From IMG/VR virus record IMGVR_UViG_3300050343_000281, positions 10,401 through 74,400 of that record: 64,000 nucleotides of DNA. One strand, 5' to 3'. Numbering within the stretch: the stretch's first letter is position 1; each line of letters begins with the position of its first letter. Source of the stretch: a virus. This document shows positions 1 through 64,000 of the stretch, piece after piece. The translations under genes were made by a program, and so were the position numbers. The notes beneath the pieces are model-generated. The model saw only the letters and a list, made by a program, of their open reading frames with translations. It ran no database searches and was not told where the DNA came from.

Positions 1-44
1 TCTTGAATGATTTCCATAGACTCTTCTATTTCCATAAGCTACCT

Positions 45-1064
45 CTAATCTTCTGCTTTATCTCCACTAAAAATTTCTTTAATTTCTATTTCTTTTCCAT
101 CTTTGCCCATTATTTTCTTAGTAAGATCATAAGAAAAAGCTTTGTTTCTTTCTTCTGCAGACTTCATTTCTAGGAGAGTATTGTAATATAATTTGAATAT
201 TGTGTACTCTTCTGTAGTCATTTTTCTTAACATTCTCAGCTCTCTATCATAAGCTAGTAGTTTATTTTGCCCACGTTTAACTTTATCATTTTTATGAGCT
301 TCTCTAATTTTTGCATACCCCCATCCAAGGATGCTAATTCCAGCATCTTCTTCTAGTCTGAGTATAGGCCTATGGATCTGGATAATGTTGTTAGCAATAT
401 ACTTAAACTGACTACATGCTAAAACAGAATCTGCATCTAAAGGTATTTCCCCTTTACCTCCAGAAGACTTGTTAACCTGTGCCATAGCTATTCCTAAAGC
501 ATCTAAATTAACTGCCATTTCTTTTACCATAACCATTATAGAGTTTAGCGTACTTGGATCATTTTCTCCAATTACATGCAAGTGATCAATTGCAAAACAA
601 CTAACATCTCCAATAGCATCTTTATAAACATTTAACTGCTCTTTAATCCACCTCATACTAATGGAATCTCTTGACTTACCCTCATCATCATATCTAGATA
701 AAATGAATAATCTTTCGGAAAGGTCCTCATCATCTCCAGTCATATCAAACCATCTCTTAGCAATTTCTTGGTCAGTCATTTCAAGAGAAACATAAACAGC
801 ACAACTATTTTTATTTGATATTAGAACGTCTTTCATTAACTGAAGTACTACTTCTGATTTACCAACACCGCTGTCTCCAAGTACTCCAAGAACTTCTTTA
901 CGACTCCATTTATGTACTAAACAATCAAATTCTGGAGTAGATTTTACATATAAAGCAGGGTCGCTTCCTTTCTTGACTCTACCACTTCTTCTAAGTTCTC
1001 CAAGAGATCTTATACCAGCTTGTTCTCTTCTTTTTTGTGCAAAATTCACCACTCCTCCTTTCAT
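45..1064 (-). CDS. DnaB-like (SF4) replicative helicase
   Basis: Walker A GDSGVGKS, YVSLEM motif, FAIDHL Walker B, AMAQVNK motif. Confidence 0.85.
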   Translation of the reverse strand: MKGGVVNFAQKRREQAGIRSLGELRRSGRVKKGSDPALYVKSTPEFDCLVHKWSRKEVLGVLGDSGVGKSEVVLQLMKDVLISNKNSCAVYVSLEMTDQEIAKRWFDMTGDDEDLSERLFILSRYDDEGKSRDSISMRWIKEQLNVYKDAIGDVSCFAIDHLHVIGENDPSTLNSIMVMVKEMAVNLDALGIAMAQVNKSSGGKGEIPLDADSVLACSQFKYIANNIIQIHRPILRLEEDAGISILGWGYAKIREAHKNDKVKRGQNKLLAYDRELRMLRKMTTEEYTIFKLYYNTLLEMKSAEERNKAFSYDLTKKIMGKDGKEIEIKEIFSGDKAED

Positions 1065-1093
1065 TACAGCTCCTTTTATTATAACACATGTAG

Positions 1094-1303
1094 TTATTTA
1101 TATCCAAAAAAATCTTTTATGGCTTTAATTCTTTCTTCACAATTCTCTTTTTCTTCTGGTACTAATTCCATCAATAGTTCATACACAACTATGGTAGGAA
1201 CTCCAGTTAAAGCAGAGTAAAGAGACATTTCTCCAAAACCGTGTCTTTTATAATGTGATAAAAGAGAGTGTAAACAGTCTCTATAGTCTTCTTTATTATA
1301 CAT
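1094..1303 (-). CDS. Hypothetical protein (start likely MYNKED at 1303)
   Basis: ORF track 1094..1333, but its upstream TTG lies inside a terminator hairpin. Confidence 0.5.
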   Translation of the reverse strand: MYNKEDYRDCLHSLLSHYKRHGFGEMSLYSALTGVPTIVVYELLMELVPEEKENCEERIKAIKDFFGYK

Positions 1304-1319
1304 TAAATTAATCTTCTTT

Positions 1320-1344
1320 AAAAAAAGCCCCAATTAAGGGGCTA
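1320..1344 (-). terminator. Rho-independent terminator
   Basis: Minus strand AGCCCC-TTAATT-GGGGCT followed by a T-tract. Confidence 0.75.
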
Positions 1345-1385
1345 TCGGAAATATAAGTTAAATTAAGAAAAGGAGAGGGAGAAAC

Positions 1386-1706
1386 TTAATTTAACTTTAC
1401 TGTACCTTCTTCGATAATATAATCAGGAATTTTAGATATACGATCTTCAGCCTGATTTTCTGTCATTGTTCCGTTTTCTAACATGATTTGAAATTTTTCT
1501 GCTGGATCATTTACATAAATAGTTTTACCATTTACGTTTACTCCATTAATTTCAATGTTAACATAATCAGAGTTTTTTACAAATTGAATATACTCAGAAC
1601 CATCTTCGCCTTTTTTAACTTCAAATAATGTCACGTATCCTGTAGTTTTTAAGTTACCTGAGTTAGTATTTTCTCTTGTGGAAGTTCTTCTAGATGTTCT
1701 TGTCAT
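1386..1706 (-). CDS. Hypothetical protein, possibly ssDNA-binding
   Basis: 106-aa beta-rich ORF near the Sak-like gene; function inferred from context only. Confidence 0.4.
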   Translation of the reverse strand: MTRTSRRTSTRENTNSGNLKTTGYVTLFEVKKGEDGSEYIQFVKNSDYVNIEINGVNVNGKTIYVNDPAEKFQIMLENGTMTENQAEDRISKIPDYIIEEGTVKLN

Positions 1707-2139
1707 TTGTAGTCTCCTTTGATTTTCTTAGCTCTTGTATTTTTTGTTGTATCTGTTCAATATTTTCTTCTGTATCTTCTTCAACATCTACATCACTATT
1801 TAAGTTTAGCTTTTTAGAATCTTTTTGTAAAGCATTATTTTCTTCTATTTTTACTTTTCTTTTGTTTATTTCAGAAGTACCAACAGAATCTAACATGTAT
1901 GGAGTTTCTGTAACTCCTAAGTTTCTATCATAAAGTTTATATTGTCTAACCAGATCATCTTCTATTAGATAAACATTTCCCTTAACATCTTCTGCTACAT
2001 GGTAATGCCAAGATCCCATATTTCTAATTTTTACAGGACTAATGTTAGCAACTCCGTCTGTTAAGTCAGTGTAGTTAGGAATAACATTTCTTTTTAGATT
2101 CTTTTCATTAATTCTATATGCTCTAACTTTCTGAGTCAT
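1690..2139 (-). CDS. Hypothetical protein
   Basis: 149-aa ORF overlapping neighbours in operon. Confidence 0.7.
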   Translation of the reverse strand: MTQKVRAYRINEKNLKRNVIPNYTDLTDGVANISPVKIRNMGSWHYHVAEDVKGNVYLIEDDLVRQYKLYDRNLGVTETPYMLDSVGTSEINKRKVKIEENNALQKDSKKLNLNSDVDVEEDTEENIEQIQQKIQELRKSKETTNDKNI

Positions 2140-2401
2140 CTTTCTTCTCCTGCTCTTTAAGAGCTAAACTAACCATCCCCATTTTTAGCTGCATTTCTTT
2201 TAAAGCGGCTCCCATTTTATAAACATCAACTTCTATTTGATTAGTTAGACTTTTACTAGGAGGTACTGGATATTCCATTACTGCCATAAATACCCTACTT
2301 AATTCTTTCTTTTTTAAATTAATTGCAGAATCTTGTAAGTCTATTGTAAGTTGAGCTGATATTTTTGCTAGTTTTTCAAATTCTTGTTTTAACTCACTCA
2401 T
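2123..2401 (-). CDS. Hypothetical protein
   Basis: 92-aa ORF with ATGA overlap to upstream gene. Confidence 0.7.
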   Translation of the reverse strand: MSELKQEFEKLAKISAQLTIDLQDSAINLKKKELSRVFMAVMEYPVPPSKSLTNQIEVDVYKMGAALKEMQLKMGMVSLALKEQEKKDDSES

Positions 2402-2958
2402 TCTGCAGTTCTCCTTCTAAATCCTCGTTTGTTTTTAGTTTCTTTTTTTGCAATCAGACTTATATCAGTAGTAGTTTCAGAACTATCAACACTGGTTTCT
2501 TGACTAGTTCCAACTTTTTTAGACCTTGTACTAGTTTTTTTAACTTCTTTTTCTCCAGATTCATCTTCGGGAAGATCCTCTCCAGCATAAATATAAAGTC
2601 CTAATCCATGTAATCCAATGGCTTTTACCGTAGCTCTTTGTATAGCTTTATTGACATCCATCATGTCAAAGACATCTTTGGAAATAGATTTGTTTTTAAA
2701 GTCCATTAAAGGCAAGTAGCTAATATGTTCTACTCCATTTACTTCTACTCCAACTTTTACAATAACTCCAGCTTCAGATTCAAAATATGGCATATTATCT
2801 TTTTCGTTATGATAAACTGTGACCCTGGCATCTGGAGCTACTTTCTTCAGTTCTCCCCAAGCAAAAGCCCAAGATAAATAAGTAAATTTACCTTTCTTTT
2901 CAGTTTTATCATTTACGTTTACTTTACTTAAAGAGTCAAATAAGCTTTCATTACTCAT
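2398..2958 (-). CDS. sak: Sak/Rad52-like single-strand annealing protein (DUF1071 type)
   Basis: VNVNDKTEKKGKFTYLSWAFAW and NKAIQRATVKAIGLHGLGLYIYAGEDLP signatures. Confidence 0.9.
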   Translation of the reverse strand: MSNESLFDSLSKVNVNDKTEKKGKFTYLSWAFAWGELKKVAPDARVTVYHNEKDNMPYFESEAGVIVKVGVEVNGVEHISYLPLMDFKNKSISKDVFDMMDVNKAIQRATVKAIGLHGLGLYIYAGEDLPEDESGEKEVKKTSTRSKKVGTSQETSVDSSETTTDISLIAKKETKNKRGFRRRTAE

Positions 2959-3403
2959 CTGAGATCTCCTCTTTTAAGTCGTTTTCTGTAATGTCATATC
3001 TACTAAATACAGTAGATTCTAATCTTGTTTTAAATTCTCTCAATCCCTGGACCTCTTCTTCCGCTCCACCTAAATTGATGATTTGACTAATCATGTTATC
3101 AATTTGTAGATAAGATTTCATTTCAACTCTAGACTGATTGAAAGCTTCTCCTAAAGAGTATTCTATTAACTTACTATCTACTTTATCTACAGTAATTTCT
3201 TCTTCTTCTGCAATTTCTTCTACATCTACATCTAGTTTCGTAATTAAATGAGACTCTAAAGTACTAACTACTTTAGACAATTCTGTTTCAATGCCCAACT
3301 TAGGAGCAATTTTTTCTAGTAATTGTCTATTATTCAATAACATTCCTAGTTCAAAATCTAAATCTTCATGTCTTGCATTTAAAGTTTCTGTAAGTTTACC
3401 CAT
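2951..3403 (-). CDS. Hypothetical acidic protein
   Basis: 150-aa ORF with GGAGG RBS. Confidence 0.7.
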   Translation of the reverse strand: MGKLTETLNARHEDLDFELGMLLNNRQLLEKIAPKLGIETELSKVVSTLESHLITKLDVDVEEIAEEEEITVDKVDSKLIEYSLGEAFNQSRVEMKSYLQIDNMISQIINLGGAEEEVQGLREFKTRLESTVFSRYDITENDLKEEISDE

Positions 3404-3725
3404 TTAATACCTCCGAATTATATACTTGTTGATACATTTTTTCTGCTATTACCATTTCTAATCTATATAGTGCTAATTCTTTACTACTTTCTTTAATTTG
3501 TTGAACAACTTTTACATTATTGCTTTCTGGAGAATATTTTAAAACATCTACTACATGGGAGTTACCGTTTTTGTAATAGGTATTTGCAAATAATGGAAGT
3601 TTATTTTCATCTAACTCACCGTTTTTTAAGTTATCTAACTCTTTTTTTAATAATTTGTTTTCCTGTTTCAACTCTCTAGCTAGGGCAATTAAGTCTTTTT
3701 TTGTAAGTTTTTCTAATGCTGCCAT
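3396..3725 (-). CDS. Hypothetical protein with N-terminal coiled coil
   Basis: 109-aa ORF in operon. Confidence 0.7.
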   Translation of the reverse strand: MAALEKLTKKDLIALARELKQENKLLKKELDNLKNGELDENKLPLFANTYYKNGNSHVVDVLKYSPESNNVKVVQQIKESSKELALYRLEMVIAEKMYQQVYNSEVLNG

Positions 3726-4706
3726 TTAAATTCCTTTTAATCCCTTTTTATTTTGTCCATCACTTCTACAGTAAGAATAGTATGGACATGGTTTACCAAA
3801 AAAATAACATCCCGAATCATAGTTTTTTTCAAAGAAACCAATAGAGATTCCCTCTAGTACATTATCATATACTTTGAATGTTTCGTCAATAGTTTTTTCT
3901 GGTATTTTATCTATAATTAATTGTGTTCTAGTTTTAGGTTCTCTTTTTCTTATTTTTTTTTCTACAACTCCATAAGCTCCCCATTCTAATCCCTCATGTT
4001 CTACATAAGTTGCTAGTTGTGGGCTATTAGCCACAGAGTCTTCTGTGTAAGCTTTTGAACTTGATTTGTTATCCAATACTACCTTTCTATCTGGAGCATC
4101 TATAAAGCTAACTACAGCGTCAATATACCCTATTAGAATATTACCTCTATCATCTGGTAACTCTACTTTTTTTTGTATATCAAATACTGTATGGATTTTT
4201 GGCAAAATGTCGTCATGATAGGCTTTTATTAACATGCTACCCTTTTTTAGCAGACATTCCCAAGCTATTCTTTTATATAATATTTTATCTTCTGGAGATA
4301 GTTCTTCTTTATTTTTTATAATATCAAAACATTCTTTTATAAATAATTCGTGATCTCTAACTTCTGGGTCAAATACAGTTAAGTCTTTTAGGTCGGATTG
4401 ATCTAGCAGGGATAGGTCTATGTCGGATTTAAAGTAATCTATGTTATTTTGATCAACTTTGTCATCCCATTGGTCTTCAAATTCTATAATTGCTTTTTGT
4501 AATAATGATATATTCTGTGCTTCTATACCCAGTTGCATACTTTTCTTAGACTCTAAAAGTACATTAAAAGATTCATCTAATGCACTACCAAAATATAAGG
4601 CACTACTATTTGAAATAGGTCTTATCCTATCAATGTAATGATATTTATACATTGCAGGACATTGTTCGTATTTATTAGCTGCAGAATGTGATAATTGGAT
4701 TGTCAT
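3726..4706 (-). CDS. PD-(D/E)XK exonuclease, Cas4/RecB-like with probable Fe-S cluster
   Basis: LSHS..CP N-terminus, GYID...LDNKS, QLATY, C-terminal C-x6-CP-x4-C. Confidence 0.85.
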   Translation of the reverse strand: MTIQLSHSAANKYEQCPAMYKYHYIDRIRPISNSSALYFGSALDESFNVLLESKKSMQLGIEAQNISLLQKAIIEFEDQWDDKVDQNNIDYFKSDIDLSLLDQSDLKDLTVFDPEVRDHELFIKECFDIIKNKEELSPEDKILYKRIAWECLLKKGSMLIKAYHDDILPKIHTVFDIQKKVELPDDRGNILIGYIDAVVSFIDAPDRKVVLDNKSSSKAYTEDSVANSPQLATYVEHEGLEWGAYGVVEKKIRKREPKTRTQLIIDKIPEKTIDETFKVYDNVLEGISIGFFEKNYDSGCYFFGKPCPYYSYCRSDGQNKKGLKGI

Positions 4707-4707
4707 A

Positions 4708-5178
4708 TTACTCCCATACAGGAATTAGTTTATCAGTATCCCATCTATCATTCAAGTATAATTTATACGCTTCATATACATTATCTACATGTTTGTAACT
4801 AACATTAAATTGCTGATTAGCCGCACAATTAGGCTTTTTAGTTAATCCATTGGATGGTATCAATTTTCTAGCCTGTAGTTTTATGTCTGAGTTTATAAAC
4901 TTAATAAAAGACTTATGTACTTTTCCTCTACGTTTTTTATATTCTAATGCTAAAGCTACCATATGATTCCATAACCATGTCCAATTTTCATAACTATGAG
5001 TAGCCCATAAAGTACTAGGATGATTTTTGTGAGTAGATTTATATGGAGCATGTCCTCCATTTTGTATTACTGCCGTTGAAAGCATTTGGCAACTTTCTAG
5101 TATCATTTTATTTACTCTTTTAGTATCTAAGTACTTAGCAGATTTTAAAGGACTTTTATCTGTAAAAAATATATTCAA
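4708..5178 (-). CDS. Pyrimidine dimer DNA glycosylase / endonuclease V-like family protein
   Basis: MNIF...KMILESCQMLST...YKSTHKNHPSTLW...EYKKRRGKVHKS pattern. Confidence 0.75.
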   Translation of the reverse strand: MNIFFTDKSPLKSAKYLDTKRVNKMILESCQMLSTAVIQNGGHAPYKSTHKNHPSTLWATHSYENWTWLWNHMVALALEYKKRRGKVHKSFIKFINSDIKLQARKLIPSNGLTKKPNCAANQQFNVSYKHVDNVYEAYKLYLNDRWDTDKLIPVWE

Positions 5179-5180
5179 AA

Positions 5181-5384
5181 TTATCTCCTATGTATTTTCT
5201 CGCAAATAGCAAAAGCATCCTCAATATCTACACCTTGTTCTGTCATAAAGTCATCAATACATTCCTTTAATCTTTGTATATGGGTTTTGTTTTTTTTCTT
5301 TTTAACGCTTCTTTCTGGCAAATTTAAGGCACAAGAAGAAAATACGCAAAATACGATTAAAATGATTAAATTTTTTAATAACAT
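5181..5384 (-). CDS. Putative small lipoprotein
   Basis: Hydrophobic N-terminus ending in lipobox-like FSSC. Confidence 0.55.
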   Translation of the reverse strand: MLLKNLIILIVFCVFSSCALNLPERSVKKKKNKTHIQRLKECIDDFMTEQGVDIEDAFAICEKIHRR

Positions 5385-5488
5385 GTTATTCCTTTTCTTT
5401 ATATAAATTTTGTAAAAACTTTATAAAACTTACATAATCTGATTCTCTAAATAGTTTTATTATAAGTTTAACATCCATATCATCCCTT

Positions 5489-6271
5489 TTAAAAACTGGA
5501 TAGTGTTTTAATAGTTAATGATCCGTTATAATTTGATCCACTTATATTATTACTTTTATATTGCAGTTGTCCATTATTGGTTATACTAAAATCAACTCCC
5601 GCATAACTTCCAGAAAAGTTATTTGATATGCTAAACTCAGATCCTTCTTTAATAACCCTCATCTCTCCTACTTCTGTAAAGTCTAAGTTATCAACACTTC
5701 TAGAAACATTGTAATGTAATATAGTAGATTTCAAACTAGAATCTATCAATGCTCCTGTAATGTTAGAAAAAGAAGTTATATTGTTTACTATATTAAAAGA
5801 GTCGACTAATAAATCTGAACTAGGTTCTACAACTTGCTCTTTTAATAACTTATAAAAAGAGCTATTGTAAAATAACAATTGTAAAGTGTTGTTTGATGCT
5901 ATGGTAGAAAAAGAAGTATTATCATTATTGTTTACAGAAACTTCTTCGCTAGAGGCATTATGTAAATTTAACAAATATCCACTATTTAAAGAAGAAGTTA
6001 GGGGTAGTTTTAAAGAAAATCCAGTACCTGTACCGACTATAATAAAGTTACTAGATAGATTTTGAGAAACTTCATAAACTCCATTATTTGAGGTAGTAAC
6101 TAGTGTCGGCTCAAAATAAATACTTTTTATATTTGTTAGACTATTACTACCCAAGCTTAAATCACCTTGCATTGTATCGCCTGATCTATTTACTTTTTTA
6201 TTATCAAGCTCCAATAATTCAGTATCGTCTGTCATTGCAGAGCTAATGAATTTCGGGTCAATTTTTGGCAT
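5489..6271 (-). CDS. Tail-fibre-like protein located in the early region
   Basis: VNRSGDTMQGDL fibre motif; C-terminal ~105 aa clearly paralogous to that of 40001..40813. Confidence 0.7.
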   Translation of the reverse strand: MPKIDPKFISSAMTDDTELLELDNKKVNRSGDTMQGDLSLGSNSLTNIKSIYFEPTLVTTSNNGVYEVSQNLSSNFIIVGTGTGFSLKLPLTSSLNSGYLLNLHNASSEEVSVNNNDNTSFSTIASNNTLQLLFYNSSFYKLLKEQVVEPSSDLLVDSFNIVNNITSFSNITGALIDSSLKSTILHYNVSRSVDNLDFTEVGEMRVIKEGSEFSISNNFSGSYAGVDFSITNNGQLQYKSNNISGSNYNGSLTIKTLSSF

Positions 6272-6273
6272 AG

Positions 6274-6522
6274 TTACCTCTTATCTTTATATTGATTTAA
6301 TTCAATTCTTAGTTCACTTATAGTATTTATCAACATTTTTTTCTCTTCTTGCATAAGAACGTAAGCTTCTTTAACTCTTTCTTGAGTCTCTTCCAGTCTT
6401 TTTTTATAACTATTGGTTTCTAACTCATAGTTAGCCGTCAAACCTCTACTAAAAATATAACACAATGTTACAATTAATGCAAGTTTTATAAATATCATTG
6501 TTCTGTTCCTATAATGTAGCAA
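6274..6522 (-). CDS. Hypothetical membrane-anchored coiled-coil protein
   Basis: N-terminal TM segment followed by coiled coil; start probably a downstream Met. Confidence 0.55.
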   Translation of the reverse strand: MLHYRNRTMIFIKLALIVTLCYIFSRGLTANYELETNSYKKRLEETQERVKEAYVLMQEEKKMLINTISELRIELNQYKDKR

Positions 6523-6553
6523 AATATTAAAAATAATAGTACAAATAAAAGTA

Positions 6554-6790
6554 TTATAATTTACTTAAACCATCGTACGTTTTTAAAGCTCTTGCATTAT
6601 TAGCCAAAGTTCCTAATAGATTTGCATATGCATCTTCTAAACTATTTCCTTTTACTACAGCTACGGTTGTTTTTGTAGACAGGTCTTCTAGTTCTAGTGT
6701 AATTTTATTACTTATTGTAAGTATTACATCTAAGTCGTTCTCAAATAATTTCTTTTGAAGTAATGCTAGTAAGTTTAAATTATTTTCCAT
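6554..6790 (-). CDS. Hypothetical protein
   Basis: 78-aa ORF in operon. Confidence 0.65.
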   Translation of the reverse strand: MENNLNLLALLQKKLFENDLDVILTISNKITLELEDLSTKTTVAVVKGNSLEDAYANLLGTLANNARALKTYDGLSKL

Positions 6791-6791
6791 T

Positions 6792-7016
6792 TTATTTTCC
6801 TTTTTTTATCAATGATTTTAGCTCATCTGTGTTTACATTTATTTTTAAAATAGCTTCGGATAGTGTTAAGTTAGTAAGGTCTTTATTTGAAGTATACTCT
6901 GATACTATAAAACTTTGATCGCTTTTAACTAAATCAATTATATAATTTAAATTAACATACTCGCTAATTTTACGACTATATAACTTTCTATTTTTATACT
7001 TTATAATATTTTCCAT
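6792..7016 (-). CDS. PhaR/PHB-accumulation-regulator N-terminal DNA-binding domain protein
   Basis: IIKYKNRKLY...YVNLNYIIDLVK...F.V....NKDLT..TL matches the PHB_acc_N pattern I(K/R)KYxNR(R/K)LYD...Y(I/V)TL..I...V...D(L/I)T. Confidence 0.75.
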   Translation of the reverse strand: MENIIKYKNRKLYSRKISEYVNLNYIIDLVKSDQSFIVSEYTSNKDLTNLTLSEAILKINVNTDELKSLIKKGK

Positions 7017-7657
7017 TACTTAATCTCCTCCTTTCTAACTTTATACCCTTCTTTATTTTTAGTTTTCCCTTGGGAATAGTGAATTATACTAGTTTCTGAT
7101 ACTCCAATAGCTTTTCCAGCATCCTTAGCACCTATGAATTTTCCTATTTCTTTTCCAGCTTTTGTTACGATAAAATAAAATCTTTTTTTGTTTTTAGTAA
7201 CTAGTTTTCTATCTTTTTTATTCTTTAACTCTTCTCTTTTTATTAAGATGGGTAATCTTTGCCTACCCCCCGTATTTTTTACTTGCTCGCTATTTCTTTT
7301 CATTATATTTATAATAGTTTCTTTGCTTACTTTTAGCTTATCTGCTATTTCATTCATACTATAAGCTTCTGCTAATAAGCTCCCTTTCGGACAAGTTGCT
7401 ACATATTTGTAAAACTTTCTTCCACCAGAATATAGATCTTCTTTAGATCTTCCATCAACTACAGGACATAAGTCTATAACTTCCTCTTTTTCATTTATTA
7501 ATATTTTTCTAAAACCAGAACCAATGGGTTCTAATACTTCTACCAAATCATCTTCTTTATGTCTTTCTTTTAGTCTAATCTTGAACAACTCCTCAAACTG
7601 CTTTACATTTGCAGGAATCATGTTATCAAATTTTTTTATTTTATCCGCTATGTTCAT
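7016..7657 (-). CDS. DNA-binding protein with two NUMOD1/HTH-like modules
   Basis: SMNEIADKLKVSKETI and GAKDAGKAIGVSETSI; start moved to MNIADKI by similarity to paralog 9028..9654. Confidence 0.65.
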   Translation of the reverse strand: MNIADKIKKFDNMIPANVKQFEELFKIRLKERHKEDDLVEVLEPIGSGFRKILINEKEEVIDLCPVVDGRSKEDLYSGGRKFYKYVATCPKGSLLAEAYSMNEIADKLKVSKETIINIMKRNSEQVKNTGGRQRLPILIKREELKNKKDRKLVTKNKKRFYFIVTKAGKEIGKFIGAKDAGKAIGVSETSIIHYSQGKTKNKEGYKVRKEEIK

Positions 7658-7664
7658 AAGATCC

Positions 7665-7868
7665 CTATTGTATGCTTTCGCTGTCAATGCTAATTTCATT
7701 ATCGTCAAGCTTTTCCAATTCTTTTTCAATTTTTTGTACGATATTTACAGACTTCTCATAATTTTTTTTAGACATTGCTAAATCATAGTCTGATAAAAGA
7801 TTATCAATAGTACTTTCAATTTTTGTAATTTCTTTTAAATTCATTGTTTTTTCTCCTTTAATCCACAT
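7665..7868 (-). CDS. Hypothetical protein
   Basis: Short acidic ORF; probable start at MNLKEI. Confidence 0.5.
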   Translation of the reverse strand: MWIKGEKTMNLKEITKIESTIDNLLSDYDLAMSKKNYEKSVNIVQKIEKELEKLDDNEISIDSESIQ

Positions 7869-8041
7869 GTAGCATTATATACTCTTTTTTCTTTTTTAAC
7901 AAATTTTTTTAAACATGGCTGATCGCCATACCTAGAATCACTAGAACATACATATTGACTTCTTTTTATAGCTTTAAAATCTGTATTATTTAGTGGAAAA
8001 CTAGTTAAGTTAATAATAATAGTTGTCATACAAATTAACAT
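7841..8041 (-). CDS. Hypothetical Cys-containing protein
   Basis: 66 aa with four Cys, AAGGA RBS. Confidence 0.6.
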   Translation of the reverse strand: MLICMTTIIINLTSFPLNNTDFKAIKRSQYVCSSDSRYGDQPCLKKFVKKEKRVYNATCGLKEKKQ

Positions 8042-8053
8042 AATATATTCCTT

Positions 8054-8473
8054 TTAAAATGATATAGTTATAGCATGTGTTATAATACCAAAAGACACAA
8101 TATTGTCTAATGCTATTATAGTGTCGTTTTTTTTATATAATGGTATTTTATAATCAATGCCCAAAACTGGAGTAATGTTTCCAGAAGTTATAGGAGTTAT
8201 GTCCCTATCGTAAAACTTTTTATGATTTGTATTATACCCACCTACTATAAAGCTAAAGCTATCGTTTACATTTAAAGACGCAATAGGTCCAACTATATCT
8301 CCGCAAGCTGAATCTTTTCCCATAATTAAACCAATTTGCAAACCTTTAGAGCCAACTAAAGCCCCTACATAATTATTTTGTATTGTTCCGACTTCATTTA
8401 TTTGATTACAGTAGTTAAGATCAGTTGCAATATAGTGATGAGTTATACCGCCTAAAAGTAAAGTAGTTAGCAT
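8054..8473 (-). CDS. Putative small beta-barrel protein, PagP-like motifs
   Basis: ITHH and MGKDS..GPIA motifs, alternating hydrophobic strands, terminal Phe. Confidence 0.4.
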   Translation of the reverse strand: MLTTLLLGGITHHYIATDLNYCNQINEVGTIQNNYVGALVGSKGLQIGLIMGKDSACGDIVGPIASLNVNDSFSFIVGGYNTNHKKFYDRDITPITSGNITPVLGIDYKIPLYKKNDTIIALDNIVSFGIITHAITISF

Positions 8474-8482
8474 ATTATTTTC

Positions 8483-8737
8483 CTAAAAAGTTAAAGTTTC
8501 TTTGTTAGACTTTACTTCTTTTACAGTATTTAAGTTAACGGTTCTATATTGTTTTTTTCCAAGATCAAAAACTGTTAGGTAGTTGAAATCATCTGGATTA
8601 TAAAATTTTTTCCCACCTTTTAAATACTTAGTTACTCCAAGTCTTGCGTTCATTTTTCTTAAAGTACCATCTTTTTTAATAAACGATATTGTAAAAAATT
8701 TATTTCCTACTAGTTTAATAATTTTTTCTTTATTCAT
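8483..8737 (-). CDS. WYL_2/SH3-like (DUF2693-type) phage protein
   Basis: FTISFIKKDGTLRKMNARLGV...VFDL.KKQYRTVN. Confidence 0.7.
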   Translation of the reverse strand: MNKEKIIKLVGNKFFTISFIKKDGTLRKMNARLGVTKYLKGGKKFYNPDDFNYLTVFDLGKKQYRTVNLNTVKEVKSNKETLTF

Positions 8738-8766
8738 AACACTCTCCTATAGTTTTAACTCTTTTT

Positions 8767-8961
8767 TTATTCATTTTTATTCACCTTTTCGTAATAAGCT
8801 TGTTTAATTTCTTCTATGTAAGGCTGATAATCATGACCATTTATACCACGGTTATAGGGTTCATTTATTATTTCTAGTGGTTTATCTTTACTCCAATGTT
8901 TAAAGTTTTTATAAGTCCTAGTATCTTTTTTCCTTATATGTCCTTTATTTAAAATAAACAT
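8767..8961 (-). CDS. Hypothetical protein
   Basis: 64-aa ORF with AAGGAG RBS downstream of a promoter. Confidence 0.65.
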   Translation of the reverse strand: MFILNKGHIRKKDTRTYKNFKHWSKDKPLEIINEPYNRGINGHDYQPYIEEIKQAYYEKVNKNE

Positions 8962-8984
8962 ATTAATACTCCTTTCCTGTTATT

Positions 8985-9013
8985 ATTATCTCATATTATA
9001 CGCAACGTGTCAA
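8985..9013 (-). promoter_or_regulatory. Sigma70-type early promoter
   Basis: TTGACA-17-GATAAT; 24-nt core nearly identical to that at 11524-11547. Confidence 0.7.
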
Positions 9014-9027
9014 CTATTATTTTATAA

Positions 9028-9654
9028 CTAACTACATTTATCAGAAATTCTTTTGACCGTATAACCATTTTTGTTTTTTATTTCGCCTCTTAAATATCTA
9101 GCAAGGGTATTTAACCCAACTCCAATTTTATTAGCTGTTTCTTTTTGTCCATAAAATTTTCCAATACTTTTACCTTTTAAAAATACTTCATATAAATGTT
9201 TTGGTTGCTTTGTTTTATTTTCTATCCTTTCTTTGTCGCTCATTAGTATTTTTTCTATAATAAAATCTTTACTTGGGCGACCTCTAAAATTCTTTTCTTT
9301 TGTTTCATTTTTTAGTAAATTTTGTACGGTAGATGTACAAATATTTAACTTTTTTGCTAAACCTTTTAAGGTATAGTCTATTGCTAATAAAGTACCATCT
9401 TTGTTACTAGCTTGATATTTATATCCTTTTTTCTTAAAATCAACAGGTTTCTTTTTTGCGTTGTTTATATCTAAAAATATTATATCTTTATTGATTAGTA
9501 TTTTTCTTTTTCCATCTGGCATTAAATTTAATATTTCTACTATACTTTTTTTTGAATATCCTTTTACTTTTATATTGAATATTTTTTCAAAAAATAGTAA
9601 AGAATTATCTAGAGAATTATCAAATCGTAGTATTTTTTGTCCTATCATTGTCAT
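9028..9654 (-). CDS. DNA-binding protein with two NUMOD1/HTH-like modules
   Basis: TLKGLAKKLNICTSTV and GQKETANKIGVGLNTL; paralog of 7016..7657. Confidence 0.65.
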   Translation of the reverse strand: MTMIGQKILRFDNSLDNSLLFFEKIFNIKVKGYSKKSIVEILNLMPDGKRKILINKDIIFLDINNAKKKPVDFKKKGYKYQASNKDGTLLAIDYTLKGLAKKLNICTSTVQNLLKNETKEKNFRGRPSKDFIIEKILMSDKERIENKTKQPKHLYEVFLKGKSIGKFYGQKETANKIGVGLNTLARYLRGEIKNKNGYTVKRISDKCS

Positions 9655-9734
9655 CCTTTAAAATAAATCATAAACTTTTAAAGTAAAGTATAAAGCTATA
9701 ATTCCTAAAATAGTTATCATTGCATCAACTTCCA

Positions 9735-9926
9735 TTAAAATATCCTTTCAACTACTAGATCATAAACATAACTACTATCTTGATTTAATTCATCCAATTC
9801 TTTCTCCGTCGCTTCTCTTATGTCTTCATTATCAAGTAAAACATTCGCACTAGATATAAAAGCATCACAAAAGTCTGGATAATCATTTGTATTTATACCG
9901 TTTAATTCAATATCAATATATTTCAT
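9735..9926 (-). CDS. Conserved phage hypothetical protein
   Basis: DYPDFCDAFISSA motif. Confidence 0.65.
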   Translation of the reverse strand: MKYIDIELNGINTNDYPDFCDAFISSANVLLDNEDIREATEKELDELNQDSSYVYDLVVERIF

Positions 9927-10108
9927 TTTTTAATCCCTATTGTAAAATGATGTTTATTTAGATAAAAGTTTATTGGCATAATGCCTTTTCCGTTATTGTC
10001 TTCAAAGTAAACATAACCATGAGAAACTTTAGTAACAAAATAATATTTTTTAAATTTAGTATGAATTATGTACATACCGCTTTTTATTTTACTTGGATCT
10101 TTAATCAT
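9923..10108 (-). CDS. Hypothetical protein
   Basis: 61-aa ORF with AAGGAG RBS. Confidence 0.6.
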   Translation of the reverse strand: MIKDPSKIKSGMYIIHTKFKKYYFVTKVSHGYVYFEDNNGKGIMPINFYLNKHHFTIGIKK

Positions 10109-10256
10109 TCAATACTCCTTTATTCATCATGGTCTTGTCATTCTTTTACTACATGTGCCTTTGATTTACAAACAGGGCATTTAGTTTTATTATACTTGTC
10201 GTAATTTCTATAGTCACATTTAGTGCAAGAAATGTCATACATAACACTTGCCATAA

Positions 10257-11261
10257 TTAAACCTCACTTAGATCATACTTACTAAATAATTTCATAACAC
10301 TCCCATATAGTTCTATTTGATCATTTGTATAGTCATTTTCTTTACCTATTTCTTTATAGTCTTTTAACCAATCTTTATAAGGTAATACTTTACATCCTAT
10401 CTTAAAATAATGTTCGTTATCGTAATAAAAATACACTAATAAATCTTTTTCCCCATTAAAAGACATTATACCTTTTGCCTCATTTAAGTTTGCTCCACGT
10501 AATTCTGCCTCACCTAAGTTTACTCCACTAAAGTCTGCCCAACGTAAGTCTGCCTTACGTAAGTTTGCTCCACCTAAGTTTGTCCCACTTAAGTTTGCCT
10601 CACGTAAGTCTGCTCCACTAAAGTTTGCCTCATTTAAGTCTGCTCCACTAAAGTTTGCCCCATACAAGTCTACCCCACCTAAGTCTGCCTTACGTAAGTT
10701 TGCCCCACGTAAGTCTGCCTTACGTAAGCTTGCCCCACCTAAGTTTGCTCCACCTAAGTTTGCCCCACGTAAGTTTGCCCCACTTAAGTTTGCTCCACTT
10801 AAGTCTGCCTTACGTAAGTTTGCCTTACCTAAGTATGCCTCATACAAGTTTGCCCCACGTAAGTCTGCCTTACGTAAGCTTGCCCCACCTAAGTTTGCCC
10901 AACGTAAGTTTGCTCCACCTAAGTTTGCCCCACGTAAGTTTGCCCCACCTAAGTTTGTTTTATTTAAGTTTGCCTTACCTAAGTATGCCTCATACAAGTT
11001 TGCCCCACTTAAGTTTACTCCACTTAAGTTTGCCCAAAACAAGTTTGTCCCACTTAAGTTTGCTCCACGTAAGTTTGCCCCATACAAGTTTGCTTCACGT
11101 AAGTTTGCCCCACTTAAGTTTGCTCCACTTAAGTCTGCCTTAAGTAAGTTTGCTCCACGTAAGTTTGCTCCACTTAAGTCTGCCTTACGTAAGTTTGCTC
11201 CACGTAAGTTTGCCTCACGTAAGTATGCTTTAGGTTCTATTTTATAATTATATACTATCAT
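10257..11261 (-). CDS. Pentapeptide repeat protein
   Basis: About 50 A(N/D)LxX repeats then a non-repeat C-terminal domain (YFKIGC...W). Confidence 0.95.
   Translation of the reverse strand: MIVYNYKIEPKAYLREANLRGANLRKADLSGANLRGANLLKADLSGANLSGANLREANLYGANLRGANLSGTNLFWANLSGVNLSGANLYEAYLGKANLNKTNLGGANLRGANLGGANLRWANLGGASLRKADLRGANLYEAYLGKANLRKADLSGANLSGANLRGANLGGANLGGASLRKADLRGANLRKADLGGVDLYGANFSGADLNEANFSGADLREANLSGTNLGGANLRKADLRWADFSGVNLGEAELRGANLNEAKGIMSFNGEKDLLVYFYYDNEHYFKIGCKVLPYKDWLKDYKEIGKENDYTNDQIELYGSVMKLFSKYDLSEV
10475..11230. repeat. 15-bp tandem repeat array encoding pentapeptides
   Basis: Unit aagt(t/c)tgc(c/t)(c/t)c(a/c)(c/t)(g/c/t)t repeated about 50 times. Confidence 0.95.
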
Positions 11262-11491
11262 TTATCCCTCTCATATTCCATTGCATAATCAATTCTTAGG
11301 TCGATATCATTTTTATTAACAACTTTACCATTACAAAGGTTTATCCAGTCTTCTATAAAATCATTTTCGTCTTGTCCCTCATGTTTTAATTCCATTATAA
11401 GATCAACTAATTCATCTTTAGAACATGATTCGTAATGTCTTAAAAGGTCATTTTCCATGCCGTCAATGTCTTCTATAAGCCTTTTATTCAT
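11258..11491 (-). CDS. Hypothetical protein
   Basis: 77-aa ORF behind promoter. Confidence 0.65.
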   Translation of the reverse strand: MNKRLIEDIDGMENDLLRHYESCSKDELVDLIMELKHEGQDENDFIEDWINLCNGKVVNKNDIDLRIDYAMEYERDK

Positions 11492-11513
11492 TATTATTTC
11501 CTTTCCTATAGTT

Positions 11514-11542
11514 ACTTTACTAAATTATATGCAACGTGTCAA
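11514..11542 (-). promoter_or_regulatory. Sigma70-type early promoter
   Basis: TTGACA-17-TAAAGT; shares core with 8985..9013. Confidence 0.6.
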
Positions 11543-11688
11543 CTATTTTATTAAAATATACATTTTAATCTAAAAAGATCATGAAGATTATCAATATTGC
11601 TAAACATAAAAGCCAATGCTCCTAACTCCATAAATCCTTTTCCTTTATAAAGTCTAATCTCATTTTATTAAATTGAGTATTATACTTT

Positions 11689-11901
11689 CTATTCACTATC
11701 TTGTTTGCTAATTTCTTCAAAAATTGTAACATAATAACCGTCCTCATCTCTATTTAGAATATCACTTGACATGATTACTCTATATGTTTTTTTAGTAGAC
11801 TTTTTTAAAAGACCATTAGGTTCTGTAATTTCAACTATACTATTCTTTTTGAATTGCTGCTCTGTTTTGATCCATCTAGTTTTATCCATTAATTTCTCCA
11901 T
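11689..11901 (-). CDS. Hypothetical protein
   Basis: 70-aa ORF. Confidence 0.55.
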   Translation of the reverse strand: MEKLMDKTRWIKTEQQFKKNSIVEITEPNGLLKKSTKKTYRVIMSSDILNRDEDGYYVTIFEEISKQDSE

Positions 11902-11915
11902 TTAGTACAATGTCT

Positions 11916-12305
11916 TTAAATAGTATAGTATAAATCATTTAACTTTGTATAATTATTTTTACTCTTTGCTGTTTTTTCATCAACTCTTTGTAATTTACCT
12001 AGCTTTTGCTCTTTTCCATCTGAGTAAATCAACCAACTTAAACCATTACTATCTTGATGTAAAATAGACTCTTGTTTGAAGTTTAAGAAAGCAAATGACT
12101 TTAAAGCCTCTAATTCTACATTATCCCTTACCACAACTACAAAACTATTTTCTAAATTACCTTGATAAAATCCTTGAGATTTTCCATAATGAAAATTACA
12201 CTCAGCAAGACATTTTTCTAAATTAGAGGTTCTTCTTTTATTCTCTTCTGAAGTGTTATTTTCTAATTCAGCCGATAAAATTACAATCCTTGACATTATT
12301 CTCAT
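11916..12305 (-). CDS. Probable S-adenosylmethionine lyase (T3 SAMase-like)
   Basis: ILSAE...GFYQG..ENSFVVV...F.QESILH pattern; ~125 aa; early position. Confidence 0.7.
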   Translation of the reverse strand: MRIMSRIVILSAELENNTSEENKRRTSNLEKCLAECNFHYGKSQGFYQGNLENSFVVVVRDNVELEALKSFAFLNFKQESILHQDSNGLSWLIYSDGKEQKLGKLQRVDEKTAKSKNNYTKLNDLYYTI

Positions 12306-12454
12306 TTTTATACTCCCTTTTTAATACCATTAGCTTTTTATATCTTTCTTTTTATTTCTATAAACTTTGTATGATTCATAAATATCTAATATTATACTAA
12401 AAAATATACATAAAGCAGTTATAATTAAATATATTAAGATATCGTGTATAAACA

Positions 12455-12670
12455 TTACAAGCCCCTATGATTATCTAAAATATTTAGTAACTTAATATTA
12501 ATGTCATAAACTTTTTGATCTAATTCTTTTACTTCATTACTATCGTTTCCCCACATAATATTATAAACTTCTATCTTTTTTAATAAAATATTTAACTCTT
12601 TGTATAACATCAAATAAGTACTCTTTGTAAAAGCGTCCATTGATTCTGTAATTTTTGTTTGATTGTTCAT
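12455..12670 (-). CDS. Hypothetical protein
   Basis: 71-aa ORF with GAGGG RBS behind promoter. Confidence 0.65.
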   Translation of the reverse strand: MNNQTKITESMDAFTKSTYLMLYKELNILLKKIEVYNIMWGNDSNEVKELDQKVYDINIKLLNILDNHRGL

Positions 12671-12703
12671 ACGGTCCCTCTTTTGTTTATTTCCTTAATA
12701 TTA

Positions 12704-12732
12704 ATTATAGTGTATAACGCAATGCAATGCAA
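12704..12732 (-). promoter_or_regulatory. Sigma70-type early promoter
   Basis: TTGCAT-17-TATAAT. Confidence 0.7.
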
Positions 12733-12824
12733 CAAAAAAATAACATAGTGTGTAAAAAAATGTAATATTGTAATGATTTCAATAAAAGAGTAACAATTCC
12801 GTAACTTATCCGTAAGTAATTAAA

Positions 12825-12837
12825 TTTAACAACTATA
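12825..12837 (+). promoter_or_regulatory. Late-promoter-like motif TTTAACAACTATA
   Basis: Same motif precedes structural genes; here it precedes an ORF-free structured region. Confidence 0.65.
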
Positions 12838-12842
12838 TATAT

Positions 12843-13230
12843 ATAAGACTAAGACCGTAAAAAAATGCCTTAAGATGTACATGCAAGAGGCGACTAGGAT
12901 AGCCCCACTAACTTAGGTTAGTATATCACTACAAGTCGAGGGATTAAGTTTGTAGCGGAACGCTTAGTTTAGTATAAAGAGTAAGTACACGCTCTAAAAT
13001 GCGACCAATCAGAGCTTGATAGCTAAAGCCTTAACCGAAAGTACAAATAAAGTTAAGCGCATAACATAACCAAACTAGAGTTTTTCGGACTACTAGTAAA
13101 GTATTGTTATGCCTTGAAACGTAGCTTTATAAAGATATAGCCCCTTATCCTTGGAGCTATTTAGAAGTGTATAATGTTGCATTGAACAATGCTTGTTAAA
13201 TCGGTGGGACCATTGAAATGTATTCTATTA
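12843..13230 (+). ncRNA. Candidate large structured non-coding RNA
   Basis: No ORF of 60 aa or more, GC above flanks, about ten nested helices, G-U pairs favour + strand; 3' end uncertain. Confidence 0.6.
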
Positions 13231-13253
13231 TATCCGTATAAGTGTTAAATGTA

Positions 13254-13445
13254 TTATCTTGTTTTGATAGTCTCAATTAAAGATAGTATTAGTTTATAAT
13301 TAGTTGAATTTTTATACCAAATCACTCTATCCATTACCTCATCTTCCAAATAACTCTCCAATATAAACTCACTATCAGTACAATATAAGCTATAATCATA
13401 CTGTACATTCCTACAATCTCCAGTAAAGTCCTCTAATAGTTGCAT
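13254..13445 (-). CDS. Hypothetical early protein
   Basis: 63-aa ORF with GGGAG RBS behind promoter. Confidence 0.6.
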   Translation of the reverse strand: MQLLEDFTGDCRNVQYDYSLYCTDSEFILESYLEDEVMDRVIWYKNSTNYKLILSLIETIKTR

Positions 13446-13482
13446 GATATCTCCCTTGTGCTATGTGTCATTTTCTATATAA

Positions 13483-13511
13483 ATTATATCTTATCTAAAA
13501 TATCCTGTCAA
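13483..13511 (-). promoter_or_regulatory. Sigma70-type early promoter
   Basis: Perfect TTGACA-17-TATAAT. Confidence 0.85.
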
Positions 13512-13563
13512 GTACTTTTCTAAAAAATGTTCCATCCATAGAACTAAGGAGAAGGTATTGTAT

Positions 13564-13755
13564 TTAGTATAAAGAACCAGTTAACTCTATGGTTCCGACT
13601 AAAAACTCTAAATTATTGTAGTCGTCTAATACGTTACATATGTCTTTATTATTTAAAATCCAAGTATTGTTATCAGTTTCTATATAGCCCTTGTTCTTTA
13701 TTGAATCATATACAAATCTATATTTATTACTGTCATCATTAATTACTGTTAACAT
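13564..13755 (-). CDS. Hypothetical early protein
   Basis: 63-aa ORF with GGAG RBS. Confidence 0.6.
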   Translation of the reverse strand: MLTVINDDSNKYRFVYDSIKNKGYIETDNNTWILNNKDICNVLDDYNNLEFLVGTIELTGSLY

Positions 13756-13756
13756 A

Positions 13757-13939
13757 TTACTCTCCCTTTAACCAAGTTAGGTGTTTTACTATAGTACTTG
13801 TAATATTTAGATTACTCTTGTTGCATAACTGTGACTCTTTTTTACTTAGTAATACTGAGTTACCAATCAATGTATTAGTTATAATGCCGCCATCACCATT
13901 GTACTTGTAGTGGTAGTCTCCAATAAATACTGATATCAT
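13757..13939 (-). CDS. Hypothetical early protein
   Basis: 60-aa ORF with GAGGG RBS. Confidence 0.6.
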   Translation of the reverse strand: MISVFIGDYHYKYNGDGGIITNTLIGNSVLLSKKESQLCNKSNLNITSTIVKHLTWLKGE

Positions 13940-13978
13940 ATGTCCCTCTCTTTGTGCTACGTGTCATTTCCTAATACT

Positions 13979-14006
13979 AGTATACCACACTTACAACTCC
14001 TGTCAA
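13979..14006 (-). promoter_or_regulatory. Sigma70-type early promoter
   Basis: TTGACA-16-TATACT with extended TG. Confidence 0.7.
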
Positions 14007-14113
14007 GGGGAAAGTACACTATATTAAAATAAAATTCAGTATTACAATGATGACAGATAATTAGTTACTTTATATATTCTAGTCTATATAATGTAATATT
14101 GGAGAGTGATGTA

Positions 14114-14260
14114 TGCAAGGATGGTACCAAGTATGTGGTAAGTATTTTGCTAATGCAAGAATCGTGCCCACCAATATGGCACAGTATTTGCAGGGGGGAA
14201 TGCTTGGCATAGTAATTGCTAATGCAAGAGCGATACCAGAAAGTTGGCATGGGGATTGTA
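14114..14260. repeat. Cluster of seven sigma54 (-24/-12)-like sites
   Basis: Six GG-N10-GC sites matching TGGYAY-N5-TTGCW closely plus one GG-N10-GT, on both strands. Confidence 0.8.
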
Positions 14261-14825
14261 GGGGGGGTGGGTGGTTCTAGCTGTGTACTGTTGGTTACGT
14301 ATAGGGCTGAGAGTGCGTAGGTACTAAATATATTTATTACACGTAATATAACCTCTATACTACCCTATTTACCATTTACTTTACTCCATTTAATTGATCT
14401 ATTATATACTTACATAATAATACAGGTAATACTAAAGGAGTTGATATAATTATAACAACTGCTGTTATGCCCAAAAAAAAACTCATTAATACAAAAACCA
14501 ATGCACTTTCTGTTATATTCATAAATCCTCTAAATAATCTTTAATTATTTCTATTCTAAACTGTGGAGCATATGGTTTATTCTGATCAAAGCTTTTCTCA
14601 AGATCTGCCAAATATAAGTATATATCATCAGAGACTAATCTATCAACATAAGAATCATCAATTCCAATAAGCCATATTCTAATATATTTCAATACTGCTC
14701 CTATTTATTACACTTAATTTCGACAACCTCTTAAATTAGCTTTATTTGCGTTTTTTAGATAAGACATATAAAGTATAGGGTTAGGGTGTTTAGAGAATTT
14801 AAACGGCAAATTAAGGGCTAATTTG

Positions 14826-15035
14826 CTAGTCTTTTCCTTCCATGTCGCATCTAAGAATTGCATAGTCTATTTTTAGACGTAACATTTCAAGTTCAGTGAC
14901 TGTTTCTTCATATTCTTCTATAAGTCTATTTAACTCCTGATCTGTTTTTGGAAGCTCTTCCCAGCCAGGATATTGTTTTTCTGAGTAGGCGAAATTATAT
15001 CGAGTCATTTCGTTGATTAATAATAGCTTTTTCAT
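14826..15035 (-). CDS. Hypothetical protein, tandem paralog of 15036..15251
   Basis: Shared YNF..SE..Y.GW.ELP....LN....YE motif. Confidence 0.7.
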   Translation of the reverse strand: MKKLLLINEMTRYNFAYSEKQYPGWEELPKTDQELNRLIEEYEETVTELEMLRLKIDYAILRCDMEGKD

Positions 15036-15251
15036 TTAAAAACTTTCCTTTTTATCACTTTCTAGTCTTTCTAGTTCTCTTTCAAAAAGGATTTGTAAAG
15101 CTTTTAATTCTCTTCTAATGTCTTCATAATCTTGTAATATGTTATTTAATCTTGGTGAATATGGTAATTCTTTCCACCCTACGTATATTTCTTCGGATTC
15201 TGTAAAATTATACACCAATTCATTGGTAATACACATTTGTAGTAATTTCAT
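15036..15251 (-). CDS. Hypothetical protein, tandem paralog of 14826..15035
   Basis: Shared motif as above; TAACAACTATA on minus strand at 15276-15286. Confidence 0.7.
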   Translation of the reverse strand: MKLLQMCITNELVYNFTESEEIYVGWKELPYSPRLNNILQDYEDIRRELKALQILFERELERLESDKKESF

Positions 15252-15316
15252 GCTCTATTCTCCTTCCTTTATAAATATAGTTGTTATTTTAGAAGGATAA
15301 AAAGTAATACATTTAC

Positions 15317-15544
15317 TTAAATTTTATAGGATTTATAGTCGTTTTTCCAGTTTTCTATGTCTTCATACGTTCTTAAAGCATCATAAGATTCAACCCATCT
15401 TACATCTCCTGGATCGTCTACCCAATAAAATCTATTATCATGAGCTTTAATACAGAAAAAACCAGCATCTGTTATTTTAATCAACTCTCCAGACATTAAT
15501 TTGTTTTCAAATCGGTGCAAAAACACTACGTATATCTTTTCCAA
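15317..15544 (-). CDS. Hypothetical protein
   Basis: 75-aa ORF, TTG start with AGGAG RBS. Confidence 0.55.
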   Translation of the reverse strand: MEKIYVVFLHRFENKLMSGELIKITDAGFFCIKAHDNRFYWVDDPGDVRWVESYDALRTYEDIENWKNDYKSYKI

Positions 15545-15552
15545 GACAACTC

Positions 15553-15738
15553 CTATAGTTTATTTTTAGAATATCTAGCTTTTTCTAGTAATTTATCAGT
15601 TATTACATCTATTCTGCGTATTATAAACTTCTTTTCTGACTCAGAAATGCTATAAGTACTTAGAATCCTAAGTAATTCTTCTCTTTCTTTCTTAATTTTT
15701 TCAATTTTTTCTTTATCTTCAAATGGGCTTAAACGCAC
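15553..15738 (-). CDS. Hypothetical protein
   Basis: 61-aa ORF. Confidence 0.5.
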   Translation of the reverse strand: MRLSPFEDKEKIEKIKKEREELLRILSTYSISESEKKFIIRRIDVITDKLLEKARYSKNKL

Positions 15739-16015
15739 GAAAAGTTCCTTTATCTAAATCAAACTCTAATTCATATACCTGACCTTGAGAATTAAATAAA
15801 AATCCCTGATTACCATTACACATTGGACTAGTTTCTAGTTTTTTATCGAAAAAAAACCAGTAATTCATAGAATATGCACCAGAATGGTTCATTTTACTTG
15901 TAAAAAAGTATCCAAATTTGTCATATATTTTTAAATACACCGTAGCAGACAGGACTAGAGTATTAGTACACCCTGCATATAATCTTAAGTCCATGTCTAA
16001 AAAGTCCCGTCCCAA
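15719..16015 (-). CDS. Hypothetical protein
   Basis: 98-aa ORF overlapping neighbours. Confidence 0.55.
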   Translation of the reverse strand: MGRDFLDMDLRLYAGCTNTLVLSATVYLKIYDKFGYFFTSKMNHSGAYSMNYWFFFDKKLETSPMCNGNQGFLFNSQGQVYELEFDLDKGTFRAFKPI

Positions 16016-16251
16016 TCATCTCCATCATAATCAAAATCTAATTGAGAAATAAGCTCTTCCCAATCTTCTATGTTACCTAGTCTATATTCTTTAGTTCCAG
16101 AAGCAGAGGATTTTTTTAATACAACTATATCTTCTGCTGTTTTTCCACAAGGTTTGCAATCATACCATATATTAACTCCAAAAGAAGTTCTAGTCCACTT
16201 GGTATCGCAGATAGGGCATTTTTCAGTTTCTGGTTTAAATTGCTTTGTCAC
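15997..16251 (-). CDS. Zn-ribbon protein
   Basis: CPIC...CKPC, acidic tail. Confidence 0.65.
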   Translation of the reverse strand: MTKQFKPETEKCPICDTKWTRTSFGVNIWYDCKPCGKTAEDIVVLKKSSASGTKEYRLGNIEDWEELISQLDFDYDGDDWDGTF

Positions 16252-16438
16252 TTTCTAAGATCTCCTTTCTCTTGCGAATAGACCACACTACATGTGTTCT
16301 ATTAACAGTAGAACATGCCATTCCTAATTTTACCTGGGTTTCTGGTTTTAGTAAAGAAAAATCTGTTTCACAAGGTTTTTTTTCTTGCTTTACAGGCTGC
16401 GGACTGCTAAAAAACAATGCTATTAGTAATTCTTTCAT
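16235..16438 (-). CDS. Hypothetical protein
   Basis: 67-aa ORF. Confidence 0.5.
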   Translation of the reverse strand: MKELLIALFFSSPQPVKQEKKPCETDFSLLKPETQVKLGMACSTVNRTHVVWSIRKRKEILESDKAI

Positions 16439-16581
16439 GTTATTACACCTTTTCGGGAGATCGTATTTTTGTGAAACAAAAAACGAAAGGGCTTTCCACC
16501 CTTATTTTAATATATCTGTCACTTTTTGTACTTTTTGTTATATTTTTCATATAAAATAGCCCATCTGTCACTAAAATTATA

Positions 16582-16821
16582 TTAGTCCTTATCCGTCATA
16601 TCTTTGTAATCTTCGTCCGACACTATAATAGCTGCATTGTACTGAAGGTAGATTCCAAAAAAGTATAAAAATATATTTAGAAAAAATATCAATACTTGTA
16701 GAGGATATAAAGAAGATATTATAGCTATTTTAAAAGCACTTAATCTTTCTGGATAATTATATATTCTAAAAGTAGTCAGTCCTAGATATATAGAAAGATA
16801 TAATATTATTAAAAGTTCCAT
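16582..16821 (-). CDS. Hypothetical membrane protein
   Basis: Two hydrophobic segments. Confidence 0.6.
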   Translation of the reverse strand: MELLIILYLSIYLGLTTFRIYNYPERLSAFKIAIISSLYPLQVLIFFLNIFLYFFGIYLQYNAAIIVSDEDYKDMTDKD

Positions 16822-17027
16822 GAATCCTCATTAGTAGGTACTAAATATCCTAAAGATGCTAATTTAGTTTCCATATACAGCGTGTCACATACCATTTCTA
16901 TAGCTTCTTCTAAATCTTCTGCCATAAAAGTAAAAAATGCATAATCCCTTGCCACTTTTCCTACTATCATATTAAATCCTCCAGTAATTATAATAGTATT
17001 ATAAGTAATGTAAGTCAATAAGTACAT
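16809..17027 (-). CDS. Hypothetical protein
   Basis: Probable start at internal MIVGKV after GGAGG. Confidence 0.5.
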   Translation of the reverse strand: MYLLTYITYNTIIITGGFNMIVGKVARDYAFFTFMAEDLEEAIEMVCDTLYMETKLASLGYLVPTNEDSWNF

Positions 17028-17040
17028 TTTAACAACTATA
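17027..17040 (+). promoter_or_regulatory. Late-promoter motif TTTTAACAACTATA at strand switch
   Basis: Recurs at 19718, 23864, 25427, 27569, 29839, 40910 and 48820, each time intergenic before + strand genes. Confidence 0.8.
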
Positions 17041-17068
17041 ACATTGTATTAATCAGGAGGATTGTGGT

Positions 17069-17405
17069 ATGATGGGAGAAATGGAGCGTATAAAAGCTAT
17101 TATAGCAAAAAAGAAAGCTGAAAAAGACAAAAAAGAAGCTGAAAGAATAGCTAAAAGAAAAAAAGAAAGAGAAAGGGCTAGAATATTTGAAATAGCTGGT
17201 GATGAAAGAGCTCCTGTAAAGTATAGACAGGCTTATATAGCTAAAAAAGCCGCTATAGAAAAAGAAGAAAGGGAAAAAAGAAGATCAAATAAAGATAAAA
17301 GAAGCTAAAAAAAGAGAATTAGAGGATTATTTTAAAAAAGCTAGTGAAAGAAGAAGGATAAGAGTTGAAAGGTTAAGGGAAAAGTATGGAAAAGTCAAAA
17401 AATAA
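17069..17405 (+). CDS. Highly charged helical protein, interrupted by apparent +1 frameshift
   Basis: Frame 1 stops at 17308; after the A6 run (17274-17279) the +1 frame continues EDQIKIKEAKKRELEDYFKK to TAA 17405. Confidence 0.55.
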
Positions 17406-17556
17406 GCCATATGGAGCATTAACTTTTGGAAAAGCTGATCCTATATTTAAAGAAATATATGCAGATAAGGTAGAAAAGCCTACATATAAGAATAAACGTA
17501 AGTTTTCTAAAATAAGAAATACAATCGGAAGAAAAAAGAAAAGATCTACACCTTAG
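17386..17556 (+). CDS. Small basic protein (56 aa, below ORF-track cutoff)
   Basis: MEKSKNKPYG...KRKFSKIRNTIGRKKKRSTP. Confidence 0.6.
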   Translation: MEKSKNKPYGALTFGKADPIFKEIYADKVEKPTYKNKRKFSKIRNTIGRKKKRSTP

Positions 17557-17592
17557 TACAAGACTAGACTTTATTTTTTTACAGGAGATTAC

Positions 17593-17877
17593 ATGAAATC
17601 TATTAAAAAAGCCCTCCCATTTGTGCTATTAGCATCTTTTTTAGCACTTTCACACTACAAACAAGCTCAAATAGCTGATTCTATAATTATTATAGCTTTG
17701 GCTTCATTATGTGCATTTAGCATGTACCTAGAAACAAAAAAGAGTCCAAATTACCTAGAACAATTTCAAAAAGACCTTGAAAACAAGGATAAAGAGATAA
17801 AAGAACTACAAACTTCTTTGGGCATTTATAATATGTCTCAAAAAAGAAAAGAACAAGTAGAAAATATTATCTGGTAG
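17593..17877 (+). CDS. Membrane protein with two TM segments and a coiled coil
   Basis: Hydrophobic segments; AGGAG RBS. Confidence 0.7.
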   Translation: MKSIKKALPFVLLASFLALSHYKQAQIADSIIIIALASLCAFSMYLETKKSPNYLEQFQKDLENKDKEIKELQTSLGIYNMSQKRKEQVENIIW

Positions 17878-17883
17878 GTATAA

Positions 17884-18234
17884 ATGAGTGATTATAAAGA
17901 TGTTGAATACGAAATATCTATATTAAAGGATAAAATACTCCAATTAGAATCAGAAAATCAAAAAATGAAGCAGGTTATTTTAGATAACGAGCTTGAGAAT
18001 GAAATTGATGGCTTAGATGCTATATCTGAAGAAGAGTATATTTGTGTAAAGGGTATAGGACATTTAAAAAAACTATTTGAAAATGGAACATTTACTAAAG
18101 ACGATACTCAACAATTAGACTTACTTATAAAAAACCTTAGAATGATACGGGGACAAAGTAGTAAAAAAGCTAAAGGCAAAAGACTAAAAACAGAAGATGT
18201 AGCAGAGTTATTTAGTATAGTAAAAGGTAAATAA
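17884..18234 (+). CDS. Possible terminase small subunit
   Basis: Helical 116-aa ORF coupled (TAATG) to terL; positional inference. Confidence 0.45.
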   Translation: MSDYKDVEYEISILKDKILQLESENQKMKQVILDNELENEIDGLDAISEEEYICVKGIGHLKKLFENGTFTKDDTQQLDLLIKNLRMIRGQSSKKAKGKRLKTEDVAELFSIVKGK

Positions 18235-19697
18235 TGTCTAAAGAAGAGCAAAAAAAACTTGCGGCTAAGCATAAACTATGGAGAATGGGAGAATTAAGCT
18301 GGAAGTTAAAAGGAAAACAAGAAGATATATATAAAAACATGAGAGAAACTACTCATGATGTATCTTGTATATTGGTATCTAGACGTTTTGGTAAATCTTT
18401 TACAAACTGTCTTTTAGCAGTTGAAACTTGTCTTAAAAATCCTAATGCTATTGTTAAATATGCTTGTCCTAAGCAAAGAATGGTTCAAACTATAATTAAA
18501 CCCATAATGCGTGAAATATTTAAAGATGCCCCAGAAGAGTTTAATTTATCTGATATGTGGAAAGCTAATGATAAAGTATACCAATTTCCTAACGGATCAG
18601 AAATACAAATAGCGGGAACTGATAATGGTAATGCCGAAAACCTACGTGGTGGTTATGCTCAGTTGCTCATATGTGACGAAGCTGGATTTATGGACGATTT
18701 AGACTACGTAGTAAATTCTATACTACTTCCTACCACAGATACAACAGATGGTAAGTTAATTCTTACATCTACTCCAAATTATAAAGATCCTCAACATGAA
18801 TTTCATACAGAATTTGTATTCCCTCTAGAAGCAGAAGAAAGGCTTATAAAATATACTTTATATGAATCTCCAATGGTAGATGAAGATAAAATACAAAAGA
18901 TTATATCAAGATACCCTGGTGGAGCAGAGAATCCTAAGTTTAGATGCGAGTATCTTTGTGAGATACCTAAATTAACAGAAAACACTGTAATACCTGAATA
19001 TGGCTATAATAAACATGAGATCGTAATAGATGATGTAGCCCTTCCAGATCACTTTGATGCCTACGTAGCAGCAGATATTGGATTTAGGGACTTAACCGTA
19101 GTTTTATTCGGTTACTATGACTTTATGAACGCTCAGTTAGTTATATTAGATGAACTAGTAATGAACGGTCCAGAAATGACTACTGACGAACTAGCTAAAA
19201 GAATTAATCAAAAAGAAGAACTCAGATTTCATTTAGATTCTATTAACATGCCAGTAGCTCCGTATTTACGTATTATGGACAATGATTTAAAGCTTATAAA
19301 TGACTTAGTTAGGCTACATAATATTCATTTTATAGCTACTAAAAAAGATAATAAAGAAGCTCAAATTAACCAAGTTAGGTTGTGGGTACATCAAGGTAAG
19401 ATTAAAATTCATGAAAGATGTAAACATCTAAGGTATCATTTAGAAAATGCACAATGGGATAAGCATAGAAAATCTTTTATACAATTAAAAGATACTCCTA
19501 ATGGAGAAATTAGAGGAGGCCACTGTGATGCTCTTGACGCTCTTATATATCTAGTTAGAAATGTTAATGAAGGTAGAAATCCTTTTCCAGAAGATTATAA
19601 TAAATTAAGAGGACCAGGAATATTTAAAAGTCTCCATAAACCTAAAGAATCAAAATTACAGGAACTTATGGATACTATCATGGGAAAGATAAAATAA
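18234..19697 (+). CDS. terL: Terminase large subunit
   Basis: SRRFGKS Walker A, LLICDEAG Walker B, LTSTP, ADIGFRD and HCDALDALIY nuclease motifs. Confidence 0.95.
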   Translation: MSKEEQKKLAAKHKLWRMGELSWKLKGKQEDIYKNMRETTHDVSCILVSRRFGKSFTNCLLAVETCLKNPNAIVKYACPKQRMVQTIIKPIMREIFKDAPEEFNLSDMWKANDKVYQFPNGSEIQIAGTDNGNAENLRGGYAQLLICDEAGFMDDLDYVVNSILLPTTDTTDGKLILTSTPNYKDPQHEFHTEFVFPLEAEERLIKYTLYESPMVDEDKIQKIISRYPGGAENPKFRCEYLCEIPKLTENTVIPEYGYNKHEIVIDDVALPDHFDAYVAADIGFRDLTVVLFGYYDFMNAQLVILDELVMNGPEMTTDELAKRINQKEELRFHLDSINMPVAPYLRIMDNDLKLINDLVRLHNIHFIATKKDNKEAQINQVRLWVHQGKIKIHERCKHLRYHLENAQWDKHRKSFIQLKDTPNGEIRGGHCDALDALIYLVRNVNEGRNPFPEDYNKLRGPGIFKSLHKPKESKLQELMDTIMGKIK

Positions 19698-19761
19698 TAT
19701 ACTCTAAAAATACACCATTTTAACAACTATAAATGTGTAATAAACCACTTTAGGAGTTAAA

Positions 19762-21851
19762 ATGAAAGACAGCGTTTACTTTGCTGCAGATACATCTGAA
19801 AAAGCTGCCAGTTACTTACAACACAAAACCAAAGAATGGTTTCAAAACATAAGTGTAAACAACTATCTAAATAAAATCAAAAAATCATGGGCTGCTTATC
19901 ATGGAAATTACTACGCTAGTAGTCATGAAATAACCTTTGGCGGGGAACAAGGAGAGCTTGTAAACCTAGCCGTAAATCACTATTCCAACCTATGTACTCA
20001 CATGCTTAATATGGTAACTGGGTCTCGACCTAGTTTTCAATGTAGGGCAATTAACACTGATAGAAAATCTAAAATCCAAGCTGAACTGGGTAATGGACTA
20101 CTAGAATATTATATGCGTGAAAAAAGACTAGAGCGTAATATAAAAGCTGCTGTAGAATATGCTATTGTATTAGGATCTGGTTTTGTTAAAATGGAATGGA
20201 ACGCTACTAGAGGCGAAATAAGTGATTATTTAGATATAAGTCCAGAAGATATTGCATCTTTTGATGAAGAAGGTAATCCATTAGACGAAGATGGAAATAT
20301 GCTTTCTCCCACTCCAATATACGATGGTGACGTAGATTTTTACACACTATCTCCTTTCGATGTCGCATTTGATCCAACTAAAGAAACTCCAGATTTACAT
20401 GAATGGGTAGTTATTAGAACTTTTGTAAACAGGTACAATCTTAAAGAAAAGTATCCTGAGTATGCAGAAGAAATTATGAGGATTGGAACTAAAGACACTC
20501 AAAATTCAAACAATAGAATATCTCTAACATCTTTTAGTAAAACTGATGATATACCAGTATATGAATTATATCATAAAAGAACTGAAGCTTGTCCAGAAGG
20601 TAGATTTATGATGTATCTTACTAGCGATATAGTATTAGAAGATACTGACATGCCTTATAGAGACTTACCTATATTTAGAATAGCTCCTAGGAACGTACTA
20701 GGGACTCCTTTTGGTTATACATCTATGTGGGATATTTTACCACTCCAAGATGCTGTTAATAGTCTTTATTCTACAATAATGACTAATAATAACGCTTTTG
20801 GGGTGCAAAATATTCTCAACCCACAAGGAAACAATCTAAAAGTTAATCAACTAGAAGGTGGGCTAAATTTTATAGAATATAATCAAACAGTTGGGAAACC
20901 AGAACCACTACAACTTACATCTACTGCTCCAGAAACTTATAACTTTTTAGGAATGTTAGAAAAGACCATGGAAACAGTTTCTGGCATTAACTCAGTAGCT
21001 AGGGGTAATCCTGAATCTAGTTTAAGATCCGGTACTGCATTAGCACTAGTACAATCTCAAGCTTTACAATTTATGTCAGGACTACAACAATCTTATATTC
21101 AATTATTAGAAGATGTAGGAACTGGATTAATTAACATATTAAAAGATTTTGCAGATGCTCCAAGAATTGCAGCAATTGCAGGAATATCAAATACCAGTAA
21201 AATGGTAACATTTAAGTCTGAGGATTTAGAAGCAATAAATAGGGTTGTAGTTGATGTCGGTAACGCACTCGCACAAACACCTGCTGGTAGAGCGCAAATT
21301 GCAGAAAATCTTCTTCAAATGGGGTTAATTACTACTCCAGAAAGATACTTAGAAGTACTAAATACTGGTAACTTGAAAACAGCAACACAAGGAATTACAA
21401 GCGAATTAGATACTATAAATTCAGAAAATGAAGCATTATTAAAAGGACAGAGTGAAGTCATTGCTATTGCAACAGATCACCATGCCATGCACATTAGAGA
21501 ACACAGATCTGTACTCTCCGACCCTGCATTAAGACTTGACTCAGAATTAGTAGCCAGGACTCTTGCTCATATTAATGAACATATCAGACTCCTTCAAGAA
21601 ACAGATCCTAACTTACTATCCATCATCGGGAGCAGCCCCTTGCTCCTCCTGGTGGATCTCCTATTAATCCTCAACAACAAGGCGGTATGCCTGGTGCTCA
21701 AGGTGCTTCTGCTCCATTACAAGGAACTCCAATGACTCAAGCAATGCCTGGTATGCCTAGTCCTGCTCAAGCTCCTGATATATTAGGACAAGGGCAACCT
21801 CAAACTCCTGAAGAATTACTGGCAATGAATTTAGGTGGAGGTAACTTCTAA
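19762..21851 (+). CDS. Portal protein (apparent -1 frameshift at GGG 21628-21630)
   Basis: Follows terL; SGINSVARG...SGTALALV portal motif; -1 frame gives a P/Q/G-rich tail ending at TAA overlapping the next ATG. Confidence 0.85.
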
Positions 21852-22195
21852 TGAAAAGAATAAGATATAAAAAAACAGATAAAGAAAATATTGTAATATC
21901 AAATAAGATTATTAGATCTCAAAGAACTGGAGCAGAGTACCTAGTTTACCTAGATCTAGAAAATGTAACATATAAAATTAAAAATATAAATTCGGAAAAC
22001 GTACATAGAGGTGGGGATAATATTAACAATCTAAATGTACTTAAAAGATCGGTAAAAACTAGACTTGAAGGTATGGGTGTAGTTTTTGCAGAAGAAGAAC
22101 GTGATAGGACCTTCGGAAGATGTCCTAAAGGATGGAATCAAAAAAAACAAGAACAAATTAGTAGTTATGTTATTGAAGAGGGAGAAAATGAGTAA
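21851..22195 (+). CDS. Hypothetical protein
   Basis: 114-aa ORF with GGAGG RBS. Confidence 0.7.
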   Translation: MKRIRYKKTDKENIVISNKIIRSQRTGAEYLVYLDLENVTYKIKNINSENVHRGGDNINNLNVLKRSVKTRLEGMGVVFAEEERDRTFGRCPKGWNQKKQEQISSYVIEEGENE

Positions 22196-22370
22196 GAAAA
22201 AAAGTTGTGCAGGTAAGACAGCTAATGGAGCTTGTCCTACTAAGCCAGAATTATACCAAAGAATAAAAGCTAAAATAAAAGCTAAATTTGGAGAAGATTA
22301 TCCAAGTGCTTATGCCAGCTCTGCGCTTGTAAAAGAATACAAGGAAAAGGGTGGAGGATATAAGAAATGA
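22188..22370 (+). CDS. Small basic protein, DUF5872-like N-terminal half
   Basis: LYQRIKAKIKAKF...PSAYASSALVKEYKEKGGGY; start reassigned to ATG 22188 after GAGGGAG. Confidence 0.65.
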   Translation: MSKKKSCAGKTANGACPTKPELYQRIKAKIKAKFGEDYPSAYASSALVKEYKEKGGGYKK

Positions 22371-22645
22371 GTAAGCCTAGTGCGAAACAAGGCGGTCTTG
22401 TTAGATGGCACAAGGAAAAATGGAAAGACTCTAAAGGTAGAGAATGTGGTCATGGAGATGACGACAGTTACTGCAGACCTAGTAAAAGGGTTACTAAAAG
22501 TACTCCAAAAACTTGGGGAGAATTATCTGAATCTGAAAAGAAAAGTGCTTTAAAGGCTAAAGCGAAAGCTAGAAGAGAAGGTAATCAATATAGTAGTAAA
22601 AGGTTTTCTAAAATTAAAAGGAAGTTAGATAATGAAAAAAAGTAA
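22367..22645 (+). CDS. Small basic protein, DUF5872-like C-terminal half
   Basis: GGLVRWHKEKW...CG...YCRPSKRVTKSTPKTWGELS. Confidence 0.7.
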   Translation: MSKPSAKQGGLVRWHKEKWKDSKGRECGHGDDDSYCRPSKRVTKSTPKTWGELSESEKKSALKAKAKARREGNQYSSKRFSKIKRKLDNEKK

Positions 22646-22802
22646 AAAAGAAGATGGAGAATTTCTTGCAAAGTTTAGGAAAGGCTTTAAAGGGTCTGAT
22701 GAAGATAAAGAAAGAATGGAACTTAGTGAAGATCAGCAAGAAAGACTAAAGAAGAAGAAAAAGAAAGGGTTATTTTCAAAAATAAAATCAATGTTAGAAT
22801 AA
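22632..22802 (+). CDS. Small charged protein (56 aa, below cutoff)
   Basis: MKKSKKEDGEFLAKF...GLFSKIKSMLE. Confidence 0.6.
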   Translation: MKKSKKEDGEFLAKFRKGFKGSDEDKERMELSEDQQERLKKKKKKGLFSKIKSMLE

Positions 22803-22863
22803 GATTTACAAACTGCCTACCCATAGTGGATGGCTAACAAACATATACAACTAAGGAGTTATT

Positions 22864-23862
22864 ATGTCTGATGAAATCGTAGAAACAAATGATGTACAAG
22901 ATGAAGTAGTACAAAACGAACTAGTAGAAGAATCTATTGATGATTCTGGATTAGAAGCATCTTCTGAATCAGTAGAAGCTAGTACAGTAGAAGATCTTGA
23001 AGAAGAGTTAGTAGAAGCTGCAGAAAATGGTGCTTCTCAACAAGAACTTCAAAACATGATTAAAGAGTTTGAGCTAAAAGTTAATGGTAAAACTCTAAAG
23101 AAAAGAATTGACCTAAGTGATGAAGACGCTGTAAAAAGAGAACTTCAAAAAGCCTATGCTGGTCAATTAGCAATGCAAGAAAAGGCTGAATTAGAAAATG
23201 CTCTTAAGAGTAGAGTAAATGATTGGAAAAACAACCCTTGGCAATTCTTTGAAGAAATTGGTTTAGATGCTGACGAATTAGCCGAAATCAGACTTGCTCA
23301 AAGATTAGAAGAGATGAAGAAAGATCCAGCAGAACTTGAAAGAGAGCAAAGAGAATTAGAACTTCAACAATTAAGAGGACAATTAAAAGATAAAGAAGAA
23401 AGAGAAAAGCAACTTGAGTACGAAAGATTACAAGAAGAGGCTGCAATGCAACTTGACGTTGAGATTTCTGAAGCATTAGATGCACATCCAAGTCTTCCAG
23501 CTACTCCAAGAGTTATACGACAAATTGCTGATACTCTAGCTTGGGCAATTACTCCACAAAACGAAAATGGCGGTGGATTTGATCCAGATGAAATTTCAGT
23601 GTCTGATATTCTTCCTACAGTTGAAGCTGAAATAAGAAAGGAAATATCTGATCTTATGGCTTCTCTACCAGAAGAAATGATTGAACAATATATTGGCAAT
23701 AAAGGTATTGAAAGGCTTAAGAAAAAGACTATTGCTAAAGTGAAAAAGGCACCTAAGTCTGCAAAATCATTGAACAAACCATCTGCACCTAAAGAAGAAA
23801 GTAAAGTAGAGCCTAAAAAGAAGGGCAGACTTGATGATTTCTTTAGTGTAAGAAATAGATAA
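22864..23862 (+). CDS. Capsid scaffolding protein
   Basis: Acidic N-terminus, FELKVNGK motif, coiled coil, basic C-terminus, directly upstream of capsid gene. Confidence 0.8.
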   Translation: MSDEIVETNDVQDEVVQNELVEESIDDSGLEASSESVEASTVEDLEEELVEAAENGASQQELQNMIKEFELKVNGKTLKKRIDLSDEDAVKRELQKAYAGQLAMQEKAELENALKSRVNDWKNNPWQFFEEIGLDADELAEIRLAQRLEEMKKDPAELEREQRELELQQLRGQLKDKEEREKQLEYERLQEEAAMQLDVEISEALDAHPSLPATPRVIRQIADTLAWAITPQNENGGGFDPDEISVSDILPTVEAEIRKEISDLMASLPEEMIEQYIGNKGIERLKKKTIAKVKKAPKSAKSLNKPSAPKEESKVEPKKKGRLDDFFSVRNR

Positions 23863-24063
23863 ATTTTAACAACTATAAAAATACGAGGTATATTACCTCG
23901 TATTAATATACTTTTAACTAGGTTTTAGTAAATTTAGTGAGACTTCTAGATACCCTTAATAGGGCTTTAGAACATCGAGTTAAGGAGAAAGGGTTGATGT
24001 TGAATTTATATAAAACTTTTAAATTTTAAATTAACAAAAAACTATTTTATAGGAGAATTAAAA

Positions 24064-25347
24064 ATGGCTGATATTGGAAACGCTCTACCAGGGGTAGAAA
24101 ACGCTCAAAGTTCACTAAACGGATTATTTAAAGAAATTTACAACCAACTTAAGGACTTAGTACCTGCTAATACTAAAATGGCAGATATGATTCCTTTCGC
24201 ACCAGGAGACAAAGAACTAGGTGCTGCTTATAACGAGCCAGTAGTTCTAGGTTTAGAAGGTGGTGTAAGTTATGGTGGATCTGACGGAGAAGCTTTCGCA
24301 TTAAGAACTCCAAGTTCATTTACACTTAAAAACGCAAGAGTAAAGTCTGTAGAAATGGTATTAAGATCTGCAATTTCTACTGCTGTAGCTTCAAGATCTC
24401 AAAACTCTAACGGTGCTTTTGAAAGAGGTATTAAACTTCTTACTGGTAATATGATGAAATCTATGTACCACAGATTAGAAGTATCAATGCTTTACGGACA
24501 ACAAGGAATTGCTGTTGTAGAGTCTGTAGCTGGAACTGGTCCATCTGTAATTAAAGTAGAAGATCAAGAATGGGCTGCTGGTATTTGGGTTGGAACTACT
24601 AAGCACAAAATAGAAGTATTTAGTGCAGATTTAGCTACAAAAAGAGCTGAATTAACTATTTCAGGATATGATATTGGTGCTAAAACAGTAACTGTTATAG
24701 AAGATGCTTCTACATTACAAGCTACTGACGTAATCTTCTTTTCTGGTGCTGCTGAAGCAGGAGCTGTTCACAAGGATATGCTAGGTCTTCACAAAATCGC
24801 TTCAGAAAGAGTTTCATTATTTGAAATTTCTAACGCTACTGAGCCACTTTTCCAAGGTAACATCGTAGATGTTGGTGAACTTGCTAACGCTGCTGTACTT
24901 TCTTTTGCTAAAGTAGAAGAAGCTGTTGCAAAAGCTGTAGAAAAAGGTCTTGGAGAAGAGCAAATGACTGTTATAGTTAACGTAAACTCTTGGAATGACT
25001 TACTTACTGAGCAAACTGCTAAGAGAAGATTTACTTCTGACTACTCTTCTAAAATCAAAGAAGGTTCTAGAGCAATTGAATTTGAAGGACAAGCTGGTTC
25101 TATCAAAATTGTCCCTTCTACTTACGTAAAAGAAGGATACGCTTACGCTTTTTGTGAAAAAGATCTAATCAGAATCGGCTCTTCTAACATTACTTTTGAT
25201 CCAAAAGGATACGAAGGTGAATTTTTCAGACTACTAGATAACCACTCAGGTTACGAAATTAGAGCATACTCTGATCAAGCTCTTTTCTCTAGTAGACCAA
25301 GCTGTATTACTGTATTAAGGTACATTAAAAACGCTACACACGCATAA
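24064..25347 (+). CDS. Major capsid protein
   Basis: LNGLFKEIY N-terminal motif, position, strongly biased codons, own promoter motif and downstream terminator. Confidence 0.85.
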   Translation: MADIGNALPGVENAQSSLNGLFKEIYNQLKDLVPANTKMADMIPFAPGDKELGAAYNEPVVLGLEGGVSYGGSDGEAFALRTPSSFTLKNARVKSVEMVLRSAISTAVASRSQNSNGAFERGIKLLTGNMMKSMYHRLEVSMLYGQQGIAVVESVAGTGPSVIKVEDQEWAAGIWVGTTKHKIEVFSADLATKRAELTISGYDIGAKTVTVIEDASTLQATDVIFFSGAAEAGAVHKDMLGLHKIASERVSLFEISNATEPLFQGNIVDVGELANAAVLSFAKVEEAVAKAVEKGLGEEQMTVIVNVNSWNDLLTEQTAKRRFTSDYSSKIKEGSRAIEFEGQAGSIKIVPSTYVKEGYAYAFCEKDLIRIGSSNITFDPKGYEGEFFRLLDNHSGYEIRAYSDQALFSSRPSCITVLRYIKNATHA

Positions 25348-25376
25348 AATTACTATTCTAGTGATTCAAAGTATAT

Positions 25377-25407
25377 AGCCCAGATGCAATGTCTGGGCTT
25401 TTTATTT
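25377..25407 (+). terminator. Rho-independent terminator after capsid gene
   Basis: AGCCCAGA/TCTGGGCT stem plus T-tract. Confidence 0.85.
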
Positions 25408-25475
25408 AATACAACAAAACCTTTATTTTTAACAACTATAGAGTATATATCTATATAATATAATAAAGGATAGAC

Positions 25476-25955
25476 ATGTCAACGATACGACTCAGATTAG
25501 GTGATGATGTTTTTGATATACCTGTTGTTGGAGCAAGCAATTGGGGAGAACAAATAACTCTTTATCTAAGAAAAAATTCCGAAATAATTGAAAATATACA
25601 AGGTCCACAAGATATTCTATTAACTTCTGATACTTTACAAAACGGAGTATCAATTGAAGCTCCAGAAGATGTTAAAGGGTTAAATTTCAATACTAATGAT
25701 ATTCAAAATATAATAGTAGATGGTTATATAAAAAGAACTATTACAGGCGATGTTAAAGTAGATTCTTTTCGATGTGAAGGTATCTATGATAGTTCTAATT
25801 TTCATGTAGATATAAATTACACAGGAACTGATACAGGAGTTAGAATATTTCCAGATGAAATGGGAACTGGTCAGTTTAAATATACTTCAGAAGATGTAGC
25901 TAATACTACAAATATACAAATATTTTTTAGAGCTAAAACAATTATAGAAGAGTAG
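25476..25955 (+). CDS. Virion structural protein
   Basis: C-terminus resembles the shared G(V/I).F....GQ..Y.S domain. Confidence 0.65.
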   Translation: MSTIRLRLGDDVFDIPVVGASNWGEQITLYLRKNSEIIENIQGPQDILLTSDTLQNGVSIEAPEDVKGLNFNTNDIQNIIVDGYIKRTITGDVKVDSFRCEGIYDSSNFHVDINYTGTDTGVRIFPDEMGTGQFKYTSEDVANTTNIQIFFRAKTIIEE

Positions 25956-25968
25956 GGAGATATAAACC

Positions 25969-27537
25969 ATGCCAATCGTAAGAAAACGTCATATAAAAGG
26001 GATTAATCTAGATCCAGTTGATTTAACCTTAGATTCGTTGAATAAAGAAGGTGATTTAGCTTTAGATTCTAGTGATAGTAAATTAAAATATAGGGATGGA
26101 TCTGCTACTAGAACAGTAGTAAATACAGACGAAGAGCAAACATTTTCTAATAAAAATTTAGATAATACTAATACAGTAAATTATGAAAACTTAGCAATTG
26201 GGACAATAGATCCTTTACAAAAGGACATGGCTGATGTAGATAATGTAGCAGATGCATTAGATGCTATTAGAGTTTTAATAGACGGACAAGATCAGGCTAG
26301 TGAGATAGGTTATACTATAAAAACAGGTACTGGAGATAATTGGAACTCTTTTATAGACGAAGAAATTACTAAAGTAGATTTAGCTTTAGATGAACTAGCG
26401 TCTAGAGTTACTGCTAATAAAGAAGATATTATTTCAGATGGACAAGCATTACAAAATCACTTAAACAATGCTACAGGTGCTCACGCTGCATCTGCAATAT
26501 CAAGTGTTGCTTCTGGTAATTTAACTGCAACAGACGTACAAGCTGCTTTAGATGAGCTACAATCAGATGTAGACACTAGAGCATTAGCTGATATGGGAAC
26601 TATAACAAATGCTACTATACAAGACGCTTCTATAGAAAGTCCTATTAGATTGGACGTAAAAAAAGATGAGCTAACTGATTTAGAAACATATGCTACTACT
26701 GCTTCTGATGGGCAAATAGTATTTGCAACAGATACTAAAAAAATGTTTCAAGTTATAGACAATGTTTTAGAACCTATTGGAGCAGGTGGAGCTACTCAAT
26801 TTGAAGTAGATCAAGTTGCACATGGACTTTTAGTAGGATCTGGTGTTTATTACAATGGTACTTCTAATCAATGGGAAACAGCTCAAGCTGATAGTGCAGA
26901 TACTTTAGCTACATATGTAGTAATTGAAGCTTCTACGGATAAATTCGTAGCTGCAGACTTTGGGAGAGTAGAAGTTAGTTTACTTACCAATCCTTATTCT
27001 TTAGCTGCAGGAAATGAACTATACCTTTCTGAAGATATAGCTGGACAGCCTACTACAACAGAACCTAGTATTTTTTCTAATCCATTGTTTTATGTAGAAT
27101 CTTTAGATGCAACAGATCCAAATAACCAGTTAGCAATATTACAAGTTAAAGTATATAGGCCAGAATCTGTAGAAGCAGATGAACTATTTCCTGAAATATC
27201 ACAAACTATTTTAGATAATCAATCTGATGTATCAGTAAATGGAATAGCCTTAAATACTGCAGTACATAGAGGACTATCTTTATCTTATTCTCTTTTTAGA
27301 ACTAATGATGAGGGATTAGAAGTAGCTCAAATTGGACAGCTAAGAATAGTTTATAAAGTAGATAATGTTTCTATGAGTAATGTATTTTCTATATCAGACG
27401 ACTTTGCAGGAGATGATTCTGGAATAGAGTTTAGTGTAGATGCTAATGGTCAGGTTCAATATACTAGTTCTGCTTTAGGTGGTACTAGCCCTACAGGAAT
27501 ATTGAAGATAAAAGGATCAGAAGTATTCTTTCAATAA
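25969..27537 (+). CDS. Tail fibre/spike-type protein
   Basis: HAASAIS...ATDVQAALDEL fibre motifs, shared C-terminal domain. Confidence 0.75.
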   Translation: MPIVRKRHIKGINLDPVDLTLDSLNKEGDLALDSSDSKLKYRDGSATRTVVNTDEEQTFSNKNLDNTNTVNYENLAIGTIDPLQKDMADVDNVADALDAIRVLIDGQDQASEIGYTIKTGTGDNWNSFIDEEITKVDLALDELASRVTANKEDIISDGQALQNHLNNATGAHAASAISSVASGNLTATDVQAALDELQSDVDTRALADMGTITNATIQDASIESPIRLDVKKDELTDLETYATTASDGQIVFATDTKKMFQVIDNVLEPIGAGGATQFEVDQVAHGLLVGSGVYYNGTSNQWETAQADSADTLATYVVIEASTDKFVAADFGRVEVSLLTNPYSLAAGNELYLSEDIAGQPTTTEPSIFSNPLFYVESLDATDPNNQLAILQVKVYRPESVEADELFPEISQTILDNQSDVSVNGIALNTAVHRGLSLSYSLFRTNDEGLEVAQIGQLRIVYKVDNVSMSNVFSISDDFAGDDSGIEFSVDANGQVQYTSSALGGTSPTGILKIKGSEVFFQ

Positions 27538-27670
27538 TATACTATAAATACTTGTTTTTATTATAAAATTAACAACTATATAATATAGTGTCAATAACGA
27601 CGCTTATTCTAACCTGAAAGGGAGTGACACTAGTTATTCTCTATTTGGAAAGTGAAAATAGGAGATACTC

Positions 27671-29038
27671 ATGAGTAAAGATTTTTTTAAGGTGAAGAAA
27701 GGCTTACACATTAAGCCATCTGATCCCTCAACACTCACTGATCTAGAAGATGGCGACATCATTGTAGACAGTACCGACAACCAACTTAAAAAGTACAGTG
27801 AAGAAGACGGAGAATTTGCAACAATTGCAGGTTCTGGTGGATCTTCTGGTAATATCATGCAAGATATTGAGAAATTAACTCCAACAGTAACTAACGTAGT
27901 TGCTACAACGGATACAGTTACTTTCTTACCAATTGAAGATAACAACAAATCAGTTAAAGCTGTATTTTCTGGATCTGATGGTTCAATAAGATACGATGCT
28001 GCTTGTGATGCAAGTTTAGACGGAGTTGAAGGTTCTGTTAAAGTTTGGATTAAAACTGCTTTAGATAACTTAACAATAGTTGCTACTAAAGATGGTGTAG
28101 CACAAAACGAAGGACTAACAATTAACTCTACTGATAAGTGGAGACAATATGAAATTCCTGTAGTATTAGGCGATGCTGATTATGGATTTGAAGTACAAGC
28201 TTCTGGATCTGTAGCTGGTGATGTTCATATTGACGAGGGGTTTGTTAAAGTTGAAAAACAAATACAGATTGAAGAAGTAACAGCTGACTTAACTGCTGCA
28301 ACTGCTAATGAATTAAGTGCAAGTGTTACTTCTGCTGCATCAATAACAAGTCAAAATTATAATTATTTAAGTAATTGTGTAAATAATTTTGCAGGTTCTT
28401 ATACTTGTAATTTTGAAGCAGCATTGTTTAGTGAATCACCTAGCTGTGTTGTAACTACAGAAAGTGATGGTATATTAGCGGCTATTTCAGCCACAAGTAC
28501 TTCAAGCCTTACTGTAAGAACTAGAAGACATGACAATTCACCTTTAAATGCAGCTTTCAAATTACACTGTTCAAAGCAAGGTGCAGATGTTAACAAATCT
28601 TTTGTAGGTGCTGTTATTAAAGAATCTAGCATTAGTCAGACTAAGTGTCAGACTAAGTTTTTAAGTCTTAATAGAACTTCAGATGTAACAAATGAACCTG
28701 ACTTGCGATTTAATAACTTAACAATTGGTAAAAAATACGAGTTAAATTTAAGCTTTAGATCACAAAGGTCTTCTACAGGTACTGACAACATTGGTTTGGT
28801 TATAAATCATAACAGTTCTATTGTTTTAGATACAAATCACTCTCATGCTAATGCTGGAGGTACTTCAGTTTATCAAACAGGTGCTTCTTCAAAATTTACA
28901 GCATCTACAACTGAGATAACTACAAATCTAACCAGTATATCAACAAACTCGTTAGTTAAAGGTGGTGACAACAGAAGTTCAACTTGGATTGAATTATGCC
29001 AGCTTCCAGACACAGTTATAGATACTGACGAATGGTAA
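27671..29038 (+). CDS. Tail fibre/receptor-binding-type protein
   Basis: Ser/Thr-rich beta-sandwich-like segments; GSYTCNF...F...PSC motif. Confidence 0.65.
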   Translation: MSKDFFKVKKGLHIKPSDPSTLTDLEDGDIIVDSTDNQLKKYSEEDGEFATIAGSGGSSGNIMQDIEKLTPTVTNVVATTDTVTFLPIEDNNKSVKAVFSGSDGSIRYDAACDASLDGVEGSVKVWIKTALDNLTIVATKDGVAQNEGLTINSTDKWRQYEIPVVLGDADYGFEVQASGSVAGDVHIDEGFVKVEKQIQIEEVTADLTAATANELSASVTSAASITSQNYNYLSNCVNNFAGSYTCNFEAALFSESPSCVVTTESDGILAAISATSTSSLTVRTRRHDNSPLNAAFKLHCSKQGADVNKSFVGAVIKESSISQTKCQTKFLSLNRTSDVTNEPDLRFNNLTIGKKYELNLSFRSQRSSTGTDNIGLVINHNSSIVLDTNHSHANAGGTSVYQTGASSKFTASTTEITTNLTSISTNSLVKGGDNRSSTWIELCQLPDTVIDTDEW

Positions 29039-29045
29039 AACAAAT

Positions 29046-29065
29046 GGCAGGGATAATTCCCTGCC
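29046..29065 (+). terminator. GC-rich hairpin, possible terminator
   Basis: GGCAGGGA-TAAT-TCCCTGCC with no clear U-tract. Confidence 0.5.
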
Positions 29066-29073
29066 CTAAATGC

Positions 29074-29103
29074 TTGACAATATGTTAGATTACATGGTAT
29101 GAT
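29074..29103 (+). promoter_or_regulatory. Sigma70-type promoter inside the late region
   Basis: TTGACA-18-TATGAT with extended TG. Confidence 0.6.
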
Positions 29104-29129
29104 TTAACTATTTATCAAGGAGATTTTGT

Positions 29130-29612
29130 ATGATTAATATCGACAATGTAGAACAAGCTAATAAATTCAAGGAAGAAGAATTTTCAGTACTTTTAATATG
29201 GGCAGAAGGATGTGAGTTTTGTGAAGAAGCGAAACCCATGTTCCAAGTCCTAGAAGATAAGTTCACTGACTTTAATTTTTATCAGTGGAAACTCGACAAG
29301 GATAGTTTCGAGTTTTATTCTCAGTATGAGGAAAAAGAACCTATTAGAATACCTTCTGTGGACGAAGATGGCGACCCCATTCTAGATGCTAAAGGTAATC
29401 AGATTTCACAACTGGCTACTGACGAAAATGGGGAAGTTGTAAAACGTGCTCCAATAGCAGTCCCTAAGCTTTACGTATTCCACGGAGAAGAGTCTACAGA
29501 GGAGAACCCTTATGGACTATTAGGTAAAGTAGACGGCTTCAATATGGAGCAATTAGAGGCTATTTTAGGGCAGATTAAGGGTATGCAGGAGGAAGAAGAT
29601 GGGGAAGCTTAA
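29130..29612 (+). CDS. Thioredoxin-like protein with internal insertion
   Basis: WAEGCEFC CxxC, later IAVPKL cis-Pro motif. Confidence 0.75.
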   Translation: MINIDNVEQANKFKEEEFSVLLIWAEGCEFCEEAKPMFQVLEDKFTDFNFYQWKLDKDSFEFYSQYEEKEPIRIPSVDEDGDPILDAKGNQISQLATDENGEVVKRAPIAVPKLYVFHGEESTEENPYGLLGKVDGFNMEQLEAILGQIKGMQEEEDGEA

Positions 29613-29838
29613 AAGCGGAGCTAAAAGTCTATTTACAATTGCTAAAAACGCTGCTAAAGGAGTGGACCAATCTGTTCCAGAAGAAGTGGCTAAAGAGAGA
29701 TTAGAAATCTGCAATAATTGTCCAAAAATGATAAAATTGACTGGTAATTGTGCGGAATGTGGTTGCTTTCTTTCAGCCAAGAGTAAATTTAGACAAGAAA
29801 AGTGTCCTTTAGGTAAATGGGACGAATGGAAGCCTTAA
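29599..29838 (+). CDS. Cys-rich conserved phage protein
   Basis: RLEICNNCP...CAECGCFL..K...EKCPLGKW. Confidence 0.75.
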   Translation: MGKLKSGAKSLFTIAKNAAKGVDQSVPEEVAKERLEICNNCPKMIKLTGNCAECGCFLSAKSKFRQEKCPLGKWDEWKP

Positions 29839-29879
29839 TTTAACAACTATAACTATAAGATATTGAAATAGGTATAGTT

Positions 29880-30617
29880 ATGGGTTTTGTTAAGAAAAAA
29901 GGCATTAAAGAAGAGCTTGTTACAAAAAACGACTCTCAACATGTAAAAAATAAAAATATAACAAATTCAATAATATCTAATAGTAAATTACAGAACGTAG
30001 AATTAGAAAATTGTACTATTACAAATACAAAAAACAACTTAATACGATGTTTCAATAACTTAGAAGATGCAGAAAAAGAAACTGATATTGTAAAAGTTGG
30101 AGAAATAATTTACGTAAACGATTTACAAAAATTATTCCAAACAGATTTAGTTAAAGGTGAAAAAGCTTTTATAGAGCTTTTGAAAAAAATACCGCCAGTT
30201 ACTCTGAAAGCTTCAGATACTAGTGGTCAATATATAACTGCTAATTCAGAAAACGTGTTGTTGTTCAGTAATATTGATTATAAAACAGATGACATAGAAT
30301 TACAAGGTAATAATGTAGTTAGTATTGAAAAAACAGGAGTATATCTATTAACTGCTAATTTTACTGTAAATAACGTAGTTAAAGAAGATACTTTAAATAA
30401 ATTTGCAATTAAAAAAAGCAATAAAGAAATAATTAATATAACTAACTTTTTTATAAAACAAGATAGTATAGGATATTTATCTGGAAGATTTGAAGGAATA
30501 TTTGAAAAAGGTACTAGCTTTAGCTTAGTTTTGAATATAAATGGAAACCAAGATAAATACCTTGATTTAAAAAAAGGTACTAATTATCTAAATATAAAAC
30601 TTTTAGAAGAATTATAA
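29880..30617 (+). CDS. Fibre-type protein with C1q/TNF-like C-terminal domain
   Basis: LLFSNI...IEKTGVYLLTANF motif. Confidence 0.55.
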   Translation: MGFVKKKGIKEELVTKNDSQHVKNKNITNSIISNSKLQNVELENCTITNTKNNLIRCFNNLEDAEKETDIVKVGEIIYVNDLQKLFQTDLVKGEKAFIELLKKIPPVTLKASDTSGQYITANSENVLLFSNIDYKTDDIELQGNNVVSIEKTGVYLLTANFTVNNVVKEDTLNKFAIKKSNKEIINITNFFIKQDSIGYLSGRFEGIFEKGTSFSLVLNINGNQDKYLDLKKGTNYLNIKLLEEL

Positions 30618-30629
30618 AGAAGAAATAAT

Positions 30630-30914
30630 ATGGCAAAGTTTAGTAAAATAAAAGAAAAAATGCGTTGCGGAGAAGTTAAGACATCTAGCAGACCTGGAAA
30701 AAAGGTTATGAAGAAAGTATGTAAAGACGGTAAAGAAAAAATCGTACATGCTGGTGCAAAAGGATACAAGCATAACTATTCTAAGGACGCTAAGAAATCT
30801 TTTAGAGCTAGACATAAGTGCGATGAGCCTAAAGCATGGGACTCTGCTCAAAAAGTAGCTTGTGAAGAGCTGTGGAGTAGGAGTATGAAGATTGGTAAGA
30901 AGAGAAAGAAGTAA
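30630..30914 (+). CDS. Small basic conserved viral protein
   Basis: KIVHAGAKGY...KKSFRARHKCD...C..LW. Confidence 0.7.
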   Translation: MAKFSKIKEKMRCGEVKTSSRPGKKVMKKVCKDGKEKIVHAGAKGYKHNYSKDAKKSFRARHKCDEPKAWDSAQKVACEELWSRSMKIGKKRKK

Positions 30915-31393
30915 TGCACTTTGTTATCATTACCAACTTAGTATTAAACAAAAAGTATATTGGTAAGTTTGATACTAAAAAAGAATGTGATGAGTGGGTA
31001 AAAAACCACAAATTAAAAGGCAAAGATAGAGTAATAAAAAGATCTGATAAAAAGTTAAAAGGATTTGAAGTTTTATTAGAAGATAAAGACTCTGATGGAA
31101 ATATAGAATACGTTTTAGAAGGAGCTAGTGAGTATAAAGTTGAGTATTTATCTCATGATCCATTTGAAGCAGTAAATCATTGGAATGACTTTAGTAGTAG
31201 AAGGCTATGGTTATTAAAAGAAACTGATTGGAGTCAAATATCTGATGCTGAGATTTCTACTGAAGAAAGAAGATTATATAAAGAATATAGAAAGTATATA
31301 AGAAGAAAAAATAAAGAATATAATGACGAAACTATAAAAAATTGGAAGATACTTAGTTACAGAGAATATGTAAGAATGAAGTATCCAAAATAA
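30914..31393 (+). CDS. Tail fibre assembly chaperone domain protein
   Basis: R..LLKETDWSQISDA.......Y..YR..IR motif. Confidence 0.7.
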   Translation: MHFVIITNLVLNKKYIGKFDTKKECDEWVKNHKLKGKDRVIKRSDKKLKGFEVLLEDKDSDGNIEYVLEGASEYKVEYLSHDPFEAVNHWNDFSSRRLWLLKETDWSQISDAEISTEERRLYKEYRKYIRRKNKEYNDETIKNWKILSYREYVRMKYPK

Positions 31394-31402
31394 GGAGAAT
31401 AT

Positions 31403-31642
31403 ATGGATCAGTTTATTTTTTTAATGGAGCAGTATCCAGTAATAAAAGATATAGTAGCTGCTATGGTATTATGTAGAATAGTGTTTAAAACAGTATTTAC
31501 AGTAGCTCAAAAATATGTAGATTTTACTGTAACTAAAGAAGATGATAAAAAACTACATAAAATAATGGATAGTAAGTATTACAAAATAGCTGCTTTTTTG
31601 GTTGATTTACTAGCTAGTGTTAAGTTACCAAAATTAAAATAA
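31403..31642 (+). CDS. Small membrane protein, holin-like
   Basis: Hydrophobic helices, T.TKEDD motif, basic end. Confidence 0.45.
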   Translation: MDQFIFLMEQYPVIKDIVAAMVLCRIVFKTVFTVAQKYVDFTVTKEDDKKLHKIMDSKYYKIAAFLVDLLASVKLPKLK

Positions 31643-31651
31643 GGAATAATC

Positions 31652-32005
31652 ATGGGTTTTGTATTAGACGCAATTCTTAAAAAAATAATAGATTCTGACT
31701 TTACTGTAAATACAGAGTATGTTTCTCCTGCTATAGACATTGATAATAGAGAAGATGACTTTTCAGTACAGTTAGTTTACGATAACGGAACTAATGTAGA
31801 TATGCTACTCCAACTAGAGGTTTCTACTAATGGAGTAGATTTTTCTACTATTAATGAAGCTAATCAAAATATTACTGATAGTAGTGGATCTCATATTTGG
31901 GACATTTCTGGTTCTGGAGTTAGTTATTTAAGAGTTAAAGTTGTAGTTACAACAGGATCTATTGATGTTAGTAATGTTATATATTCAGCTAAAAGAAGAC
32001 ACTAA
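31652..32005 (+). CDS. Virion beta-sandwich protein
   Basis: LEVSTNGVDF...YLRVKV. Confidence 0.6.
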   Translation: MGFVLDAILKKIIDSDFTVNTEYVSPAIDIDNREDDFSVQLVYDNGTNVDMLLQLEVSTNGVDFSTINEANQNITDSSGSHIWDISGSGVSYLRVKVVVTTGSIDVSNVIYSAKRRH

Positions 32006-32015
32006 GGAGTAAGTA

Positions 32016-34130
32016 GTGGCTAATACTTATATAAGAATAGGAATAGGACTTACTGGATCAGGATCAGGAGGAGATACATTTAGAGTAAAAATATCTTCAG
32101 ATGATAATACTCCAGCTTTTTTAGAAGATAAAATTAAAGTAGGATCTAATAAACTTACTAAAGTAATAGAAAATCCTGGTGCAGATGAAAGAGTTGTATT
32201 AGATATTAGTCAAGAATTTATAGACACAGAAATAGAATTAAAATTAGAGGAGTTAGAAAGTTCATTAAATTCTTTAATACTTAATATAACTGAAGGAATA
32301 GACGAAAATATAGATTCTATTAATTCAAACATTAATAACATAAACCAACTAATACAAGAATTAAATTTAGAAATAACAGAAGTAGAAGAGTCCACTTTAA
32401 TTATAATAATAGCCTTAAAAGAAGAACTAGAACTAAATTTGCAAAATCTCAAATCTCAAATTGATGAAATAGAAGATATGGATGATAATCTTGCTCAAGG
32501 GTTATCAGAATTAGAAGATTCTTTATTGAATATAATAATTTCTAATAAATTAGATACTGATGCTGATTTATTAGAAGTAAAGGAAAGTTTAGAAAGTCAA
32601 GTAAGTGAAATTAAGGATAATGTAGATTTAATAGAATCTAATTTAGAAGACATAATAATTTCTAATAAATTAGATACTGATGCTGATATAGTAAATTTGG
32701 AAAATTCTATATCTACTAGTATAGAAAGTTCTATCTCAGAAATAACAGAAGCAACTAATGAACCAACTGGTTTTGTAAATAGAACTGACAGTGTAGTTAC
32801 ATTTGACGATGTTACTTTTACATTAAGTATTCAGCCTACAGTAGACTCTTTTGATATTTTTATAAAAGGAAATAAATGTACAAAAACTTCTGAAGAAAGT
32901 GTGTCTTTAGATAACAACTTATCTGGTAATCATTATTTTTTCTATAACGAAGACGGAGTTTTAATTGTATCTAATATATTTACTCCTAATATTTTTATAG
33001 AAAATGCAATTGTAGCTGTAGTATATTGGAATACAGATTTACAAGAACATGTTTATTTTGCAGAAGAGAGACATGGACTTCAAATGGACGGAGCTACTCA
33101 TGGATATTTACACACTACTTTCGGTGCTAGGTATATATCAGGGTTAGCTTTAGAAAATTTTTCTAATGTAGGAGGTCCGAGTTTAGATGTATCTTCTGGT
33201 AGTATTAGGGACGAAGATTTACTGCTCCAAATAAATCCTTCTACAACTTCACAACTTGGTATTATGTATAGAATTGGGAATCAATGGAGAAAAGATGGCG
33301 GACTTTCTTATCCTTTATTATACGGAGGATCTGTTTCTTCTTATCAAGGACTTGATTTAAGAGTTCCTTATAATGAATTTGATGAAATGTCCCAAGCTTG
33401 GGCTTTAGTGGAGGCTGATAATAATAACTTTGTATTAGTACATTACTTTGCTACGAACGACGTAGAGACTCCTATAGTAGCTATTCAAGGCACACAGCAA
33501 TATAATAATATACCTGATGCTAAAAATGGCGCAGCTAGTGAGATTAACTTACTTTCTGGATTACCGTTTTTAGAATTTGTTTCTATTGGTACAGTTGTAT
33601 ATGAAACTTCAAATGGTTTTACTAGACCTTCTTTAGCTGAATATGTAGAAATACAACCTGGAGTTGATTACGTAGACTTTAGAGGAACACAACCATATAC
33701 TCCTGCAGGTACTGCTACTTCTCATAGTATATTATCAGGACTAGCTAACGATGATCACTTTCAATATCTTACAGAAGAAAGGGCAGATATTTGGTATCAA
33801 AATAAATTCCCTTTAGAGATACTAGAACAAGATGTTACTTTTTTAGATGCTCAAACAGATGTAAATTCTGGTATAGTTTTAACAAATGATATGCAGGCTG
33901 TAAACATAGAAGTTGCTATAGAAAGAGGAACTAATATAGAATATTTACAGGTAGAAGCTGTAAGAACTCCTGCCAGCTTAGATTGGGCTGTTTCTACTAC
34001 ATCTCTGGGAAATAATAGCGGAGTTTCTATAGATGTAATAGGAAATAATATAAAATATACGTGTACTAGTACAGGAATAAATGCCCTAGCTAGAATAAAA
34101 GTAAACGGAATAGGATACAACATACCATAG
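32016..34130 (+). CDS. Tail fibre protein with coiled-coil stalk
   Basis: VKISSDDNTPAFLEDKI, acidic coiled coil with duplicated IIISNKLDTDAD, HSILSGLANDDHFQYL motif. Confidence 0.75.
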   Translation: MANTYIRIGIGLTGSGSGGDTFRVKISSDDNTPAFLEDKIKVGSNKLTKVIENPGADERVVLDISQEFIDTEIELKLEELESSLNSLILNITEGIDENIDSINSNINNINQLIQELNLEITEVEESTLIIIIALKEELELNLQNLKSQIDEIEDMDDNLAQGLSELEDSLLNIIISNKLDTDADLLEVKESLESQVSEIKDNVDLIESNLEDIIISNKLDTDADIVNLENSISTSIESSISEITEATNEPTGFVNRTDSVVTFDDVTFTLSIQPTVDSFDIFIKGNKCTKTSEESVSLDNNLSGNHYFFYNEDGVLIVSNIFTPNIFIENAIVAVVYWNTDLQEHVYFAEERHGLQMDGATHGYLHTTFGARYISGLALENFSNVGGPSLDVSSGSIRDEDLLLQINPSTTSQLGIMYRIGNQWRKDGGLSYPLLYGGSVSSYQGLDLRVPYNEFDEMSQAWALVEADNNNFVLVHYFATNDVETPIVAIQGTQQYNNIPDAKNGAASEINLLSGLPFLEFVSIGTVVYETSNGFTRPSLAEYVEIQPGVDYVDFRGTQPYTPAGTATSHSILSGLANDDHFQYLTEERADIWYQNKFPLEILEQDVTFLDAQTDVNSGIVLTNDMQAVNIEVAIERGTNIEYLQVEAVRTPASLDWAVSTTSLGNNSGVSIDVIGNNIKYTCTSTGINALARIKVNGIGYNIP

Positions 34131-34148
34131 ACATAATAGGATTTTACA

Positions 34149-34457
34149 ATGGACAATTACAAAAGACAAGAAGAAGAGGAAGCAAAAGAAGCTATTAGAA
34201 AGATAGCATCTGCTAGAATACAACCTTATTTAGAAAAAGCTGCTAAAAAAGCAGAAAGAAAATTATCTGACCTTGCATATGACGGTGGATTAGATGATGA
34301 GACTCTGAAAAAAATTGCAGGTACAGTAGGCGCTTTAGGTGCTATTGGCAAGGGAGAATTAGAAGGTGGTTTTGATATTGACGAAAATACTAGAGTAGAA
34401 GGTAGAGTTTCTCCTAGAGAACAAGCCATTAGGTTATTGTATAATCAGAGATTTTAA
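34149..34457 (+). CDS. Hypothetical protein
   Basis: 102-aa ORF. Confidence 0.65.
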   Translation: MDNYKRQEEEEAKEAIRKIASARIQPYLEKAAKKAERKLSDLAYDGGLDDETLKKIAGTVGALGAIGKGELEGGFDIDENTRVEGRVSPREQAIRLLYNQRF

Positions 34458-34618
34458 ATTTTTTATTAAAAAAAGGGTTGACTTACTTTAAATTAAGCTT
34501 ATAATATATACTATAGAACGCTCTAAAAATCCCCAATATATAGTATTTGTTATCAAGCTACGTATTAAAAATACATGATACGTAAATTAACGCTCGGTAT
34601 AGAACTATAGGGAATTAT

Positions 34619-35521
34619 ATGAAACTTGTAAATAATAAAAAAGTTTTAGTAGAAGATGTAGAAGGTACATCTCAATACGATGGACAACAAGTATTAAAAG
34701 ATGTCCACTCCCTTCCAGGGCATTATTTACGAACTAAAGACGCATTTTCTCTAGTTACAGCTCATTTTGACAGCTTTCAAGTTACTTACGATTCTAACAA
34801 TAATCCTACATTTATATCATATCTAGTTGGAATTACTCCACATTTAACAACTATAGGACTATCTGGAGATGTTAATGGATCTTTACAAGATACTGGATTT
34901 ATTATAAGTTCTTCTAAGAAGGAAAAAAGATTTGCTATTTACTATACAGTATCTGGACAAGGTAGTGCTCCTAGTATGGATGGAGTTACTAACATAGAAG
35001 TGCCTCTTGAATTAGATGATAGTGGGCAAATAGTAGCTCTTGCTACTAAATTAGCACTAGAAAAAACTTGTGAATTTGATATTAAAACTTTTAACTCTGT
35101 TTTAGAAATAAAAACTAAAGAGTTAGGAATTACAAATAATACAATACTTCTACCAAATTCTTCATTTTTGATACAAAATACAAGTGGAGAAGTAGAAAAA
35201 GTAGAAGAAGTTAATATAAGTTACTCAGACTCTGGATACCCTATTTGGCAGGGACAAGAGTTAAAAGAACATAAGTATAATATATATACTGCGAAATTTG
35301 AAACATTAGTTGCAGATTATACAGATGTTTATGGAAAGAAGTCTTTAAATGTAGTAAATTCTGATGAAGTAGTATGGGACGAAATAGTAACTTCTTTTCC
35401 AGATACGACATCTGAACTATACACGTATAGATTTGAACAAAATACTGTTCAAACTGTTTTAGTAACTTATGCTAACGGAAGTAGAAGTTCTATTTTGAGT
35501 GTAGTAAAAACAAGGGTATAA
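34619..35521 (+). CDS. Virion structural protein
   Basis: Contains module similar to repeats in 42308..48403. Confidence 0.6.
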   Translation: MKLVNNKKVLVEDVEGTSQYDGQQVLKDVHSLPGHYLRTKDAFSLVTAHFDSFQVTYDSNNNPTFISYLVGITPHLTTIGLSGDVNGSLQDTGFIISSSKKEKRFAIYYTVSGQGSAPSMDGVTNIEVPLELDDSGQIVALATKLALEKTCEFDIKTFNSVLEIKTKELGITNNTILLPNSSFLIQNTSGEVEKVEEVNISYSDSGYPIWQGQELKEHKYNIYTAKFETLVADYTDVYGKKSLNVVNSDEVVWDEIVTSFPDTTSELYTYRFEQNTVQTVLVTYANGSRSSILSVVKTRV

Positions 35522-35522
35522 A

Positions 35523-35711
35523 ATGGCTTGGAGATTTGATCCACAAATTATAGATATAGTATTTGTTCAAAATCCAGATCAAATTCAGGCTAGCGGTTCT
35601 ATTGATTTTGGAGAAGACATTACTTCAGATATATCAATTGATACTGGAGATAGAACTAATGATACCTCCATACTAGATCAAGGCGAGAGAGTAATAGATG
35701 GCAATATTTAA
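35523..35711 (+). CDS. Small virion protein
   Basis: MAWRFDP start, acidic. Confidence 0.55.
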   Translation: MAWRFDPQIIDIVFVQNPDQIQASGSIDFGEDITSDISIDTGDRTNDTSILDQGERVIDGNI

Positions 35712-36075
35712 AGTACCTAGAATAACAACATCTCAAAGGCAGAATCTAATTCTTCAAATTGGAGAAATAGTTTATGATACTGACCAAGATATTTTTTATG
35801 GAGGAGATGATGAAACTTTAGGTGGATTTACTATAGGTAAAGGTGCTGGAGATGTCGTAGAACGTATAGAATTAGAAGAAGAAAATATATTTAACAAATT
35901 TGTAACACTAGGAGATACTCCTGTAATATCTCAAAACGTAACTGTTACTCCAGAAGGCGGAATAACTCAAGTTAACGGCATAGACTTTAGAGTAGTAGGA
36001 AATACTATTAGATGGGATGGCATGGGACTTGATGGAGTTTTAGATAAAGACGATTCTTTAATAGTACAATATTAA
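35698..36075 (+). CDS. Tail-associated protein
   Basis: PRITTSQR...GEIVYDTD...YGGD motif; C-terminal domain related to that of 37699..39942. Confidence 0.65.
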   Translation: MAIFKVPRITTSQRQNLILQIGEIVYDTDQDIFYGGDDETLGGFTIGKGAGDVVERIELEEENIFNKFVTLGDTPVISQNVTVTPEGGITQVNGIDFRVVGNTIRWDGMGLDGVLDKDDSLIVQY

Positions 36076-36118
36076 GTTTTACAGCTAAACTGCTGTAATT
36101 AAACCAAAAGGAGTGTGT

Positions 36119-37645
36119 ATGAAAAAAAACACAAAAGACATCAAAGATTCTGTATTAAAAACCAGAATTAAACAGGCTAATAAAAGAGCCAAAGAAGTAG
36201 AAGCTTCTCAAGGGAAAAGTGATGATATAGTTAATGATAACTATGCAGCACTTTATTCTAAAGGACTAGCTCACGATTCTACTACTATGTTAGCAAGTGA
36301 AGCTGATATTAAAGAGATCCAAATTGCATTAGAAACTGGAGAACAATCTGATTTTGACGACATTAAACTTGTAGGAGCTAGAAAACAAGCTTCTCCTCAA
36401 GGTTCTTTATCTTCAGAAATTTCTGGTGGAGATCCAGAAGGATTTTCTATGAAAAAAGCTCCAGCTCTTGATTCAAGAGAAGCTGCTGCTGAAATGGCTG
36501 AAGTTTATCTTAAAAACATAATGAGAGACAAGCCATTTAAAGATTACGAAGATGGTTCTCAAGAAATTCAAGATGCTTTAGATATTCTTAATGCATTTGG
36601 AAGTGATTTTTTAGGACTAAAAGAAAACGGATCAGTAACTCCTAAAACTCTTTTTAGAGGAACATCCCCAGGATGCTCTGTTGGCGGATACGTATCTCAA
36701 CTGTTTCTTAATGAAATTGGAGTAGGTAATTTTTCTTATGAGCCAAAAGGACCAACTAAAACTGGAATCTATGGAAATACTAAAGCTAATTATTTACAAA
36801 TCCAAAACGGTAATGTACCAGTATCTCAAACTGTTGATTCAGTTAAAAAATGCATGTTTAACGGTAGACAACTTGGTTCTACAGTTCACATTGACCTAGT
36901 TTTTCAACATTTCTATGAAGCTGCTGCTATTCTTTTAAATGCAGGTGTAGGAGCTGGTGCTCAAGTTAAGGTTGGAGCTAAAGAAGGTAACTTTTTAGGC
37001 GGACCAGTATTACTTACTACTGCAATTGCTGAAGTATCTAGACACGCTCTAAGAGCAGCTTGGGTACAAAAGTGGAGAAAAAACCAAAGATTAAGACCAG
37101 AAGCTATGGCTGCAAGAGTTGTTGCTGAAAAAGCTGGAGATATTCCTTCTGGAACAGTACATGCTGATTTAATGTCAAGTGCTATTGTAGGAGCGGTTGA
37201 AGCTTTTAACGTAGCTAACAGTGGAGATAATGCAGCATTTTTACCTCTTCAGTATGCTGAAGGTAGTCCGACGCATCCTGCATATCCTGCTGGACACGCT
37301 ACAATTTCAGGAGCTTGTGCTACTATTCTTAAGATAATGTTTGCTGATGCAAATTGGTCGACTACTGGTCTTTCTGAAGTTCAAGGTAATAGTGATGGGT
37401 CTGTTGTAGAAGCTTATTCTGGCGCAGATGCTGGACAAATTACTATCCATGGAGAAATTGACAAATTAGCACATAACGTAGCTTTAGGAAGAGACTATGC
37501 TGGAGTGCATTACAGAAGTGACTCTGAATTAGCTCTTGGAGAAAAAGTAGCTATTCAATTTTACAAGGATCAAAAAGCACTTTTCAACGAAGAAGTTGAG
37601 GAAGTTACTTTTATTGGATTTGATGGTAATCCAATTACTGTATAA
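36119..37645 (+). CDS. Vanadium-dependent haloperoxidase family protein (bromoperoxidase-like)
   Basis: QKW...RLRPEA, EGSPTHPAYPAGHAT.SGAC.TILK, GEIDKLA.N...GRDYAGVHYRSD, plus N-terminal YSKGL.HD and AP...S...AAEM.E.Y blocks. Confidence 0.9.
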   Translation: MKKNTKDIKDSVLKTRIKQANKRAKEVEASQGKSDDIVNDNYAALYSKGLAHDSTTMLASEADIKEIQIALETGEQSDFDDIKLVGARKQASPQGSLSSEISGGDPEGFSMKKAPALDSREAAAEMAEVYLKNIMRDKPFKDYEDGSQEIQDALDILNAFGSDFLGLKENGSVTPKTLFRGTSPGCSVGGYVSQLFLNEIGVGNFSYEPKGPTKTGIYGNTKANYLQIQNGNVPVSQTVDSVKKCMFNGRQLGSTVHIDLVFQHFYEAAAILLNAGVGAGAQVKVGAKEGNFLGGPVLLTTAIAEVSRHALRAAWVQKWRKNQRLRPEAMAARVVAEKAGDIPSGTVHADLMSSAIVGAVEAFNVANSGDNAAFLPLQYAEGSPTHPAYPAGHATISGACATILKIMFADANWSTTGLSEVQGNSDGSVVEAYSGADAGQITIHGEIDKLAHNVALGRDYAGVHYRSDSELALGEKVAIQFYKDQKALFNEEVEEVTFIGFDGNPITV

Positions 37646-37698
37646 TTAAAAAATAAAAAAAGCAAAGTTGCTTCCTATTTTAACAAAAGGAGAGCCAC

Positions 37699-39942
37699 AT
37701 GGCACAACAATTAAAGAAGAAGTTTATTGCCGACAACGCAGTTGACGGTGATAAAATCAAACTACTTAAAGATCAGTCTTTAGAAATTGAAAATCAAGCT
37801 GGTCAAGTAATTAGCTTGTTACAATTAAATGCTTCTGATGAAGTTCTTATTAAAGGCGAAGCTGCTGCTACAAGAGCTTACGTTGATCAAGAAGTTAGTG
37901 CAGAAGAGACTAGAGCAATGGCTGCTGAAAGTGTTTTACAGGGCGAAATTAATGCAGAAGAAGTAGCTAGAATTGCTGCAGACTCTGCTTTACAAGATGC
38001 TGTAGATGCTGAAGTAGCTGCAAGAATTGCTGCTGACGATGTTTTAGATACTGCAATTAGTGCAGAGCAATCTAGAGCACAAGGCGAAGAAGCAAGAATT
38101 GAAGGTAAAGTAGATCAAGAAGTAATTGATAGAGCTGCTGCTGATACCACATTACAAGGTAATATAGATGCAGAAGAATCTAGAGCACTTGCTCAAGAAG
38201 CTGCTATCAGAGGCGAATTTGCTGCTGCTGATACTGCACTACATACTACTATTTCTGCAGAAATTGATGCAGATGTTTTAGTAGAAACTCAAAGAGCACA
38301 AGGTGAAGAGTCTAGAATTGAAGGTATAGTAGATCAAGAGGTTCTTGATAGAGCTGCTGCTGATACTACATTACAAAGTGCAATTGATACTGAAAAAAGT
38401 AGAATTGATGCAATTTTATCAGCTTCTACTGCAAATGCGGACAGTTTCAAAGAAATTGTTGACTTAATCAATTCAGTTGATACTGCAAACGATGACGCTT
38501 TTGCTGCCTATGTACTATCTAATAACGCTGCATTAGCTGCTGAAGTATCAGCTAGAGGGACACTAGAAGGCGAATTTGATGCTTACGTAATTTCTAACGA
38601 TGCTGCATTAGCACAAGAAGTTAGTGATAGAGCTGCTGACGTAAATGCAGAAGAAACCAGAGCACTAGCTGCTGAAGGTGTTTTACAAGGTAATATTGAT
38701 TCAGAAGCTGCTTCTAGAGCTGCTGAAGATCTATTAATGTTAAAATTAGATGGGTCTAGACCAATGGGGGCTGCTTTAGCTATGGGATCTTTTAAGATTT
38801 CAGGAATGGCAGACGGTTCTGTTGCTTCAGATGCTATTAATAAAGGTCAATTAGATGCTGCAATCGCTGGAGCTGCTTCAGACGTAACAGCTTTAGAAAA
38901 TGAGTTAACTCAAGAAATTTCTGACAGAGAAGCTGGCGACGCTGCTATAAAAGGTGTTCTGGGAGGAATGGAAGCTTATACTACTATTAAAGCTCTAAGT
39001 GACGCTGTAGAAGCTGAAGAGTCTGCTAGAGGTACTTTAGAAGGCGAGTTCGATGCTTATGTTATATCTAACGATGCTGCATTAGCACAAGAAGTTTCTG
39101 ATAGAAGTGCATTAGAAGGGGAGTTTGACGCTTATAAAATCTCTAATGATGCGGCTTTAGCTGCTGAAGTATCAGCTAGAGAAACTTTAGAAGGTGAGCA
39201 TGACGCTTATGTTATCTCAAATAATGCTGCATTAGCACAAGAAGTTTCAGCCAGAGGCTCTGCTGACAATACGCTACAAAGTAACATTGATGCTGAAGCA
39301 TCAGCTAGAATTGCTGCAGACGTTGTTTTACAAAGTGCAATTGACACTGAAAAAGGTAGAATTGATACTATCTTAGATATGTCTACTGCAGATGCGGACA
39401 GTTTCAAAGAAATTGTTGACTTAATCAATAGCGTAGATACTGAAAATGATAATTTATTTTCTGGACATGTAACAACTTATAACGCTTATGTTACTGCAAA
39501 CGACGCTAGAGTTTTAGCTGTAGAAGGCGAAGTTGATACTCTTCAGTCTGAAATGAGTGCTGTAGAAGGTAGACTTGATATAGTTGAGCCAAAAGTTTCT
39601 ACTCTAGAAATGGAAATGGACGCTGTAGAAAACAGAGCTACTACTTTAGAAGGTGAAATGGACTCTGCTGAAGGAAGATTAGACGCTATTGAAGCTGAAG
39701 TTTTCCATAAAGAGCAGTTTGTTCTTACTCAAATTCAAATAGACGCTCAAAAAGTAGTTCTTTCTAATGCTCCACAAGCTAACTCTGTAGTAGCTTTTGC
39801 GGGTAGACTAGCTCTTCACGAAGGTGCTGCTCAAGATTACGAAATGTCTGGTTCTGATTTTCAATTCAGAGGAGACATTGCTACAGCCGGAGTTTCTGCT
39901 CTTGTAGCTGGAGATGTTATTACTATAGTTTACTACAAGTAA
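37699..39942 (+). CDS. Long alpha-helical tail fibre protein
   Basis: E..R..AAD..LQ..ID repeats, duplicated ADSFKEIVDLINSVDT, LKLDGSRPM...DAINKGQLD motif. Confidence 0.8.
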   Translation: MAQQLKKKFIADNAVDGDKIKLLKDQSLEIENQAGQVISLLQLNASDEVLIKGEAAATRAYVDQEVSAEETRAMAAESVLQGEINAEEVARIAADSALQDAVDAEVAARIAADDVLDTAISAEQSRAQGEEARIEGKVDQEVIDRAAADTTLQGNIDAEESRALAQEAAIRGEFAAADTALHTTISAEIDADVLVETQRAQGEESRIEGIVDQEVLDRAAADTTLQSAIDTEKSRIDAILSASTANADSFKEIVDLINSVDTANDDAFAAYVLSNNAALAAEVSARGTLEGEFDAYVISNDAALAQEVSDRAADVNAEETRALAAEGVLQGNIDSEAASRAAEDLLMLKLDGSRPMGAALAMGSFKISGMADGSVASDAINKGQLDAAIAGAASDVTALENELTQEISDREAGDAAIKGVLGGMEAYTTIKALSDAVEAEESARGTLEGEFDAYVISNDAALAQEVSDRSALEGEFDAYKISNDAALAAEVSARETLEGEHDAYVISNNAALAQEVSARGSADNTLQSNIDAEASARIAADVVLQSAIDTEKGRIDTILDMSTADADSFKEIVDLINSVDTENDNLFSGHVTTYNAYVTANDARVLAVEGEVDTLQSEMSAVEGRLDIVEPKVSTLEMEMDAVENRATTLEGEMDSAEGRLDAIEAEVFHKEQFVLTQIQIDAQKVVLSNAPQANSVVAFAGRLALHEGAAQDYEMSGSDFQFRGDIATAGVSALVAGDVITIVYYK

Positions 39943-39959
39943 TAGATATTAATTAAATT

Positions 39960-39981
39960 GGAGGGCTTTGCCCTCCTCTTT
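39960..39981 (+). terminator. Probable terminator
   Basis: GGAGGGC-TTT-GCCCTCC then TCTTT. Confidence 0.55.
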
Positions 39982-40000
39982 ATAAAACAAAGGAATTAAA

Positions 40001-40813
40001 ATGTTAACTATAAATGGAGATTTACAAAAAGGCTCAGAAGTAGAATTTGTGCTAAATCTAAACGATCTTCTAGCACATTCTAAAGTTTCTAGTGACGGCT
40101 ATTTTTCTAATCAAGGGATTTGGGATAAAATTCTTTTAAGTTATTCTAGTGTACCTGGACTTCAAAAAGAAGTATTAGTATTTAAAGATGTAGATCTTGG
40201 TATAGATAGTTCTGCAGATTTTGGAGTATTTTCAAATGCTAGGGATAGTTTTTTTATAAAAAGCTTAACAATTTTAGACAAACAAGGTGGATATTTACAG
40301 ATAAAAAGAGATGAGCTAACAGTAGCTGATTTTGACATTCATCTAGGAGACGCTCCATTAGAGTTTAATGGTTTTAGCGGAGTAGGGTCTAATGATGTTG
40401 AAATAAACTTAATAGATACTATTCAAAGTGATATTGTAACCCTTCAAAATGAAGTAAATACACTTAAACAAAGTCCTACAGCTCCTGGTAATTTAGTAGA
40501 CGCTGCTGAAATAACAAATAACCAAAGTGTTTTTGTTAACATAGCTGATGCAGTATTACCAGAAGGAACTAAAACTGCTATATTACACTATAGCGTAGAA
40601 AGATCTAATAGTGTGGATAGTTTTTTACAAATTGGAGAACTAAAAGTTGTTACCGATGGAACTAGTTTTTTTATAAACGATAGTTTTAGTGGTGATTTTG
40701 CTGGAGTAGATTTTAATATCACAAGCTCAGGTCAGATACAATATAAAAGCTCTTACATGGCTTCAATTAGCTATCAAAGTAAGTTGTATATTAAAATAGT
40801 ATCTTCTTTTTAG
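40001..40813 (+). CDS. Virion/tail-associated protein
   Basis: Short coiled coil then shared C-terminal domain. Confidence 0.65.
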   Translation: MLTINGDLQKGSEVEFVLNLNDLLAHSKVSSDGYFSNQGIWDKILLSYSSVPGLQKEVLVFKDVDLGIDSSADFGVFSNARDSFFIKSLTILDKQGGYLQIKRDELTVADFDIHLGDAPLEFNGFSGVGSNDVEINLIDTIQSDIVTLQNEVNTLKQSPTAPGNLVDAAEITNNQSVFVNIADAVLPEGTKTAILHYSVERSNSVDSFLQIGELKVVTDGTSFFINDSFSGDFAGVDFNITSSGQIQYKSSYMASISYQSKLYIKIVSSF

Positions 40814-40943
40814 TATATAAAAAATACTAACTTAGTATCGTCCTGGATTTTTATTTTAATAATGTAATTACAAGGATTTATAGAATATTATATTCATATA
40901 ATGTTGATTTTTTAACAACTATAGTACAAATAGGAGTGTACAC

Positions 40944-41303
40944 ATGAAAAAAGATAAAAGAATGAAAGGAATGGCTAAGTTAAGTCAGTTAAGTGAGCTT
41001 AGTAAAGAAATGAAAAAAATGATGGGCGATGACTATGCTAAGGGACTTCAAAAAGTTACAGTAGCATCTGACTCTCCAGAAGGTCTTAAAAAAGGACTAT
41101 CAAAAGCACAAGAAATCATGGAAAAAAAAGGTCTTATGAAAGAAGAAAAAGAAGATAAGGCTGAAGAAAAAGAAGAAGATGAAATGTGCGAAGCTTGCGA
41201 AGGAGAAGGTTGCGAAGCTTGTGAAGAACAAGAAGAAATGTCTCCAGAAGTAATTAAAAAACAAATCAAGGAACTTCAGGCAAAATTAGCTGAAATGGAG
41301 TAA
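40944..41303 (+). CDS. Charged protein with CxxCxGxGCxxC motif
   Basis: KVTVASDSPEGLKKGL and CEACEGEGCEAC. Confidence 0.7.
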   Translation: MKKDKRMKGMAKLSQLSELSKEMKKMMGDDYAKGLQKVTVASDSPEGLKKGLSKAQEIMEKKGLMKEEKEDKAEEKEEDEMCEACEGEGCEACEEQEEMSPEVIKKQIKELQAKLAEME

Positions 41304-41306
41304 TAG

Positions 41307-42308
41307 ATGGCAAGACCAATAATTGCCTCTAAGCTGATCAGATCAGTTAGAAATAGGGCTTTAATCCCAACAGATACTTCTACATACCAAGACCAAGATA
41401 TTCTCGATATTCTAAACGAGGAAGTTACACAAGGTCTTTTATCCACAATTATGTCTCTAAATGAAGAACATTTAGTAGACCATATCGACATTCCAATAAA
41501 CTCAACTCAAGACTTATCAAACGGTATAAAAATACCAGAAAGAGCAGTAGGTAATAAATTAAGAGAAGTTTCCTATATTAGAGAAGGAAATATATACGAA
41601 TTATCTAGAATCTCTTTAGAAGAACTTTCTGACTACAGAAATGACTTTGATAGATATAACTATAACCTAGACCTTTTTTATATAGAAGGAGATAGGATTA
41701 AATTTGTATCTAATAGAGTTAGTGCTGATTTTGTAAGAGTATATTTTTACATGATGCCTAATGATATAGTACTTGAAACAGAATGTGCTCAAATAATAAA
41801 TATACTTGATAACGGAGATGGAACTACAAAGTTAACTTTATCTACTTTTCCAGAAAGTTTATTAGCTGTAAATGGAGATTATCCTTTATATGACTTTGTT
41901 AGTCCAAAAGTTCCTAATAAAATTACAGGATTTGATGTAAAACTATTAGAAACTGAAAGTCCTATAAACCAAAACGATAAAACTATACTTTTTAAAACAG
42001 AAGATCTTCCATCTAACTTAGAAAAAAATGATTATTTATGTAAGCAATTTACCACTCCTTATCTAAACATGCCTACAGAAATGCACTCATTATTAGCACA
42101 AAGAGCTGCTATATATATCCTTGAAGCACTTGGAGATACAGAAGGCTTAAGAAACGCTGCTGCTAGATTACAGGGAATGAATGTATCTATTCAAACTGTT
42201 TTAGAAGATAGAGTAGAAGGTGCTCCACAAAAAATTAACCCAAGACACTCACCTCTTTCTCAGACATCTTGGGTTGGGACAAGAGGTAGAAATAAAGGGA
42301 GAGGATAA
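41307..42308 (+). CDS. Head-tail adaptor / tail tubular protein A-like
   Basis: LIRSVRNRA...DILDILNEE...IPERAVGNKLR; position before nozzle-like gene. Confidence 0.65.
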   Translation: MARPIIASKLIRSVRNRALIPTDTSTYQDQDILDILNEEVTQGLLSTIMSLNEEHLVDHIDIPINSTQDLSNGIKIPERAVGNKLREVSYIREGNIYELSRISLEELSDYRNDFDRYNYNLDLFYIEGDRIKFVSNRVSADFVRVYFYMMPNDIVLETECAQIINILDNGDGTTKLTLSTFPESLLAVNGDYPLYDFVSPKVPNKITGFDVKLLETESPINQNDKTILFKTEDLPSNLEKNDYLCKQFTTPYLNMPTEMHSLLAQRAAIYILEALGDTEGLRNAAARLQGMNVSIQTVLEDRVEGAPQKINPRHSPLSQTSWVGTRGRNKGRG

Positions 42309-45300
42309 TGTCTCAAAGATCCAATACCATTAAAGCTGCAGGATTATATACATTTTTATCAGAGCTACAAGCTCCAGAAGGGAGTTTAGTAAAAGCTGAT
42401 AATATAAATATAGATGAAATGGGAGTTATCACTCCTAGAAGAGGCTTTGGTGATTATGGAGAAGAACTTCCTAATACTAGTCAAACAGTTAAACAATTAT
42501 TAGAATATAAAAACAGAATACTAAGACATTATAACGGTAAGTTAGAATTTGACGATGGTAACGGAGTATTCACTCCATTCTTAGAAACTATTGAAGAAGT
42601 AGAGCCAGGTCTTAGAATAAAATCAAAACAAGTAAACAGTAATTTATATTTTACTAGTAGCGAAGGTATAAAAAAACTTTCTGCAAAAACATCAGCAGAT
42701 TTAAGTAATATTAACATTGATAATGCAGGAGTCCCAAAAGCAGTAGACCTAACTGCTAAAGTATCTCCAGCTTCTACAGCACTAGGTTTTTTACCCCCTA
42801 GATCTAAAGTAGGTTATAAAATTCTCTATGGATATAGAGATTTAAATAATGTACTTATATTAGGAGCACCTACTTCAATAACCGTTGTTACAAATGCTGA
42901 AAGAGATATTCCTACTCCAGAACAGTTTAGTATTACTTTTCAAGAAGGTACTAGTGCTGAGCAAGATTTTATAAGTACTGAAGGAATTGGAAAATACTTT
43001 ACAATATCTACATTAGATATAGACTACTATGTTTGGTATAATATAGCAGATATTGGAGACTCAGAAACGGCTACTGAAAGACCAGAAGACGAAGATACTT
43101 TTGGGAAAATACCAATTCAAGTTAATGTTAATAAAACTGACACTAATGAAAAAATAGCTGCAAAAACAGCAAACGTACTAAACAATGAATTATCTTCTCA
43201 ATTTGAAGTAATATTTTTAGGAAATAAGATTACACTAAAGAGTAAAGAAGATGGTAATATAAAAAACGCAACTAATGGAAATTTAACAGCTAATGAAATC
43301 TTACTAGAGATCATTCTAGAAGGTAATTTAATAGAAGGTAAAAACGTAAATTGCGAAATAGAAACGGTAATACCAAATACAATAGATAAAGACAGATTAC
43401 CGTTTTTTATTCAAATATATAGAACTAGATTTATAACAGCTACTGAAGATCAAGAACTTTCTGATATACTTCCAGGAGAAGAATGTAACTTGGTCCATGA
43501 AGAAGCTATAACACTAGAGCCTGGGCAAATATATACCCATATAGATGACGTAACAGAAGACTTTAGAGATAGAGGAACTCCTTTATACAATAATCCATTT
43601 TCAGGAGAAGGTCTACTACAAACCAATGAAATCCCACCTATTGCAAAGGATATAGAAAACTTTAATAACTATACCTTTTATTCCAACACAAAAACATTCC
43701 ACAGATCTCAATTTAGATTTATTTCAGTAGACGATTTTAAAAACGAAGAAACAGCTATATTTATAGGAAATGAAGATATACTTAATCAATATGTTTTTAG
43801 AGGAGTACAGGAACAAACTACAATTACTTGTGGAACAAAAGCTAATACAGCAGAGTCTGTTATTGAAGAAAATCAATTAGTTTTTAAAAACCCTAATTTA
43901 AATTATTTAAAAGATACTGCAGAGTTTCAAGTTGCGGTAGATAATGGGATAGTGTCATCGTCCAGTGCTTCTTTAGCAATTTTTGAAAATTACTTGGCAG
44001 ATGCACCATCTTTAAATACTTTAAATTTTTATGAAATAGTTAATAACCAGTTAATATTAAAAAACAATAATATAGAAATTTTTAATGAAGAAATAAAATC
44101 TATAAGCATATATCAAAACTATTTAGCAACTTTAAGCCTAAGAGGAGATCCTCCCAATACTGATGGAGTTTTACGTTTATATGAGATCATAAAAGATCCT
44201 GTTACTGAGGACATAATTCTTAATGGAGCCGGATTTTCTACTTTTGATTCTAATGTTTTATCTAATAATAGTGTGTTGTCTATTTTTAACGATACTGTGG
44301 TTCATACAAATGAAGATGGTGATAATATATTTATACATAAAATACAAAACAACACTATAAACCCTACTCCAGACCTTATAATAGATAATCAAACAATTAC
44401 TGATTTAAAAATATCTAGTTTGAGTCTTTATCAAGATTTATTATTAGTAGGAGGAGAAAAAACTTTATTAATTGATATATCTGATTTGCAGAATATAGTT
44501 ATAAAAAATGAAATTAACACTGAAATGCAAGAATCTTTTGTATCAATACAAGGATCATATGCTTTAGTATCTAATGTTTTATCTTCTGGAAGTAACGATT
44601 CTTTTACTAATGCTGGAGAGGTTAAAGTATATAAAATTAATACAAATAATCAACTAAATTTGTTAACCACTTTGTACTCTCCTATTGAAATAGATAGTGG
44701 CTCTTTTGGAAGATCTGTAGACGTTTATAACAATTATATAATAATAGGACAAAGAAAAAGAACCTTACCTTCAGGAGAAGGAAATTCATTTTTATTTAGA
44801 ATAAATAATGACGATTCTATAGAATTAATTGATGTACAAAGCTCTAGTGATGAAACGCAAACAACTTCTTTTGGAGAAATGGTAAGATTGTATGATGATA
44901 AAATAGCTGTAGGAACTACGGGACCTGTTGGAGCACCAGGCACTCATTTATTTCAAATAAAAAACAGCGAATATCTTCCAATAGAATCTACTCAACAAAA
45001 TCCAGCATATTTAAAAATATACTCAAGAGAAGACGAAAACAAATATTATTTATGGTATAATCTAGGACAGGGGGTAGATCCATCAACATTAGATAATACT
45101 TTAGAAGATTTTACTGGGATAGAGGTAAATATAACAGAAAATGACAATTTTACTGAAATACTAGAGTCAACAAAAGAAAGTCTTGAAGTATTTTCGGATT
45201 TTCAAATAAACACTGTAAATTTATTGGAAAGTTTTTTAGCAAAACAATCAACTAACATATTTAATAAAGAAAATCACGGACTTGTTACTAATACTAAAGT

Positions 45301-48300
45301 TATCTATAAAGATAAAAATTGTAATGCAATTCCGATAGATAATAACAACTTTAAGTTATATGATATAGATTCAAGCTCTGAAATTAAAGTTGGATCTATA
45401 CTAACAGAAGTATTACAAAACCCTTTAGATCACCGCCTAGAAAAAGATAATCATGGATTACAAAATGGAAACAGTGTAACTTATAATAATATAGATTACA
45501 TAGTAACTAAAGCTACTGAAAATCACTTTAAGTTATTAGAAGATGATGGCCAAGAAGTGGAAATACCAGGAATTGTTTTAGAAAATGTTACAGTTACTAG
45601 TAATGAGTTTGCAAGTAATGGTCATGGATTATTAAATAATGATTTTGTAAGACTAATAGGCACAGTAGATGATCCAAGTAAAGACGGAGAATACTTTGTT
45701 ATAAATACTATGACAGACACTTTCCAACTATCTATTACAGAAGGAGGACCTGCAGAAACATTTACTGATACGTCTAATTTAACTTTATATTCTTTGGAAG
45801 AAATAGATATACAAGTAAACGATAATTCAAGTACAATTGAAATTACTACTCCATTTAGACTTAATGTAAAAAACTCAAATGCAGGACAATCGACTGGTAT
45901 TGAAAATGTAGATCAAACCGAGGTAGAAGTTGTAAATGTTTCTCAAGGATTATCATCATATATTAATTTATATTCTGCAGAAGACACAATACATTATTAT
46001 ATTTGGTTCAATAAAGGAAATTCTATTGATCCTTTAGTAAATCAAGCTATAGGCATAGAAGTTGATATTTCTAGTGAATTAATAGCAGATAGCGAAAACG
46101 TATCTGTATATTTAAGACAAGCTTTATTAGATAATTTAGATTTTTTTGTAACACTTACAAATCCTTCTGGTGGAGTAATTGTAACTAATTCTGAAAACGG
46201 AGAGTCTACAAATTCCAGTACATTTGAAAATATTGAAACTGACATAGGTAATGGATGGGCTATTACTACGGATATTGAAGGCATAGGAGAAGATACTAGT
46301 ACTCAATCGTGTAAGTGGTCTATAAACCCATCAATAGCTATAAGCATAGAAGAAACAGCTAGGTCTTTTGTAAGAGTTGTTAATAGGGATGTAGATAGTC
46401 CAGTAAATGCATTTTATTTATCTGGAGAAGAAGACATACCAGGATTAATATTATTAGAAAATAGAAATGTAGAAGATAAACCATTTTATGTAGGAGTTAG
46501 AAATACTGGAAATATAGGCAAAGACATATCTACAGAGTTTGATCCAGCCCTGCCATTTGCAGAAGGAAAACTTGGAACTGAAATTACTGTAGGTGATATT
46601 GTTAAACTATTAGGAGAAGATATAATAAGGGTAAGTTTTGAAAAACATGGATTAAATGTAGGAGATGAAATATATTTTTATTTAGGACCAATAGACGAAC
46701 AGTCCAATGTAGATCAAATAAAACAAACTTTTACTGTTATAGAAAAAATAGAGGAAGGGATAGATCCTAATAATAATTTTTATTTGGAGTTTTCACAAAT
46801 AATAGACACCACTAACAGCCCTAGCTTTTACTTTTACAAAACAGATCAAGCTTCTGAAAACGAAGTAAAACCAAATAGGTTATATTACTCTAAGTTACTA
46901 CAACCAGAAGCAGTTCCTATTGGTAACTTTTTGGATGTAGGTAGTAGAGATTTTCCTATAGAAAGAATAATTGCATTAAGAGATACTTTGTTTGTTTTAA
47001 AAACAGACGGTATATATATGTTAACAGGATTTGGTGCTCCATTTGCAGTAAGGATATTAGATAATACTAGTAAAATAATCGCTCCAGATTCTGCAGTAGT
47101 GTTAAATAATCAAATATACTGCTTAACTGATGACGGAGTGGCTTCTATTACGGAAAGCGGAATATCTATTATATCAAGACCGATAGAAGATAGATTACTA
47201 GAAGTTACTGGGCAAGACTTTGATTTTAGACTTAGTACTTTTGCAGTACCTTACGATAACGATAAAGCATATATACTGTGGCTTCCAGTATCTTCTGAAG
47301 ACACAGTTTCTAAACAAGCCTATAGATACAACTACTATGAAAGAACTTGGACAAGATGGACAGTATCAGCTACTTCTGGAGTAGTATCAAATGATAGTAT
47401 CTTATATTTAGGTGACGGAGAACGACCATATACACTAAAAGAAAGAAAATCAAGATCTAGATTAGATTTTTCTGACATAAACTTTACTTTACAAATACCT
47501 CCTGATTCTGTAATTGGAGAAACTACTATAAGGTTGTCTAATTTTTCTAAGGTTGAAGTAGGGGATGTTTTAGTACAAGAACAATACGTTACAATTGACG
47601 TATATAATAATTTATTACTAAAACTAGATTTAGATCCCTTAGTAATTCCAGATGAAAATGAAAAATACGAAGCAATAAAAGCTGCTCCAGGAGATAACAT
47701 ATCTACAAAATTAGATCAACTTGAACAAAAACTAATATCAGATGGGATAAATATATCCGATAGAACATGGATACCATCTGCTCAAGATCTTGAAACTAGT
47801 ACATTTGCAGAATATATTAGGGATGAATTTAATGCATTTATAGATGAGTTGAATAACGAAAATAGTGGAACACAGTATAAAACTTATTCAAAAGCTAATC
47901 AGTTAATTCAATATGAATCTATAGTAGATAGCAAAAATACAAAAAGACCTGACTTAAATCGAATATCTGTTTTAATGCCTCATAGATTTTTTGAAGGAGA
48001 TATAGAAATATATAAAGCTATAAAAGCAGAAATACAATGGAATCCATTACATTTTGGAGATCCATCAGCCCAAAAGCAATTTAGTAAAGGTACGGTAATA
48101 GTAGATCAAAATAATTTTACAAAAGCAACTGTTTCTTATTCTTCAGATGTCTCGCAAGGATTTGTGGACATAGAAAAACAAGGTAAGGGAGTCGGATATT
48201 TTTCTTCTGGAAATTACGGAGATTCTAATTTGTATTGGGGAGGAGATGGAAATGATGTTCCATTGTTGAATATCATTCCTAGAGAAAAACAAAGAGGAAG

Positions 48301-48403
48301 ATACCTTAACGTAAAATTCCAACATGCAGTAGCTAGAGAAGGATTTAGAGTATTGGGAGTAACCACAGTAGTAAGAGCTGTATCAGATAGGGGATATAGA
48401 TAA
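42308..48403 (+). CDS. Tail nozzle / tubular protein B-like, with large insertions
   Basis: APEGSL..ADNI.ID..G....RRG start; NRLYYSK...PEAVP, LFVLKTDGIY, SIISRPIE propeller motifs. Confidence 0.7.
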   Translation: MSQRSNTIKAAGLYTFLSELQAPEGSLVKADNINIDEMGVITPRRGFGDYGEELPNTSQTVKQLLEYKNRILRHYNGKLEFDDGNGVFTPFLETIEEVEPGLRIKSKQVNSNLYFTSSEGIKKLSAKTSADLSNINIDNAGVPKAVDLTAKVSPASTALGFLPPRSKVGYKILYGYRDLNNVLILGAPTSITVVTNAERDIPTPEQFSITFQEGTSAEQDFISTEGIGKYFTISTLDIDYYVWYNIADIGDSETATERPEDEDTFGKIPIQVNVNKTDTNEKIAAKTANVLNNELSSQFEVIFLGNKITLKSKEDGNIKNATNGNLTANEILLEIILEGNLIEGKNVNCEIETVIPNTIDKDRLPFFIQIYRTRFITATEDQELSDILPGEECNLVHEEAITLEPGQIYTHIDDVTEDFRDRGTPLYNNPFSGEGLLQTNEIPPIAKDIENFNNYTFYSNTKTFHRSQFRFISVDDFKNEETAIFIGNEDILNQYVFRGVQEQTTITCGTKANTAESVIEENQLVFKNPNLNYLKDTAEFQVAVDNGIVSSSSASLAIFENYLADAPSLNTLNFYEIVNNQLILKNNNIEIFNEEIKSISIYQNYLATLSLRGDPPNTDGVLRLYEIIKDPVTEDIILNGAGFSTFDSNVLSNNSVLSIFNDTVVHTNEDGDNIFIHKIQNNTINPTPDLIIDNQTITDLKISSLSLYQDLLLVGGEKTLLIDISDLQNIVIKNEINTEMQESFVSIQGSYALVSNVLSSGSNDSFTNAGEVKVYKINTNNQLNLLTTLYSPIEIDSGSFGRSVDVYNNYIIIGQRKRTLPSGEGNSFLFRINNDDSIELIDVQSSSDETQTTSFGEMVRLYDDKIAVGTTGPVGAPGTHLFQIKNSEYLPIESTQQNPAYLKIYSREDENKYYLWYNLGQGVDPSTLDNTLEDFTGIEVNITENDNFTEILESTKESLEVFSDFQINTVNLLESFLAKQSTNIFNKENHGLVTNTKVIYKDKNCNAIPIDNNNFKLYDIDSSSEIKVGSILTEVLQNPLDHRLEKDNHGLQNGNSVTYNNIDYIVTKATENHFKLLEDDGQEVEIPGIVLENVTVTSNEFASNGHGLLNNDFVRLIGTVDDPSKDGEYFVINTMTDTFQLSITEGGPAETFTDTSNLTLYSLEEIDIQVNDNSSTIEITTPFRLNVKNSNAGQSTGIENVDQTEVEVVNVSQGLSSYINLYSAEDTIHYYIWFNKGNSIDPLVNQAIGIEVDISSELIADSENVSVYLRQALLDNLDFFVTLTNPSGGVIVTNSENGESTNSSTFENIETDIGNGWAITTDIEGIGEDTSTQSCKWSINPSIAISIEETARSFVRVVNRDVDSPVNAFYLSGEEDIPGLILLENRNVEDKPFYVGVRNTGNIGKDISTEFDPALPFAEGKLGTEITVGDIVKLLGEDIIRVSFEKHGLNVGDEIYFYLGPIDEQSNVDQIKQTFTVIEKIEEGIDPNNNFYLEFSQIIDTTNSPSFYFYKTDQASENEVKPNRLYYSKLLQPEAVPIGNFLDVGSRDFPIERIIALRDTLFVLKTDGIYMLTGFGAPFAVRILDNTSKIIAPDSAVVLNNQIYCLTDDGVASITESGISIISRPIEDRLLEVTGQDFDFRLSTFAVPYDNDKAYILWLPVSSEDTVSKQAYRYNYYERTWTRWTVSATSGVVSNDSILYLGDGERPYTLKERKSRSRLDFSDINFTLQIPPDSVIGETTIRLSNFSKVEVGDVLVQEQYVTIDVYNNLLLKLDLDPLVIPDENEKYEAIKAAPGDNISTKLDQLEQKLISDGINISDRTWIPSAQDLETSTFAEYIRDEFNAFIDELNNENSGTQYKTYSKANQLIQYESIVDSKNTKRPDLNRISVLMPHRFFEGDIEIYKAIKAEIQWNPLHFGDPSAQKQFSKGTVIVDQNNFTKATVSYSSDVSQGFVDIEKQGKGVGYFSSGNYGDSNLYWGGDGNDVPLLNIIPREKQRGRYLNVKFQHAVAREGFRVLGVTTVVRAVSDRGYR

Positions 48404-48810
48404 TGGCAAAAATAAATAACTATAAAGCTATATCTTACGAAGACTATTCAGAAGAAGCTGCTGAAATAATGGAAGACCTTGCTGATATTCTAAATCCTTT
48501 TATGAGGGAAGTGACCGATGTAATAAACGGTAATCTAGATTTTGAGAACTTACAACAAAATATAGTAGAGTTACAAGTTACTGTAAATTCTAATGGAGTA
48601 CCTAATGTAAATAAACTAAATGTAGGGAGATCTTCTGTAAAAGGACTAGATGTCATAAATGCTAGAAATCTTACAAATTCAAGTACTTATCCTACAGCTA
48701 AACCATTTATATCATTTTCTCCAACAACTACGTCAAATGTAGTTACTTTAAATAATATCAGTGGTTTACCAGCTAACAACAAATTTATATTAACAATAGT
48801 AGTATATTAA
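48403..48810 (+). CDS. Tail-associated protein
   Basis: LNPFM......INGNLDF.NL; coupled to nozzle gene. Confidence 0.6.
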   Translation: MAKINNYKAISYEDYSEEAAEIMEDLADILNPFMREVTDVINGNLDFENLQQNIVELQVTVNSNGVPNVNKLNVGRSSVKGLDVINARNLTNSSTYPTAKPFISFSPTTTSNVVTLNNISGLPANNKFILTIVVY

Positions 48811-48865
48811 TTATTTGATTTTTAACAACTATAGGTATATAATATCAATGAAATAGGGTGGAAGA

Positions 48866-50569
48866 GTGTCTAAAAAAACAATTAGAGACCGCAGATTAAC
48901 TGGAGAAAATAGCCTAACCAACGTACTAGCTGGACAAGGTGGAGCTGTGTCTGAAGATCCAACTCAGCCTGGAATTACTGGGACTCCAGAAGATGGTACT
49001 GGTACTTCAGTAAAAACTACTACAAGTACTCAAGCTGGACAGCAACAAGCTGGACAACAGAATCAACAAAAACCTAATATTGCTACAAAAACCCCTAAAC
49101 AACCAGCTAGATCTGGAATGTTCACAAACATAAAACAATTCTTAGAAAAAAATAAACCTGCTGTTCAACAAATGGGAGAACAAGCTGGTAGACAATTTGC
49201 TACTACTGCTGAAAAAGTAAAAGAACAAGCTAAAACAGCAGACATAGGGTACCAAAGAAGATTACAAGAATCACAAGAAGCCATTGGATCTCAATTAACT
49301 GGTGGACAACAAGCTATAGAAACTGCTTTACAAGCTGCACCAGGCCAGTCTACAACACCTGCAGAAGATATTACAACTCCTACAGAACAACCAGAACAAA
49401 GAACTTTGTCTGATTATGCAAAACAAGCTGAAGAATTAGCTGCAAGTACATCCTCTTTAAATTTACAAGATCAAATAAAAAAAGCAGAACAACTACAAAA
49501 ACAATCACAAGGTATTTTAACAGACGCTGGAAGAAGAGATTTACTTAAAGATGTGTTTGGTAGAGGAACTAGACAATATACTAGTGGATCGCAAGCATTA
49601 GATAATTTATTACTTGCTGCAGATCCAAGAGCTGGACAAAGACTAGAAGAGACTATACAAACTTCAGCTAGAGGTTTAGAAGACGTTTCTAGAAGGCAAC
49701 AAGCTGCTGCTGAATCTTTTCAAGCACTGAAACAAAGAGCTGGTGGAGTTGGTGATATATTAGAAAAGCAATCTGAACAAGCCTTGCAACAACAGTTCGA
49801 AGATGCATCAGACTCTCAAGGTGGGTATTTACAGCAAAGAAGTGGTATATTAGGAGATATTATAGCAGGTGCTAATAAACAATTTCAAGATATATATAAA
49901 AATTTACAATATAATTATATAGATAATGACAGGTACTTAACACAAAAGTCGGAAAATCCAGATACCATAAGTTATAATTTTAATGAAAATTTATATGATC
50001 AATATAACTTAGATAAATTGGGATACGATAGAGCAAAGTTTGATAAAATAATAAAAGACTATATGCCAAGAAGCTTATATAAATATAAATCTACAAAAGG
50101 TGAAGATTTGTATAATGATGATCCTGGACATAATAATGATATATGGGTTAGTGGCAAAGAAAGAAGAGAACAAAATAAAGCTGTAGATACTTTTAAAGCC
50201 CAAATAGAAAATTATTTAAACGAAGGAATGTCTCCTGAAATGCAAAAAGTAGACGGACTAGAAATAAATCCATATGCTTTATCAGCTATTAATAGCTACC
50301 TAACAGGACAAGGACAAGCTTCTTTATCTGATCTATTAGCAGGGTCTGATATAGATCCAGAAAAATTTTACGGATTCTCTGCAGAAAATGCAGCTAGAAT
50401 AAATGCTCTTAAGAGATTAAGAGGAGAAGCAGAAGTATTACCAAGTGAAAATTATTTTAGATTAGAAGATTTACAAAATTTATTAGGAAACAAAGGTGGG
50501 TATGAATTAGAAAATTTATACGATGATATACTTTATCCATACCTTAATCCAGATAGACCAAGAAGTTAA
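48866..50569 (+). CDS. Internal virion (ejection-type) protein
   Basis: Q/A-rich helical, SGMFTNIKQFL and YTSGSQALD.LL; position. Confidence 0.6.
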   Translation: MSKKTIRDRRLTGENSLTNVLAGQGGAVSEDPTQPGITGTPEDGTGTSVKTTTSTQAGQQQAGQQNQQKPNIATKTPKQPARSGMFTNIKQFLEKNKPAVQQMGEQAGRQFATTAEKVKEQAKTADIGYQRRLQESQEAIGSQLTGGQQAIETALQAAPGQSTTPAEDITTPTEQPEQRTLSDYAKQAEELAASTSSLNLQDQIKKAEQLQKQSQGILTDAGRRDLLKDVFGRGTRQYTSGSQALDNLLLAADPRAGQRLEETIQTSARGLEDVSRRQQAAAESFQALKQRAGGVGDILEKQSEQALQQQFEDASDSQGGYLQQRSGILGDIIAGANKQFQDIYKNLQYNYIDNDRYLTQKSENPDTISYNFNENLYDQYNLDKLGYDRAKFDKIIKDYMPRSLYKYKSTKGEDLYNDDPGHNNDIWVSGKERREQNKAVDTFKAQIENYLNEGMSPEMQKVDGLEINPYALSAINSYLTGQGQASLSDLLAGSDIDPEKFYGFSAENAARINALKRLRGEAEVLPSENYFRLEDLQNLLGNKGGYELENLYDDILYPYLNPDRPRS

Positions 50570-50570
50570 T

Positions 50571-50657
50571 ATGAAATTATATGCAGATTACTTAAAAGAA
50601 AGAGAAAATATAGAATGTAAATATAATGAATATATATTTGCTACTTATAAAATATAA
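50571..50657 (+). pseudogene. Possible truncated remnant of a GNAT-type acetyltransferase
   Basis: MKLYADYLKERENIECKYNEYIFATYKI then stop and AT-rich sequence. Confidence 0.35.
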
Positions 50658-50729
50658 TATAAAATAAATAAAATTTTATCCGTAATCATTAAGTAATTAT
50701 GTTATAAAAATTAAACAGGAGAATATAAA

Positions 50730-51677
50730 ATGCCTATAGCAGTAGGAACAGCGTTAGCACTATCAGCAGGAGCAAGTGCTTTAGGAAATTACCTTGGAGG
50801 AAAAGCCCAAGAAAGGGGCGCTAAAGCAGCAGCAGCCACCCAGGCTAGAGCACAGGCAAAAATCCAAAAAATGCTAGAAGACATCGGAATACCTTCTGTA
50901 GAAGCTCAACAAATATCTTTAGAAGCTCCAGAATTAGTAGGATTGCTAAATGCAGAACAACTAGAAGATACAGAACTTAAACAAATACAAGAAGATACAA
51001 GGCTTAGAGAAGCTCAAATGGATGCTTTACGTAATCTCCAAACTCTTGGAGAAGTTGGACTATCTCCAGAAGAAAGAGCACAAAGATCTGAAATGTTAAG
51101 ACAGGGTGCTGCTCAAGAACAGGCTAGACAAAAACAAATACTACAAGGAATGGCTCAAAGAGGTACTTTAGATTCTGGAGCATCATTACTAGCTCAACTA
51201 CAATCAAGTTCTGCAGCAGGAGCTGATACGAGAAGACAATCTGAACAAATGGCAGCAGATATAGCAGCTAGAAGACGACAAGCTTTAGCACAAGCTGGAT
51301 CTATGGCTAGTACAATGAGTGCGGAAGATTTTAGAAGAGGAGCTACTACAGCATCTGCACAAGATCAAATAGCGAGGTTTAATGCAATGCAAAGAGCTGG
51401 AACAGCTCAACAAAATTTAGCAGCAAAACAAAATATTGCTAACCAAAAAGCAGATTTAGCTAATCAACAACAAATATATAATAAACAACTACTACAACAG
51501 CGTTATCAAAATGAAATGGATAAAGCTAGAACTTTAGCTGGAGTAGAATCTCAAGGTGCTACACAACAAGCTAATTATAAACTACAACAAGGTTCTGCAC
51601 AAGCTGGAGTGTATTCTGGATTAGGAAATGCAGCTATGACATCAGGATTAGCTTACGCAGATTACAAGAAACCATAA
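50730..51677 (+). CDS. DNA pilot/ejection protein
   Basis: Gly/Ala hydrophobic N-terminus, Q/A-rich helices, MAQRG. Confidence 0.7.
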   Translation: MPIAVGTALALSAGASALGNYLGGKAQERGAKAAAATQARAQAKIQKMLEDIGIPSVEAQQISLEAPELVGLLNAEQLEDTELKQIQEDTRLREAQMDALRNLQTLGEVGLSPEERAQRSEMLRQGAAQEQARQKQILQGMAQRGTLDSGASLLAQLQSSSAAGADTRRQSEQMAADIAARRRQALAQAGSMASTMSAEDFRRGATTASAQDQIARFNAMQRAGTAQQNLAAKQNIANQKADLANQQQIYNKQLLQQRYQNEMDKARTLAGVESQGATQQANYKLQQGSAQAGVYSGLGNAAMTSGLAYADYKKP

Positions 51678-51688
51678 AAAGGAGATAC

Positions 51689-53032
51689 ATGAAAAATCCA
51701 TTTTTAGATCTAATAAACAAAGAAAGAGATGAATACATAACTGCTATTCCAGAAGTAGAAGATGGTATTTTACAAGAAGAGTATCCAACTTTAGATAATT
51801 TACCAGATATAGGATCTAAAGATCCCATAGAAGAGATTAGAAAAGAAGCTGTAGCAAGTTCTGTTCCAAAATTAAGTGAGCAAAAAGGTTTATTAGCTTC
51901 TAATGACGCAGCTAAAACAATAGAAGATGCTGCAGCAAGTCTAGACTTGTCTAAAACAGATGAAGATGTAGAAAGTGACGAGCCTACTAGTGATATGCAA
52001 AAATATAAAAACTTAATAGAAGAGTACAGAGCTAATAGAGAAGGTAGAGCAAAAAAAATAGAAGCTGCTGCAGAACAAGATAGAAAGACAAGGTTACTAA
52101 ACAATCTAAGTAAAGCAATGGCTCAACTAAATACAGGATTAGCATCAGGATATGCTAATATTAAAGTAGATCCTATAGATCTAGGTCCAGCAGATGCAGA
52201 AGCTAAAGTAAGAGCTGCACAGCAAGGGAAATTAGGAGAGTTGTTAACTGAGTATAAGCTACAAAAAACTATGGGACCTGAAACCGAAAGTGCTGCAGAA
52301 AAACTTAAAAGAGAAAAAATGGAAGCTGATAGAGATTATAAAAAAGAACAAATAAGTAAAATAAGAGGCGAAGGAATATATGCTAAGAAAGAAGAAAAAG
52401 AAGACAAAAAGCCTACCATTTTTGAAAAAAAATTAGAAGAAAAAGCAGCAGAAGATTATATAAAAGTTCAACAAGTAGCAGAAGATTCTGTAAAACAAAA
52501 TGCACAATTAGAAGATGCTTTACAGTCTCAATTAAAATTTTCAAAAGACACTGTTTTTGGTACAGGTTTATTGTACTCGGATCTTCCTTTTACTGATAAA
52601 AGCCCTTTTAGGGGATTAAACAGAGAAGCAGAACAATTAGATGCAAAATACAAACAATTAGGCCTAGATAAAATGGTAAAAATGTTTAGCGGTATGTCAA
52701 AAGCAGTAGATTCTGATGCAGAAAGATTAGCTTTTGAAAAAACCACACCTAGTATAAAAAATGATGATGCTACAAATACTCAAATTATTTTAGGAGCTAA
52801 AGCTATTAACTTTAGAAATAAAGTAGAAGCTAAAGCTCAACAAAAATATTTAAAAGAGCACGGAGACTTAAAAGAATATACAAGTCCTATGATGGACACT
52901 CCTACTTCAGTAGTTGTAGATAAAACCGGTAATTTTAAGTTAATACCAACTAAACAATTAGACTTAGCTCAAAAAAATGGCTTTATGACTATTGATAATT
53001 ATGCCAACTCTTTAATATATTCTGATAAATAA
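51689..53032 (+). CDS. Internal virion (ejection-type) protein
   Basis: Charged helical protein within ejection cluster. Confidence 0.6.
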   Translation: MKNPFLDLINKERDEYITAIPEVEDGILQEEYPTLDNLPDIGSKDPIEEIRKEAVASSVPKLSEQKGLLASNDAAKTIEDAAASLDLSKTDEDVESDEPTSDMQKYKNLIEEYRANREGRAKKIEAAAEQDRKTRLLNNLSKAMAQLNTGLASGYANIKVDPIDLGPADAEAKVRAAQQGKLGELLTEYKLQKTMGPETESAAEKLKREKMEADRDYKKEQISKIRGEGIYAKKEEKEDKKPTIFEKKLEEKAAEDYIKVQQVAEDSVKQNAQLEDALQSQLKFSKDTVFGTGLLYSDLPFTDKSPFRGLNREAEQLDAKYKQLGLDKMVKMFSGMSKAVDSDAERLAFEKTTPSIKNDDATNTQIILGAKAINFRNKVEAKAQQKYLKEHGDLKEYTSPMMDTPTSVVVDKTGNFKLIPTKQLDLAQKNGFMTIDNYANSLIYSDK

Positions 53033-53043
53033 AGGAAATGTAA

Positions 53044-55947
53044 ATGAAAAATGATCAAGAAAAGTTAACATTCTTAGATGAAGATATATTAAATGAAACA
53101 AAAAGAGAGCCTTTAGAAGAAGATACTTTAACTTTTTTAGATGAAGGTGTTGAAAGTTTTTCACAAGATGTAATAGATAAAGATAAAATGAACATAGTAG
53201 AAGCATTGTCTAGAGCGGGAGTTAGTGGAGCTGCTCTTGGTCTTGCTCCCTTTGTTGGAGGAGCAGGAGAAGCTGGAAAAGTATTAGAAGATTTTGCAAG
53301 TCCCTCTGGTGAACCAGCTACTTATAAAGGTATGCCTATGGGTAAACCTAAATCTAAAGAAGAAATAAGAAAATTTAAAGATTATTCTGATCTTTTGTCT
53401 CAACTAAAAGAAGCTTATTATAAAGGAAGAGATGAAACAATAGAAAAAGAAAAAGAAGCAATAGAAGACTATCCAGTATTAGGTACTGGAGCTTTAATAG
53501 CAGGGTCAATACCTACTACAATATCTACTGGTGGATTAGCTGGTGGAGGAAGAGCTGCTCAATTAGCTAGTAAAGTACTACCAAAAGCTGAAAGTTTAAC
53601 TGGTTTAAGTACTGCAGCAAAAGCTGGAAAAATGGCTAAAGAAGGACTTAAAGCAGGAGCACTAACTGGATTTGGAAGCGGAGAATCTAAGATACTAGAA
53701 GGAGATGTTTTAGGAACAGCAGAAGAAACCTTTGAATCTGGTATAGGAGGAGGATTATTAGGATCATTATTTCCAGTAGCAGGTAAGGCTATTTCAGGTA
53801 CTGCAGGATTAACTAAAGCTGGTATTAAATCTTTACCAGGAGCAAAAGCTATTACAACAGGTTTTCAAGCTGGTGAAAAAGGAATAAATATAACTGACGA
53901 AGCTCAAATAGCAAAATTTATAGATACTTCTACAAAAGATATTAAATCTAAAATATCTACTTTATTTGGAGAAGAAAAAGCTTCTGAGTTAGCTAAAAAA
54001 CTAGATGACCAAGGATTAAGAGTTTCTATAAAAAATATAGTAGATGATACAAAAGCTCAATTAGAAAAAGGTGGATTAAGTAAATCAGAAGTTTCACAAA
54101 GGCAAGAATTTTTAGATGACTTATTAGCTGTAGATAGTCAATTTGATAAAATAAAATACGATGCTTTTAGAAAAGTAGAAAAACAACAAGCTGCTAAAAT
54201 AAACAAATTATCTAGACAGGGCACAGAAGTAAAAACTAGGACAGAATTTGATACTCCTTATGAAGAATTATCACCACTTCCAGATACAAAAGGTAGAGTA
54301 ATAGGAGTAGAAGATAGAGTAAAACTTCCTAGTGGTAAGGAAAAAGAAATAATATCGCAAGTTTCTTCTCAAGAAGGACAAGTACCTCTTAGAAAACTAG
54401 ACTATAGTAATTTAAAAATATCCGAAGCAGAAGACTTAAGAAGAGGGGTATATAAATTTACAGATCCTTCTAATTATGAAAAGCCAGTAGGAGATATAGC
54501 AAAAGGTATGAGATCTAAAATATCAAAAGCTATTGATGAAGCTGTTAATTCTAGTGAATTTTCTGAAAAAAGAGCTAATATGAGTAATATTTTTAACGCT
54601 CTAGATTCTTTAGGTATTAAAAAAGAAAAATTTATGTCTAGAAATCCAGTAGACCAAAATGAAGTTACTGAAAAATTAATACAAGCTGCTACTGCAGATA
54701 TAAGCTCTCCTAAAGGTAGAGCTTTTACAAGAGCTGCAGAATTTCTTAATATTGTAGATGGAGATATATCCCAACAAATTAGAAATAAATCAGATTTTTT
54801 AAATAGACTTTCTCAATTATCTAGACAATCAGATGCAGAAGGAAGTACTAGTAAAATTACTGCATTATTTGGAGCTGCTCAAAAAGGGGCAGCAAAAGCA
54901 GGTAATATAGCTGGATTTGCATCTAAAGGTATATCTGATGAAGCTTCTACAGCTAAAAAAGCATTAATAAGTGTTTTAAAAGAAGCTACTCCAGAAAGTC
55001 TTGAAGCATTAGGAGTAAGATTATATAATAATTATCAACAATCTGCAGCACCTTTTGTAAACCAATTACAGAAAGTCATGTCTTTACCAGAAACTAGAAG
55101 AACTGCAGTATTATATGGAATATACCAACAACCTGCTTTTAGAAAAATGCTAAGAAATGTTGGACAAGAAATTGTAGGTGGGGAATTACAAGCTGCAGAA
55201 TTACCAATGCAAGGAGAGCAAAATGAAGATAACAATGATGTTACTATGTCTGATAATGTTTCAGAAGTTGACTCTAAAAAAAAAGTAGAGAATAGTAGAG
55301 AGCCTCAAAATATCGTAAAATCCTCTGAAATATTAGAAAGAGAAGGAGACGGAGATGCTACTGGTGCTGCAAAAACTGGAAAATATGGCATAACACAGCC
55401 TGCTATTGATCAACTAAAAAAACAAGGAGTATCAATACCAGAAGAGATGGATACGTTAGAAGAAATAAATAATCTTCCTAAAAAAGAAAGAAGCGATCAG
55501 TATGAAAAATTAGCTAGTTTGTATTTAGATTATATAAATAAAAAGATACCAGACTCCATGAAAGATACCTCTAATGAATTTAAAGAAAATATAATAGACG
55601 CTGCTTTTAACCTTGGTACAGGAGTTTTTAATTATAAAAAACTTAATGAATTAGTAAAAGAAGCTAATAAGTTAGAAGGTAGTGAAAAGAATATTAAATT
55701 AGCAGAAGCATTGCAAAAAGGATTATTTGACACAGCTAATTCTGAAGGAAAGACTCTTAGGGGATTAGCCAAAAGACGAGCCGAAATGTATAATAAATTT
55801 GCTACCTCTGTCGGGCTACCTAATATATCTTCAGTAGAACAAAAAGAAAACGGAGAGTTAGTTTATTATGGAGAAGATGGTAGTGAGGTTTTTAAATACA
55901 AAAGACCAAAGCATGAAAAATCAGATATAGGTAAACTGGATGTATAA
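53044..55947 (+). CDS. Large ejection protein with C-terminal lysozyme-like domain
   Basis: Gly/Ala-rich membrane-like segments; ILEREG...TGKYGIT...DAAFNLG.G...LRGLAKRRAE. Confidence 0.7.
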   Translation: MKNDQEKLTFLDEDILNETKREPLEEDTLTFLDEGVESFSQDVIDKDKMNIVEALSRAGVSGAALGLAPFVGGAGEAGKVLEDFASPSGEPATYKGMPMGKPKSKEEIRKFKDYSDLLSQLKEAYYKGRDETIEKEKEAIEDYPVLGTGALIAGSIPTTISTGGLAGGGRAAQLASKVLPKAESLTGLSTAAKAGKMAKEGLKAGALTGFGSGESKILEGDVLGTAEETFESGIGGGLLGSLFPVAGKAISGTAGLTKAGIKSLPGAKAITTGFQAGEKGINITDEAQIAKFIDTSTKDIKSKISTLFGEEKASELAKKLDDQGLRVSIKNIVDDTKAQLEKGGLSKSEVSQRQEFLDDLLAVDSQFDKIKYDAFRKVEKQQAAKINKLSRQGTEVKTRTEFDTPYEELSPLPDTKGRVIGVEDRVKLPSGKEKEIISQVSSQEGQVPLRKLDYSNLKISEAEDLRRGVYKFTDPSNYEKPVGDIAKGMRSKISKAIDEAVNSSEFSEKRANMSNIFNALDSLGIKKEKFMSRNPVDQNEVTEKLIQAATADISSPKGRAFTRAAEFLNIVDGDISQQIRNKSDFLNRLSQLSRQSDAEGSTSKITALFGAAQKGAAKAGNIAGFASKGISDEASTAKKALISVLKEATPESLEALGVRLYNNYQQSAAPFVNQLQKVMSLPETRRTAVLYGIYQQPAFRKMLRNVGQEIVGGELQAAELPMQGEQNEDNNDVTMSDNVSEVDSKKKVENSREPQNIVKSSEILEREGDGDATGAAKTGKYGITQPAIDQLKKQGVSIPEEMDTLEEINNLPKKERSDQYEKLASLYLDYINKKIPDSMKDTSNEFKENIIDAAFNLGTGVFNYKKLNELVKEANKLEGSEKNIKLAEALQKGLFDTANSEGKTLRGLAKRRAEMYNKFATSVGLPNISSVEQKENGELVYYGEDGSEVFKYKRPKHEKSDIGKLDV

Positions 55948-55961
55948 ACAAGGAATAAAAA

Positions 55962-56291
55962 ATGAGCACCCAAGAAACTAGATTCCAAAGAATGGAAGAT
56001 AAAATTGACAGCGTAAAACAAGATGTTACGGAAGTTAAAGCAGAAGTTCAAGAAATGAAACTTGATATAAAGCATCATATGGAAAAAGTGGAAGAACATG
56101 TAGCTGGCGATAAAAAGCTAATTAATGAAATTCAACCTTTATTAGCAAGACTTCCTCAAATTGTTGAAATGGCTGAAGAGTATCGTGTTAGTAAAAAGAT
56201 AAAAGACAGGACTGTAAAATTACTTGGCTTTGTGGGAATGATTGTAGGTATTTTAGCTGGATTAGATAAACTAGGTATTCTTACTCTATAG
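55962..56291 (+). CDS. Coiled-coil protein with C-terminal TM, holin-like
   Basis: Heptad repeats then LLGFVGMIVGILAGL. Confidence 0.5.
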   Translation: MSTQETRFQRMEDKIDSVKQDVTEVKAEVQEMKLDIKHHMEKVEEHVAGDKKLINEIQPLLARLPQIVEMAEEYRVSKKIKDRTVKLLGFVGMIVGILAGLDKLGILTL

Positions 56292-56829
56292 ATTTTATTT
56301 TTTCAAATATAAGTTCTATATCGTAGCTCATAAATTCATTGAACTCAAAAAGGTCTGGATATATTTTATTTATTCTATTGTACATTTTCTTTTTGTGATC
56401 GTAGTCATCTAATCTGATACTTTGTTCATTTTCGTATATAAAATCATCATGTATAGTATCTTGATCAAAATCCTTCCAAGACCTGAACTCAACTTTATTT
56501 ATAGCCTTTCCTTTGTTAAGTAAGCATCTATTTCTAGAATTATTTCTATCATAACAATCTTTTACAAGCTCTTCATTGTCATGTAGTTGTTCTTCGTAGG
56601 ATCTGTGATTTACAGAAGCATTATAGTATTCTCCGTAAAAGTTATTTAACCAGTCTTTTTCTTCTTCCGTTAAAGCTCTTATTCCTTTACCCTCTCCAGT
56701 AACTGAAGTAACACCGTTTATAAAAAAAGTATCCATATAATCTTGCCTAAGCTTGAGATTTTTTCTTTTGTTAAGATTATCCCATCTACCTCTTTTTCTA
56801 CTTTTTACCACTTGCTTGTTTCCTATCAA
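56281..56829 (-). CDS. Hypothetical protein
   Basis: LTEEEKDWLNNFYGEYYNA...YDRNNSRNRC. Confidence 0.7.
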   Translation of the reverse strand: MIGNKQVVKSRKRGRWDNLNKRKNLKLRQDYMDTFFINGVTSVTGEGKGIRALTEEEKDWLNNFYGEYYNASVNHRSYEEQLHDNEELVKDCYDRNNSRNRCLLNKGKAINKVEFRSWKDFDQDTIHDDFIYENEQSIRLDDYDHKKKMYNRINKIYPDLFEFNEFMSYDIELIFEKIKSIE

Positions 56830-57169
56830 AATTTTCAGCTTCTATTAACACTTCTCTAGATAAATCAAAACTATCTTTATTTAATAAATAATACCTTTGT
56901 TTATTGTTTCTATGTTGAGTAAATTTTTTATTAAATGATCTAAAAAATACTATTTTATTGCACTTTCTATCTTTGTTTTTATCTACCCACTTTCTTCTGT
57001 AATGGTAATAAATAACATGGGTCGGAACTTTGTCCAACCCTGTTTTTATGTCTAAATCGTTTACAAACCTATCAACACTGTTTAAATCTTTATTTTTAAC
57101 TTCTCTGCTTTTTTTTAACTCAGCTTCATTAACAATTGATAATAGATCTTCTAAACTTAAATCTGACAA
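56798..57169 (-). CDS. Hypothetical, possibly winged-helix protein
   Basis: 123-aa ORF. Confidence 0.6.
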   Translation of the reverse strand: MSDLSLEDLLSIVNEAELKKSREVKNKDLNSVDRFVNDLDIKTGLDKVPTHVIYYHYRRKWVDKNKDRKCNKIVFFRSFNKKFTQHRNNKQRYYLLNKDSFDLSREVLIEAENFDRKQASGKK

Positions 57170-57931
57170 CTACATCTCCATTTTAATATGGTTAGAGATA
57201 TTATTATAATATTCTAATACATAATCTACTTCTTGCGAGTTAGCTGATCTAACCGATAGAGGGCTAGTAATTAATGGACATTTAGCAAACTCTACATCTA
57301 ATATTCCAAAAAATGATCTAAATTTTTGAATATAAGAACCTGAGAAGTTTTTATCACATCTTACCGATACTATTTCATCTGCATGATTATCCTTAACAGC
57401 CTGAGAACCAGTTAACCATAATTCGTCTGCAATTAAACTTTCATATTTTTCTAAAGAAATTCCAATTCTATCAGAGGCAATAGTATTTAATTCTCTTATA
57501 TTATCTTGTAAAAGTTTTAATAATTGATTTAACTCTCCTCCAATTTCACCACTCAGACCTCTAATACTGGCTCTGTGGCTCATTAAGATACCAGAAGGCA
57601 GTATGTATCTTTTACCTAGATTCTGAACCGTCTGATAGCCCATAGAGGCTGCAAAAATAGTAATTGTATGAAAGTTACAAGGTAATGCGTTTAGTGTGTC
57701 AAAGAATAATTGACCTGCTGACACTGATCCACCTGGAGTATATAAAACTACGTAAATATCACTCCCCTCACTAGCGTAACACTTAGAAGATGCTTCTAAT
57801 TGTTTTTGTGCAACAAATCCGCCAGTAAATTGATTGTTAAAGCTAATGCTGTTTTTTTCTGTCAATACAATACTTTTTGAAAAGCCTAATGTAGAAACTA
57901 GCATTAAACCTAAACATAAAAATAATTTCAT
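57170..57931 (-). CDS. ClpP-like serine protease with N-terminal signal peptide
   Basis: TPGGSV, AASMG (Ser), MSHRA (His), DELWLT; MKLFLCLGLMLVSTLGFS signal. Confidence 0.8.
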   Translation of the reverse strand: MKLFLCLGLMLVSTLGFSKSIVLTEKNSISFNNQFTGGFVAQKQLEASSKCYASEGSDIYVVLYTPGGSVSAGQLFFDTLNALPCNFHTITIFAASMGYQTVQNLGKRYILPSGILMSHRASIRGLSGEIGGELNQLLKLLQDNIRELNTIASDRIGISLEKYESLIADELWLTGSQAVKDNHADEIVSVRCDKNFSGSYIQKFRSFFGILDVEFAKCPLITSPLSVRSANSQEVDYVLEYYNNISNHIKMEM

Positions 57932-58072
57932 ATAATCTCCTGTGTTATACCTTTGTACATTGTATAATAAGTTGTTAAGTAAATCAAAATAAAAATTGAT
58001 TTAAATTAAATAATATAAGTCCCCAATTTGAAACTAAAATACCACCTAATAAAAAGCCTATAATAAAGTCTT

Positions 58073-58768
58073 TCATTCTATTACCTTTGTAAATATGTGA
58101 TCATTTCCAAAATACTCTCTAATCCACTTTTTGTGCCTTTTCATTACTAACTTACCTAAAATTGAACTTTGAATACCCAAATCCATTACTTTCAACCATA
58201 ACATCATTTTAGCCGACTCCCCTCCTGCAAATATAGTAAATATTGAGTTTACGTAAAATAAAACAGTAAGTGCTATTCCTGGGTTTTTATTTTCCATTTT
58301 TTTTACATAATATATATCTTCTGGAGGTAGTTTAAAAGCTAACGAATAAGCTTCTGCTAGTCTGTTCTGCCAAATATAATTTCTGTGTTCTTTTCTTATT
58401 TTAAATAATATCTTAGCTGCTTTAATAAAGCTACTAAAAGTAAGCCTACGATTAAATTCTGTTGGTAAATTACAAAAATTATAACTAGATTTTTCCAGTT
58501 CTTTATTTTTTAAAAAACCTAAAGAAACACATCCTAGTACTTCATCTTTACTAAATGGAGGAGTTAGTTGTCCTGGACTTCTATCAATCATTACTGGATT
58601 AGCACTTTTTATACAACTACCATAACATTCTTTTAATAAATCCCTATCCAACATATCCGGCACTAAATGCTTTGCATAAGCTGAATATATCCAACCATTA
58701 TTAGAACTATAGTCTATTCCGTTTGTAGGCTTATTATGAAACCTTGTCCATTTATCTTGGTATTGCAT
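58073..58768 (-). CDS. Hypothetical protein
   Basis: 231-aa ORF with GGAGG RBS. Confidence 0.7.
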   Translation of the reverse strand: MQYQDKWTRFHNKPTNGIDYSSNNGWIYSAYAKHLVPDMLDRDLLKECYGSCIKSANPVMIDRSPGQLTPPFSKDEVLGCVSLGFLKNKELEKSSYNFCNLPTEFNRRLTFSSFIKAAKILFKIRKEHRNYIWQNRLAEAYSLAFKLPPEDIYYVKKMENKNPGIALTVLFYVNSIFTIFAGGESAKMMLWLKVMDLGIQSSILGKLVMKRHKKWIREYFGNDHIFTKVIE

Positions 58769-58769
58769 A

Positions 58770-59189
58770 TTATTCCTCCTGGGACTTTCTTTTTAAACTC
58801 CCTTCTATCTTTCTTTCGTTCATCTCTTCTTTGGATACTTTTTTATGACAAGATTTACACATTACAGTTAAATCATCTGGTCCACAAAATAATCTATCTA
58901 AATACTCGTCCCAAGTTACGAACCCTCTTTTTGGCTCTACAACAGGTACGTTATGGTCTAACTCAGGTACTTCCCATATAATAGTATCGTATTTTTCTTT
59001 TAGATTGTCAAATGATTTTTGACTCTTTCCATCATACATTAACTGTCCACAAGATTCACATTTAAATACGGCTTTATCCACCTTAGCTCTATTCTTAGCT
59101 TGGGAATATTCTTTTCTTTGGTAACTAAGTCTTCTAAGATGTTTTTTTATCTTAGCCACTGGAATATAAGACTTTTTCTTTTTTGTCAT
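58770..59189 (-). CDS. HNH endonuclease
   Basis: CESC...ELDH..PV...LTVMCKSCH. Confidence 0.85.
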   Translation of the reverse strand: MTKKKKSYIPVAKIKKHLRRLSYQRKEYSQAKNRAKVDKAVFKCESCGQLMYDGKSQKSFDNLKEKYDTIIWEVPELDHNVPVVEPKRGFVTWDEYLDRLFCGPDDLTVMCKSCHKKVSKEEMNERKIEGSLKRKSQEE

Positions 59190-59545
59190 TTTGATCTTGT
59201 GGTTCTGTAACTACAGGAGTTACAAACTACAACCTCTTTGTCGTCTTTCATCGGTATTACTTTAGTGTCCGAAAAACAAATCGGACATCTAACTTCTACT
59301 TTTTCTTCTTCTATTTCTTTTACTTCTTTCAAGCTTTTATCCGATTTTGCTGCTTCTATAAGTTCTTCTAAACTTATTTCATCTAAGCTATCTCTTAAGA
59401 ACCTGCTAGTTTTTCTAAAAGCTTGTTCATAAGCGTTTAAGTCACTTTTTAACCTATGATTTTCTTTTTCTAGTTTATATATTCTTTTTTTAAGCTTATT
59501 AAGTTCAGAGTCTTTATAGCCTTTTTTAGGCTCTTTTTTTCTCAC
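59186..59545 (-). CDS. Coiled-coil plus Zn-ribbon protein
   Basis: CPIC...CNSC. Confidence 0.7.
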   Translation of the reverse strand: MRKKEPKKGYKDSELNKLKKRIYKLEKENHRLKSDLNAYEQAFRKTSRFLRDSLDEISLEELIEAAKSDKSLKEVKEIEEEKVEVRCPICFSDTKVIPMKDDKEVVVCNSCSYRTTRSK

Positions 59546-59548
59546 TAA

Positions 59549-60259
59549 CTAATCCTTGTTTAATTTAACTCTATCGTCTATTCCTTTATCTGAACTTTCG
59601 TAAGTTAATAAAAACATTATATTTGCTGCCGCTAGTTTTAAGTGATGTAATCCACTCTCTTCATCTATATCTATTCCCATTTTCCAATGTGCAATGTGTC
59701 TTTCTAAAGATCCTAATACTTTGCTGTAATTTAAACCATCTCCATTTAAGTAATTAGGAATTTTTCCAATTTCTTCTGAGTACTTAGTAGCTCCATATGC
59801 CAAAGCTTCTCCAAGACCCAATGTAAACTCTGGTCTAATCAAGTCAAGTCGTGGCTTCCCCTGGTCAAATTTTAATGGAGTTGTTTTTTCTTCTACGGCT
59901 ATGATTCCAAGATCTCTTTCTAGTTCTTTTTTTGTTCTGCTTAATTTCAAAAGCCTAGATTTTATAGGTACCTTAGCTGGCTTAGTATCCCAAAAATCTA
60001 CTAAAACAGTCTTATCGTCTAGTACCTCAATAACTCTTCCTATTTTATCTTCAGTAAGACCTACTACAGATTTTAACTTTTTAGGTACTTTTGTTAAAAT
60101 TACTTCGTACTTAAACTGAAATGGATTATTATTTTTTTGTTCCTGGGTAACTTCTTCTTTTGGCATTTCTTTTTCTAGTTCTTCAAATATGGCACTAGAG
60201 CTTATTTCAGCCATCCCAGCTTGGGATTGTAACTCTTTAGATTCGTCTATTTTATTCAT
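59549..60259 (-). CDS. DUF5664 (dATP/dGTP diphosphohydrolase-like) domain protein with extra N-terminal domain
   Basis: KFDQGKPRLDLI...LAYGATKY...SLERH....W..G.DIDEESGLHHL..AAAN..FL. Confidence 0.85.
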   Translation of the reverse strand: MNKIDESKELQSQAGMAEISSSAIFEELEKEMPKEEVTQEQKNNNPFQFKYEVILTKVPKKLKSVVGLTEDKIGRVIEVLDDKTVLVDFWDTKPAKVPIKSRLLKLSRTKKELERDLGIIAVEEKTTPLKFDQGKPRLDLIRPEFTLGLGEALAYGATKYSEEIGKIPNYLNGDGLNYSKVLGSLERHIAHWKMGIDIDEESGLHHLKLAAANIMFLLTYESSDKGIDDRVKLNKD

Positions 60260-60270
60260 AGCACTCCTTT

Positions 60271-61242
60271 TTAGTTAGAGTCATCAACTTTTATTATAGC
60301 GTTAACAGCTTTTTTAGTCAAATCATTTTTTTGAGCTAAATTAAACCTTATCAAGTGTTTGTCGTTTTCTTCGTCTATTTTTATAAACTTAACATTAGCT
60401 TTATTGACTATATTATATGATTTTTTATCTGCCCATACACAATAAAACATACCATTTTTAGGAACAACTTGATTGTTGAATAAATAAGAAATTCTATTTA
60501 ATTCATTCCTATTGTTATTAATCAACTCTTTAGAGTCTTTTGAAAAATAATACCAACTAATGGTACTCATTACATCCAATAAATATAACTGACTAATATT
60601 AGAAATTGTACAATTCTCATATAAACTGTCGTAACAATATTTATTATATTGGTTTTTATCATTGGTAGCTATCCATCCTATTCTGGCTCCGGTTAGCCCT
60701 AAGAATTTACTATAAGATCCACAATTTACTATATGATTTGGTACTACAACATGTTCGTTTAAATAAACATCGTTATGGTAAACACTATCCCATATAACAT
60801 TATCTATATTATAGGTGCTAAATTTTCCAAACGGATTAGAAGGGCTGTCTAATAGTGTTAAATTTTCACGTTTGTTTAATACCAAATTACAAGTACTTTC
60901 TAGTTTTTTTACTTGATTCAATCCATTTTTATATACTATATCTGGATAATAAGGAAAGTAGTATTCATTAGTATAGCAATTTACTTTTCCTGCTTTTTTC
61001 ATAGTTCTTAAAACTATGTTAATAGCACTTGTAGTACCGTTAGTTATGATTATGTATTTATAATCAATACCAGTAGATTGTTTTAAAAACTCTCTAGTTA
61101 ATTCTATAAGATCTTGGTTTCCGTAATCTTCTGCGTAAGATAGTTTATCTATGTTTATTTTAAAATTTTTTTTATAATGCTTTTTTAAAACATCCCTTAC
61201 ACAAAAAGGCTCCCCCCACCCTAAGTCTATTTTACTCATCAT
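60271..61242 (-). CDS. PLP-dependent aminotransferase class I/II fold enzyme
   Basis: IDLGWGEP, ITNGTTSAI, SPSNPFG, DSVYH, SYSKFLGLTGARIGW, RFNLA; start moved to MMSKID. Confidence 0.85.
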   Translation of the reverse strand: MMSKIDLGWGEPFCVRDVLKKHYKKNFKINIDKLSYAEDYGNQDLIELTREFLKQSTGIDYKYIIITNGTTSAINIVLRTMKKAGKVNCYTNEYYFPYYPDIVYKNGLNQVKKLESTCNLVLNKRENLTLLDSPSNPFGKFSTYNIDNVIWDSVYHNDVYLNEHVVVPNHIVNCGSYSKFLGLTGARIGWIATNDKNQYNKYCYDSLYENCTISNISQLYLLDVMSTISWYYFSKDSKELINNNRNELNRISYLFNNQVVPKNGMFYCVWADKKSYNIVNKANVKFIKIDEENDKHLIRFNLAQKNDLTKKAVNAIIKVDDSN

Positions 61243-61537
61243 CTTCTTCTTTTTCTTCTTCTTCTTTAAATTGCTCAAATACTTCATCTACTGAGTAAAC
61301 AGCTATTGTCTGTAATAACTCATTTTTAGTAACTTTTTTAACCACTTTACTCGCTACAGCTTTTGCTAAAATATCCGATTTATCTTTAGACTGGTTTTGA
61401 AAATTTCTAATAAACATTTTTTCAAGTTCTTCATTATATTTATTTGTTAATTCCTCAACCAACTCTCTACCCTCTTTTGATAAAGGTACATTTTTAGTTA
61501 AAGTTTTAGTTTCTTTTCCAGTTATAACACATTTCAT
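61232..61537 (-). CDS. Hypothetical protein
   Basis: 101-aa ORF. Confidence 0.65.
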   Translation of the reverse strand: MKCVITGKETKTLTKNVPLSKEGRELVEELTNKYNEELEKMFIRNFQNQSKDKSDILAKAVASKVVKKVTKNELLQTIAVYSVDEVFEQFKEEEEKEEDDE

Positions 61538-62103
61538 TGTATTTCCCCTATATGATCAATAAGTCCTATTTCTAAAGCTTCTTTTGCATTTAAATAAGTG
61601 TCGTATTCTAAAAGTAATTTTAACTGTTTTCTAGTGAATCTGGGCTTTTTTTGCTTTATTTTTTGAAGATAAATATCTTCCATCCACTTTTCATCTTTTC
61701 TATGTTCTTCCATAGATCTATCTGCATTTCTAGGTAGGCTTTGGGGTACATACTCTAATCCAGTATGTACCATTATTTTACTATTAGGAGTCATTATCCT
61801 TCTATCGGCAGCTTGTAGTATTATTGTAGCAGAAGAAGAAACTTCTCCATAACAAATAATCCTTACTACATTTTTACAACCTCTAATTAAGTCAAAAATA
61901 CCCCTGGCAACGCTCACACTCCCTCCATCACTCATTAGCTTTATAGTAATTTCTCCAGTCTTAGAATCCAAAGCATGGAGGTTTTTAGCTAACATTTGAA
62001 ACATATCCTCATCAACTTCTCCAACTACTACAATAGTTTTAGTTTCTAAGAATACACTATTACTGTGAAATTCACTTACCAATTCTTTGAAGCTAGTTGA
62101 CAT
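61534..62103 (-). CDS. ClpP-like protease subunit
   Basis: SDGGSV, SSSAT (Ser), IMVH (His), DTYLNAKEALEIGLID. Confidence 0.85.
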   Translation of the reverse strand: MSTSFKELVSEFHSNSVFLETKTIVVVGEVDEDMFQMLAKNLHALDSKTGEITIKLMSDGGSVSVARGIFDLIRGCKNVVRIICYGEVSSSATIILQAADRRIMTPNSKIMVHTGLEYVPQSLPRNADRSMEEHRKDEKWMEDIYLQKIKQKKPRFTRKQLKLLLEYDTYLNAKEALEIGLIDHIGEIQ

Positions 62104-62104
62104 A

Positions 62105-63064
62105 CTACCCTCTTCTATTGGTATTTCTTAATCTTTTCTCTACTTTAATATTAGTCCTATCTCTATACTCTTTGCCACAATCTGCACACTTGTACTTTTG
62201 ATATTTACTAGCATTTGTATAGTATATTCCATCTTTCTTAATATTAGTAGATCCACAACTACAACGATCATCTTCAAAATATATAGTAAAATTAATAGAA
62301 TCGTCCCAAGGTAACATTATATCGTACAACTCTTCTAGTGAAAGTACATCATATTCATTATATATTTTCATTTCATCCCAAGCTTCTTTATTTCCTCTTT
62401 GGCATTGAGTCCAAAGCTCTTGTCCTGGAAACTTTCCATGATTTAGTTTTTTATACTTTTTACATAACTTATCAGTCAAATAAGCAAGTTTGTTCGAAGT
62501 AAAGCCAAAGTGTCTTTTGGCTAGTATATTAGTATCTATGTTACGAAAACTACTAGTAGGAGACATTCCGTTTAGTATAAATCTAGCATTGATTTTTTTA
62601 ATATCAAAGGCCTTTCCATTATGAGTAACTACAATGTCAGCTTTGTCTAACAGTTTCCAAAGAGGCTTAAGTATTTTTTTATCATCTTCTATATTTTTAG
62701 CGTTCCTTTGGTCCTCATACATAACTTTATCTTCTCTATACCATTTGGCGGACCAGCTCATAATATGCCAGTCTTTTACCATTTGATTAAGACCTAAGTT
62801 ATTATTCCATAGAGTCCAAACATTCCCTAGAATTGGACTAGTTTCAATATCTAGTATTAAAATATTAGGTGTATCTGATTTATTTACTTTTTCCATAACA
62901 GGATATTTATATCTTTCGTAAGCTTTTCTAACACTGTTGTTAGTGGTTTTTACTTTATACTTAGAGTTAATATACTCAGAAATCTCTTTATAAGTATAAT
63001 TATCGTACATCTTAAGAAGATCTTTTATCATACTATCGTTCCATTTTACTAAACTACTCATCAA
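62105..63064 (-). CDS. DEDD/RNase H-like 3'-5' exonuclease with N-terminal HTH and C-terminal Zn ribbon
   Basis: LDIETSP, HNGKAFD, YNEYDV, CSCGS...CADCG. Confidence 0.85.
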   Translation of the reverse strand: MMSSLVKWNDSMIKDLLKMYDNYTYKEISEYINSKYKVKTTNNSVRKAYERYKYPVMEKVNKSDTPNILILDIETSPILGNVWTLWNNNLGLNQMVKDWHIMSWSAKWYREDKVMYEDQRNAKNIEDDKKILKPLWKLLDKADIVVTHNGKAFDIKKINARFILNGMSPTSSFRNIDTNILAKRHFGFTSNKLAYLTDKLCKKYKKLNHGKFPGQELWTQCQRGNKEAWDEMKIYNEYDVLSLEELYDIMLPWDDSINFTIYFEDDRCSCGSTNIKKDGIYYTNASKYQKYKCADCGKEYRDRTNIKVEKRLRNTNRRG

Positions 63065-63069
63065 TACTC

Positions 63070-63297
63070 CTATTCATGTACTTGGATTTGCATACCAAAT
63101 CCTAAAACACTAATACCTATGTTAATATATATTTTGTTAGAGTTCAATAAAAAGTATGTAGGAAATGATACTTTCTTAGACTTTATACTGTCTCCGTATA
63201 TATTATATACTTGTTTGCTATGTTTTATTTCAGGTAATAGTAAAATTACTTTACAAAAACTACAATTTTTATTATATCGTTTATTATATAATATCAT
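63070..63297 (-). CDS. Hypothetical protein
   Basis: 75-aa ORF in operon. Confidence 0.5.
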   Translation of the reverse strand: MILYNKRYNKNCSFCKVILLLPEIKHSKQVYNIYGDSIKSKKVSFPTYFLLNSNKIYINIGISVLGFGMQIQVHE

Positions 63298-63537
63298 TTA
63301 CTGTATTTTTCTTTTCTTTTTACTTTTAGGAATATCTTGATATATATCGTCTATATCTGCTTCTGCAAATTCATCTGATATTCCAAAAGAGTCAGCCATT
63401 TCGTTTATAAAGTCAGTAGAAGTTATAATAAGATAGTCAGGATCTTCTGTGTCATTCAATATAACTTTTTCTAAATTAGGATAAATATCTGAAAGTTCTT
63501 CTAGTAGATTTAATACTTTTTCAAGTTTATGTGACAT
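63298..63537 (-). CDS. Hypothetical protein
   Basis: 79-aa ORF with AGGAG RBS. Confidence 0.65.
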   Translation of the reverse strand: MSHKLEKVLNLLEELSDIYPNLEKVILNDTEDPDYLIITSTDFINEMADSFGISDEFAEADIDDIYQDIPKSKKKRKIQ

Positions 63538-63545
63538 AAGGTCTC

Positions 63546-63752
63546 CTATTTAATATCTCTTTTTATATTAAGCAGTTCTTTTTTTATAATTGACATTTCT
63601 TTTCTATACTTTTGATTGTCTATTTTAGAGCTACTCAGTTCTAATTGCAATACTTTTATACTATGTTCTAATTCTTTTCTTTTTTTATTTAACTGCTTAG
63701 ATAAAACTGCATAATATACACAAAGAGAAGATAGTATGATAATATATATCAT
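63546..63752 (-). CDS. Membrane-anchored coiled-coil protein
   Basis: N-terminal TM. Confidence 0.55.
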   Translation of the reverse strand: MIYIIILSSLCVYYAVLSKQLNKKRKELEHSIKVLQLELSSSKIDNQKYRKEMSIIKKELLNIKRDIK

Positions 63753-64000
63753 TTATTTATCCCTTGTTGTATTTTAAATGCATATCCTGTTATTACCACT
63801 CCTAGTAAAAAGTACCCAACATTGTATATATTGCTTTTAAACTTTTCAGAGGATAATCTACTTCTTTGTAAGTTAGCATCTTCTTTGTAGTATTTGATCA
63901 AAGAATCTTTATGTAAACTAAGGTCTTTTAGTAGTAAGTTAGACTTTTCTGCTTTTACAGCTTTTTCTGCCCGTTCCTTGGTTAGTAATACTCCGCTAAA
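63749..64000 (-). CDS. Partial CDS, coiled coil plus C-terminal TM
   Basis: Open frame from the window edge: FSGVLLTKERAEK...GYFLLGVVITGYAF... Confidence 0.6.
   Translation of the reverse strand, partial: FSGVLLTKERAEKAVKAEKSNLLLKDLSLHKDSLIKYYKEDANLQRSRLSSEKFKSNIYNVGYFLLGVVITGYAFKIQQGINK

What the first reader, a model, noticed from the sequence alone, without database searches (positions are those of the whole stretch)
12825..13230. Candidate ~390-nt multi-domain structured RNA driven by the late-promoter motif
Seen: a copy of TTTAACAACTATA (12825-12837), which elsewhere precedes late genes, points into an ORF-free, relatively GC-rich region antisense to the early operons. Domain 1 is closed by AGACTAAG 12846-53/CTTAGTTT 12963-70 and CCG/CGG, and encloses GCCT/AGGC (12867/12888), ACTAAC/GTTAGT (12907/12917) and CTACAAG/TTTGTAG (12929/12949). 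GCTCT/AGAGC (12991/13011) follows. Domain 2 is closed by AGCTA/TAGCT (13021/13122) and encloses CTTAAC/GTTAAG (13030/13052) and GCATAACA/TGTTATGC (13059/13105) with inner ACTAG/CTAGT. ATAGC/GCTAT (13137/13156) and GCATTG/CAATGC (13179/13187) come last. G-U pairs favour the + strand, and loop GTCG (12935) could pair with loop CGAC (13002). It lacks tmRNA, RNase P and tRNA hallmarks. Inference: a novel late ncRNA, possibly a packaging/assembly RNA, protein sponge, antitoxin mimic or ribozyme.
Basis: partly seen in the sequence, partly recalled or inferred. Interest (0 to 1): 0.85.

Follow-up and report, generated by a model that had tools for sequence, protein, structure and literature searches.

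The report
New folded RNA gene, marine phages
The gene-free stretch is a real gene for a roughly 360-base, intricately folded RNA that fits no catalogued RNA family; a group of uncultured marine phages keeps it directly behind the promoter type used for their virion genes, and what it does is still unknown.

Summary
Confirmed. Window 12838-13201 (+) is a non-coding RNA gene. The motif TTTAACAACTATA sits directly in front of it. The window holds 11 copies of that motif, all on the + strand (chance expectation 0.7).

Ten or more related phage contigs, with TerL only 50-96% identical, keep the RNA in the same place while the flanking genes change. Domain 1: 90% of cells paired (28-41% when partners are slid), 24 of 32 pairs with compensatory changes. 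Domain 2: 92% paired, 13 of 29 compensatory. G-U cells outnumber A-C cells 40:12, which points to the + strand.

My revised fold for domain 1 is a four-way junction. It is closed by P1 and a K-turn-like loop and locked by a covarying P3-P4 pseudoknot. Domain 2 has three helices, and a 3' hairpin follows.

A shorter paralogue behind a sigma-70-type promoter sits just before the virion genes in relatives.

Rfam 15 and ARAGORN find nothing.

Function is not shown. My best guess (about 0.4) is a stable trans-acting RNA that binds a protein. Rivals are a polymerase-riding leader, a replication primer, and a ribozyme or ligand binder.

No RNA-seq data were available.

The parts
12799..12815 (+). Direct repeat CCGTAAC-N4-CCGTAAG, 10-38 nt upstream of the promoter motif. 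Possibly a regulator site specific to this promoter.
   Evidence: It occurs once in the window. Related TTACGG/TTACGT half-sites lie upstream of the same promoter in L034, L059, L057 and L069. They are absent from the other motif copies. The function is inferred.
12825..12837 (+). Promoter motif TTTAACAACTATA, shared with the virion genes.
   Evidence: The same motif stands directly before the RNA in L007, L009, L019, L034, L059, L057 and L069, with a variant in L038 and L193. It is found in 58 of the related loci fetched.
12838..13201 (+). Predicted transcript of the RNA gene (type A, about 360 nt). Both ends are predicted, not mapped.
   Evidence: Promoter position; helix P1 begins within 9 nt of the motif. 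A 3' hairpin is conserved in position with covariation.
12846..12853 (+). P1 5' strand. It pairs with 12963-12970.
   Evidence: 7 of 8 pairs show compensatory changes.
12963..12970 (+). P1 3' strand.
12854..12857 (+). A12854 (opposite G12962) and the P1b 5' strand CCG.
   Evidence: A is invariant. CCG/CGG changes to CGG/CCG in L009/L019 and to ACG/CGU in L016b.
12956..12962 (+). P1b 3' strand CGG, three-base bulge AAC, and G12962: a K-turn-like internal loop.
   Evidence: The pattern CGG-AA(C/G/A)-G-C is conserved in all 16 distinct members. The K-turn reading is an inference.
12858..12866 (+). A-rich junction strand UAAAAAAAU.
   Evidence: Conserved as U-R/U-AAA-N-A in all members.
12867..12891 (+). 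P2 hairpin (GCC 12867-12869 / GGC 12889-12891, 19-nt loop).
   Evidence: GCC/GGC changes to GGC/GCC, and other variants occur.
12892..12897 (+). Junction strand GACUAG.
   Evidence: Conserved in all type A members.
12898..12927 (+). P3 arm: GAUA 12898-12901 / UAUC 12924-12927, internal loop GCCCC 12902-12906, and an inner hairpin ACUAAC/GUUAGU at 12907-12922.
   Evidence: At the same position P3 appears as GCUCG/CGAGU, GCACG/CGUGU, GGACG/CGUCU, GCACA/UGUGU and UAGCG/CGCUA.
12929..12955 (+). P4 arm: CUACAA 12929-12934 / UUGUAG 12950-12955, with a 15-nt loop.
   Evidence: 5 of 6 pairs are compensatory.
12903..12905 (+). Pseudoknot 5' strand (CCC in the P3 internal loop). It pairs with GGG 12940-12942 in the P4 loop.
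   Evidence: In the same register the pair appears as CCC/GGG, CUC/GAG, AACA/UGUU, UAGAG/CUCUA and UGAAG/CUUCA. In the type B paralogue it appears as UGAG/CUCA, UGGA/UCCA and GGAGU/ACUCC.
12940..12942 (+). Pseudoknot 3' strand (GGG in the P4 loop).
12971..13012 (+). Variable linker. It holds the lineage-specific hairpin GCUCU/AGAGC.
   Evidence: Only 74% identical to the nearest relative, against 95% for domain 1. It is short or absent in the L034 group.
13013..13024 (+). Small conserved hairpin AGCU-UGAU-AGCU, followed by the invariant AAAGCC.
   Evidence: helix 1: 95% paired, one compensatory pair.
13030..13057 (+). P5 hairpin, CUUAAC/GUUAAG.
   Evidence: 5 of 6 pairs are compensatory. A metagenome contig carries 13034 A>T together with 13053 T>A.
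13059..13112 (+). P6 (13059-13066/13105-13112) enclosing P7 (13074-13078/13093-13097).
   Evidence: helices 3 and 4: 90% and 98% paired. P6 has 3 compensatory pairs. P7 varies only through G-U pairs.
13137..13160 (+). Lineage-specific hairpin. Read on the - strand it also looks like a terminator.
   Evidence: Differently sequenced hairpins stand at the same position in L009 and L019, and none in the L034 group.
13179..13201 (+). 3' hairpin GCAUUG/CAAUGC with a U-rich tail: a probable 3' end or weak terminator.
   Evidence: The hairpin is conserved in position with 4 of 5 compensatory pairs. A U-tract follows in only some members.

Best explanation
Shown: window 12838-13201 (+) is a gene for a structured non-coding RNA of about 360 nt. 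It belongs to a family that Rfam does not hold.

The RNA starts directly behind the phage-specific promoter motif that also precedes the virion genes.

Domain 1 (12846-12970) folds as a four-way junction:
- It is closed by P1 and a K-turn-like loop.
- A pseudoknot between the P3 internal loop and the P4 loop locks it.

Domain 2 (13013-13113) is made of helices P5, P6 and P7. A 3' hairpin follows.

Inferred mechanism (probability about 0.4):
- Late in infection the RNA is made as a discrete, stable molecule.
- Both ends are tucked into helices.
- It acts in trans as a folded platform that binds a phage or host protein, that is, as the RNA part of a ribonucleoprotein or as a decoy or sponge.
- The invariant core shared with the earlier-expressed type B paralogue would be the binding site. 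That core is the K-turn-like loop, CCG/CGG, the A-rich junction and the P3-P4 pseudoknot.

That the RNA gene is real and lies on the + strand I rate at 0.9 or higher. The confidence figure below refers to the whole statement, including the inferred mode of action.
For: Existence and strand:
- The promoter motif is directly upstream.
- No frame is open.
- Homologues sit behind the same motif, in the same relative position, in phages whose TerL is 50-96% identical. The genes beside them are not conserved.
- Against the nearest relative, domain 1 is 95% identical and the neighbouring ORF 84%.
- Covariation in domain 1: 90.4% paired against 28-41% when slid, 24 of 32 compensatory pairs.
- Covariation in domain 2, on an alignment made from sequence alone: 92.4% against 30-43%, 13 of 29.
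- The pseudoknot appears in eight sequence variants, all in one register.
- An extra compensatory pair is seen in an independent metagenome contig.
- G-U to A-C cells are 40:12.

For a discrete trans-acting RNA:
- P1 starts within a few bases of the predicted start in every member.
- A 3' hairpin is conserved by covariation, and a canonical U-tract terminator follows in L069 and L016.
- No + strand ORF follows for 4.2 kb.
- Many unpaired bases are invariant, as in RNAs that bind a partner.
- A paralogue with the same core is expressed from a sigma-70-type promoter in relatives.
Against: - There is no transcript evidence at all.
- No partner protein is identified, and no gene co-occurs next to the RNA.
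- The 3' hairpin lacks a U-tract in several members (window, L007, L059, L057), so a defined 3' end is not assured.
- Every copy found on a contig that also carries TerL (except L051) points the same way as the virion genes (L019 and L193 cannot be oriented). The type B paralogue sits exactly at the head of that block. That fits a cis-acting leader better.
- The folding energy of domain 1 is no better than that of shuffled sequence.
Confidence: 0.45

Rival explanations
1. Cis-acting leader that rides on RNA polymerase (processive antitermination type, like HK022 put or pLS20 conAn2). Nascent domain 1 folds just behind the promoter and makes the elongating polymerase ignore hairpins and terminators. 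Transcription started at 12838 then runs antisense through the immediate-early block (13254-17027) and on into the virion genes. The type B paralogue does the same for host polymerase starting at a sigma-70 promoter at the head of the virion block.
For: - The RNA always lies directly behind a promoter, either phage-type or sigma-70-type.
- Several phages carry two paralogues behind different promoters, as with putL and putR (my own knowledge).
- Every copy on a TerL-bearing contig except L051 has the orientation of the virion genes.
- Type B lies 100-150 nt before the first virion-gene promoter copy in at least 8 phages.
- In L051 the RNA is followed by a co-directional ORF.
- The 3' hairpins often lack U-tracts.
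- conAn2 is a cis-acting RNA region of up to 283 nt at the head of a long operon (PMC8191782).
Against: - In the window and in all type A loci the next 4-6 kb are opposite-strand genes.
- The virion genes have their own promoter copies.
- There is no sequence or Rfam likeness to known antitermination RNAs.
- The fold is more elaborate than put. Domain 2 would have no evident role.
Confidence: 0.25
2. Replication primer or origin RNA. The upstream-most phage-specific promoter, which has no gene behind it and lies at the boundary of two early operons, makes a folded transcript that primes or opens an origin. Comparable cases are the T7 phi1.1A/B primary origin and ColE1 RNA II.
For: - It is an orphan phage-type promoter at the boundary between the immediate-early and later leftward genes.
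- AT-rich DNA lies downstream.
- Its orientation is co-directional with the virion genes.
- In L016 three TAAGTAGTAAA repeats, which look like iterons, follow the RNA.
- The analogy to T7 and ColE1 rests on my own knowledge.
Against: - A four-way junction with a pseudoknot, kept across distant phages, is not needed for priming.
- A second paralogue behind a host-type promoter next to the virion genes is hard to fit.
- There are no iterons in the window.
- GC skew is dominated by gene orientation and says nothing here.
Confidence: 0.1
3. Catalytic or ligand-binding RNA. The compact domain 1 core would be a new ribozyme or a sensor (riboswitch-like aptamer) rather than a protein platform.
For: The core combines a four-way junction, a kink-like loop, a loop-loop pseudoknot and many invariant unpaired bases. 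By my own knowledge this architecture resembles aptamers such as SAM-I and some ribozymes. The helices are thermodynamically weak, which suggests the fold depends on tertiary contacts.
Against: - No Rfam ribozyme or riboswitch model matches.
- There is no downstream ORF or expression platform.
- No conserved candidate cleavage site was identified.
Confidence: 0.1
4. Packaging or virion-associated RNA, comparable to phi29 pRNA.
For: It shares the promoter type of the head and packaging genes.
Against: - The phage has a T4-type large terminase and a P22/SU10-type portal. By my own knowledge, phages of that kind package without an RNA.
- The Rfam pRNA model does not match.
- The type B paralogue is driven by a host-type promoter that is probably early.
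Confidence: 0.04
5. Not an RNA gene. The region would be only a DNA-level control region: a terminator and promoters for the two leftward early operons.
For: The - strand has a terminator-like hairpin at 13160-13137 and sigma-70-like matches. The whole-RNA folding z-score is weak.
Against: Dozens of compensatory changes, a covarying pseudoknot and the excess of G-U over A-C cells cannot be explained at the DNA level.
Confidence: 0.03

Closest known systems
ROOL (RF03087) and GOLLD (RF01998): large 'ornate' RNAs of phages and prophages with unknown function
   Same: A phage-borne, multi-domain RNA with many conserved unpaired bases and no coding role. It is apparently made as its own unit, and its function is unknown.
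   Different: There is no match to either Rfam model. It is much smaller (about 360 nt against about 580 and 800). It is not next to tRNA genes; ARAGORN finds none in the window. Nothing is known about self-assembly.
Cis-acting processive antitermination RNAs: HK022 putL/putR, EAR, pLS20 conAn2 (PMC8191782)
   Same: It lies directly behind a promoter. Some phages carry two paralogues behind different promoters. Type B sits at the head of a roughly 40-kb operon block. Hairpins and terminators follow.
   Different: There is no sequence or model likeness. Type A is followed by opposite-strand genes. Antitermination activity has not been tested. No ConAn1-like partner gene lies beside it.
phi29 pRNA (packaging RNA)
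   Different: The phage here has an ordinary terminase and portal system. The Rfam pRNA model does not match. The genome type is different.
K-turn-containing four-way-junction aptamers such as the SAM-I riboswitch (comparison of structure only, from my own knowledge)
   Same: A four-way junction, a kink-like internal loop in a closing helix, and a loop pseudoknot that compacts the fold.
   Different: No Rfam match. The kink lacks the second G-A pair. There is no expression platform and no regulated ORF. It is a stand-alone gene with a second domain.
T7 primary origin promoters phi1.1A/B and ColE1 RNA II (primer transcripts; from my own knowledge)
   Same: A phage-type promoter without a gene behind it at a boundary of early gene classes; a folded primer RNA in ColE1.
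   Different: There is no evidence of an origin here. The tertiary fold is conserved far beyond what priming needs.

Membership tests
Any Rfam 15 family (including ROOL, GOLLD, 6S, RNase P, tmRNA, SRP, pRNA, EAR, group I/II introns, riboswitches, self-cleaving ribozymes) | A score at or above the family's gathering threshold with its covariance model. | tested here: not met
   No match in the whole window. In 12600-13500 at E<=10 the only hit is a chance snoRNA match. No match in seven related loci or in the type B paralogue.
tRNA / tmRNA | A cloverleaf or tRNA-like domain recognised by ARAGORN. | tested here: not met
   0 genes in the window.
Canonical kink-turn | A three-base bulge between a Watson-Crick helix and a helix that opens with tandem sheared G-A and A-G pairs. 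| tested here: not met
   The bulge AA(C/G/A), the CCG/CGG helix and one possible G-A pair (G12962 with A12854) are invariant. The second position is a C-G pair in all members. It is therefore only K-turn-like.
Canonical kink-turn | Kinked geometry, or binding by an L7Ae-type protein. | not testable with these tools
   This needs structure probing or a solved structure.
phi29-type pRNA | A packaging motor that lacks a conventional terminase, and a match to the pRNA model. | tested here: not met
   A T4-type TerL and a P22/SU10-type portal are present. There is no Rfam match.
Processive antitermination leader RNA (put / EAR / conAn2 type) | Lies at the 5' end of the transcript, directly behind the promoter. 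| tested here: met
   P1 begins 1-9 nt after the promoter motif, or about 7 nt after the -10 box, in all members.
Processive antitermination leader RNA (put / EAR / conAn2 type) | Heads a long co-directional operon that contains terminators. | tested here: inconclusive
   For type A in the window this is not met directly: opposite-strand ORFs fill 13254-17027 before the virion genes. The type B paralogue in relatives meets it.
Processive antitermination leader RNA (put / EAR / conAn2 type) | Makes polymerase read through terminators in cis. | not testable with these tools
   This needs a reporter assay.
Riboswitch | An aptamer followed by an expression platform and a regulated downstream gene. 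| tested here: not met
   There is no + strand ORF downstream. No conserved alternative pairing between P1 and the 3' hairpin was found (inspection).
6S RNA | A rod-like duplex with a central bubble that mimics an open promoter. | tested here: not met
   The consensus fold is multi-branched. There is no Rfam match.

The most novel reading that the evidence does not exclude
The shared domain 1 core is a new kind of RNA that acts on the transcription machinery itself. It would be an RNA-only early-to-late switch. A late-promoter copy (type A) drives polymerase antisense through the immediate-early genes. A host-promoter copy (type B) opens the 40-kb virion block. Both would work by riding on RNA polymerase.
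Probability: 0.25. Interest if true: 0.85.

Novelty: new variant of a known kind. Interest (0 to 1): 0.68.

Why it matters
Large, well-folded RNAs without a known job are rare, and in the past they have led to new biochemistry. This family has a clear and testable architecture: a four-way junction, a kink-like loop and a covarying pseudoknot. It comes in two paralogous forms wired to two different promoter types. It is also better conserved than the protein genes around it in a whole group of uncultured marine phages.

If it is a protein sponge or decoy, it points to a host or phage factor that matters late in infection. If it rides on polymerase, it would be a new RNA-based switch of the phage gene programme. 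Either way it gives a defined construct for structure probing, pull-downs and reporter assays, even though no host is in culture.

At family and fold level nothing like it is catalogued. The general kind, a phage-borne ornate RNA of unknown function, is known, so I rated the novelty conservatively.

Tried and rejected
- **Rfam at the gathering threshold and at E<=10**: nothing usable.
- **ARAGORN**: nothing.
- **blastn of the region against 50,697 phage records**: no match.
- **Single-sequence folding energy**: not significant for the whole RNA or for domain 1. I treat this as an insensitive test, not as evidence against the RNA.
- **Sequencing runs**: no RNA holder was listed, so expression could not be examined. 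The four runs I laid are DNA contigs. Parts of the stretch without cover mean nothing.
- **The look-up of encoding contigs**: The many long Logan/ENA contigs that carry TerL relatives therefore could not be fetched.
Only two loci from contigs that were already known passed the model.
- **Stricter patterns**: found no new viral contigs.
- **Genome-contig hit in Dasania (L194)**: rejected as chance. It has no P1 pairing and no model match.
- **L010**: shares only the promoter motif, which there stands before a protein gene.
- **Search for a T7-type RNA polymerase (PF00940) in the genome**: nothing found, but the control genomes were silent too, so this is inconclusive. No sigma factor or polymerase family was found among 40 proteins scanned.
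- **Supplementary lists of the IMG/VR structured-RNA catalogue (PMC10690425)**: not held. I could not check whether this motif is among its 10,006 unnamed candidates.
- **Partner protein gene beside the RNA**: the flanking ORFs are not shared between clades.
the loop contact GTCG-CGAC(13002), the helix AGCTA/TAGCT as closure of domain 2, and the RNAalifold mini-hairpin GG/CC at 12897-12904. I replaced the last with P3, GAUA/UAUC.

Full report
**Setting.** The window is bases 10401-74400 of a 74.4-kb IMG/VR virus record judged 95% complete.

- The genome is AT-rich, about 27% GC.
- It has a T4-type large terminase, a P22/SU10-type portal and a major head protein on the + strand.
- Early and replication genes lie on the - strand: family A DNA polymerase, a DnaB-like helicase, a Sak annealing protein, a SAM lyase and a pentapeptide-repeat protein.
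- The nearest cultured relative by TerL is only 32% identical.
- DNA runs that hold the stretch are listed as marine and other aquatic metagenomes (only four of them were laid).

**The observation.** The motif TTTAACAACTATA occurs 11 times with at most one mismatch, always on the + strand, against 0.73 expected.

- Most copies lie 20-36 nt before the start codons of virion genes.
- The same motif is found, on the TerL strand, in 58 of the related loci fetched. It is therefore almost certainly the virion-gene ('late') promoter of this phage group.
- I found no phage RNA polymerase or sigma factor, so what recognises the motif is unknown.
- The copy at 12825-12837 faces a 583-nt gap (12671-13253) between - strand ORFs.
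- That gap has 11-21 stops in every frame, raised GC and reversed skews.

**Homologues.**

- Close relatives came from searches with the flanking small proteins and with TerL. One is about 90% identical in the RNA (L007) and one about 69% (L009).
- One metagenome pattern scan added L019 and a distant copy in an ENA contig, L016.
- A covariance model of domain 1 (R1) was searched over 64 TerL-related IMG/VR loci. It found further members in phages whose TerL is only 50-65% identical: L034/L035, L038, L051, L055, L057, L059 and L069. It also found a second, shorter kind of copy.
- A strict pattern scan of 185,579 genomes found one more member, on an 88-kb contig binned as a Synechococcus MAG (L193).
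- Rfam 15 and ARAGORN recognise none of them.

**Two forms of the family.**

Type A, the form in the window, is 290-375 nt long.
- It always starts directly behind the TTTAACAACTATA motif (a variant in L038 and L193).
- It has domain 1, domain 2 and a terminal hairpin.
- It always lies 4-6 kb upstream of the first virion gene, separated from it by opposite-strand early genes.

Type B is about 195 nt long.
- It shares the domain 1 core but starts behind a TTGACA-17-TAxxxT promoter.
- It lies 100-150 nt before the first virion-gene promoter copy in at least eight relatives.
- The window's phage has no type B copy.

The genes next to type A are not shared between clades. The RNA itself is retained, and against the nearest relative domain 1 is 95% identical while the adjacent ORF is 84%.

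**Structure and covariation.**

- With four type A sequences, RNAalifold gives 55 pairs, 20 of them with compensatory changes.
- On the 16 distinct domain 1 sequences, 90.4% of cells pair, against 28-41% when partners are slid by 1-3 columns. 24 of 32 pairs show changes on both sides. This alignment is fitted to the model, which favours it.
- Domain 2 was tested on a plain MAFFT alignment of eight sequences. It gives 92.4% against 30-43%, with 13 of 29 compensatory pairs.
- A 300-nt contig from an independent marine run carries 13034 A>T together with 13053 T>A. These are the two sides of one P5 pair.
- G-U cells outnumber A-C cells 40 to 12. Together with the promoter and the U-tracts after the terminal hairpin in L069, L034 and L016, this sets the strand as +.

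**Revised fold.**

Domain 1 runs as follows (coordinates in the window):
- P1 (12846-12853/12963-12970).
- An invariant A opposite G, with a three-base bulge AA(C/G/A).
- P1b, CCG/CGG.
- The A-rich strand UAAAAAAAU.
- P2.
- The strand GACUAG.
- P3 (GAUA/UAUC, with an inner hairpin).
- One A.
- P4, which stacks directly on P1b.

The 5' side of the P3 internal loop pairs with the P4 loop.
- In the same register this pseudoknot reads CCC/GGG, CUC/GAG, AACA/UGUU, UAGAG/CUCUA and UGAAG/CUUCA in type A.
- In type B it reads UGAG/CUCA, UGGA/UCCA and GGAGU/ACUCC.

The internal loop next to P1 has the layout of a kink-turn but lacks the second G-A pair, so I call it only K-turn-like.

Domain 2 is a small hairpin, the invariant AAAGCC, then P5, P6 and P7.

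AGCTA/TAGCT and the GTCG-CGAC contact are not conserved.

Folding energy alone is unremarkable for domain 1 (z = -0.37) and clear only for domain 2 (z = -3.15). Short helices held together by tertiary contacts would give that result.

**How it may work.** Nothing here shows function, and no RNA data were available.

I favour a discrete, stable, trans-acting RNA that binds a protein (about 0.4). The reasons are:
- Both ends are in helices.
- The terminal hairpin is conserved.
- No gene follows on its strand.
- Many unpaired bases are invariant.
- A paralogue with the same core is expressed from a different promoter type.

The main rival (about 0.25) is a cis-acting, polymerase-riding leader.
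- Earlier notes of this scan on other phages pointed me to the conAn2 system, which I read (PMC8191782).
- For it: the strict position behind promoters, the common orientation with the virion genes, the place of type B at the head of the virion block, and the frequent lack of U-tracts.
- Against it: 4-6 kb of opposite-strand genes lie behind type A, and the virion genes have their own promoters.

A primer or origin RNA, a ribozyme or ligand sensor, and a packaging RNA are less likely. A purely DNA-level reading is close to excluded by the covariation.

**Earlier notes of the scan.** First readers flagged the type A and type B copies of the L034/L035 phage in another window (e1-6060897 and e1-6060898). 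The family has therefore been seen before in this scan on other DNA, but it had not been followed up.

**Limits.**
Many long contigs with TerL relatives could not be read, and the homologue set stays small (about 16 distinct domain 1 sequences).
- A better model could not be calibrated.
- The transcript ends are predictions.
- Whether the motif is among the unnamed candidates of the IMG/VR structured-RNA catalogue (PMC10690425) could not be checked.

Noticed in passing
L034:7946-8140, L069:7981-8175, L054:3633-3828, L059:7999-8194, L031:880-1085, L045:70-262, L033:5920-6110: Type B paralogue. This is a structured RNA of about 195 nt with the same core as domain 1, behind a TTGACA-17-TAxxxT promoter. 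It lies 100-150 nt before the first virion-gene promoter copy. It has 41 predicted pairs, 22 of them compensatory, and its own covarying pseudoknot. The window's phage lacks it.
   Followed up: partly
window 12799-12815: A direct repeat, CCGTAAC-N4-CCGTAAG, occurs only upstream of the RNA's promoter copy. Related TTACGG/TTACGT half-sites stand at the same place in L034, L059, L057 and L069. It may be a regulator site that gives this promoter its own control.
   Followed up: partly
window 14050-14300: A GC-rich patch (47% GC) with strongly positive GC skew lies on the + strand inside the early region. It holds a 55-codon ORF (14113-14280) with an internal repeat, a Shine-Dalgarno-like site and a sigma-70-like promoter match at 14050-14078. 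It could be a small protein or a second RNA. The R1 model does not match it.
   Followed up: no
window 10257-12305: Early genes typical of counter-defence lie just left of the RNA: a 334-aa pentapeptide-repeat protein (10257-11261, -) and a SAM lyase (11916-12305, -).
   Followed up: partly
L016:13400-13510: Three direct repeats of TAAGTAGTAAA follow the strong terminator of the distant RNA copy in the ENA contig OGWO01000025.1. They look like iterons or operators. The same contig carries a second family copy at 5357-5472 inside a 1.2-kb gene-free gap.
   Followed up: no
related loci; window copies: The 12-13-nt promoter motif is kept unchanged in phages whose TerL is only 40-50% identical, yet no phage RNA polymerase or sigma factor was recognised in this genome. 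The factor that reads the motif is unknown.
   Followed up: partly
window 42308-48403: A 2031-aa virion-block protein has no Pfam or PHROG family.
   Followed up: partly
proteins P0012, P0042, P0053, P0056, P0073, P0109: Several TerL relatives are 820-850 aa long and carry LAGLIDADG or intein-type domains (PF14528, PF14890). This suggests inteins in the terminase of some members of the phage group.
   Followed up: no
window 13483-13511 and 13979-14006 (- strand): A perfect sigma-70 consensus promoter (TTGACA-17-TATAAT) and a second near-consensus one drive the leftward immediate-early genes. The host therefore uses canonical sigma-70 promoters and strong Shine-Dalgarno sites.
   Followed up: no

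What the first reader, a model, noticed from the sequence alone, without database searches (positions are those of the whole stretch)
14114..14260. Dense bidirectional array of sigma54 (RpoN) -24/-12 sites
Seen within 147 bp: TGGTACCATCCTTGCA (-,14114-29), TGGTAAGTATTTTGCT (+,14136-51), GGGCACGATTCTTGCA (-,14154-69), TGGCACAGTATTTGCA (+,14177-92), TGGCATAGTAATTGCT (+,14205-20), TGGTATCGCTCTTGCA (-,14223-38) and TGGCATGGGGATTGTA (+,14245-60). Two pairs converge through the identical junction TTGCTAATGCAAGA. Known: the consensus is TGGCAC-N5-TTGCW, and sigma54-RNAP forms stable closed complexes without an activator. The spacers differ while the GG/GC spacing is held, which suggests selection for binding. 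Convergent packing with no gene to serve argues against ordinary promoters. Inference: a DNA decoy that sequesters host sigma54 holoenzyme (silencing Psp, motility or nitrogen regulons), or a protein cap/roadblock on the first-injected genome end, just upstream of the strongest early promoters.
Basis: partly seen in the sequence, partly recalled or inferred. Interest (0 to 1): 0.85.

Follow-up and report, generated by a model that had tools for sequence, protein, structure and literature searches.

The report
Sigma-54-type docking array in phage
An uncultured 74-kb marine phage packs seven copies of the two-part DNA signal normally read by the bacterial sigma-54 factor into a 147-bp gene-free gap just upstream of a strong early promoter. 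The site cluster is conserved and expands in relatives, so it looks like a protein-docking element, but what binds it has not been tested.

Summary
TGGYA-N6-TTGC occurs six times in the 74.4-kb genome, and five of those lie within 125 bp.

- **Not a gene:** the 55-aa ORF over the array is not conserved, and the sites fall in different reading frames.
- **No RNA fold seen:** spacers do not pair, the fold z-scores are -0.3 and -1.0, and there is no Rfam match.
- **Conserved module:** four relatives (TerL identity 96% to 49%, plus a more distant one) keep the same module 4-8 kb upstream of terL. It consists of sigma-54-type boxes and a G-tract. Site number (2, 3, 7) and orientation vary. The window's array is a local expansion that includes a diverged 69-bp duplication.
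- **Sigma-54 likeness:** the same boxes, as dyads and arrays, occur in many unrelated viral contigs. Their unforced flanking preferences match published sigma-54 ChIP sites.
- **No phage reader found:** the phage encodes no sigma-54 and no activator, and no phage protein family is shared among array-bearing phages.

My best reading (confidence about 0.45) is orientation-free docking of host sigma-54, acting as a boundary or sink in the early control region. The host is unknown, and the "first-injected end" claim is unsupported. This scan has reported the same class on other DNA before. I found no paper describing it.

The parts
14114..14129 (-). Site A, TGGTACCATCCTTGCA. It is the orthologue of the conserved minus-oriented site TGGCATCAT-N3-TTGC in L041, L043 and L037.
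14136..14151 (+). Site B, TGGTAAGTATTTTGCT. It is the first site of repeat unit 1.
14154..14169 (-). Site C, GGGCACGATTCTTGCA. It forms a convergent dyad with B through TTGC-TAAT-GCAA.
14177..14192 (+). Site D, TGGCACAGTATTTGCA, the best match to the consensus. It is followed by GGGGGG at 14193-14198.
14205..14220 (+). Site E, TGGCATAGTAATTGCT. It is the first site of repeat unit 2.
14223..14238 (-). Site F, TGGTATCGCTCTTGCA. It forms a convergent dyad with E.
14245..14260 (+). Site G, TGGCATGGGGATTGTA. Here the -12 GC reads GT, whereas the orthologous site in L041 and L043 has TTGCA.
14136..14273 (.). Two diverged tandem units of about 69 bp (B-C-D and E-F-G). This is the expansion relative to L041 (2 sites) and L043 (3 sites).
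14261..14274 (+). G-tract GGGGGGGTGGGTGG. It is conserved next to the boxes in L041, L043, L037 and G002.
14261..14342 (-). Conserved segment between the G-tract and TTATTACAC (reverse complement GTGTAATAA, the stop region of the upstream minus-strand gene in L041, L043 and L037). Over 14261-14345 on the minus-strand RNA it is 35% C and 11% G with no conserved structure, which is rut-like (inference).
13979..14006 (-). Strong sigma-70-type early promoter, TTGACA-16-TATACT with an extended -10 TG, driving gene 13939-13757.
14050..14092 (+). Plus-strand promoter-like hexamers (ATGACA-17-TATATT, and TATAAT at 14087-14092) pointing into the array. Function unknown.
14101..14106 (+). GGAGAG, conserved just left of the first box in the window, L041 and L043. 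Unexplained.
14113..14280 (+). A 55-aa ORF that overlies the array. It is not a gene: it is not conserved, and the sites lie in all three of its frames.

Best explanation
The region is a non-coding, double-stranded-DNA docking array. Its unit is one asymmetric 16-bp site with two boxes one helical turn apart (TGGYA ... TTGC). The site is usable in either orientation and was multiplied here by local duplication. The boxes are those of the bacterial sigma-54 (RpoN) -24/-12 element. The most likely reader is therefore host sigma-54, free or as RNA polymerase holoenzyme, which binds such sites in a stable, transcriptionally silent complex when no activator is present. The phage encodes no activator, orientation is not conserved, and no gene is served. 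I therefore infer that binding itself is the function. It would mark the boundary between the end of one leftward early transcription unit (with a C-rich, unstructured, rut-like RNA tail) and the strong sigma-70 promoter of the next, acting as a roadblock or insulator. Once the genome has replicated, it could also act as a sink for sigma-54. Shown: the sites, their conservation, their expansion, and their likeness to sigma-54 sites. Inferred: who binds them and what the binding does.
For: Local enrichment is about 175-fold, and the boxes are 87% identical against 30% for other positions. The module is conserved in L041, L043, L037 and G002 while site number and orientation change and the spacers vary. 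A variant strain in other seawater runs replaces part of the array with 201 other letters; a separate contig end from the same study, abutting 14222, ends in a site of the same type. The same two boxes occur as dyads or arrays in 39 viral loci from about 17 unrelated lineages with GC 31-55%. This argues for a reader that is conserved across hosts. In 72 secondary, unforced sites I found Y at -21 in 82%, R at -20 in 82% (G more often than A) and W at -11 in 78%. In the 29 intergenic Salmonella sigma-54 ChIP sites printed in PMC3844500, my counts are 28/29, 29/29 and 27/29. Tandem same-orientation arrays exist (L115 with about 42-bp spacing, L213, L196), so the unit is a single asymmetric site, as expected for a monomeric bipartite reader. 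No sigma-54 DNA-binding domain and no bEBP AAA+ domain are encoded in the 95%-complete phage genome. No protein family is shared by neighbours of arrays or by all five near-complete array-bearing genomes. Sigma-54 binds DNA within holoenzyme in an inactive state, and many sites are non-promoter sites (PMC4591121; PMC3844500). Three bacterial assemblies that hold contigs with such arrays encode rpoN.
Against: No binding data exist. The host is unknown, so the presence of rpoN is untested. Neighbouring sites are 18-28 bp apart and overlap as dyads, so only some could hold a holoenzyme at one time. Three of the seven sites read TGGTA, which appears in none of the 29 Salmonella sites printed. The convergent (N4) and divergent (N6) spacings are rather rigid, which would also suit an oligomeric reader other than sigma-54. 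An earlier report of this scan (e1-5859375) judged that the likely host group of another such phage usually lacks sigma-54; I did not check this. The rut-like reading of the G-tract does not generalise, because the strand relation to genes is inconsistent in other lineages.
Confidence: 0.45

Rival explanations
1. The boxes are operators or iterons for another sequence-specific protein that happens to share sigma-54's bipartite specificity. This could be a phage product or a conserved host factor, for example a regulator of early transcription, an origin-binding protein or a packaging protein.
For: Dyad spacings are rigid: convergent start-to-start distance is 19 in 31 of 46 pairs, and divergent distance is 21-23 in 14 of 33. 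In the divergent unit, four boxes lie on one helical face at 10.5-11 bp steps. The sites are packed too densely for holoenzyme at each one. The phage encodes several small DNA-binding proteins (NUMOD1/HTH proteins at 7016-7729 and 9028-9654, and a PhaR-N domain at 6792-7016). An AT-rich tract and a G-tract lie beside the array, as at some replication origins.
Against: The same boxes occur in about 17 unrelated viral lineages, yet no shared neighbouring gene was found and no family is common to all five near-complete genomes. The one candidate I tested, PF07879, is present in only 1 of 24 array-bearing records. The unforced flank preferences match real sigma-54 sites. BLAST-level clustering would miss remote homologues.
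Confidence: 0.3
2. The sites are working sigma-54-dependent promoters fired by a host activator. The minus-oriented sites would give a conditional second promoter for the early genes to the left. The plus-oriented sites would make antisense or non-coding RNA.
For: The GG/GC geometry is correct. Minus-oriented sites A, C and F point towards gene 13939-13757. Phage YuA depends on host sigma-54 promoters (cited in PMC5053324 and PMC10914365).
Against: One promoter needs one site, not seven in both orientations. Orientation relative to the G-tract and genes is not conserved (L041 divergent pair, L037 convergent pair). There is no enhancer-like upstream element or phage activator, and no plus-strand ORF or terminator downstream. 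The leftward gene already has a near-consensus sigma-70 promoter.
Confidence: 0.12
3. The inverted repeats act as RNA or single-stranded-DNA hairpins, serving as a terminator, a processing site, a priming signal or a small RNA.
For: Adjacent sites are inverted repeats that can pair box to box. A plus-strand promoter-like element points into the array. In some other lineages the spacers are also complementary (L005, L016).
Against: The spacers in this family are not complementary and do not covary. The MFE z-scores are -0.31 for the plus strand and -1.01 for the minus strand. The consensus structure energies are -5.5 and -1.7 kcal/mol. There is no Rfam family and no tRNA. Tandem same-orientation arrays in other lineages cannot form hairpins.
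Confidence: 0.06
4. The element is mainly a recombination patch at a cassette boundary, like PeSLs of T4-type phages, and the boxes are conserved only as shared homology.
For: The small genes on both sides differ between the window and L041. An extra gene of about 210 bp in L041 is flanked by a short direct repeat that includes TATTTATTACAC. There is a G-tract, an AT-rich tract and a strong early promoter, as in PeSLs (PMC2839356). The array is replaced in another strain.
Against: Homology patches would conserve spacers as well as boxes, whereas here only the boxes are kept (87% against 30%). There is no G...C stem-loop or intrinsic terminator. The same boxes occur in unrelated phages that cannot exchange by homology.
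Confidence: 0.05
5. The region encodes a 55-aa repeat peptide (14113-14280, + strand) with a GGAG ribosome-binding site.
For: There is an ATG 8 nt after GGAG, and the 69-bp repeat length is a multiple of three.
Against: The frame stops after 3 codons in L041 and 7 in L043. Sites B, D, E and G sit in different codon phases. D and G are 68 bp apart rather than 69.
Confidence: 0.01

Closest known systems
Bacterial sigma-54 (RpoN) -24/-12 binding sites, including silent and intragenic sites mapped by ChIP in E. coli and Salmonella (PMC4591121, PMC3844500)
   Same: It has the same two boxes, the same GG-to-GC spacing, and the same preferences at -21, -20 and -11. Sites without an obvious gene to drive are known in bacteria, and the holoenzyme binds them without transcribing.
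   Different: Bacterial sites are essentially single. E. coli has 135 high-stringency sites in its whole genome. Here seven sites overlap as dyads within 147 bp, in both orientations, on a phage with no activator. Apart from one Leptospira repeat family, a scan of 185,579 species genomes for the dyad gave only about 20 loci, several of them coding or perfect hairpins.
Sigma-54-dependent promoters of Pseudomonas phage YuA (Ceyssens et al. 2008, as cited in PMC5053324 and PMC10914365)
   Same: In both cases a phage uses the host sigma-54 recognition signal.
   Different: YuA has single promoters in front of late operons, with demonstrated rpoN dependence. The window has an orientation-free cluster in an early control gap with no unit to transcribe.
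PeSL (promoter-early stem-loop) cassettes of T4-type phages (PMC2839356)
   Same: Both are intergenic composites among small early ORFans with a strong sigma-70 early promoter, an AT-rich tract and G-runs. In both, gene content differs on either side between close relatives.
   Different: PeSLs have a G...C stem-loop terminator and no sigma-54-type boxes. Here there is no such hairpin, and the conserved part is the box array.
Sigma-54-type box arrays and dyads reported earlier by this scan on other uncultured phage contigs (e1-5892784, e1-6004960, e1-3273539, e1-5817150 and others)
   Different: This case adds a family series showing expansion from 2 to 3 to 7 sites, a linked G-tract, and a fixed N6 divergent pairing. 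Those notes are unchecked AI reports, not literature.

Membership tests
Sigma-54 (RpoN) -24/-12 promoter or binding site | GG and GC doublets ten bases apart within TGGCAC-N5-TTGCW | tested here: met
   GG is present in 7 of 7 sites and GC in 6 of 7. Site G has GT, but its orthologues have GC. Three sites read TGGTA.
Sigma-54 (RpoN) -24/-12 promoter or binding site | Secondary base preferences of real sites (pyrimidine at -21, purine at -20, A/T at -11) | tested here: met
   In 72 unforced sites from about 15 viral lineages the values are 82%, 82% and 78%. In 29 Salmonella ChIP sites they are 28/29, 29/29 and 27/29 (my count). In the window they are 6/7, 5/7 and 7/7.
Sigma-54 (RpoN) -24/-12 promoter or binding site | A transcription unit downstream in the right orientation | tested here: not met
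   Plus-oriented sites face antisense DNA with no conserved ORF or terminator. Minus-oriented sites face a gene that has its own strong sigma-70 promoter. Orientation is not conserved in relatives.
Sigma-54 (RpoN) -24/-12 promoter or binding site | An enhancer-binding AAA+ activator available (phage-encoded) | tested here: not met
   PF00158 has no match in the 95%-complete genome at E <= 1. A host activator cannot be assessed.
Sigma-54 (RpoN) -24/-12 promoter or binding site | The host encodes rpoN, and sigma-54 binds the DNA | not testable with these tools
   The host is unknown. It is a seawater phage. Shine-Dalgarno motifs precede 74% of its genes and its promoters are of the -35/-10 type, which argues against a Bacteroidota host. 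There are no binding data.
PeSL cassette (T4-type phages) | A strong sigma-70 early promoter with an upstream AT-rich tract, between small ORFans | tested here: met
   The promoter at 14006-13979 scores 11/12 with an extended -10 TG. An AT-rich stretch lies at 14010-14100.
PeSL cassette (T4-type phages) | A G...C stem-loop acting as terminator | tested here: not met
   No terminator-like hairpin was found near the array, and the G-tract has no C-tract partner.
Operator or iteron set of a phage DNA-binding protein | A cognate binding protein that co-occurs with the sites | tested here: not met
   No family is shared near arrays. None is common to all five near-complete genomes. The PhaR-N domain is present in 1 of 24 records. 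Remote homologues could have been missed.
Structured RNA or hairpin element | Stable fold with compensatory changes | tested here: not met
   The z-scores are -0.31 and -1.01. Alifold gives -5.5 and -1.7 kcal/mol with 2 and 0 compensated pairs. There is no Rfam match.
Terminal cap or injection-stop region of T5-like phages | Position at or near a physical genome end or repeat boundary | not testable with these tools
   The TerL is distantly T5-like, but no termini are known. The array is 24.5 kb into a contig without end repeats, and only assembled contigs, not raw reads, could be laid.
Rho-dependent terminator (rut site) for the upstream minus-strand unit | A C-rich, G-poor, unstructured RNA after the stop codon | tested here: inconclusive
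   On the minus strand of 14261-14345 there are 30 C against 9 G in 85 nt, with no conserved structure. In other lineages the G/C run has no consistent strand relation to genes.

The most novel reading that the evidence does not exclude
Many uncultured phages, this one included, carry orientation-free arrays of host sigma-54 docking sites that work without transcription. Silent sigma-54 or polymerase complexes parked on the phage's early control DNA would act as boundary or roadblock elements. After replication they would act as a sponge that shuts off the host's sigma-54-dependent stress and defence responses. I found no published description of such a use of a host sigma factor.
Probability: 0.35. 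Interest if true: 0.85.

Novelty: new variant of a known kind. Interest (0 to 1): 0.68.

Why it matters
Sigma-54 is the one bacterial sigma factor that binds promoters stably yet stays silent until an ATPase fires it. It controls phage-shock, RNA-repair, nitrogen and motility genes. If phages carry arrays of its docking sites with no gene to drive, that would be a new kind of phage-host interface. It would be DNA that recruits or soaks up a host transcription factor, rather than a protein that inhibits it. It would also provide a compact, portable element for building insulators or sigma-54 sponges. If a different protein reads the boxes, that protein has a specificity indistinguishable from sigma-54 and is spread across very different phages, which would be equally worth finding. 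The family series here (2, 3 and 7 sites) gives natural dosage variants for a direct test.

Tried and rejected
- **Coding reading:** both ORFs over the array were translated. The plus ORF is not conserved, and the minus ORF has no ribosome-binding site.
- **RNA reading:** single-sequence folds, alignment folds on both strands, Rfam and tRNA/tmRNA search found nothing.
- **BLAST of the region against cultured phages:** no match.
- **Phage-encoded reader, PhaR-like protein:** I tested the 74-aa stand-alone PhaR-type DNA-binding protein at 6792-7016. I recalled that PhaR proteins bind TGC-type palindromes, and the family is largely viral. It is present in only 1 of 24 array-bearing records, and that record is a relative. 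Rejected as a general reader.
- **Phage-encoded reader, shared genes:** all-against-all clustering of ORFs around arrays and of five near-complete array-bearing genomes was done. Only TerL, GP88, a PolB-exonuclease-like protein and an HNH-like protein are shared by several, and none by all.
- **Host identification:** the Atlas nearest neighbours of the aminotransferase and the PhaR-like protein are viral clusters and are uninformative. TerL is at most 32% identical to any cultured phage.
- **Cultured relatives of two other array-bearing lineages:** HMO-2011, CRP-1, -3, -13, -345 and one uncultured record were checked, as were HTVC104P, 115P, 304P, 022P and CRP-804. None has an array, so no host-labelled example was obtained.
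- **Generalising the G-tract as a rut site:** the strand relation to genes is inconsistent across lineages.
- **Expression data:** no RNA holder was listed among public runs. Only contigs could be laid, so no transcript or genome ends could be read.
- **Divergent-dyad scan of viral contigs:** It gave 4 loci with the unforced fourth box among 121 matches, so it cannot be used as a census.
- **PWM from published sites:** I did not build one, to avoid typing many sequences. Regex counts and hand counts were used instead.

Full report
**What the window is.** The window is bases 10401-74400 of a 74.4-kb IMG/VR viral contig rated 95% complete, with no end repeats. It is about 30% GC and is found in seawater and marine metagenomes. 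TerL (18234-19697), portal and major head genes lie to the right on the plus strand. To the left lies a minus-strand block of small ORFs and replication or recombination genes, including a DnaB-like helicase, a Sak annealing protein and a PD-(D/E)XK nuclease. TerL is at most 32% identical to any cultured phage, and the wider matches are T5-like. Shine-Dalgarno motifs precede 74% of genes, against a 10% background, and the promoters are of the -35/-10 type. A Bacteroidota host is therefore unlikely, but the host remains unknown.

**The observation.**
- TGGYA-N6-TTGC occurs six times on both strands of the whole genome, five of them in 14115-14238.
- With one mismatch, seven of the 35 matches in the window fall within 146 bp, where about 0.04 is expected. 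The window total of 35 exceeds every one of 100 shuffles (17.7 +/- 4.2).
- Among the seven sites, the nine box positions are 87% identical pairwise and the other positions 30%.
- The repeated junction TTGCTAATGCAAGA is explained by a diverged tandem duplication of about 69 bp, B-C-D and E-F-G.
- The array lies in a 436-bp gap between the minus-strand ORFs 13757-13939 and 14376-14522.

**Neither a gene nor a folded RNA.** A 55-aa plus-strand ORF with a GGAG ribosome-binding site covers the array.
- Sites B, D, E and G fall in different codon phases, and D and G are 68 nt apart rather than 69.
- In relatives the frame stops after 3 codons (L041) or 7 codons (L043).
- Folding either strand gives z-scores of -0.31 and -1.01.
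- Alignment folding of four family members gives -5.5 kcal/mol for the plus strand and -1.7 kcal/mol for the minus strand, with almost no compensated pairs.
- Rfam and tRNA searches found nothing.
- Within the inverted pairs only the boxes can pair. The spacers neither pair nor covary.

**Relatives.** TerL-based retrieval and protein comparison give a family series.
- L040 is the same species (99.7% identical).
- L041 (TerL 96%) has one divergent pair, TGCAAGAATGATGCCA-N6-TGGCATGGGGATTGCA, followed by the same G-tract and an 80-nt conserved segment ending in TTATTACAC.
- L043 (TerL 82%) has three sites in plus-minus-plus order, followed by GGGGAGGGGTGAGGG.
- L037 (TerL 49%, portal 57%) has one convergent dyad, followed by GGGGAGGGGGGG.
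- The more distant G002 has a dyad beside a run of ten G in the gap between its leftward and rightward genes.
- In all of them the element lies 4-8 kb upstream of terL.

The two ancestral sites are recognisable across the family (TGGCATCAT-N3-TTGC and TGGCAYGG-N3-TTGCA). Their relative order and orientation differ, and the window has gained about 115 bp of extra sites. A second strain in other marine runs replaces 13987-14222 with 201 other letters; a separate contig end from the same study, abutting 14222, carries a site of the same type. Small genes on both sides differ between the window and L041. The array is therefore selected for its boxes, is dosage-variable, is orientation-free, and sits at a plastic cassette boundary.

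**Local context.** On the minus strand the order is as follows.
1. The end of an upstream gene. Its stop region GTGTAATAA is retained as a remnant in the window.
2. About 85 nt that are 35% C and 11% G, with no conserved structure.
3. The box array.
4. An AT-rich tract.
5. A near-consensus sigma-70 promoter with an extended -10 (14006-13979). It is one of the two best in 7.5 kb and drives gene 13939-13757.

No intrinsic terminator is predicted here. For this family the C-rich tail looks like a Rho-loading site, and the array would lie in its termination zone. This step is inference, and it does not generalise. G or C runs of five or more lie within 70 bp of 16 of 40 clusters in other lineages, against a 12% background, but they show no consistent strand relation to genes.

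**The wider class.** The dyad TGGYA-N6-TTGCTAATGCAAG-N6-RCC has 39 exact matches in IMG/VR loci, where less than one is expected by chance. These fall into about 17 unrelated lineages with GC from 31% to 55%, often as arrays of 3-9 sites.
- Three arrangements recur: convergent pairs (start-to-start 19), divergent pairs (21-23) and tandem same-orientation runs with loose spacing, about 42 bp in L115. The unit is therefore a single asymmetric site.
- Two of the lineages could be placed. One is HMO-2011-like (TerL 79% identical). The other is related to pelagiphage and roseophage podoviruses (DNA polymerase 48% identical). None of eleven cultured or deposited relatives has an array.
- In 185,579 bacterial and archaeal species genomes, a looser dyad pattern hit 107 loci. 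About 85% belong to one repeat family in saprophytic Leptospira. The rest are scattered, and some are coding or perfect hairpins.
- One genuine chromosomal example lies beside the infC-pheST locus of a Methylovulum assembly. That assembly, and two others holding array-bearing contigs, encode rpoN.

**Who reads the boxes.**
- *For sigma-54:* the invariant doublets and their spacing are those of the -24/-12 element. At positions my searches did not fix, 72 secondary sites prefer a pyrimidine at -21 (82%), a purine at -20 (82%, G over A) and A/T at -11 (78%). The 29 intergenic Salmonella ChIP sites printed in PMC3844500 do the same (28/29, 29/29 and 27/29 by my count). No phage-encoded candidate is shared among lineages, and the phage has no sigma-54 or activator of its own. 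Sigma-54 holoenzyme is known to sit on DNA in an inactive state, often at sites that drive nothing (PMC4591121; PMC3844500).
- *Against sigma-54:* there are no binding data and the host is unknown. The sites overlap too closely for simultaneous holoenzyme binding. The dyad spacings are rigid enough to suit an oligomeric reader. Three window sites carry TGGTA. One earlier report of this scan argued for a sigma-54-poor host group.
- I therefore put sigma-54 docking without productive transcription at about 0.45. Another protein with the same specificity is at 0.30, true activator-dependent promoters at 0.12, and the remaining readings are lower.

**Relation to what is known.** Phage use of sigma-54 is described as rare, with YuA as the cited example of true promoters (PMC5053324 and PMC10914365). 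PeSL cassettes of T4-type phages share the boundary logic and the G-runs, but they have a stem-loop terminator and no such boxes (PMC2839356). Four literature searches found no description of sigma-54-type site arrays in phages. This scan has reported the same class on other viral DNA many times. Those reports are unchecked AI notes and reach the same open question. New here are the 2-3-7 expansion series within one family, the fixed N6 divergent pairing, the linked G-tract, the comparison of flanking preferences with ChIP sites, the rejection of one concrete phage-encoded candidate, and the Leptospira repeat.

**Verdict.** The feature is real, conserved and selected. The decoy idea remains possible but is not favoured in its strongest form. 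The terminal-cap idea has no support.

Noticed in passing
L054, L074, L133 and about 90 further loci (saprophytic Leptospira assemblies): A GC-rich repeat of about 130 bp follows each of many same-direction ORF cassettes of 0.7-1.2 kb. It begins near ATAAC and ends near GTTAG, like an integron attC site. Its centre is the same sigma-54-like dyad, TGGCAT-N5-TTGC-N4-GCAA-N5-ATGCCA, with non-pairing spacers. It may be a chromosomal cassette array, and the match could be coincidence or a shared boundary element.
   Followed up: partly
window 59549-61287 (-): A dATP/dGTP diphosphohydrolase N-terminal domain protein (PF18909) lies next to an alliinase/aminotransferase-like PLP enzyme whose nearest clusters are almost all viral. 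This may be a DNA base-modification module, which would matter for any protein-DNA binding test.
   Followed up: partly
window 6792-7016 (-): A 74-aa stand-alone PhaR-type DNA-binding domain (PF07879). Its closest Atlas clusters are 91-97% viral, so this is a widespread small phage DNA-binding family of unknown target.
   Followed up: partly
window 10257-11261 (-): A 334-aa protein built from about 25 tandem repeats with a 15-nt (5-aa) core unit (TRF periods 30 and 45), resembling a pentapeptide-repeat protein. The repeat region aligns in many registers with L041, so copy number probably varies.
   Followed up: no
L059 6776-6950 (Methylovulum assembly, 200-kb contig): Four to five sigma-54-type dyads lie within 190 bp of a true bacterial chromosome, a few genes downstream of infC-rplT-pheST. 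The same assembly encodes rpoN.
   Followed up: partly
window 14101-14106; L041 about 5391-5396; L043 about 4696-4701: GGAGAG is conserved immediately left of the first box in three relatives. On the minus strand it would lie at about -3 to +3 of the leftmost minus-oriented site. Unexplained.
   Followed up: no
window 14261-14274: Contigs of one marine run break exactly at the G-tract and carry adapter letters there. The tract is therefore hard to sequence or assemble, and its length in the record may not be exact.
   Followed up: no
window 7016-7729 (-) and 9028-9654 (-): Two proteins combine NUMOD1 with helix-turn-helix motifs. One also shows a weak match to a sigma-70 region-4-like (YlxM/p13) domain. 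They are candidate phage transcription or homing-related DNA binders.
   Followed up: no

Follow-up and report, generated by a model that had tools for sequence, protein, structure and literature searches.

The 508-aa protein encoded in a 64,000-nucleotide stretch of the genome of an uncultured marine tailed phage (the window; positions 10,401 to 74,400 of IMG/VR record IMGVR_UViG_3300050343_000281) is probably a soluble, signal-less vanadium-dependent haloperoxidase (VHPO) of the brown-alga/bacterial bromoperoxidase (VBPO) type, carried as a phage accessory gene (Table 1). It is homologous to solved bromoperoxidases, with their fold and an intact active site; its gene resides in a phage, belongs to a clade under purifying selection, and has lost the export signal of its cellular relatives. 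By analogy with characterized enzymes, the protein may be expected to load vanadate and oxidize halides. A first-pass annotation, drawn from the letters of the window, had proposed a phage-encoded bromoperoxidase-type member of the VHPO family, and this part of it stands; the link to a tail-fiber module is not a fixed one, and the readings of the protein as virion borne or as a structural scaffold found no direct support.

TABLE 1 Features at and around the phage VHPO gene (positions are those of the window)
Feature	Position	Strand	Basis or remarks
Repeated motif TAACAACTATA, candidate late promoter	29841..29851	+	Nearest intergenic copy 5′ of VHPO
Upstream late gene, 125 aa, no assigned function	35698..36075	+	No Pfam or PHROG match
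Shine-Dalgarno-like AAGGAG	36108..36113	+	5 nt 5′ of the VHPO ATG; printed sequence
VHPO-family gene (bromoperoxidase type), 508 aa	36119..37645 (including stop)	+	ORF, phmmer, AF2, Foldseek
Motif 1, W315 to E328, WVQKWRKNQRLRPE	37061..37102	+	Aligned to K341, R349, and W338 of 1QI9; invariant in 57 sequences
Motif 2, H386 to H393, HPAYPAGH	37274..37297	+	Aligned to HPSYPSGH of 1QI9 and HPSYGAGH of 5LPC
Motif 3, G457 to D468, GRDYAGVHYRSD	37487..37522	+	Aligned to R480 and H486 of 1QI9; R458 and H464 invariant
Downstream Ala-rich coiled-coil fiber-like gene, 747 aa	37699..39942	+	YadA_stalk (E value, 3.4e−7); PHROG matches
Terminator-like hairpin GGAGGGC-TTT-GCCCTCC, then TCTTTAT	39960..39976	+	7 pairs, 6 of them G-C; after the fiber gene

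Sequence and structural homology

A phmmer search against the PDB aligned residues 40 to 493 of the phage VHPO with residues 48 to 517 of VBPO I from Ascophyllum nodosum (1QI9; E value, 2.3e−46, far outside chance), and E values of about 1e−44 to 1e−46 were obtained against VBPOs from Corallina and Acaryochloris. Since the alignment to 1QI9 spans residues 40 to 493, the long N-terminal blocks, likened in the first pass to those of bromoperoxidases, represent real homology. The AlphaFold (AF2) model had a pLDDT of 94.6 and a pTM of 0.94, and Foldseek matched it to 1QI9 with a TM of 0.89 to 0.90 (rmsd, 2.8 to 2.9 Å; 27 to 28% identity). TM values of 0.86 to 0.90 to five different solved VBPOs were found by Foldseek, so that the model has the helical-bundle VHPO fold throughout, whereas those against VCPO, VIPO, and NapH were 0.2 to 0.27. 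Against the acid phosphatases PhoC, PhoN, and PgpB, the E value exceeded 0.1 and the TM was 0.1 to 0.2. The closest structures are thus VBPOs rather than acid phosphatases, and the annotation of a VBPO-type protein that is not just a PAP2 phosphatase is upheld by both the sequence and the structure search.

A plain PAP2 acid phosphatase, which is a compact protein of about 200 to 250 aa, was ruled out by the TM of 0.1 to 0.2 and by the full bromoperoxidase architecture. The PAP2 motifs KX6RP, PSGH, and SRX5HX3D each deviate in the phage VHPO, which has K-x7-RP, lacks the PSGH Ser, and carries G in place of S before R458; its relationship to PAP2 acid phosphatases is one of superfamily kinship only. 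In a local Pfam scan, the sole PAP2 match was below threshold (15.7 bits against a cutoff of 27.2 bits). The local VCPO_2nd model (PF22778.2) gave no match, and precomputed tables assign PF22778.4 to the phage VHPO and all relatives. Searches of the protein against NCBIfam and PHROG gave no match, and thus no structural family in the latter.

Predicted active site

The three vanadate-binding motifs listed in the first pass are all present in the ORF, at K318/R326, H386 to H393, and R458/H464/D468. Motif 1 reads K318-x7-R326-P327 within WVQKWRKNQRLRPE, and motif 3 reads R458-x5-H464-x3-D468. The predicted vanadate ligands K318, R326, and R458, which would hold the vanadate oxygens, align with K341, R349, and R480 of 1QI9. 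H464, the His predicted to bond vanadate, aligns with H486 (His496 in C. inaequalis), and H393, the predicted catalytic acid-base His, aligns with H418 (His404 in C. inaequalis). The bromoperoxidase-type extra His described seven residues before the catalytic His is H386; it aligns with H411 and is a second-shell His where chloroperoxidase has Phe397. W315 aligns with W338 and lies three residues before K318, a placement shared by A. nodosum VBPO and C. inaequalis VCPO. The role of this i−3 position before the active-site Lys has been discussed, and halide preference cannot be read from the Trp and His second-shell residues alone (PMC11871015). Across 57 phage, bacterial, and giant-virus sequences, W315, K318, R326, H386, H393, R458, H464, and D259 were invariant.

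The Ser-Gly of PSGH is not kept and is replaced by A391-G392, each present in at least 90% of the 57 sequences. The Ser-to-Ala change was correctly spotted in the first pass but is not phage specific, being near-invariant in the bacterial and phage subfamily and present in Acaryochloris. Because Ala is found both in the active Acaryochloris enzyme (5LPC) and in at least 90% of the subfamily, the PSGH Ser is not strictly defining for a VHPO. The segment after RSD, suspected to be shortened, has 2 residues fewer than in 1QI9 and most relatives. At the start of the gene, AAAAGGAG precedes VHPO and also the next gene downstream. An in-frame GTG at 36113 would give a protein 2 aa longer; relatives begin at ATG.

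The active site is common to PAP2 acid phosphatases, as the weak PAP2 match reflects, and the chief activity of the protein could instead be that of a vanadate-free phosphatase or phosphotransferase. It would then resemble other phosphate-acquisition genes of phages, releasing phosphate with which phage DNA could be made in seawater poor in that nutrient. JGI labels one relative “membrane-associated phospholipid phosphatase,” a cytoplasmic site may disfavor vanadate loading, and, going by PDB entry 3bb0, apo-vanadium chloroperoxidase makes a phosphate intermediate during dephosphorylation. However, the full 500-aa bromoperoxidase architecture has been kept rather than just the PAP2 core, the TM is 0.9 to VBPOs against 0.1 to 0.2 to acid phosphatases, and the halide-side residues W315 and H386, needless for a phosphatase, are invariant. 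The phosphatase activity of apo-VHPOs is, moreover, low. A primary role in phosphate release is therefore considered decidedly unlikely.

Residence of the gene in a phage genome

The virus record is 74.4 kb in length and about 95% complete, with large terminase, portal, and major capsid genes on the same strand. The GC3 of the VHPO gene was 0.143, against 0.10 to 0.23 for other late genes, and its RSCU correlated with that of the pooled late genes (0.91; Ala GCT rich, Val GTA/GTT rich), in agreement with the earlier remark that its codon use resembles that of the capsid and fiber genes. Contigs from three independent studies span both junctions of the gene (X3, 34240 to 37662; X4, 35694 to 38464; X1, 33000 to 37422); the phage is present in the seawater samples of runs X1 to X4.

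An assembly chimera, or a stretch of host DNA fused to phage sequence, could account for the local G+C content of VHPO (0.367 compared with about 0.31 for the window) and for the lack of a match when the protein was searched by tblastn against GenBank phages. However, the additional G+C sits in codon positions 1 and 2, which are loaded by the Ala-rich protein, and GC3 is like that of the neighbors. In addition, homologues were found on 15 viral contigs, and the related phage L005 has the gene in the same late block. With the bridged junctions, these observations leave this explanation scarcely credible and bear out the annotation of a phage-encoded gene. When 20 kb of the window was compared with GenBank phages by megablast, no match was obtained, and the phage has no close cultured relative; the VHPO gene is absent from the sole cultured relative, CP017838.1. 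Marine Silvanigrellales/Oligoflexia and Flavobacteriales are weak candidates for the host.

Gene neighborhood and transcription unit

VHPO had been described as lying between two structural genes that share a C-terminal domain. The downstream product is indeed fiber-like (YadA_stalk score, 31 bits against a cutoff of 28.4), but the shared domain did not hold up, since direct BLASTP between the 125-aa and 747-aa neighbors was not significant. The C-terminal half of the 125-aa protein resembles a 142-aa protein encoded at 7762 to 8190 of L005 (BLASTP E value, 1.3e−6), three genes 5′ of the L005 VHPO gene, and the two neighbors are connected only by a loose pattern and by transitive matches through this locus. 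Fiber homologues were identified within one to four genes of VHPO in L005, L098, and L102, with weaker ones in L011, L012, and L016.

The hairpin 3′ of the fiber gene likely forms the end of the transcription unit containing VHPO; no comparable terminator-like site was identified between the VHPO and fiber genes. The TAACAACTATA motif is a candidate late promoter; 11 exact copies were found, and 16 copies with at most one mismatch compared with 5.3 expected, a count reached in 0 of 100 shuffles. Further copies are intragenic at 34845 to 34855 and, at the next intergenic site, at 40913. Sigma-70-type promoters numbered 26, close to the 23.2 expected by chance. Metatranscriptome-library contigs (X11; from a relative roughly 90% alike) cover 36114 to 39085 across the VHPO-fiber junction and almost none of the flanks, whose lack of coverage is given no weight here. 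As the run may hold carry-over DNA, this coverage is a weak hint of cotranscription, and VHPO may be cotranscribed late with the structural genes.

Mobility across phage architectures

The assignment of VHPO to a tail-fiber module is correct insofar as the gene lies in a late plus-strand structural block beside a fiber gene, but this placement is not fixed. Among related phages, L005 has the same late block, whereas other lineages carry the gene in differing contexts. VHPO copies of 50 to 84% identity were found after unrelated capsid genes, beside a helicase gene (L003/L110), between genes for DNA polymerase and GroEL (L006), and among small opposite-strand ORFs (L099); with L012/L016 and L115, at least five phage architectures are represented. 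A major capsid gene lies 5′ of VHPO in loci that represent three unrelated families of capsid (phrog_14242, phrog_752, and phrog_138). All-against-all BLAST of four genes on each side at 22 loci identified no partner gene common to all architectures; only the fiber homologue recurs. Thus, the varied position across these architectures points to a mobile accessory enzyme rather than a fixed part of a fiber module. VHPO is an auxiliary (moron-type) phage gene, as it encodes a cell-type enzyme, is flanked by phage genes, and is patchily distributed among phages.

In at least three capsid-gene lineages, VHPO sits in a late or structural block, and it is often near a fiber gene, a pattern also expected of a virion-associated protein.

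The protein could travel on or in the particle, for example docked near the fibers, either as an enzyme associated with the virion or as a structural part by co-option. It would then act on the cell surface or matrix at adsorption, or it would cross-link or halogenate fiber or capsid proteins at assembly. Its gene lies in the late block directly 5′ of the fiber gene with no terminator-like site between them, the fiber homologues and the three capsid lineages follow the same trend, and the absence of a signal peptide fits packaging. In opposition, there is no structural PHROG match and no extra docking domain, the whole protein aligning with bacterial and algal enzymes that are free-standing, and copies of 50 to 78% identity lie in replication-type or other regions (L003/L110, L006, and L099). 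The VHPO gene is also split into two ORFs in the relative L101, so it may not be essential, and late operons are common insertion sites for morons. The virion-borne or repurposed-scaffold role suggested in the first pass found no direct support, and the invariant catalytic residues together with a dN/dS near 0.1 favor an enzyme over a structural scaffold. Association with the virion is consequently regarded as unlikely.

A virus-only clade without an export signal

In a tree from which PDB enzymes were left out, the phage VHPO fell in a clade of 40 rows (SH-aLRT, 95) that included 12 of the 14 viral contigs and none of the 51 cellular rows. The best identity to a cellular homologue was 41% (80 loci kept from a scan of GTDB species representatives). 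Overall, the clade was found in 15 viral contigs, 20 metagenome loci, and >100 protein clusters. For two of its members (P0079 and P0108), the recorded contigs measure 150 and 240 kb and may be viral or cellular. A dN/dS of 0.09 to 0.18 within the clade indicated purifying selection; among the sequences compared, this VHPO branch was found only in viruses, and it is selectively maintained.

A Tat-like signal was identified in 57 of 79 cellular homologues, riding on an N-terminal extension with a median length of 59 aa, but in 0 of 32 viral or metagenome rows. The Kyte-Doolittle maximum over 19 residues was 0.16 in the first 60 aa of the phage VHPO and 1.23 overall. The protein therefore has neither a hydrophobic N terminus nor a membrane helix, and the earlier statement that it lacks a signal peptide is accurate.

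At 27 to 28% identity to 1QI9, the virus-only clade appears to be set apart from all characterized enzymes, a distance that could accommodate a VHPO fold with other chemistry. The enzyme might halogenate selectively, acting on a single host or signaling metabolite, since selective VHPO homologues (alkyl-quinolone) exist (PMC11312541), or it might not halogenate at all, like the homologue NapH3 as given in the entry for PDB 8cxl. Yet the nearest structures are nonselective algal and cyanobacterial bromoperoxidases and not the Streptomyces NapH/Mcl type (TM, 0.2), and no biosynthetic gene cluster surrounds VHPO in any phage locus. Such a departure from bromoperoxidase chemistry is deemed very unlikely.

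Proposed mechanism and role

For a bromoperoxidase-type enzyme, a scheme taken from the family would have vanadate held by H464, through a bond to V, and by K318, R326, R458, and the A391-G392 backbone. H2O2 would bind the vanadate with the help of H393, and the resulting peroxo-vanadate could oxidize Br− or I−, and possibly some Cl−, to hypohalous acid, which would then halogenate or oxidize nearby molecules. The gene was probably acquired long ago and has spread among unrelated marine phages, where purifying selection maintains it. Here it would be transcribed together with the late structural genes, and the protein would build up in the cytoplasm. Without the Tat signal of its bacterial relatives, it would leave the cell only via lysis. 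A cytoplasmic site is unusual for the VHPO family, and vanadate loading there is uncertain.

Among candidate benefits, the preferred one is the consumption of peroxide or production of oxidant around the lysing cell, including the destruction of signaling molecules. Chemical attack on matrix or competitors is a second candidate, and modification of virion parts is a third.

VHPOs, which are ascribed to algae, cyanobacteria, and some bacteria, are regarded as the chief biological producers of reactive bromine and iodine at sea, and seawater contains vanadate, bromide, iodide, and peroxide. If the phage enzyme is active, its conserved virus-only clade would make lysis by tailed phages a further route for reactive-halogen chemistry. 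On a bolder view, this VBPO branch, spread among abundant marine phages and released in bulk by lysis, would be an unrecognized source of HOBr/HOI and volatile organohalogens and would also destroy bacterial signaling molecules or matrix around the burst, or it might cross-link the phage's own fibers, as peroxidasin acts on collagen IV; this larger proposal is speculative and rather improbable. The protein should be easy to express and assay, being small, soluble, signal-less, and confidently predicted, and it may attract interest in biocatalysis, a field that already employs the enzymes of Acaryochloris and Corallina.

A literature search for a phage or viral VHPO found no relevant paper. Together with the searches of GenBank phages and BFVD, this agrees with the earlier statement that no characterized phage example is known. 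As an auxiliary gene of phages, VHPO would be of a new type: VirX1, the only characterized viral halogenase, is flavin dependent.

Comparison with known systems

Bromoperoxidase-type VHPOs give off diffusible hypohalous acid. VirX1 differs from them in being a substrate-bound, regiospecific iodinase. Encoded by cyanophage Syn10, it has been described as the first halogenase characterized from a virus (PMC8407142). Like the phage VHPO, for which halogenation is a prediction only, it is encoded by a marine phage, but its fold and cofactor are unrelated (flavin and a carrier Lys versus vanadate).

The VBPO I of A. nodosum is of similar length to the phage VHPO (556 compared with 508 aa) and aligns with it end to end. 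The two share the Lys, Arg, Arg, and His vanadate ligands, the catalytic His, the Trp (W338), and the extra His (H411). They differ in their 27 to 28% identity, in Ser416, which is Ala in the phage protein, in the stretch after RxD, which is 2 residues shorter in the latter, and in origin, one being algal and the other encoded by a tailed phage.

Corallina VBPOs (1QHB, 1UP8, 7QVW, and 8VH0) are hexamers of dimers, and they and the Acaryochloris marina VHPO (5LPC and 8Q20-22) have a TM of 0.86 to 0.88 to the phage VHPO. These enzymes are longer, at 596 to 666 aa, and the similarity of the N-terminal part of the phage protein to them is weak and confined to separate stretches. The Acaryochloris enzyme is likewise a hexamer of dimers and is an active brominating enzyme (PMC11871015). 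Its motif 2, HPSYGAGH, has the same Ala-Gly-His as the phage VHPO. Both the Acaryochloris and the Corallina enzymes have Arg at position i−3 from the active-site Lys (PMC11871015), where the phage VHPO has Trp (W315).

In a BFVD search, the sole viral proteins with a VHPO fold were uncharacterized PAP2/VHPO-like proteins of the giant viruses Sylvanvirus, Hokovirus, and Yasminevirus (TM, 0.77 to 0.95; 24 to 28% identity to the phage VHPO). These belong to Nucleocytoviricota and not to tailed phages, and one such locus (L015) groups with the cellular clade. The family is therefore present in viruses of eukaryotes as well.

The closest cellular relatives are uncharacterized Tat-exported bacterial VBPO-like proteins from Verrucomicrobiota, Planctomycetota, Myxococcota, Acidobacteriota, Bacillota, and Cyanobacteriota. 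They are 34 to 41% identical to the phage VHPO over their full length and share with it both the invariant residues and the Ala of motif 2.

Identification of a vanadium haloperoxidase-family protein

The open reading frame that the first-pass annotation had proposed as a vanadium haloperoxidase (VHPO) gene is real and complete, with an AAGGAG motif upstream. Using phmmer against all PDB sequences, its product matched vanadium haloperoxidases only, namely Ascophyllum nodosum VBPO I (1QI9; E value, 2.3e-46; residues 40-493 on 48-517), Corallina VBPOs and the Acaryochloris VHPO (E values, 1e-44 to 1e-46) and, at an E value of only 0.18, the Zobellia iodoperoxidase. As the proposed vanadate-binding motifs implied, K318, R326, H393, R458 and H464 aligned with the vanadate/catalytic residues K341, R349, H418, R480 and H486 of 1QI9; W315 and H386, the latter the extra His expected before the catalytic His, aligned with W338 and H411. 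These residues and D259 were invariant in all 57 aligned sequences. The search for a signal peptide or membrane helix in the 508-aa sequence identified none, in keeping with the annotation as regards the former. Two further peculiarities were also borne out: A391 stands at the Ser of PSGH, and, compared with 1QI9 and most relatives, the segment following RSD lacks two residues. The Acaryochloris VHPO likewise carries Ala at this position (HPSYGAGH), and brominating activity is present in that enzyme (PMC11871015). Specialized or non-halogenating chemistry in the phage protein is improbable.

An AlphaFold2 model built from the 57-sequence alignment (mean pLDDT, 94.6; pTM, 0.94) was compared with the PDB using Foldseek, a structure search that the annotation had suggested. 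The model superimposed on 1QI9 with TM 0.89-0.90 (rmsd, 2.8-2.9 A) and on the Corallina and Acaryochloris enzymes with TM 0.86-0.88; TM was only 0.2-0.27 for the fungal chloroperoxidase, Zobellia iodoperoxidase and NapH-type enzymes. Plain acid phosphatases were not the closest structures, because VBPOs ranked nearest and acid phosphatases had E values above 0.1. Curated family models gave a more ambiguous picture. In local Pfam searches PAP2 was a sub-threshold match only, and the VCPO_2nd model (PF22778.2) gave no match; PF22778.4 was assigned to the protein and all its relatives in precomputed tables. A role as a phosphatase in apo form is quite unlikely, and the protein very probably belongs to the VHPO family as a catalytically competent enzyme.

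Residence in the phage genome

The window comes from an IMG/VR virus record of 74.4 kb with a completeness rating of about 95%, and the VHPO gene lies in the late block of this record, between a 125-aa late gene and a 747-aa coiled-coil fibre-like gene.

Features of the window that surround the VHPO gene
Feature	Position	Strand	Remarks
Late block	about 17.8 to 56 kb	+	includes genes for terminase, portal and capsid, among others
Large terminase	18234-19697	+	
Portal	19762-21735	+	P22/SU10-type
Major capsid protein	24064-25347	+	
2031-aa protein		+	in late block
AAGGAG			5 nt before VHPO ATG
VHPO gene	36119 (ATG) to 37645 (stop)	+	508 aa
Fibre gene	37699-39942	+	747 aa
Strong hairpin	39960-39976		after fibre gene
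967-aa late protein	53044-55947	+	endolysin-like C-terminal domain (phrog_31077; E value, 1.7e-14); probably a virion-associated cell-wall hydrolase
TAACAACTATA, exact copies	12827, 17030, 19721, 23867, 25430, 27570, 29841, 34845, 40913, 48823	+	34845 within ORF 34619-35521
TAACAACTATA, exact copy	15276-15286	-	

The G+C content of the gene (0.367) is raised, the excess sitting in codon positions 1 and 2. Its GC3 of 0.143 falls within the 0.10-0.23 of other late genes, with which its RSCU correlation is 0.91, so the late-gene-like codon use claimed earlier held. Logan contigs from three independent studies spanned the VHPO junctions (run X3, 34240-37662; X4, 35694-38464; X1, 33000-37422). As far as these contigs show, the gene is neither a chimera nor a recent host insertion, and the probability that it is chimeric is negligible. 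The spacer between the VHPO stop and fibre start (37648-37660) varies among populations, with a 27-nt deletion in one X1 contig, a 10-nt insertion (AAGGGGACGG-like) in X4 and X11 contigs and three point differences in all runs.

The 11-mer TAACAACTATA has 11 exact copies within 12827-48833; allowing up to one mismatch there were 16 (5.3 expected), a count reached in 0/100 shuffles. It is a candidate phage late promoter, since nearly all copies are on the plus strand ahead of late genes. No copy immediately precedes the VHPO gene, whose nearest upstream intergenic copy is at 29841; that the gene is co-transcribed with the late genes is thus our inference. No terminator-like site was found in the VHPO-fibre interval. 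In one metatranscriptome library, contigs of a roughly 90%-alike relative spanned 36114-39085 across the VHPO-fibre junction, a weak hint of co-transcription. Short X4 contigs of depth 265-617 (phage about 25) matched pieces of the fibre gene at 38074-38233 and 39636-39678; phages far more abundant in that sample seem to share its coiled-coil repeat units.

The terminase, portal and capsid share one GenBank phage relative, CP017838.1 from Silvanigrella aquatica (26-32% identity; E values, 4e-41, 3e-61 and 3e-22, respectively); no other GenBank phage matched the capsid, and for the terminase and portal all other matches were far weaker. It carries no VHPO gene. This kinship, with a G+C content of about 31%, gives a weak lead to host or lineage. 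The early arm encodes a 334-aa pentapeptide-repeat protein (10257-11261, minus strand; Pfam Pentapeptide E value, 5e-89); as such proteins can mimic DNA, it may counter defence systems or protect gyrase. The right-hand minus-strand arm encodes a ClpP-like protease (57170-57931; E value, 8e-13) and an aminotransferase/alliinase-like protein (60271-61287; E value, 1e-11).

Gene position in related loci

The annotation had placed the gene in a tail-fibre module. It does adjoin a fibre-like gene in the window, but its position is not fixed among loci carrying homologues. In L005 (73% identical), which has the same terminase, portal and capsid families, it belongs to the same late block, where a fibre homologue precedes it by two genes, and in L098 and L102 (79% and 70%) the fibre homologue is directly upstream. 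It follows an unrelated capsid gene (phrog_752) in L115 (84%) and a third capsid family (phrog_138) in L012, L016 and L011 (43-46%). Elsewhere it is flanked by a glucosyltransferase-like gene and a helicase (L003 and L110; 50%) or by DNA polymerase and GroEL (L006; 56%), or lies amid small opposite-strand ORFs (L099 and L100; 78%). These differing contexts mark the gene as a mobile cassette, often in late operons and sometimes beside fibre genes, with no fixed part in a fibre module; a virion-associated or structural protein is unlikely.

The polymerase and GroEL of L006, a 52-kb viral contig, are family-A-like (400-3858; phrog_405) and phage-type (15457-17028; phrog_5725; E value, 2e-137), respectively. 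Downstream of the VHPO gene in L100 (11766-13655) and the metagenome contig L101 (2835-5029, minus strand) are four to five tandem opposite-strand ORFs, each exactly 102 aa, at about 525-bp spacing. The L101 homologue itself (138-1670; about 80% identical) is broken into two ORFs (122 and 383 aa), owing either to faulty assembly or to frameshifting in a pseudogene.

Relatives and export signals

Over 2000 proteins, about 510 aa long, matched the VHPO at E values of 1e-3 or below, and a profile search gave 1167 50%-identity clusters at 1e-30 or below. Copies 33-84% identical were found in fifteen IMG/VR contigs and twenty metagenome loci. Among the best cellular matches kept, from a scan of one genome per prokaryote species, identity was only 34-41%; these came from Verrucomicrobiota, Planctomycetota, Myxococcota, Acidobacteriota, Bacillota and Cyanobacteriota. 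Searches of GenBank phages and PHROGs for a VHPO-like protein found nothing, and in BFVD the fold was shared only by giant-virus proteins.

In a maximum-likelihood tree (quick search, 119 rows), a 40-row clade (SH-aLRT, 95) comprised every metagenome row (25) and 12 of the 14 copies on viral contigs but not one of the 51 cellular rows; cellular rows and a giant-virus MAG copy (L015) formed a separate clade (SH-aLRT, 95). For the close sub-clade, dN/dS ranged from 0.09 to 0.18. A homologue on a 618,736-bp IMG/VR contig (L013, 9950-11566; 37% identical) falls outside the phage clade and pairs with protein cluster P0126 (SH-aLRT, 100); either a very large virus acquired it separately or the contig is cellular and misclassified. 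Twin-arginine signals, borne on an N-terminal extension, were present in 57/79 cellular homologues versus 0/32 viral or metagenome rows.

Proposed role and comparison with known systems

The best-supported reading, which we consider likely as a whole, is that the VHPO is an active, soluble haloperoxidase with a non-structural role, which the phage would keep as an accessory gene, make late in infection and free by lysis; its bacterial cousins are Tat-exported. There is a real chance that such an enzyme carries ecological weight. In agreement with the annotation, which knew of no characterized phage example, our literature search turned up no publication describing a vanadium haloperoxidase from a phage or any other virus. 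The flavin-dependent VirX1 has been described as the first halogenase characterized from a virus (PMC8407142); here, the enzyme family is well known and its carrier is so far undescribed.
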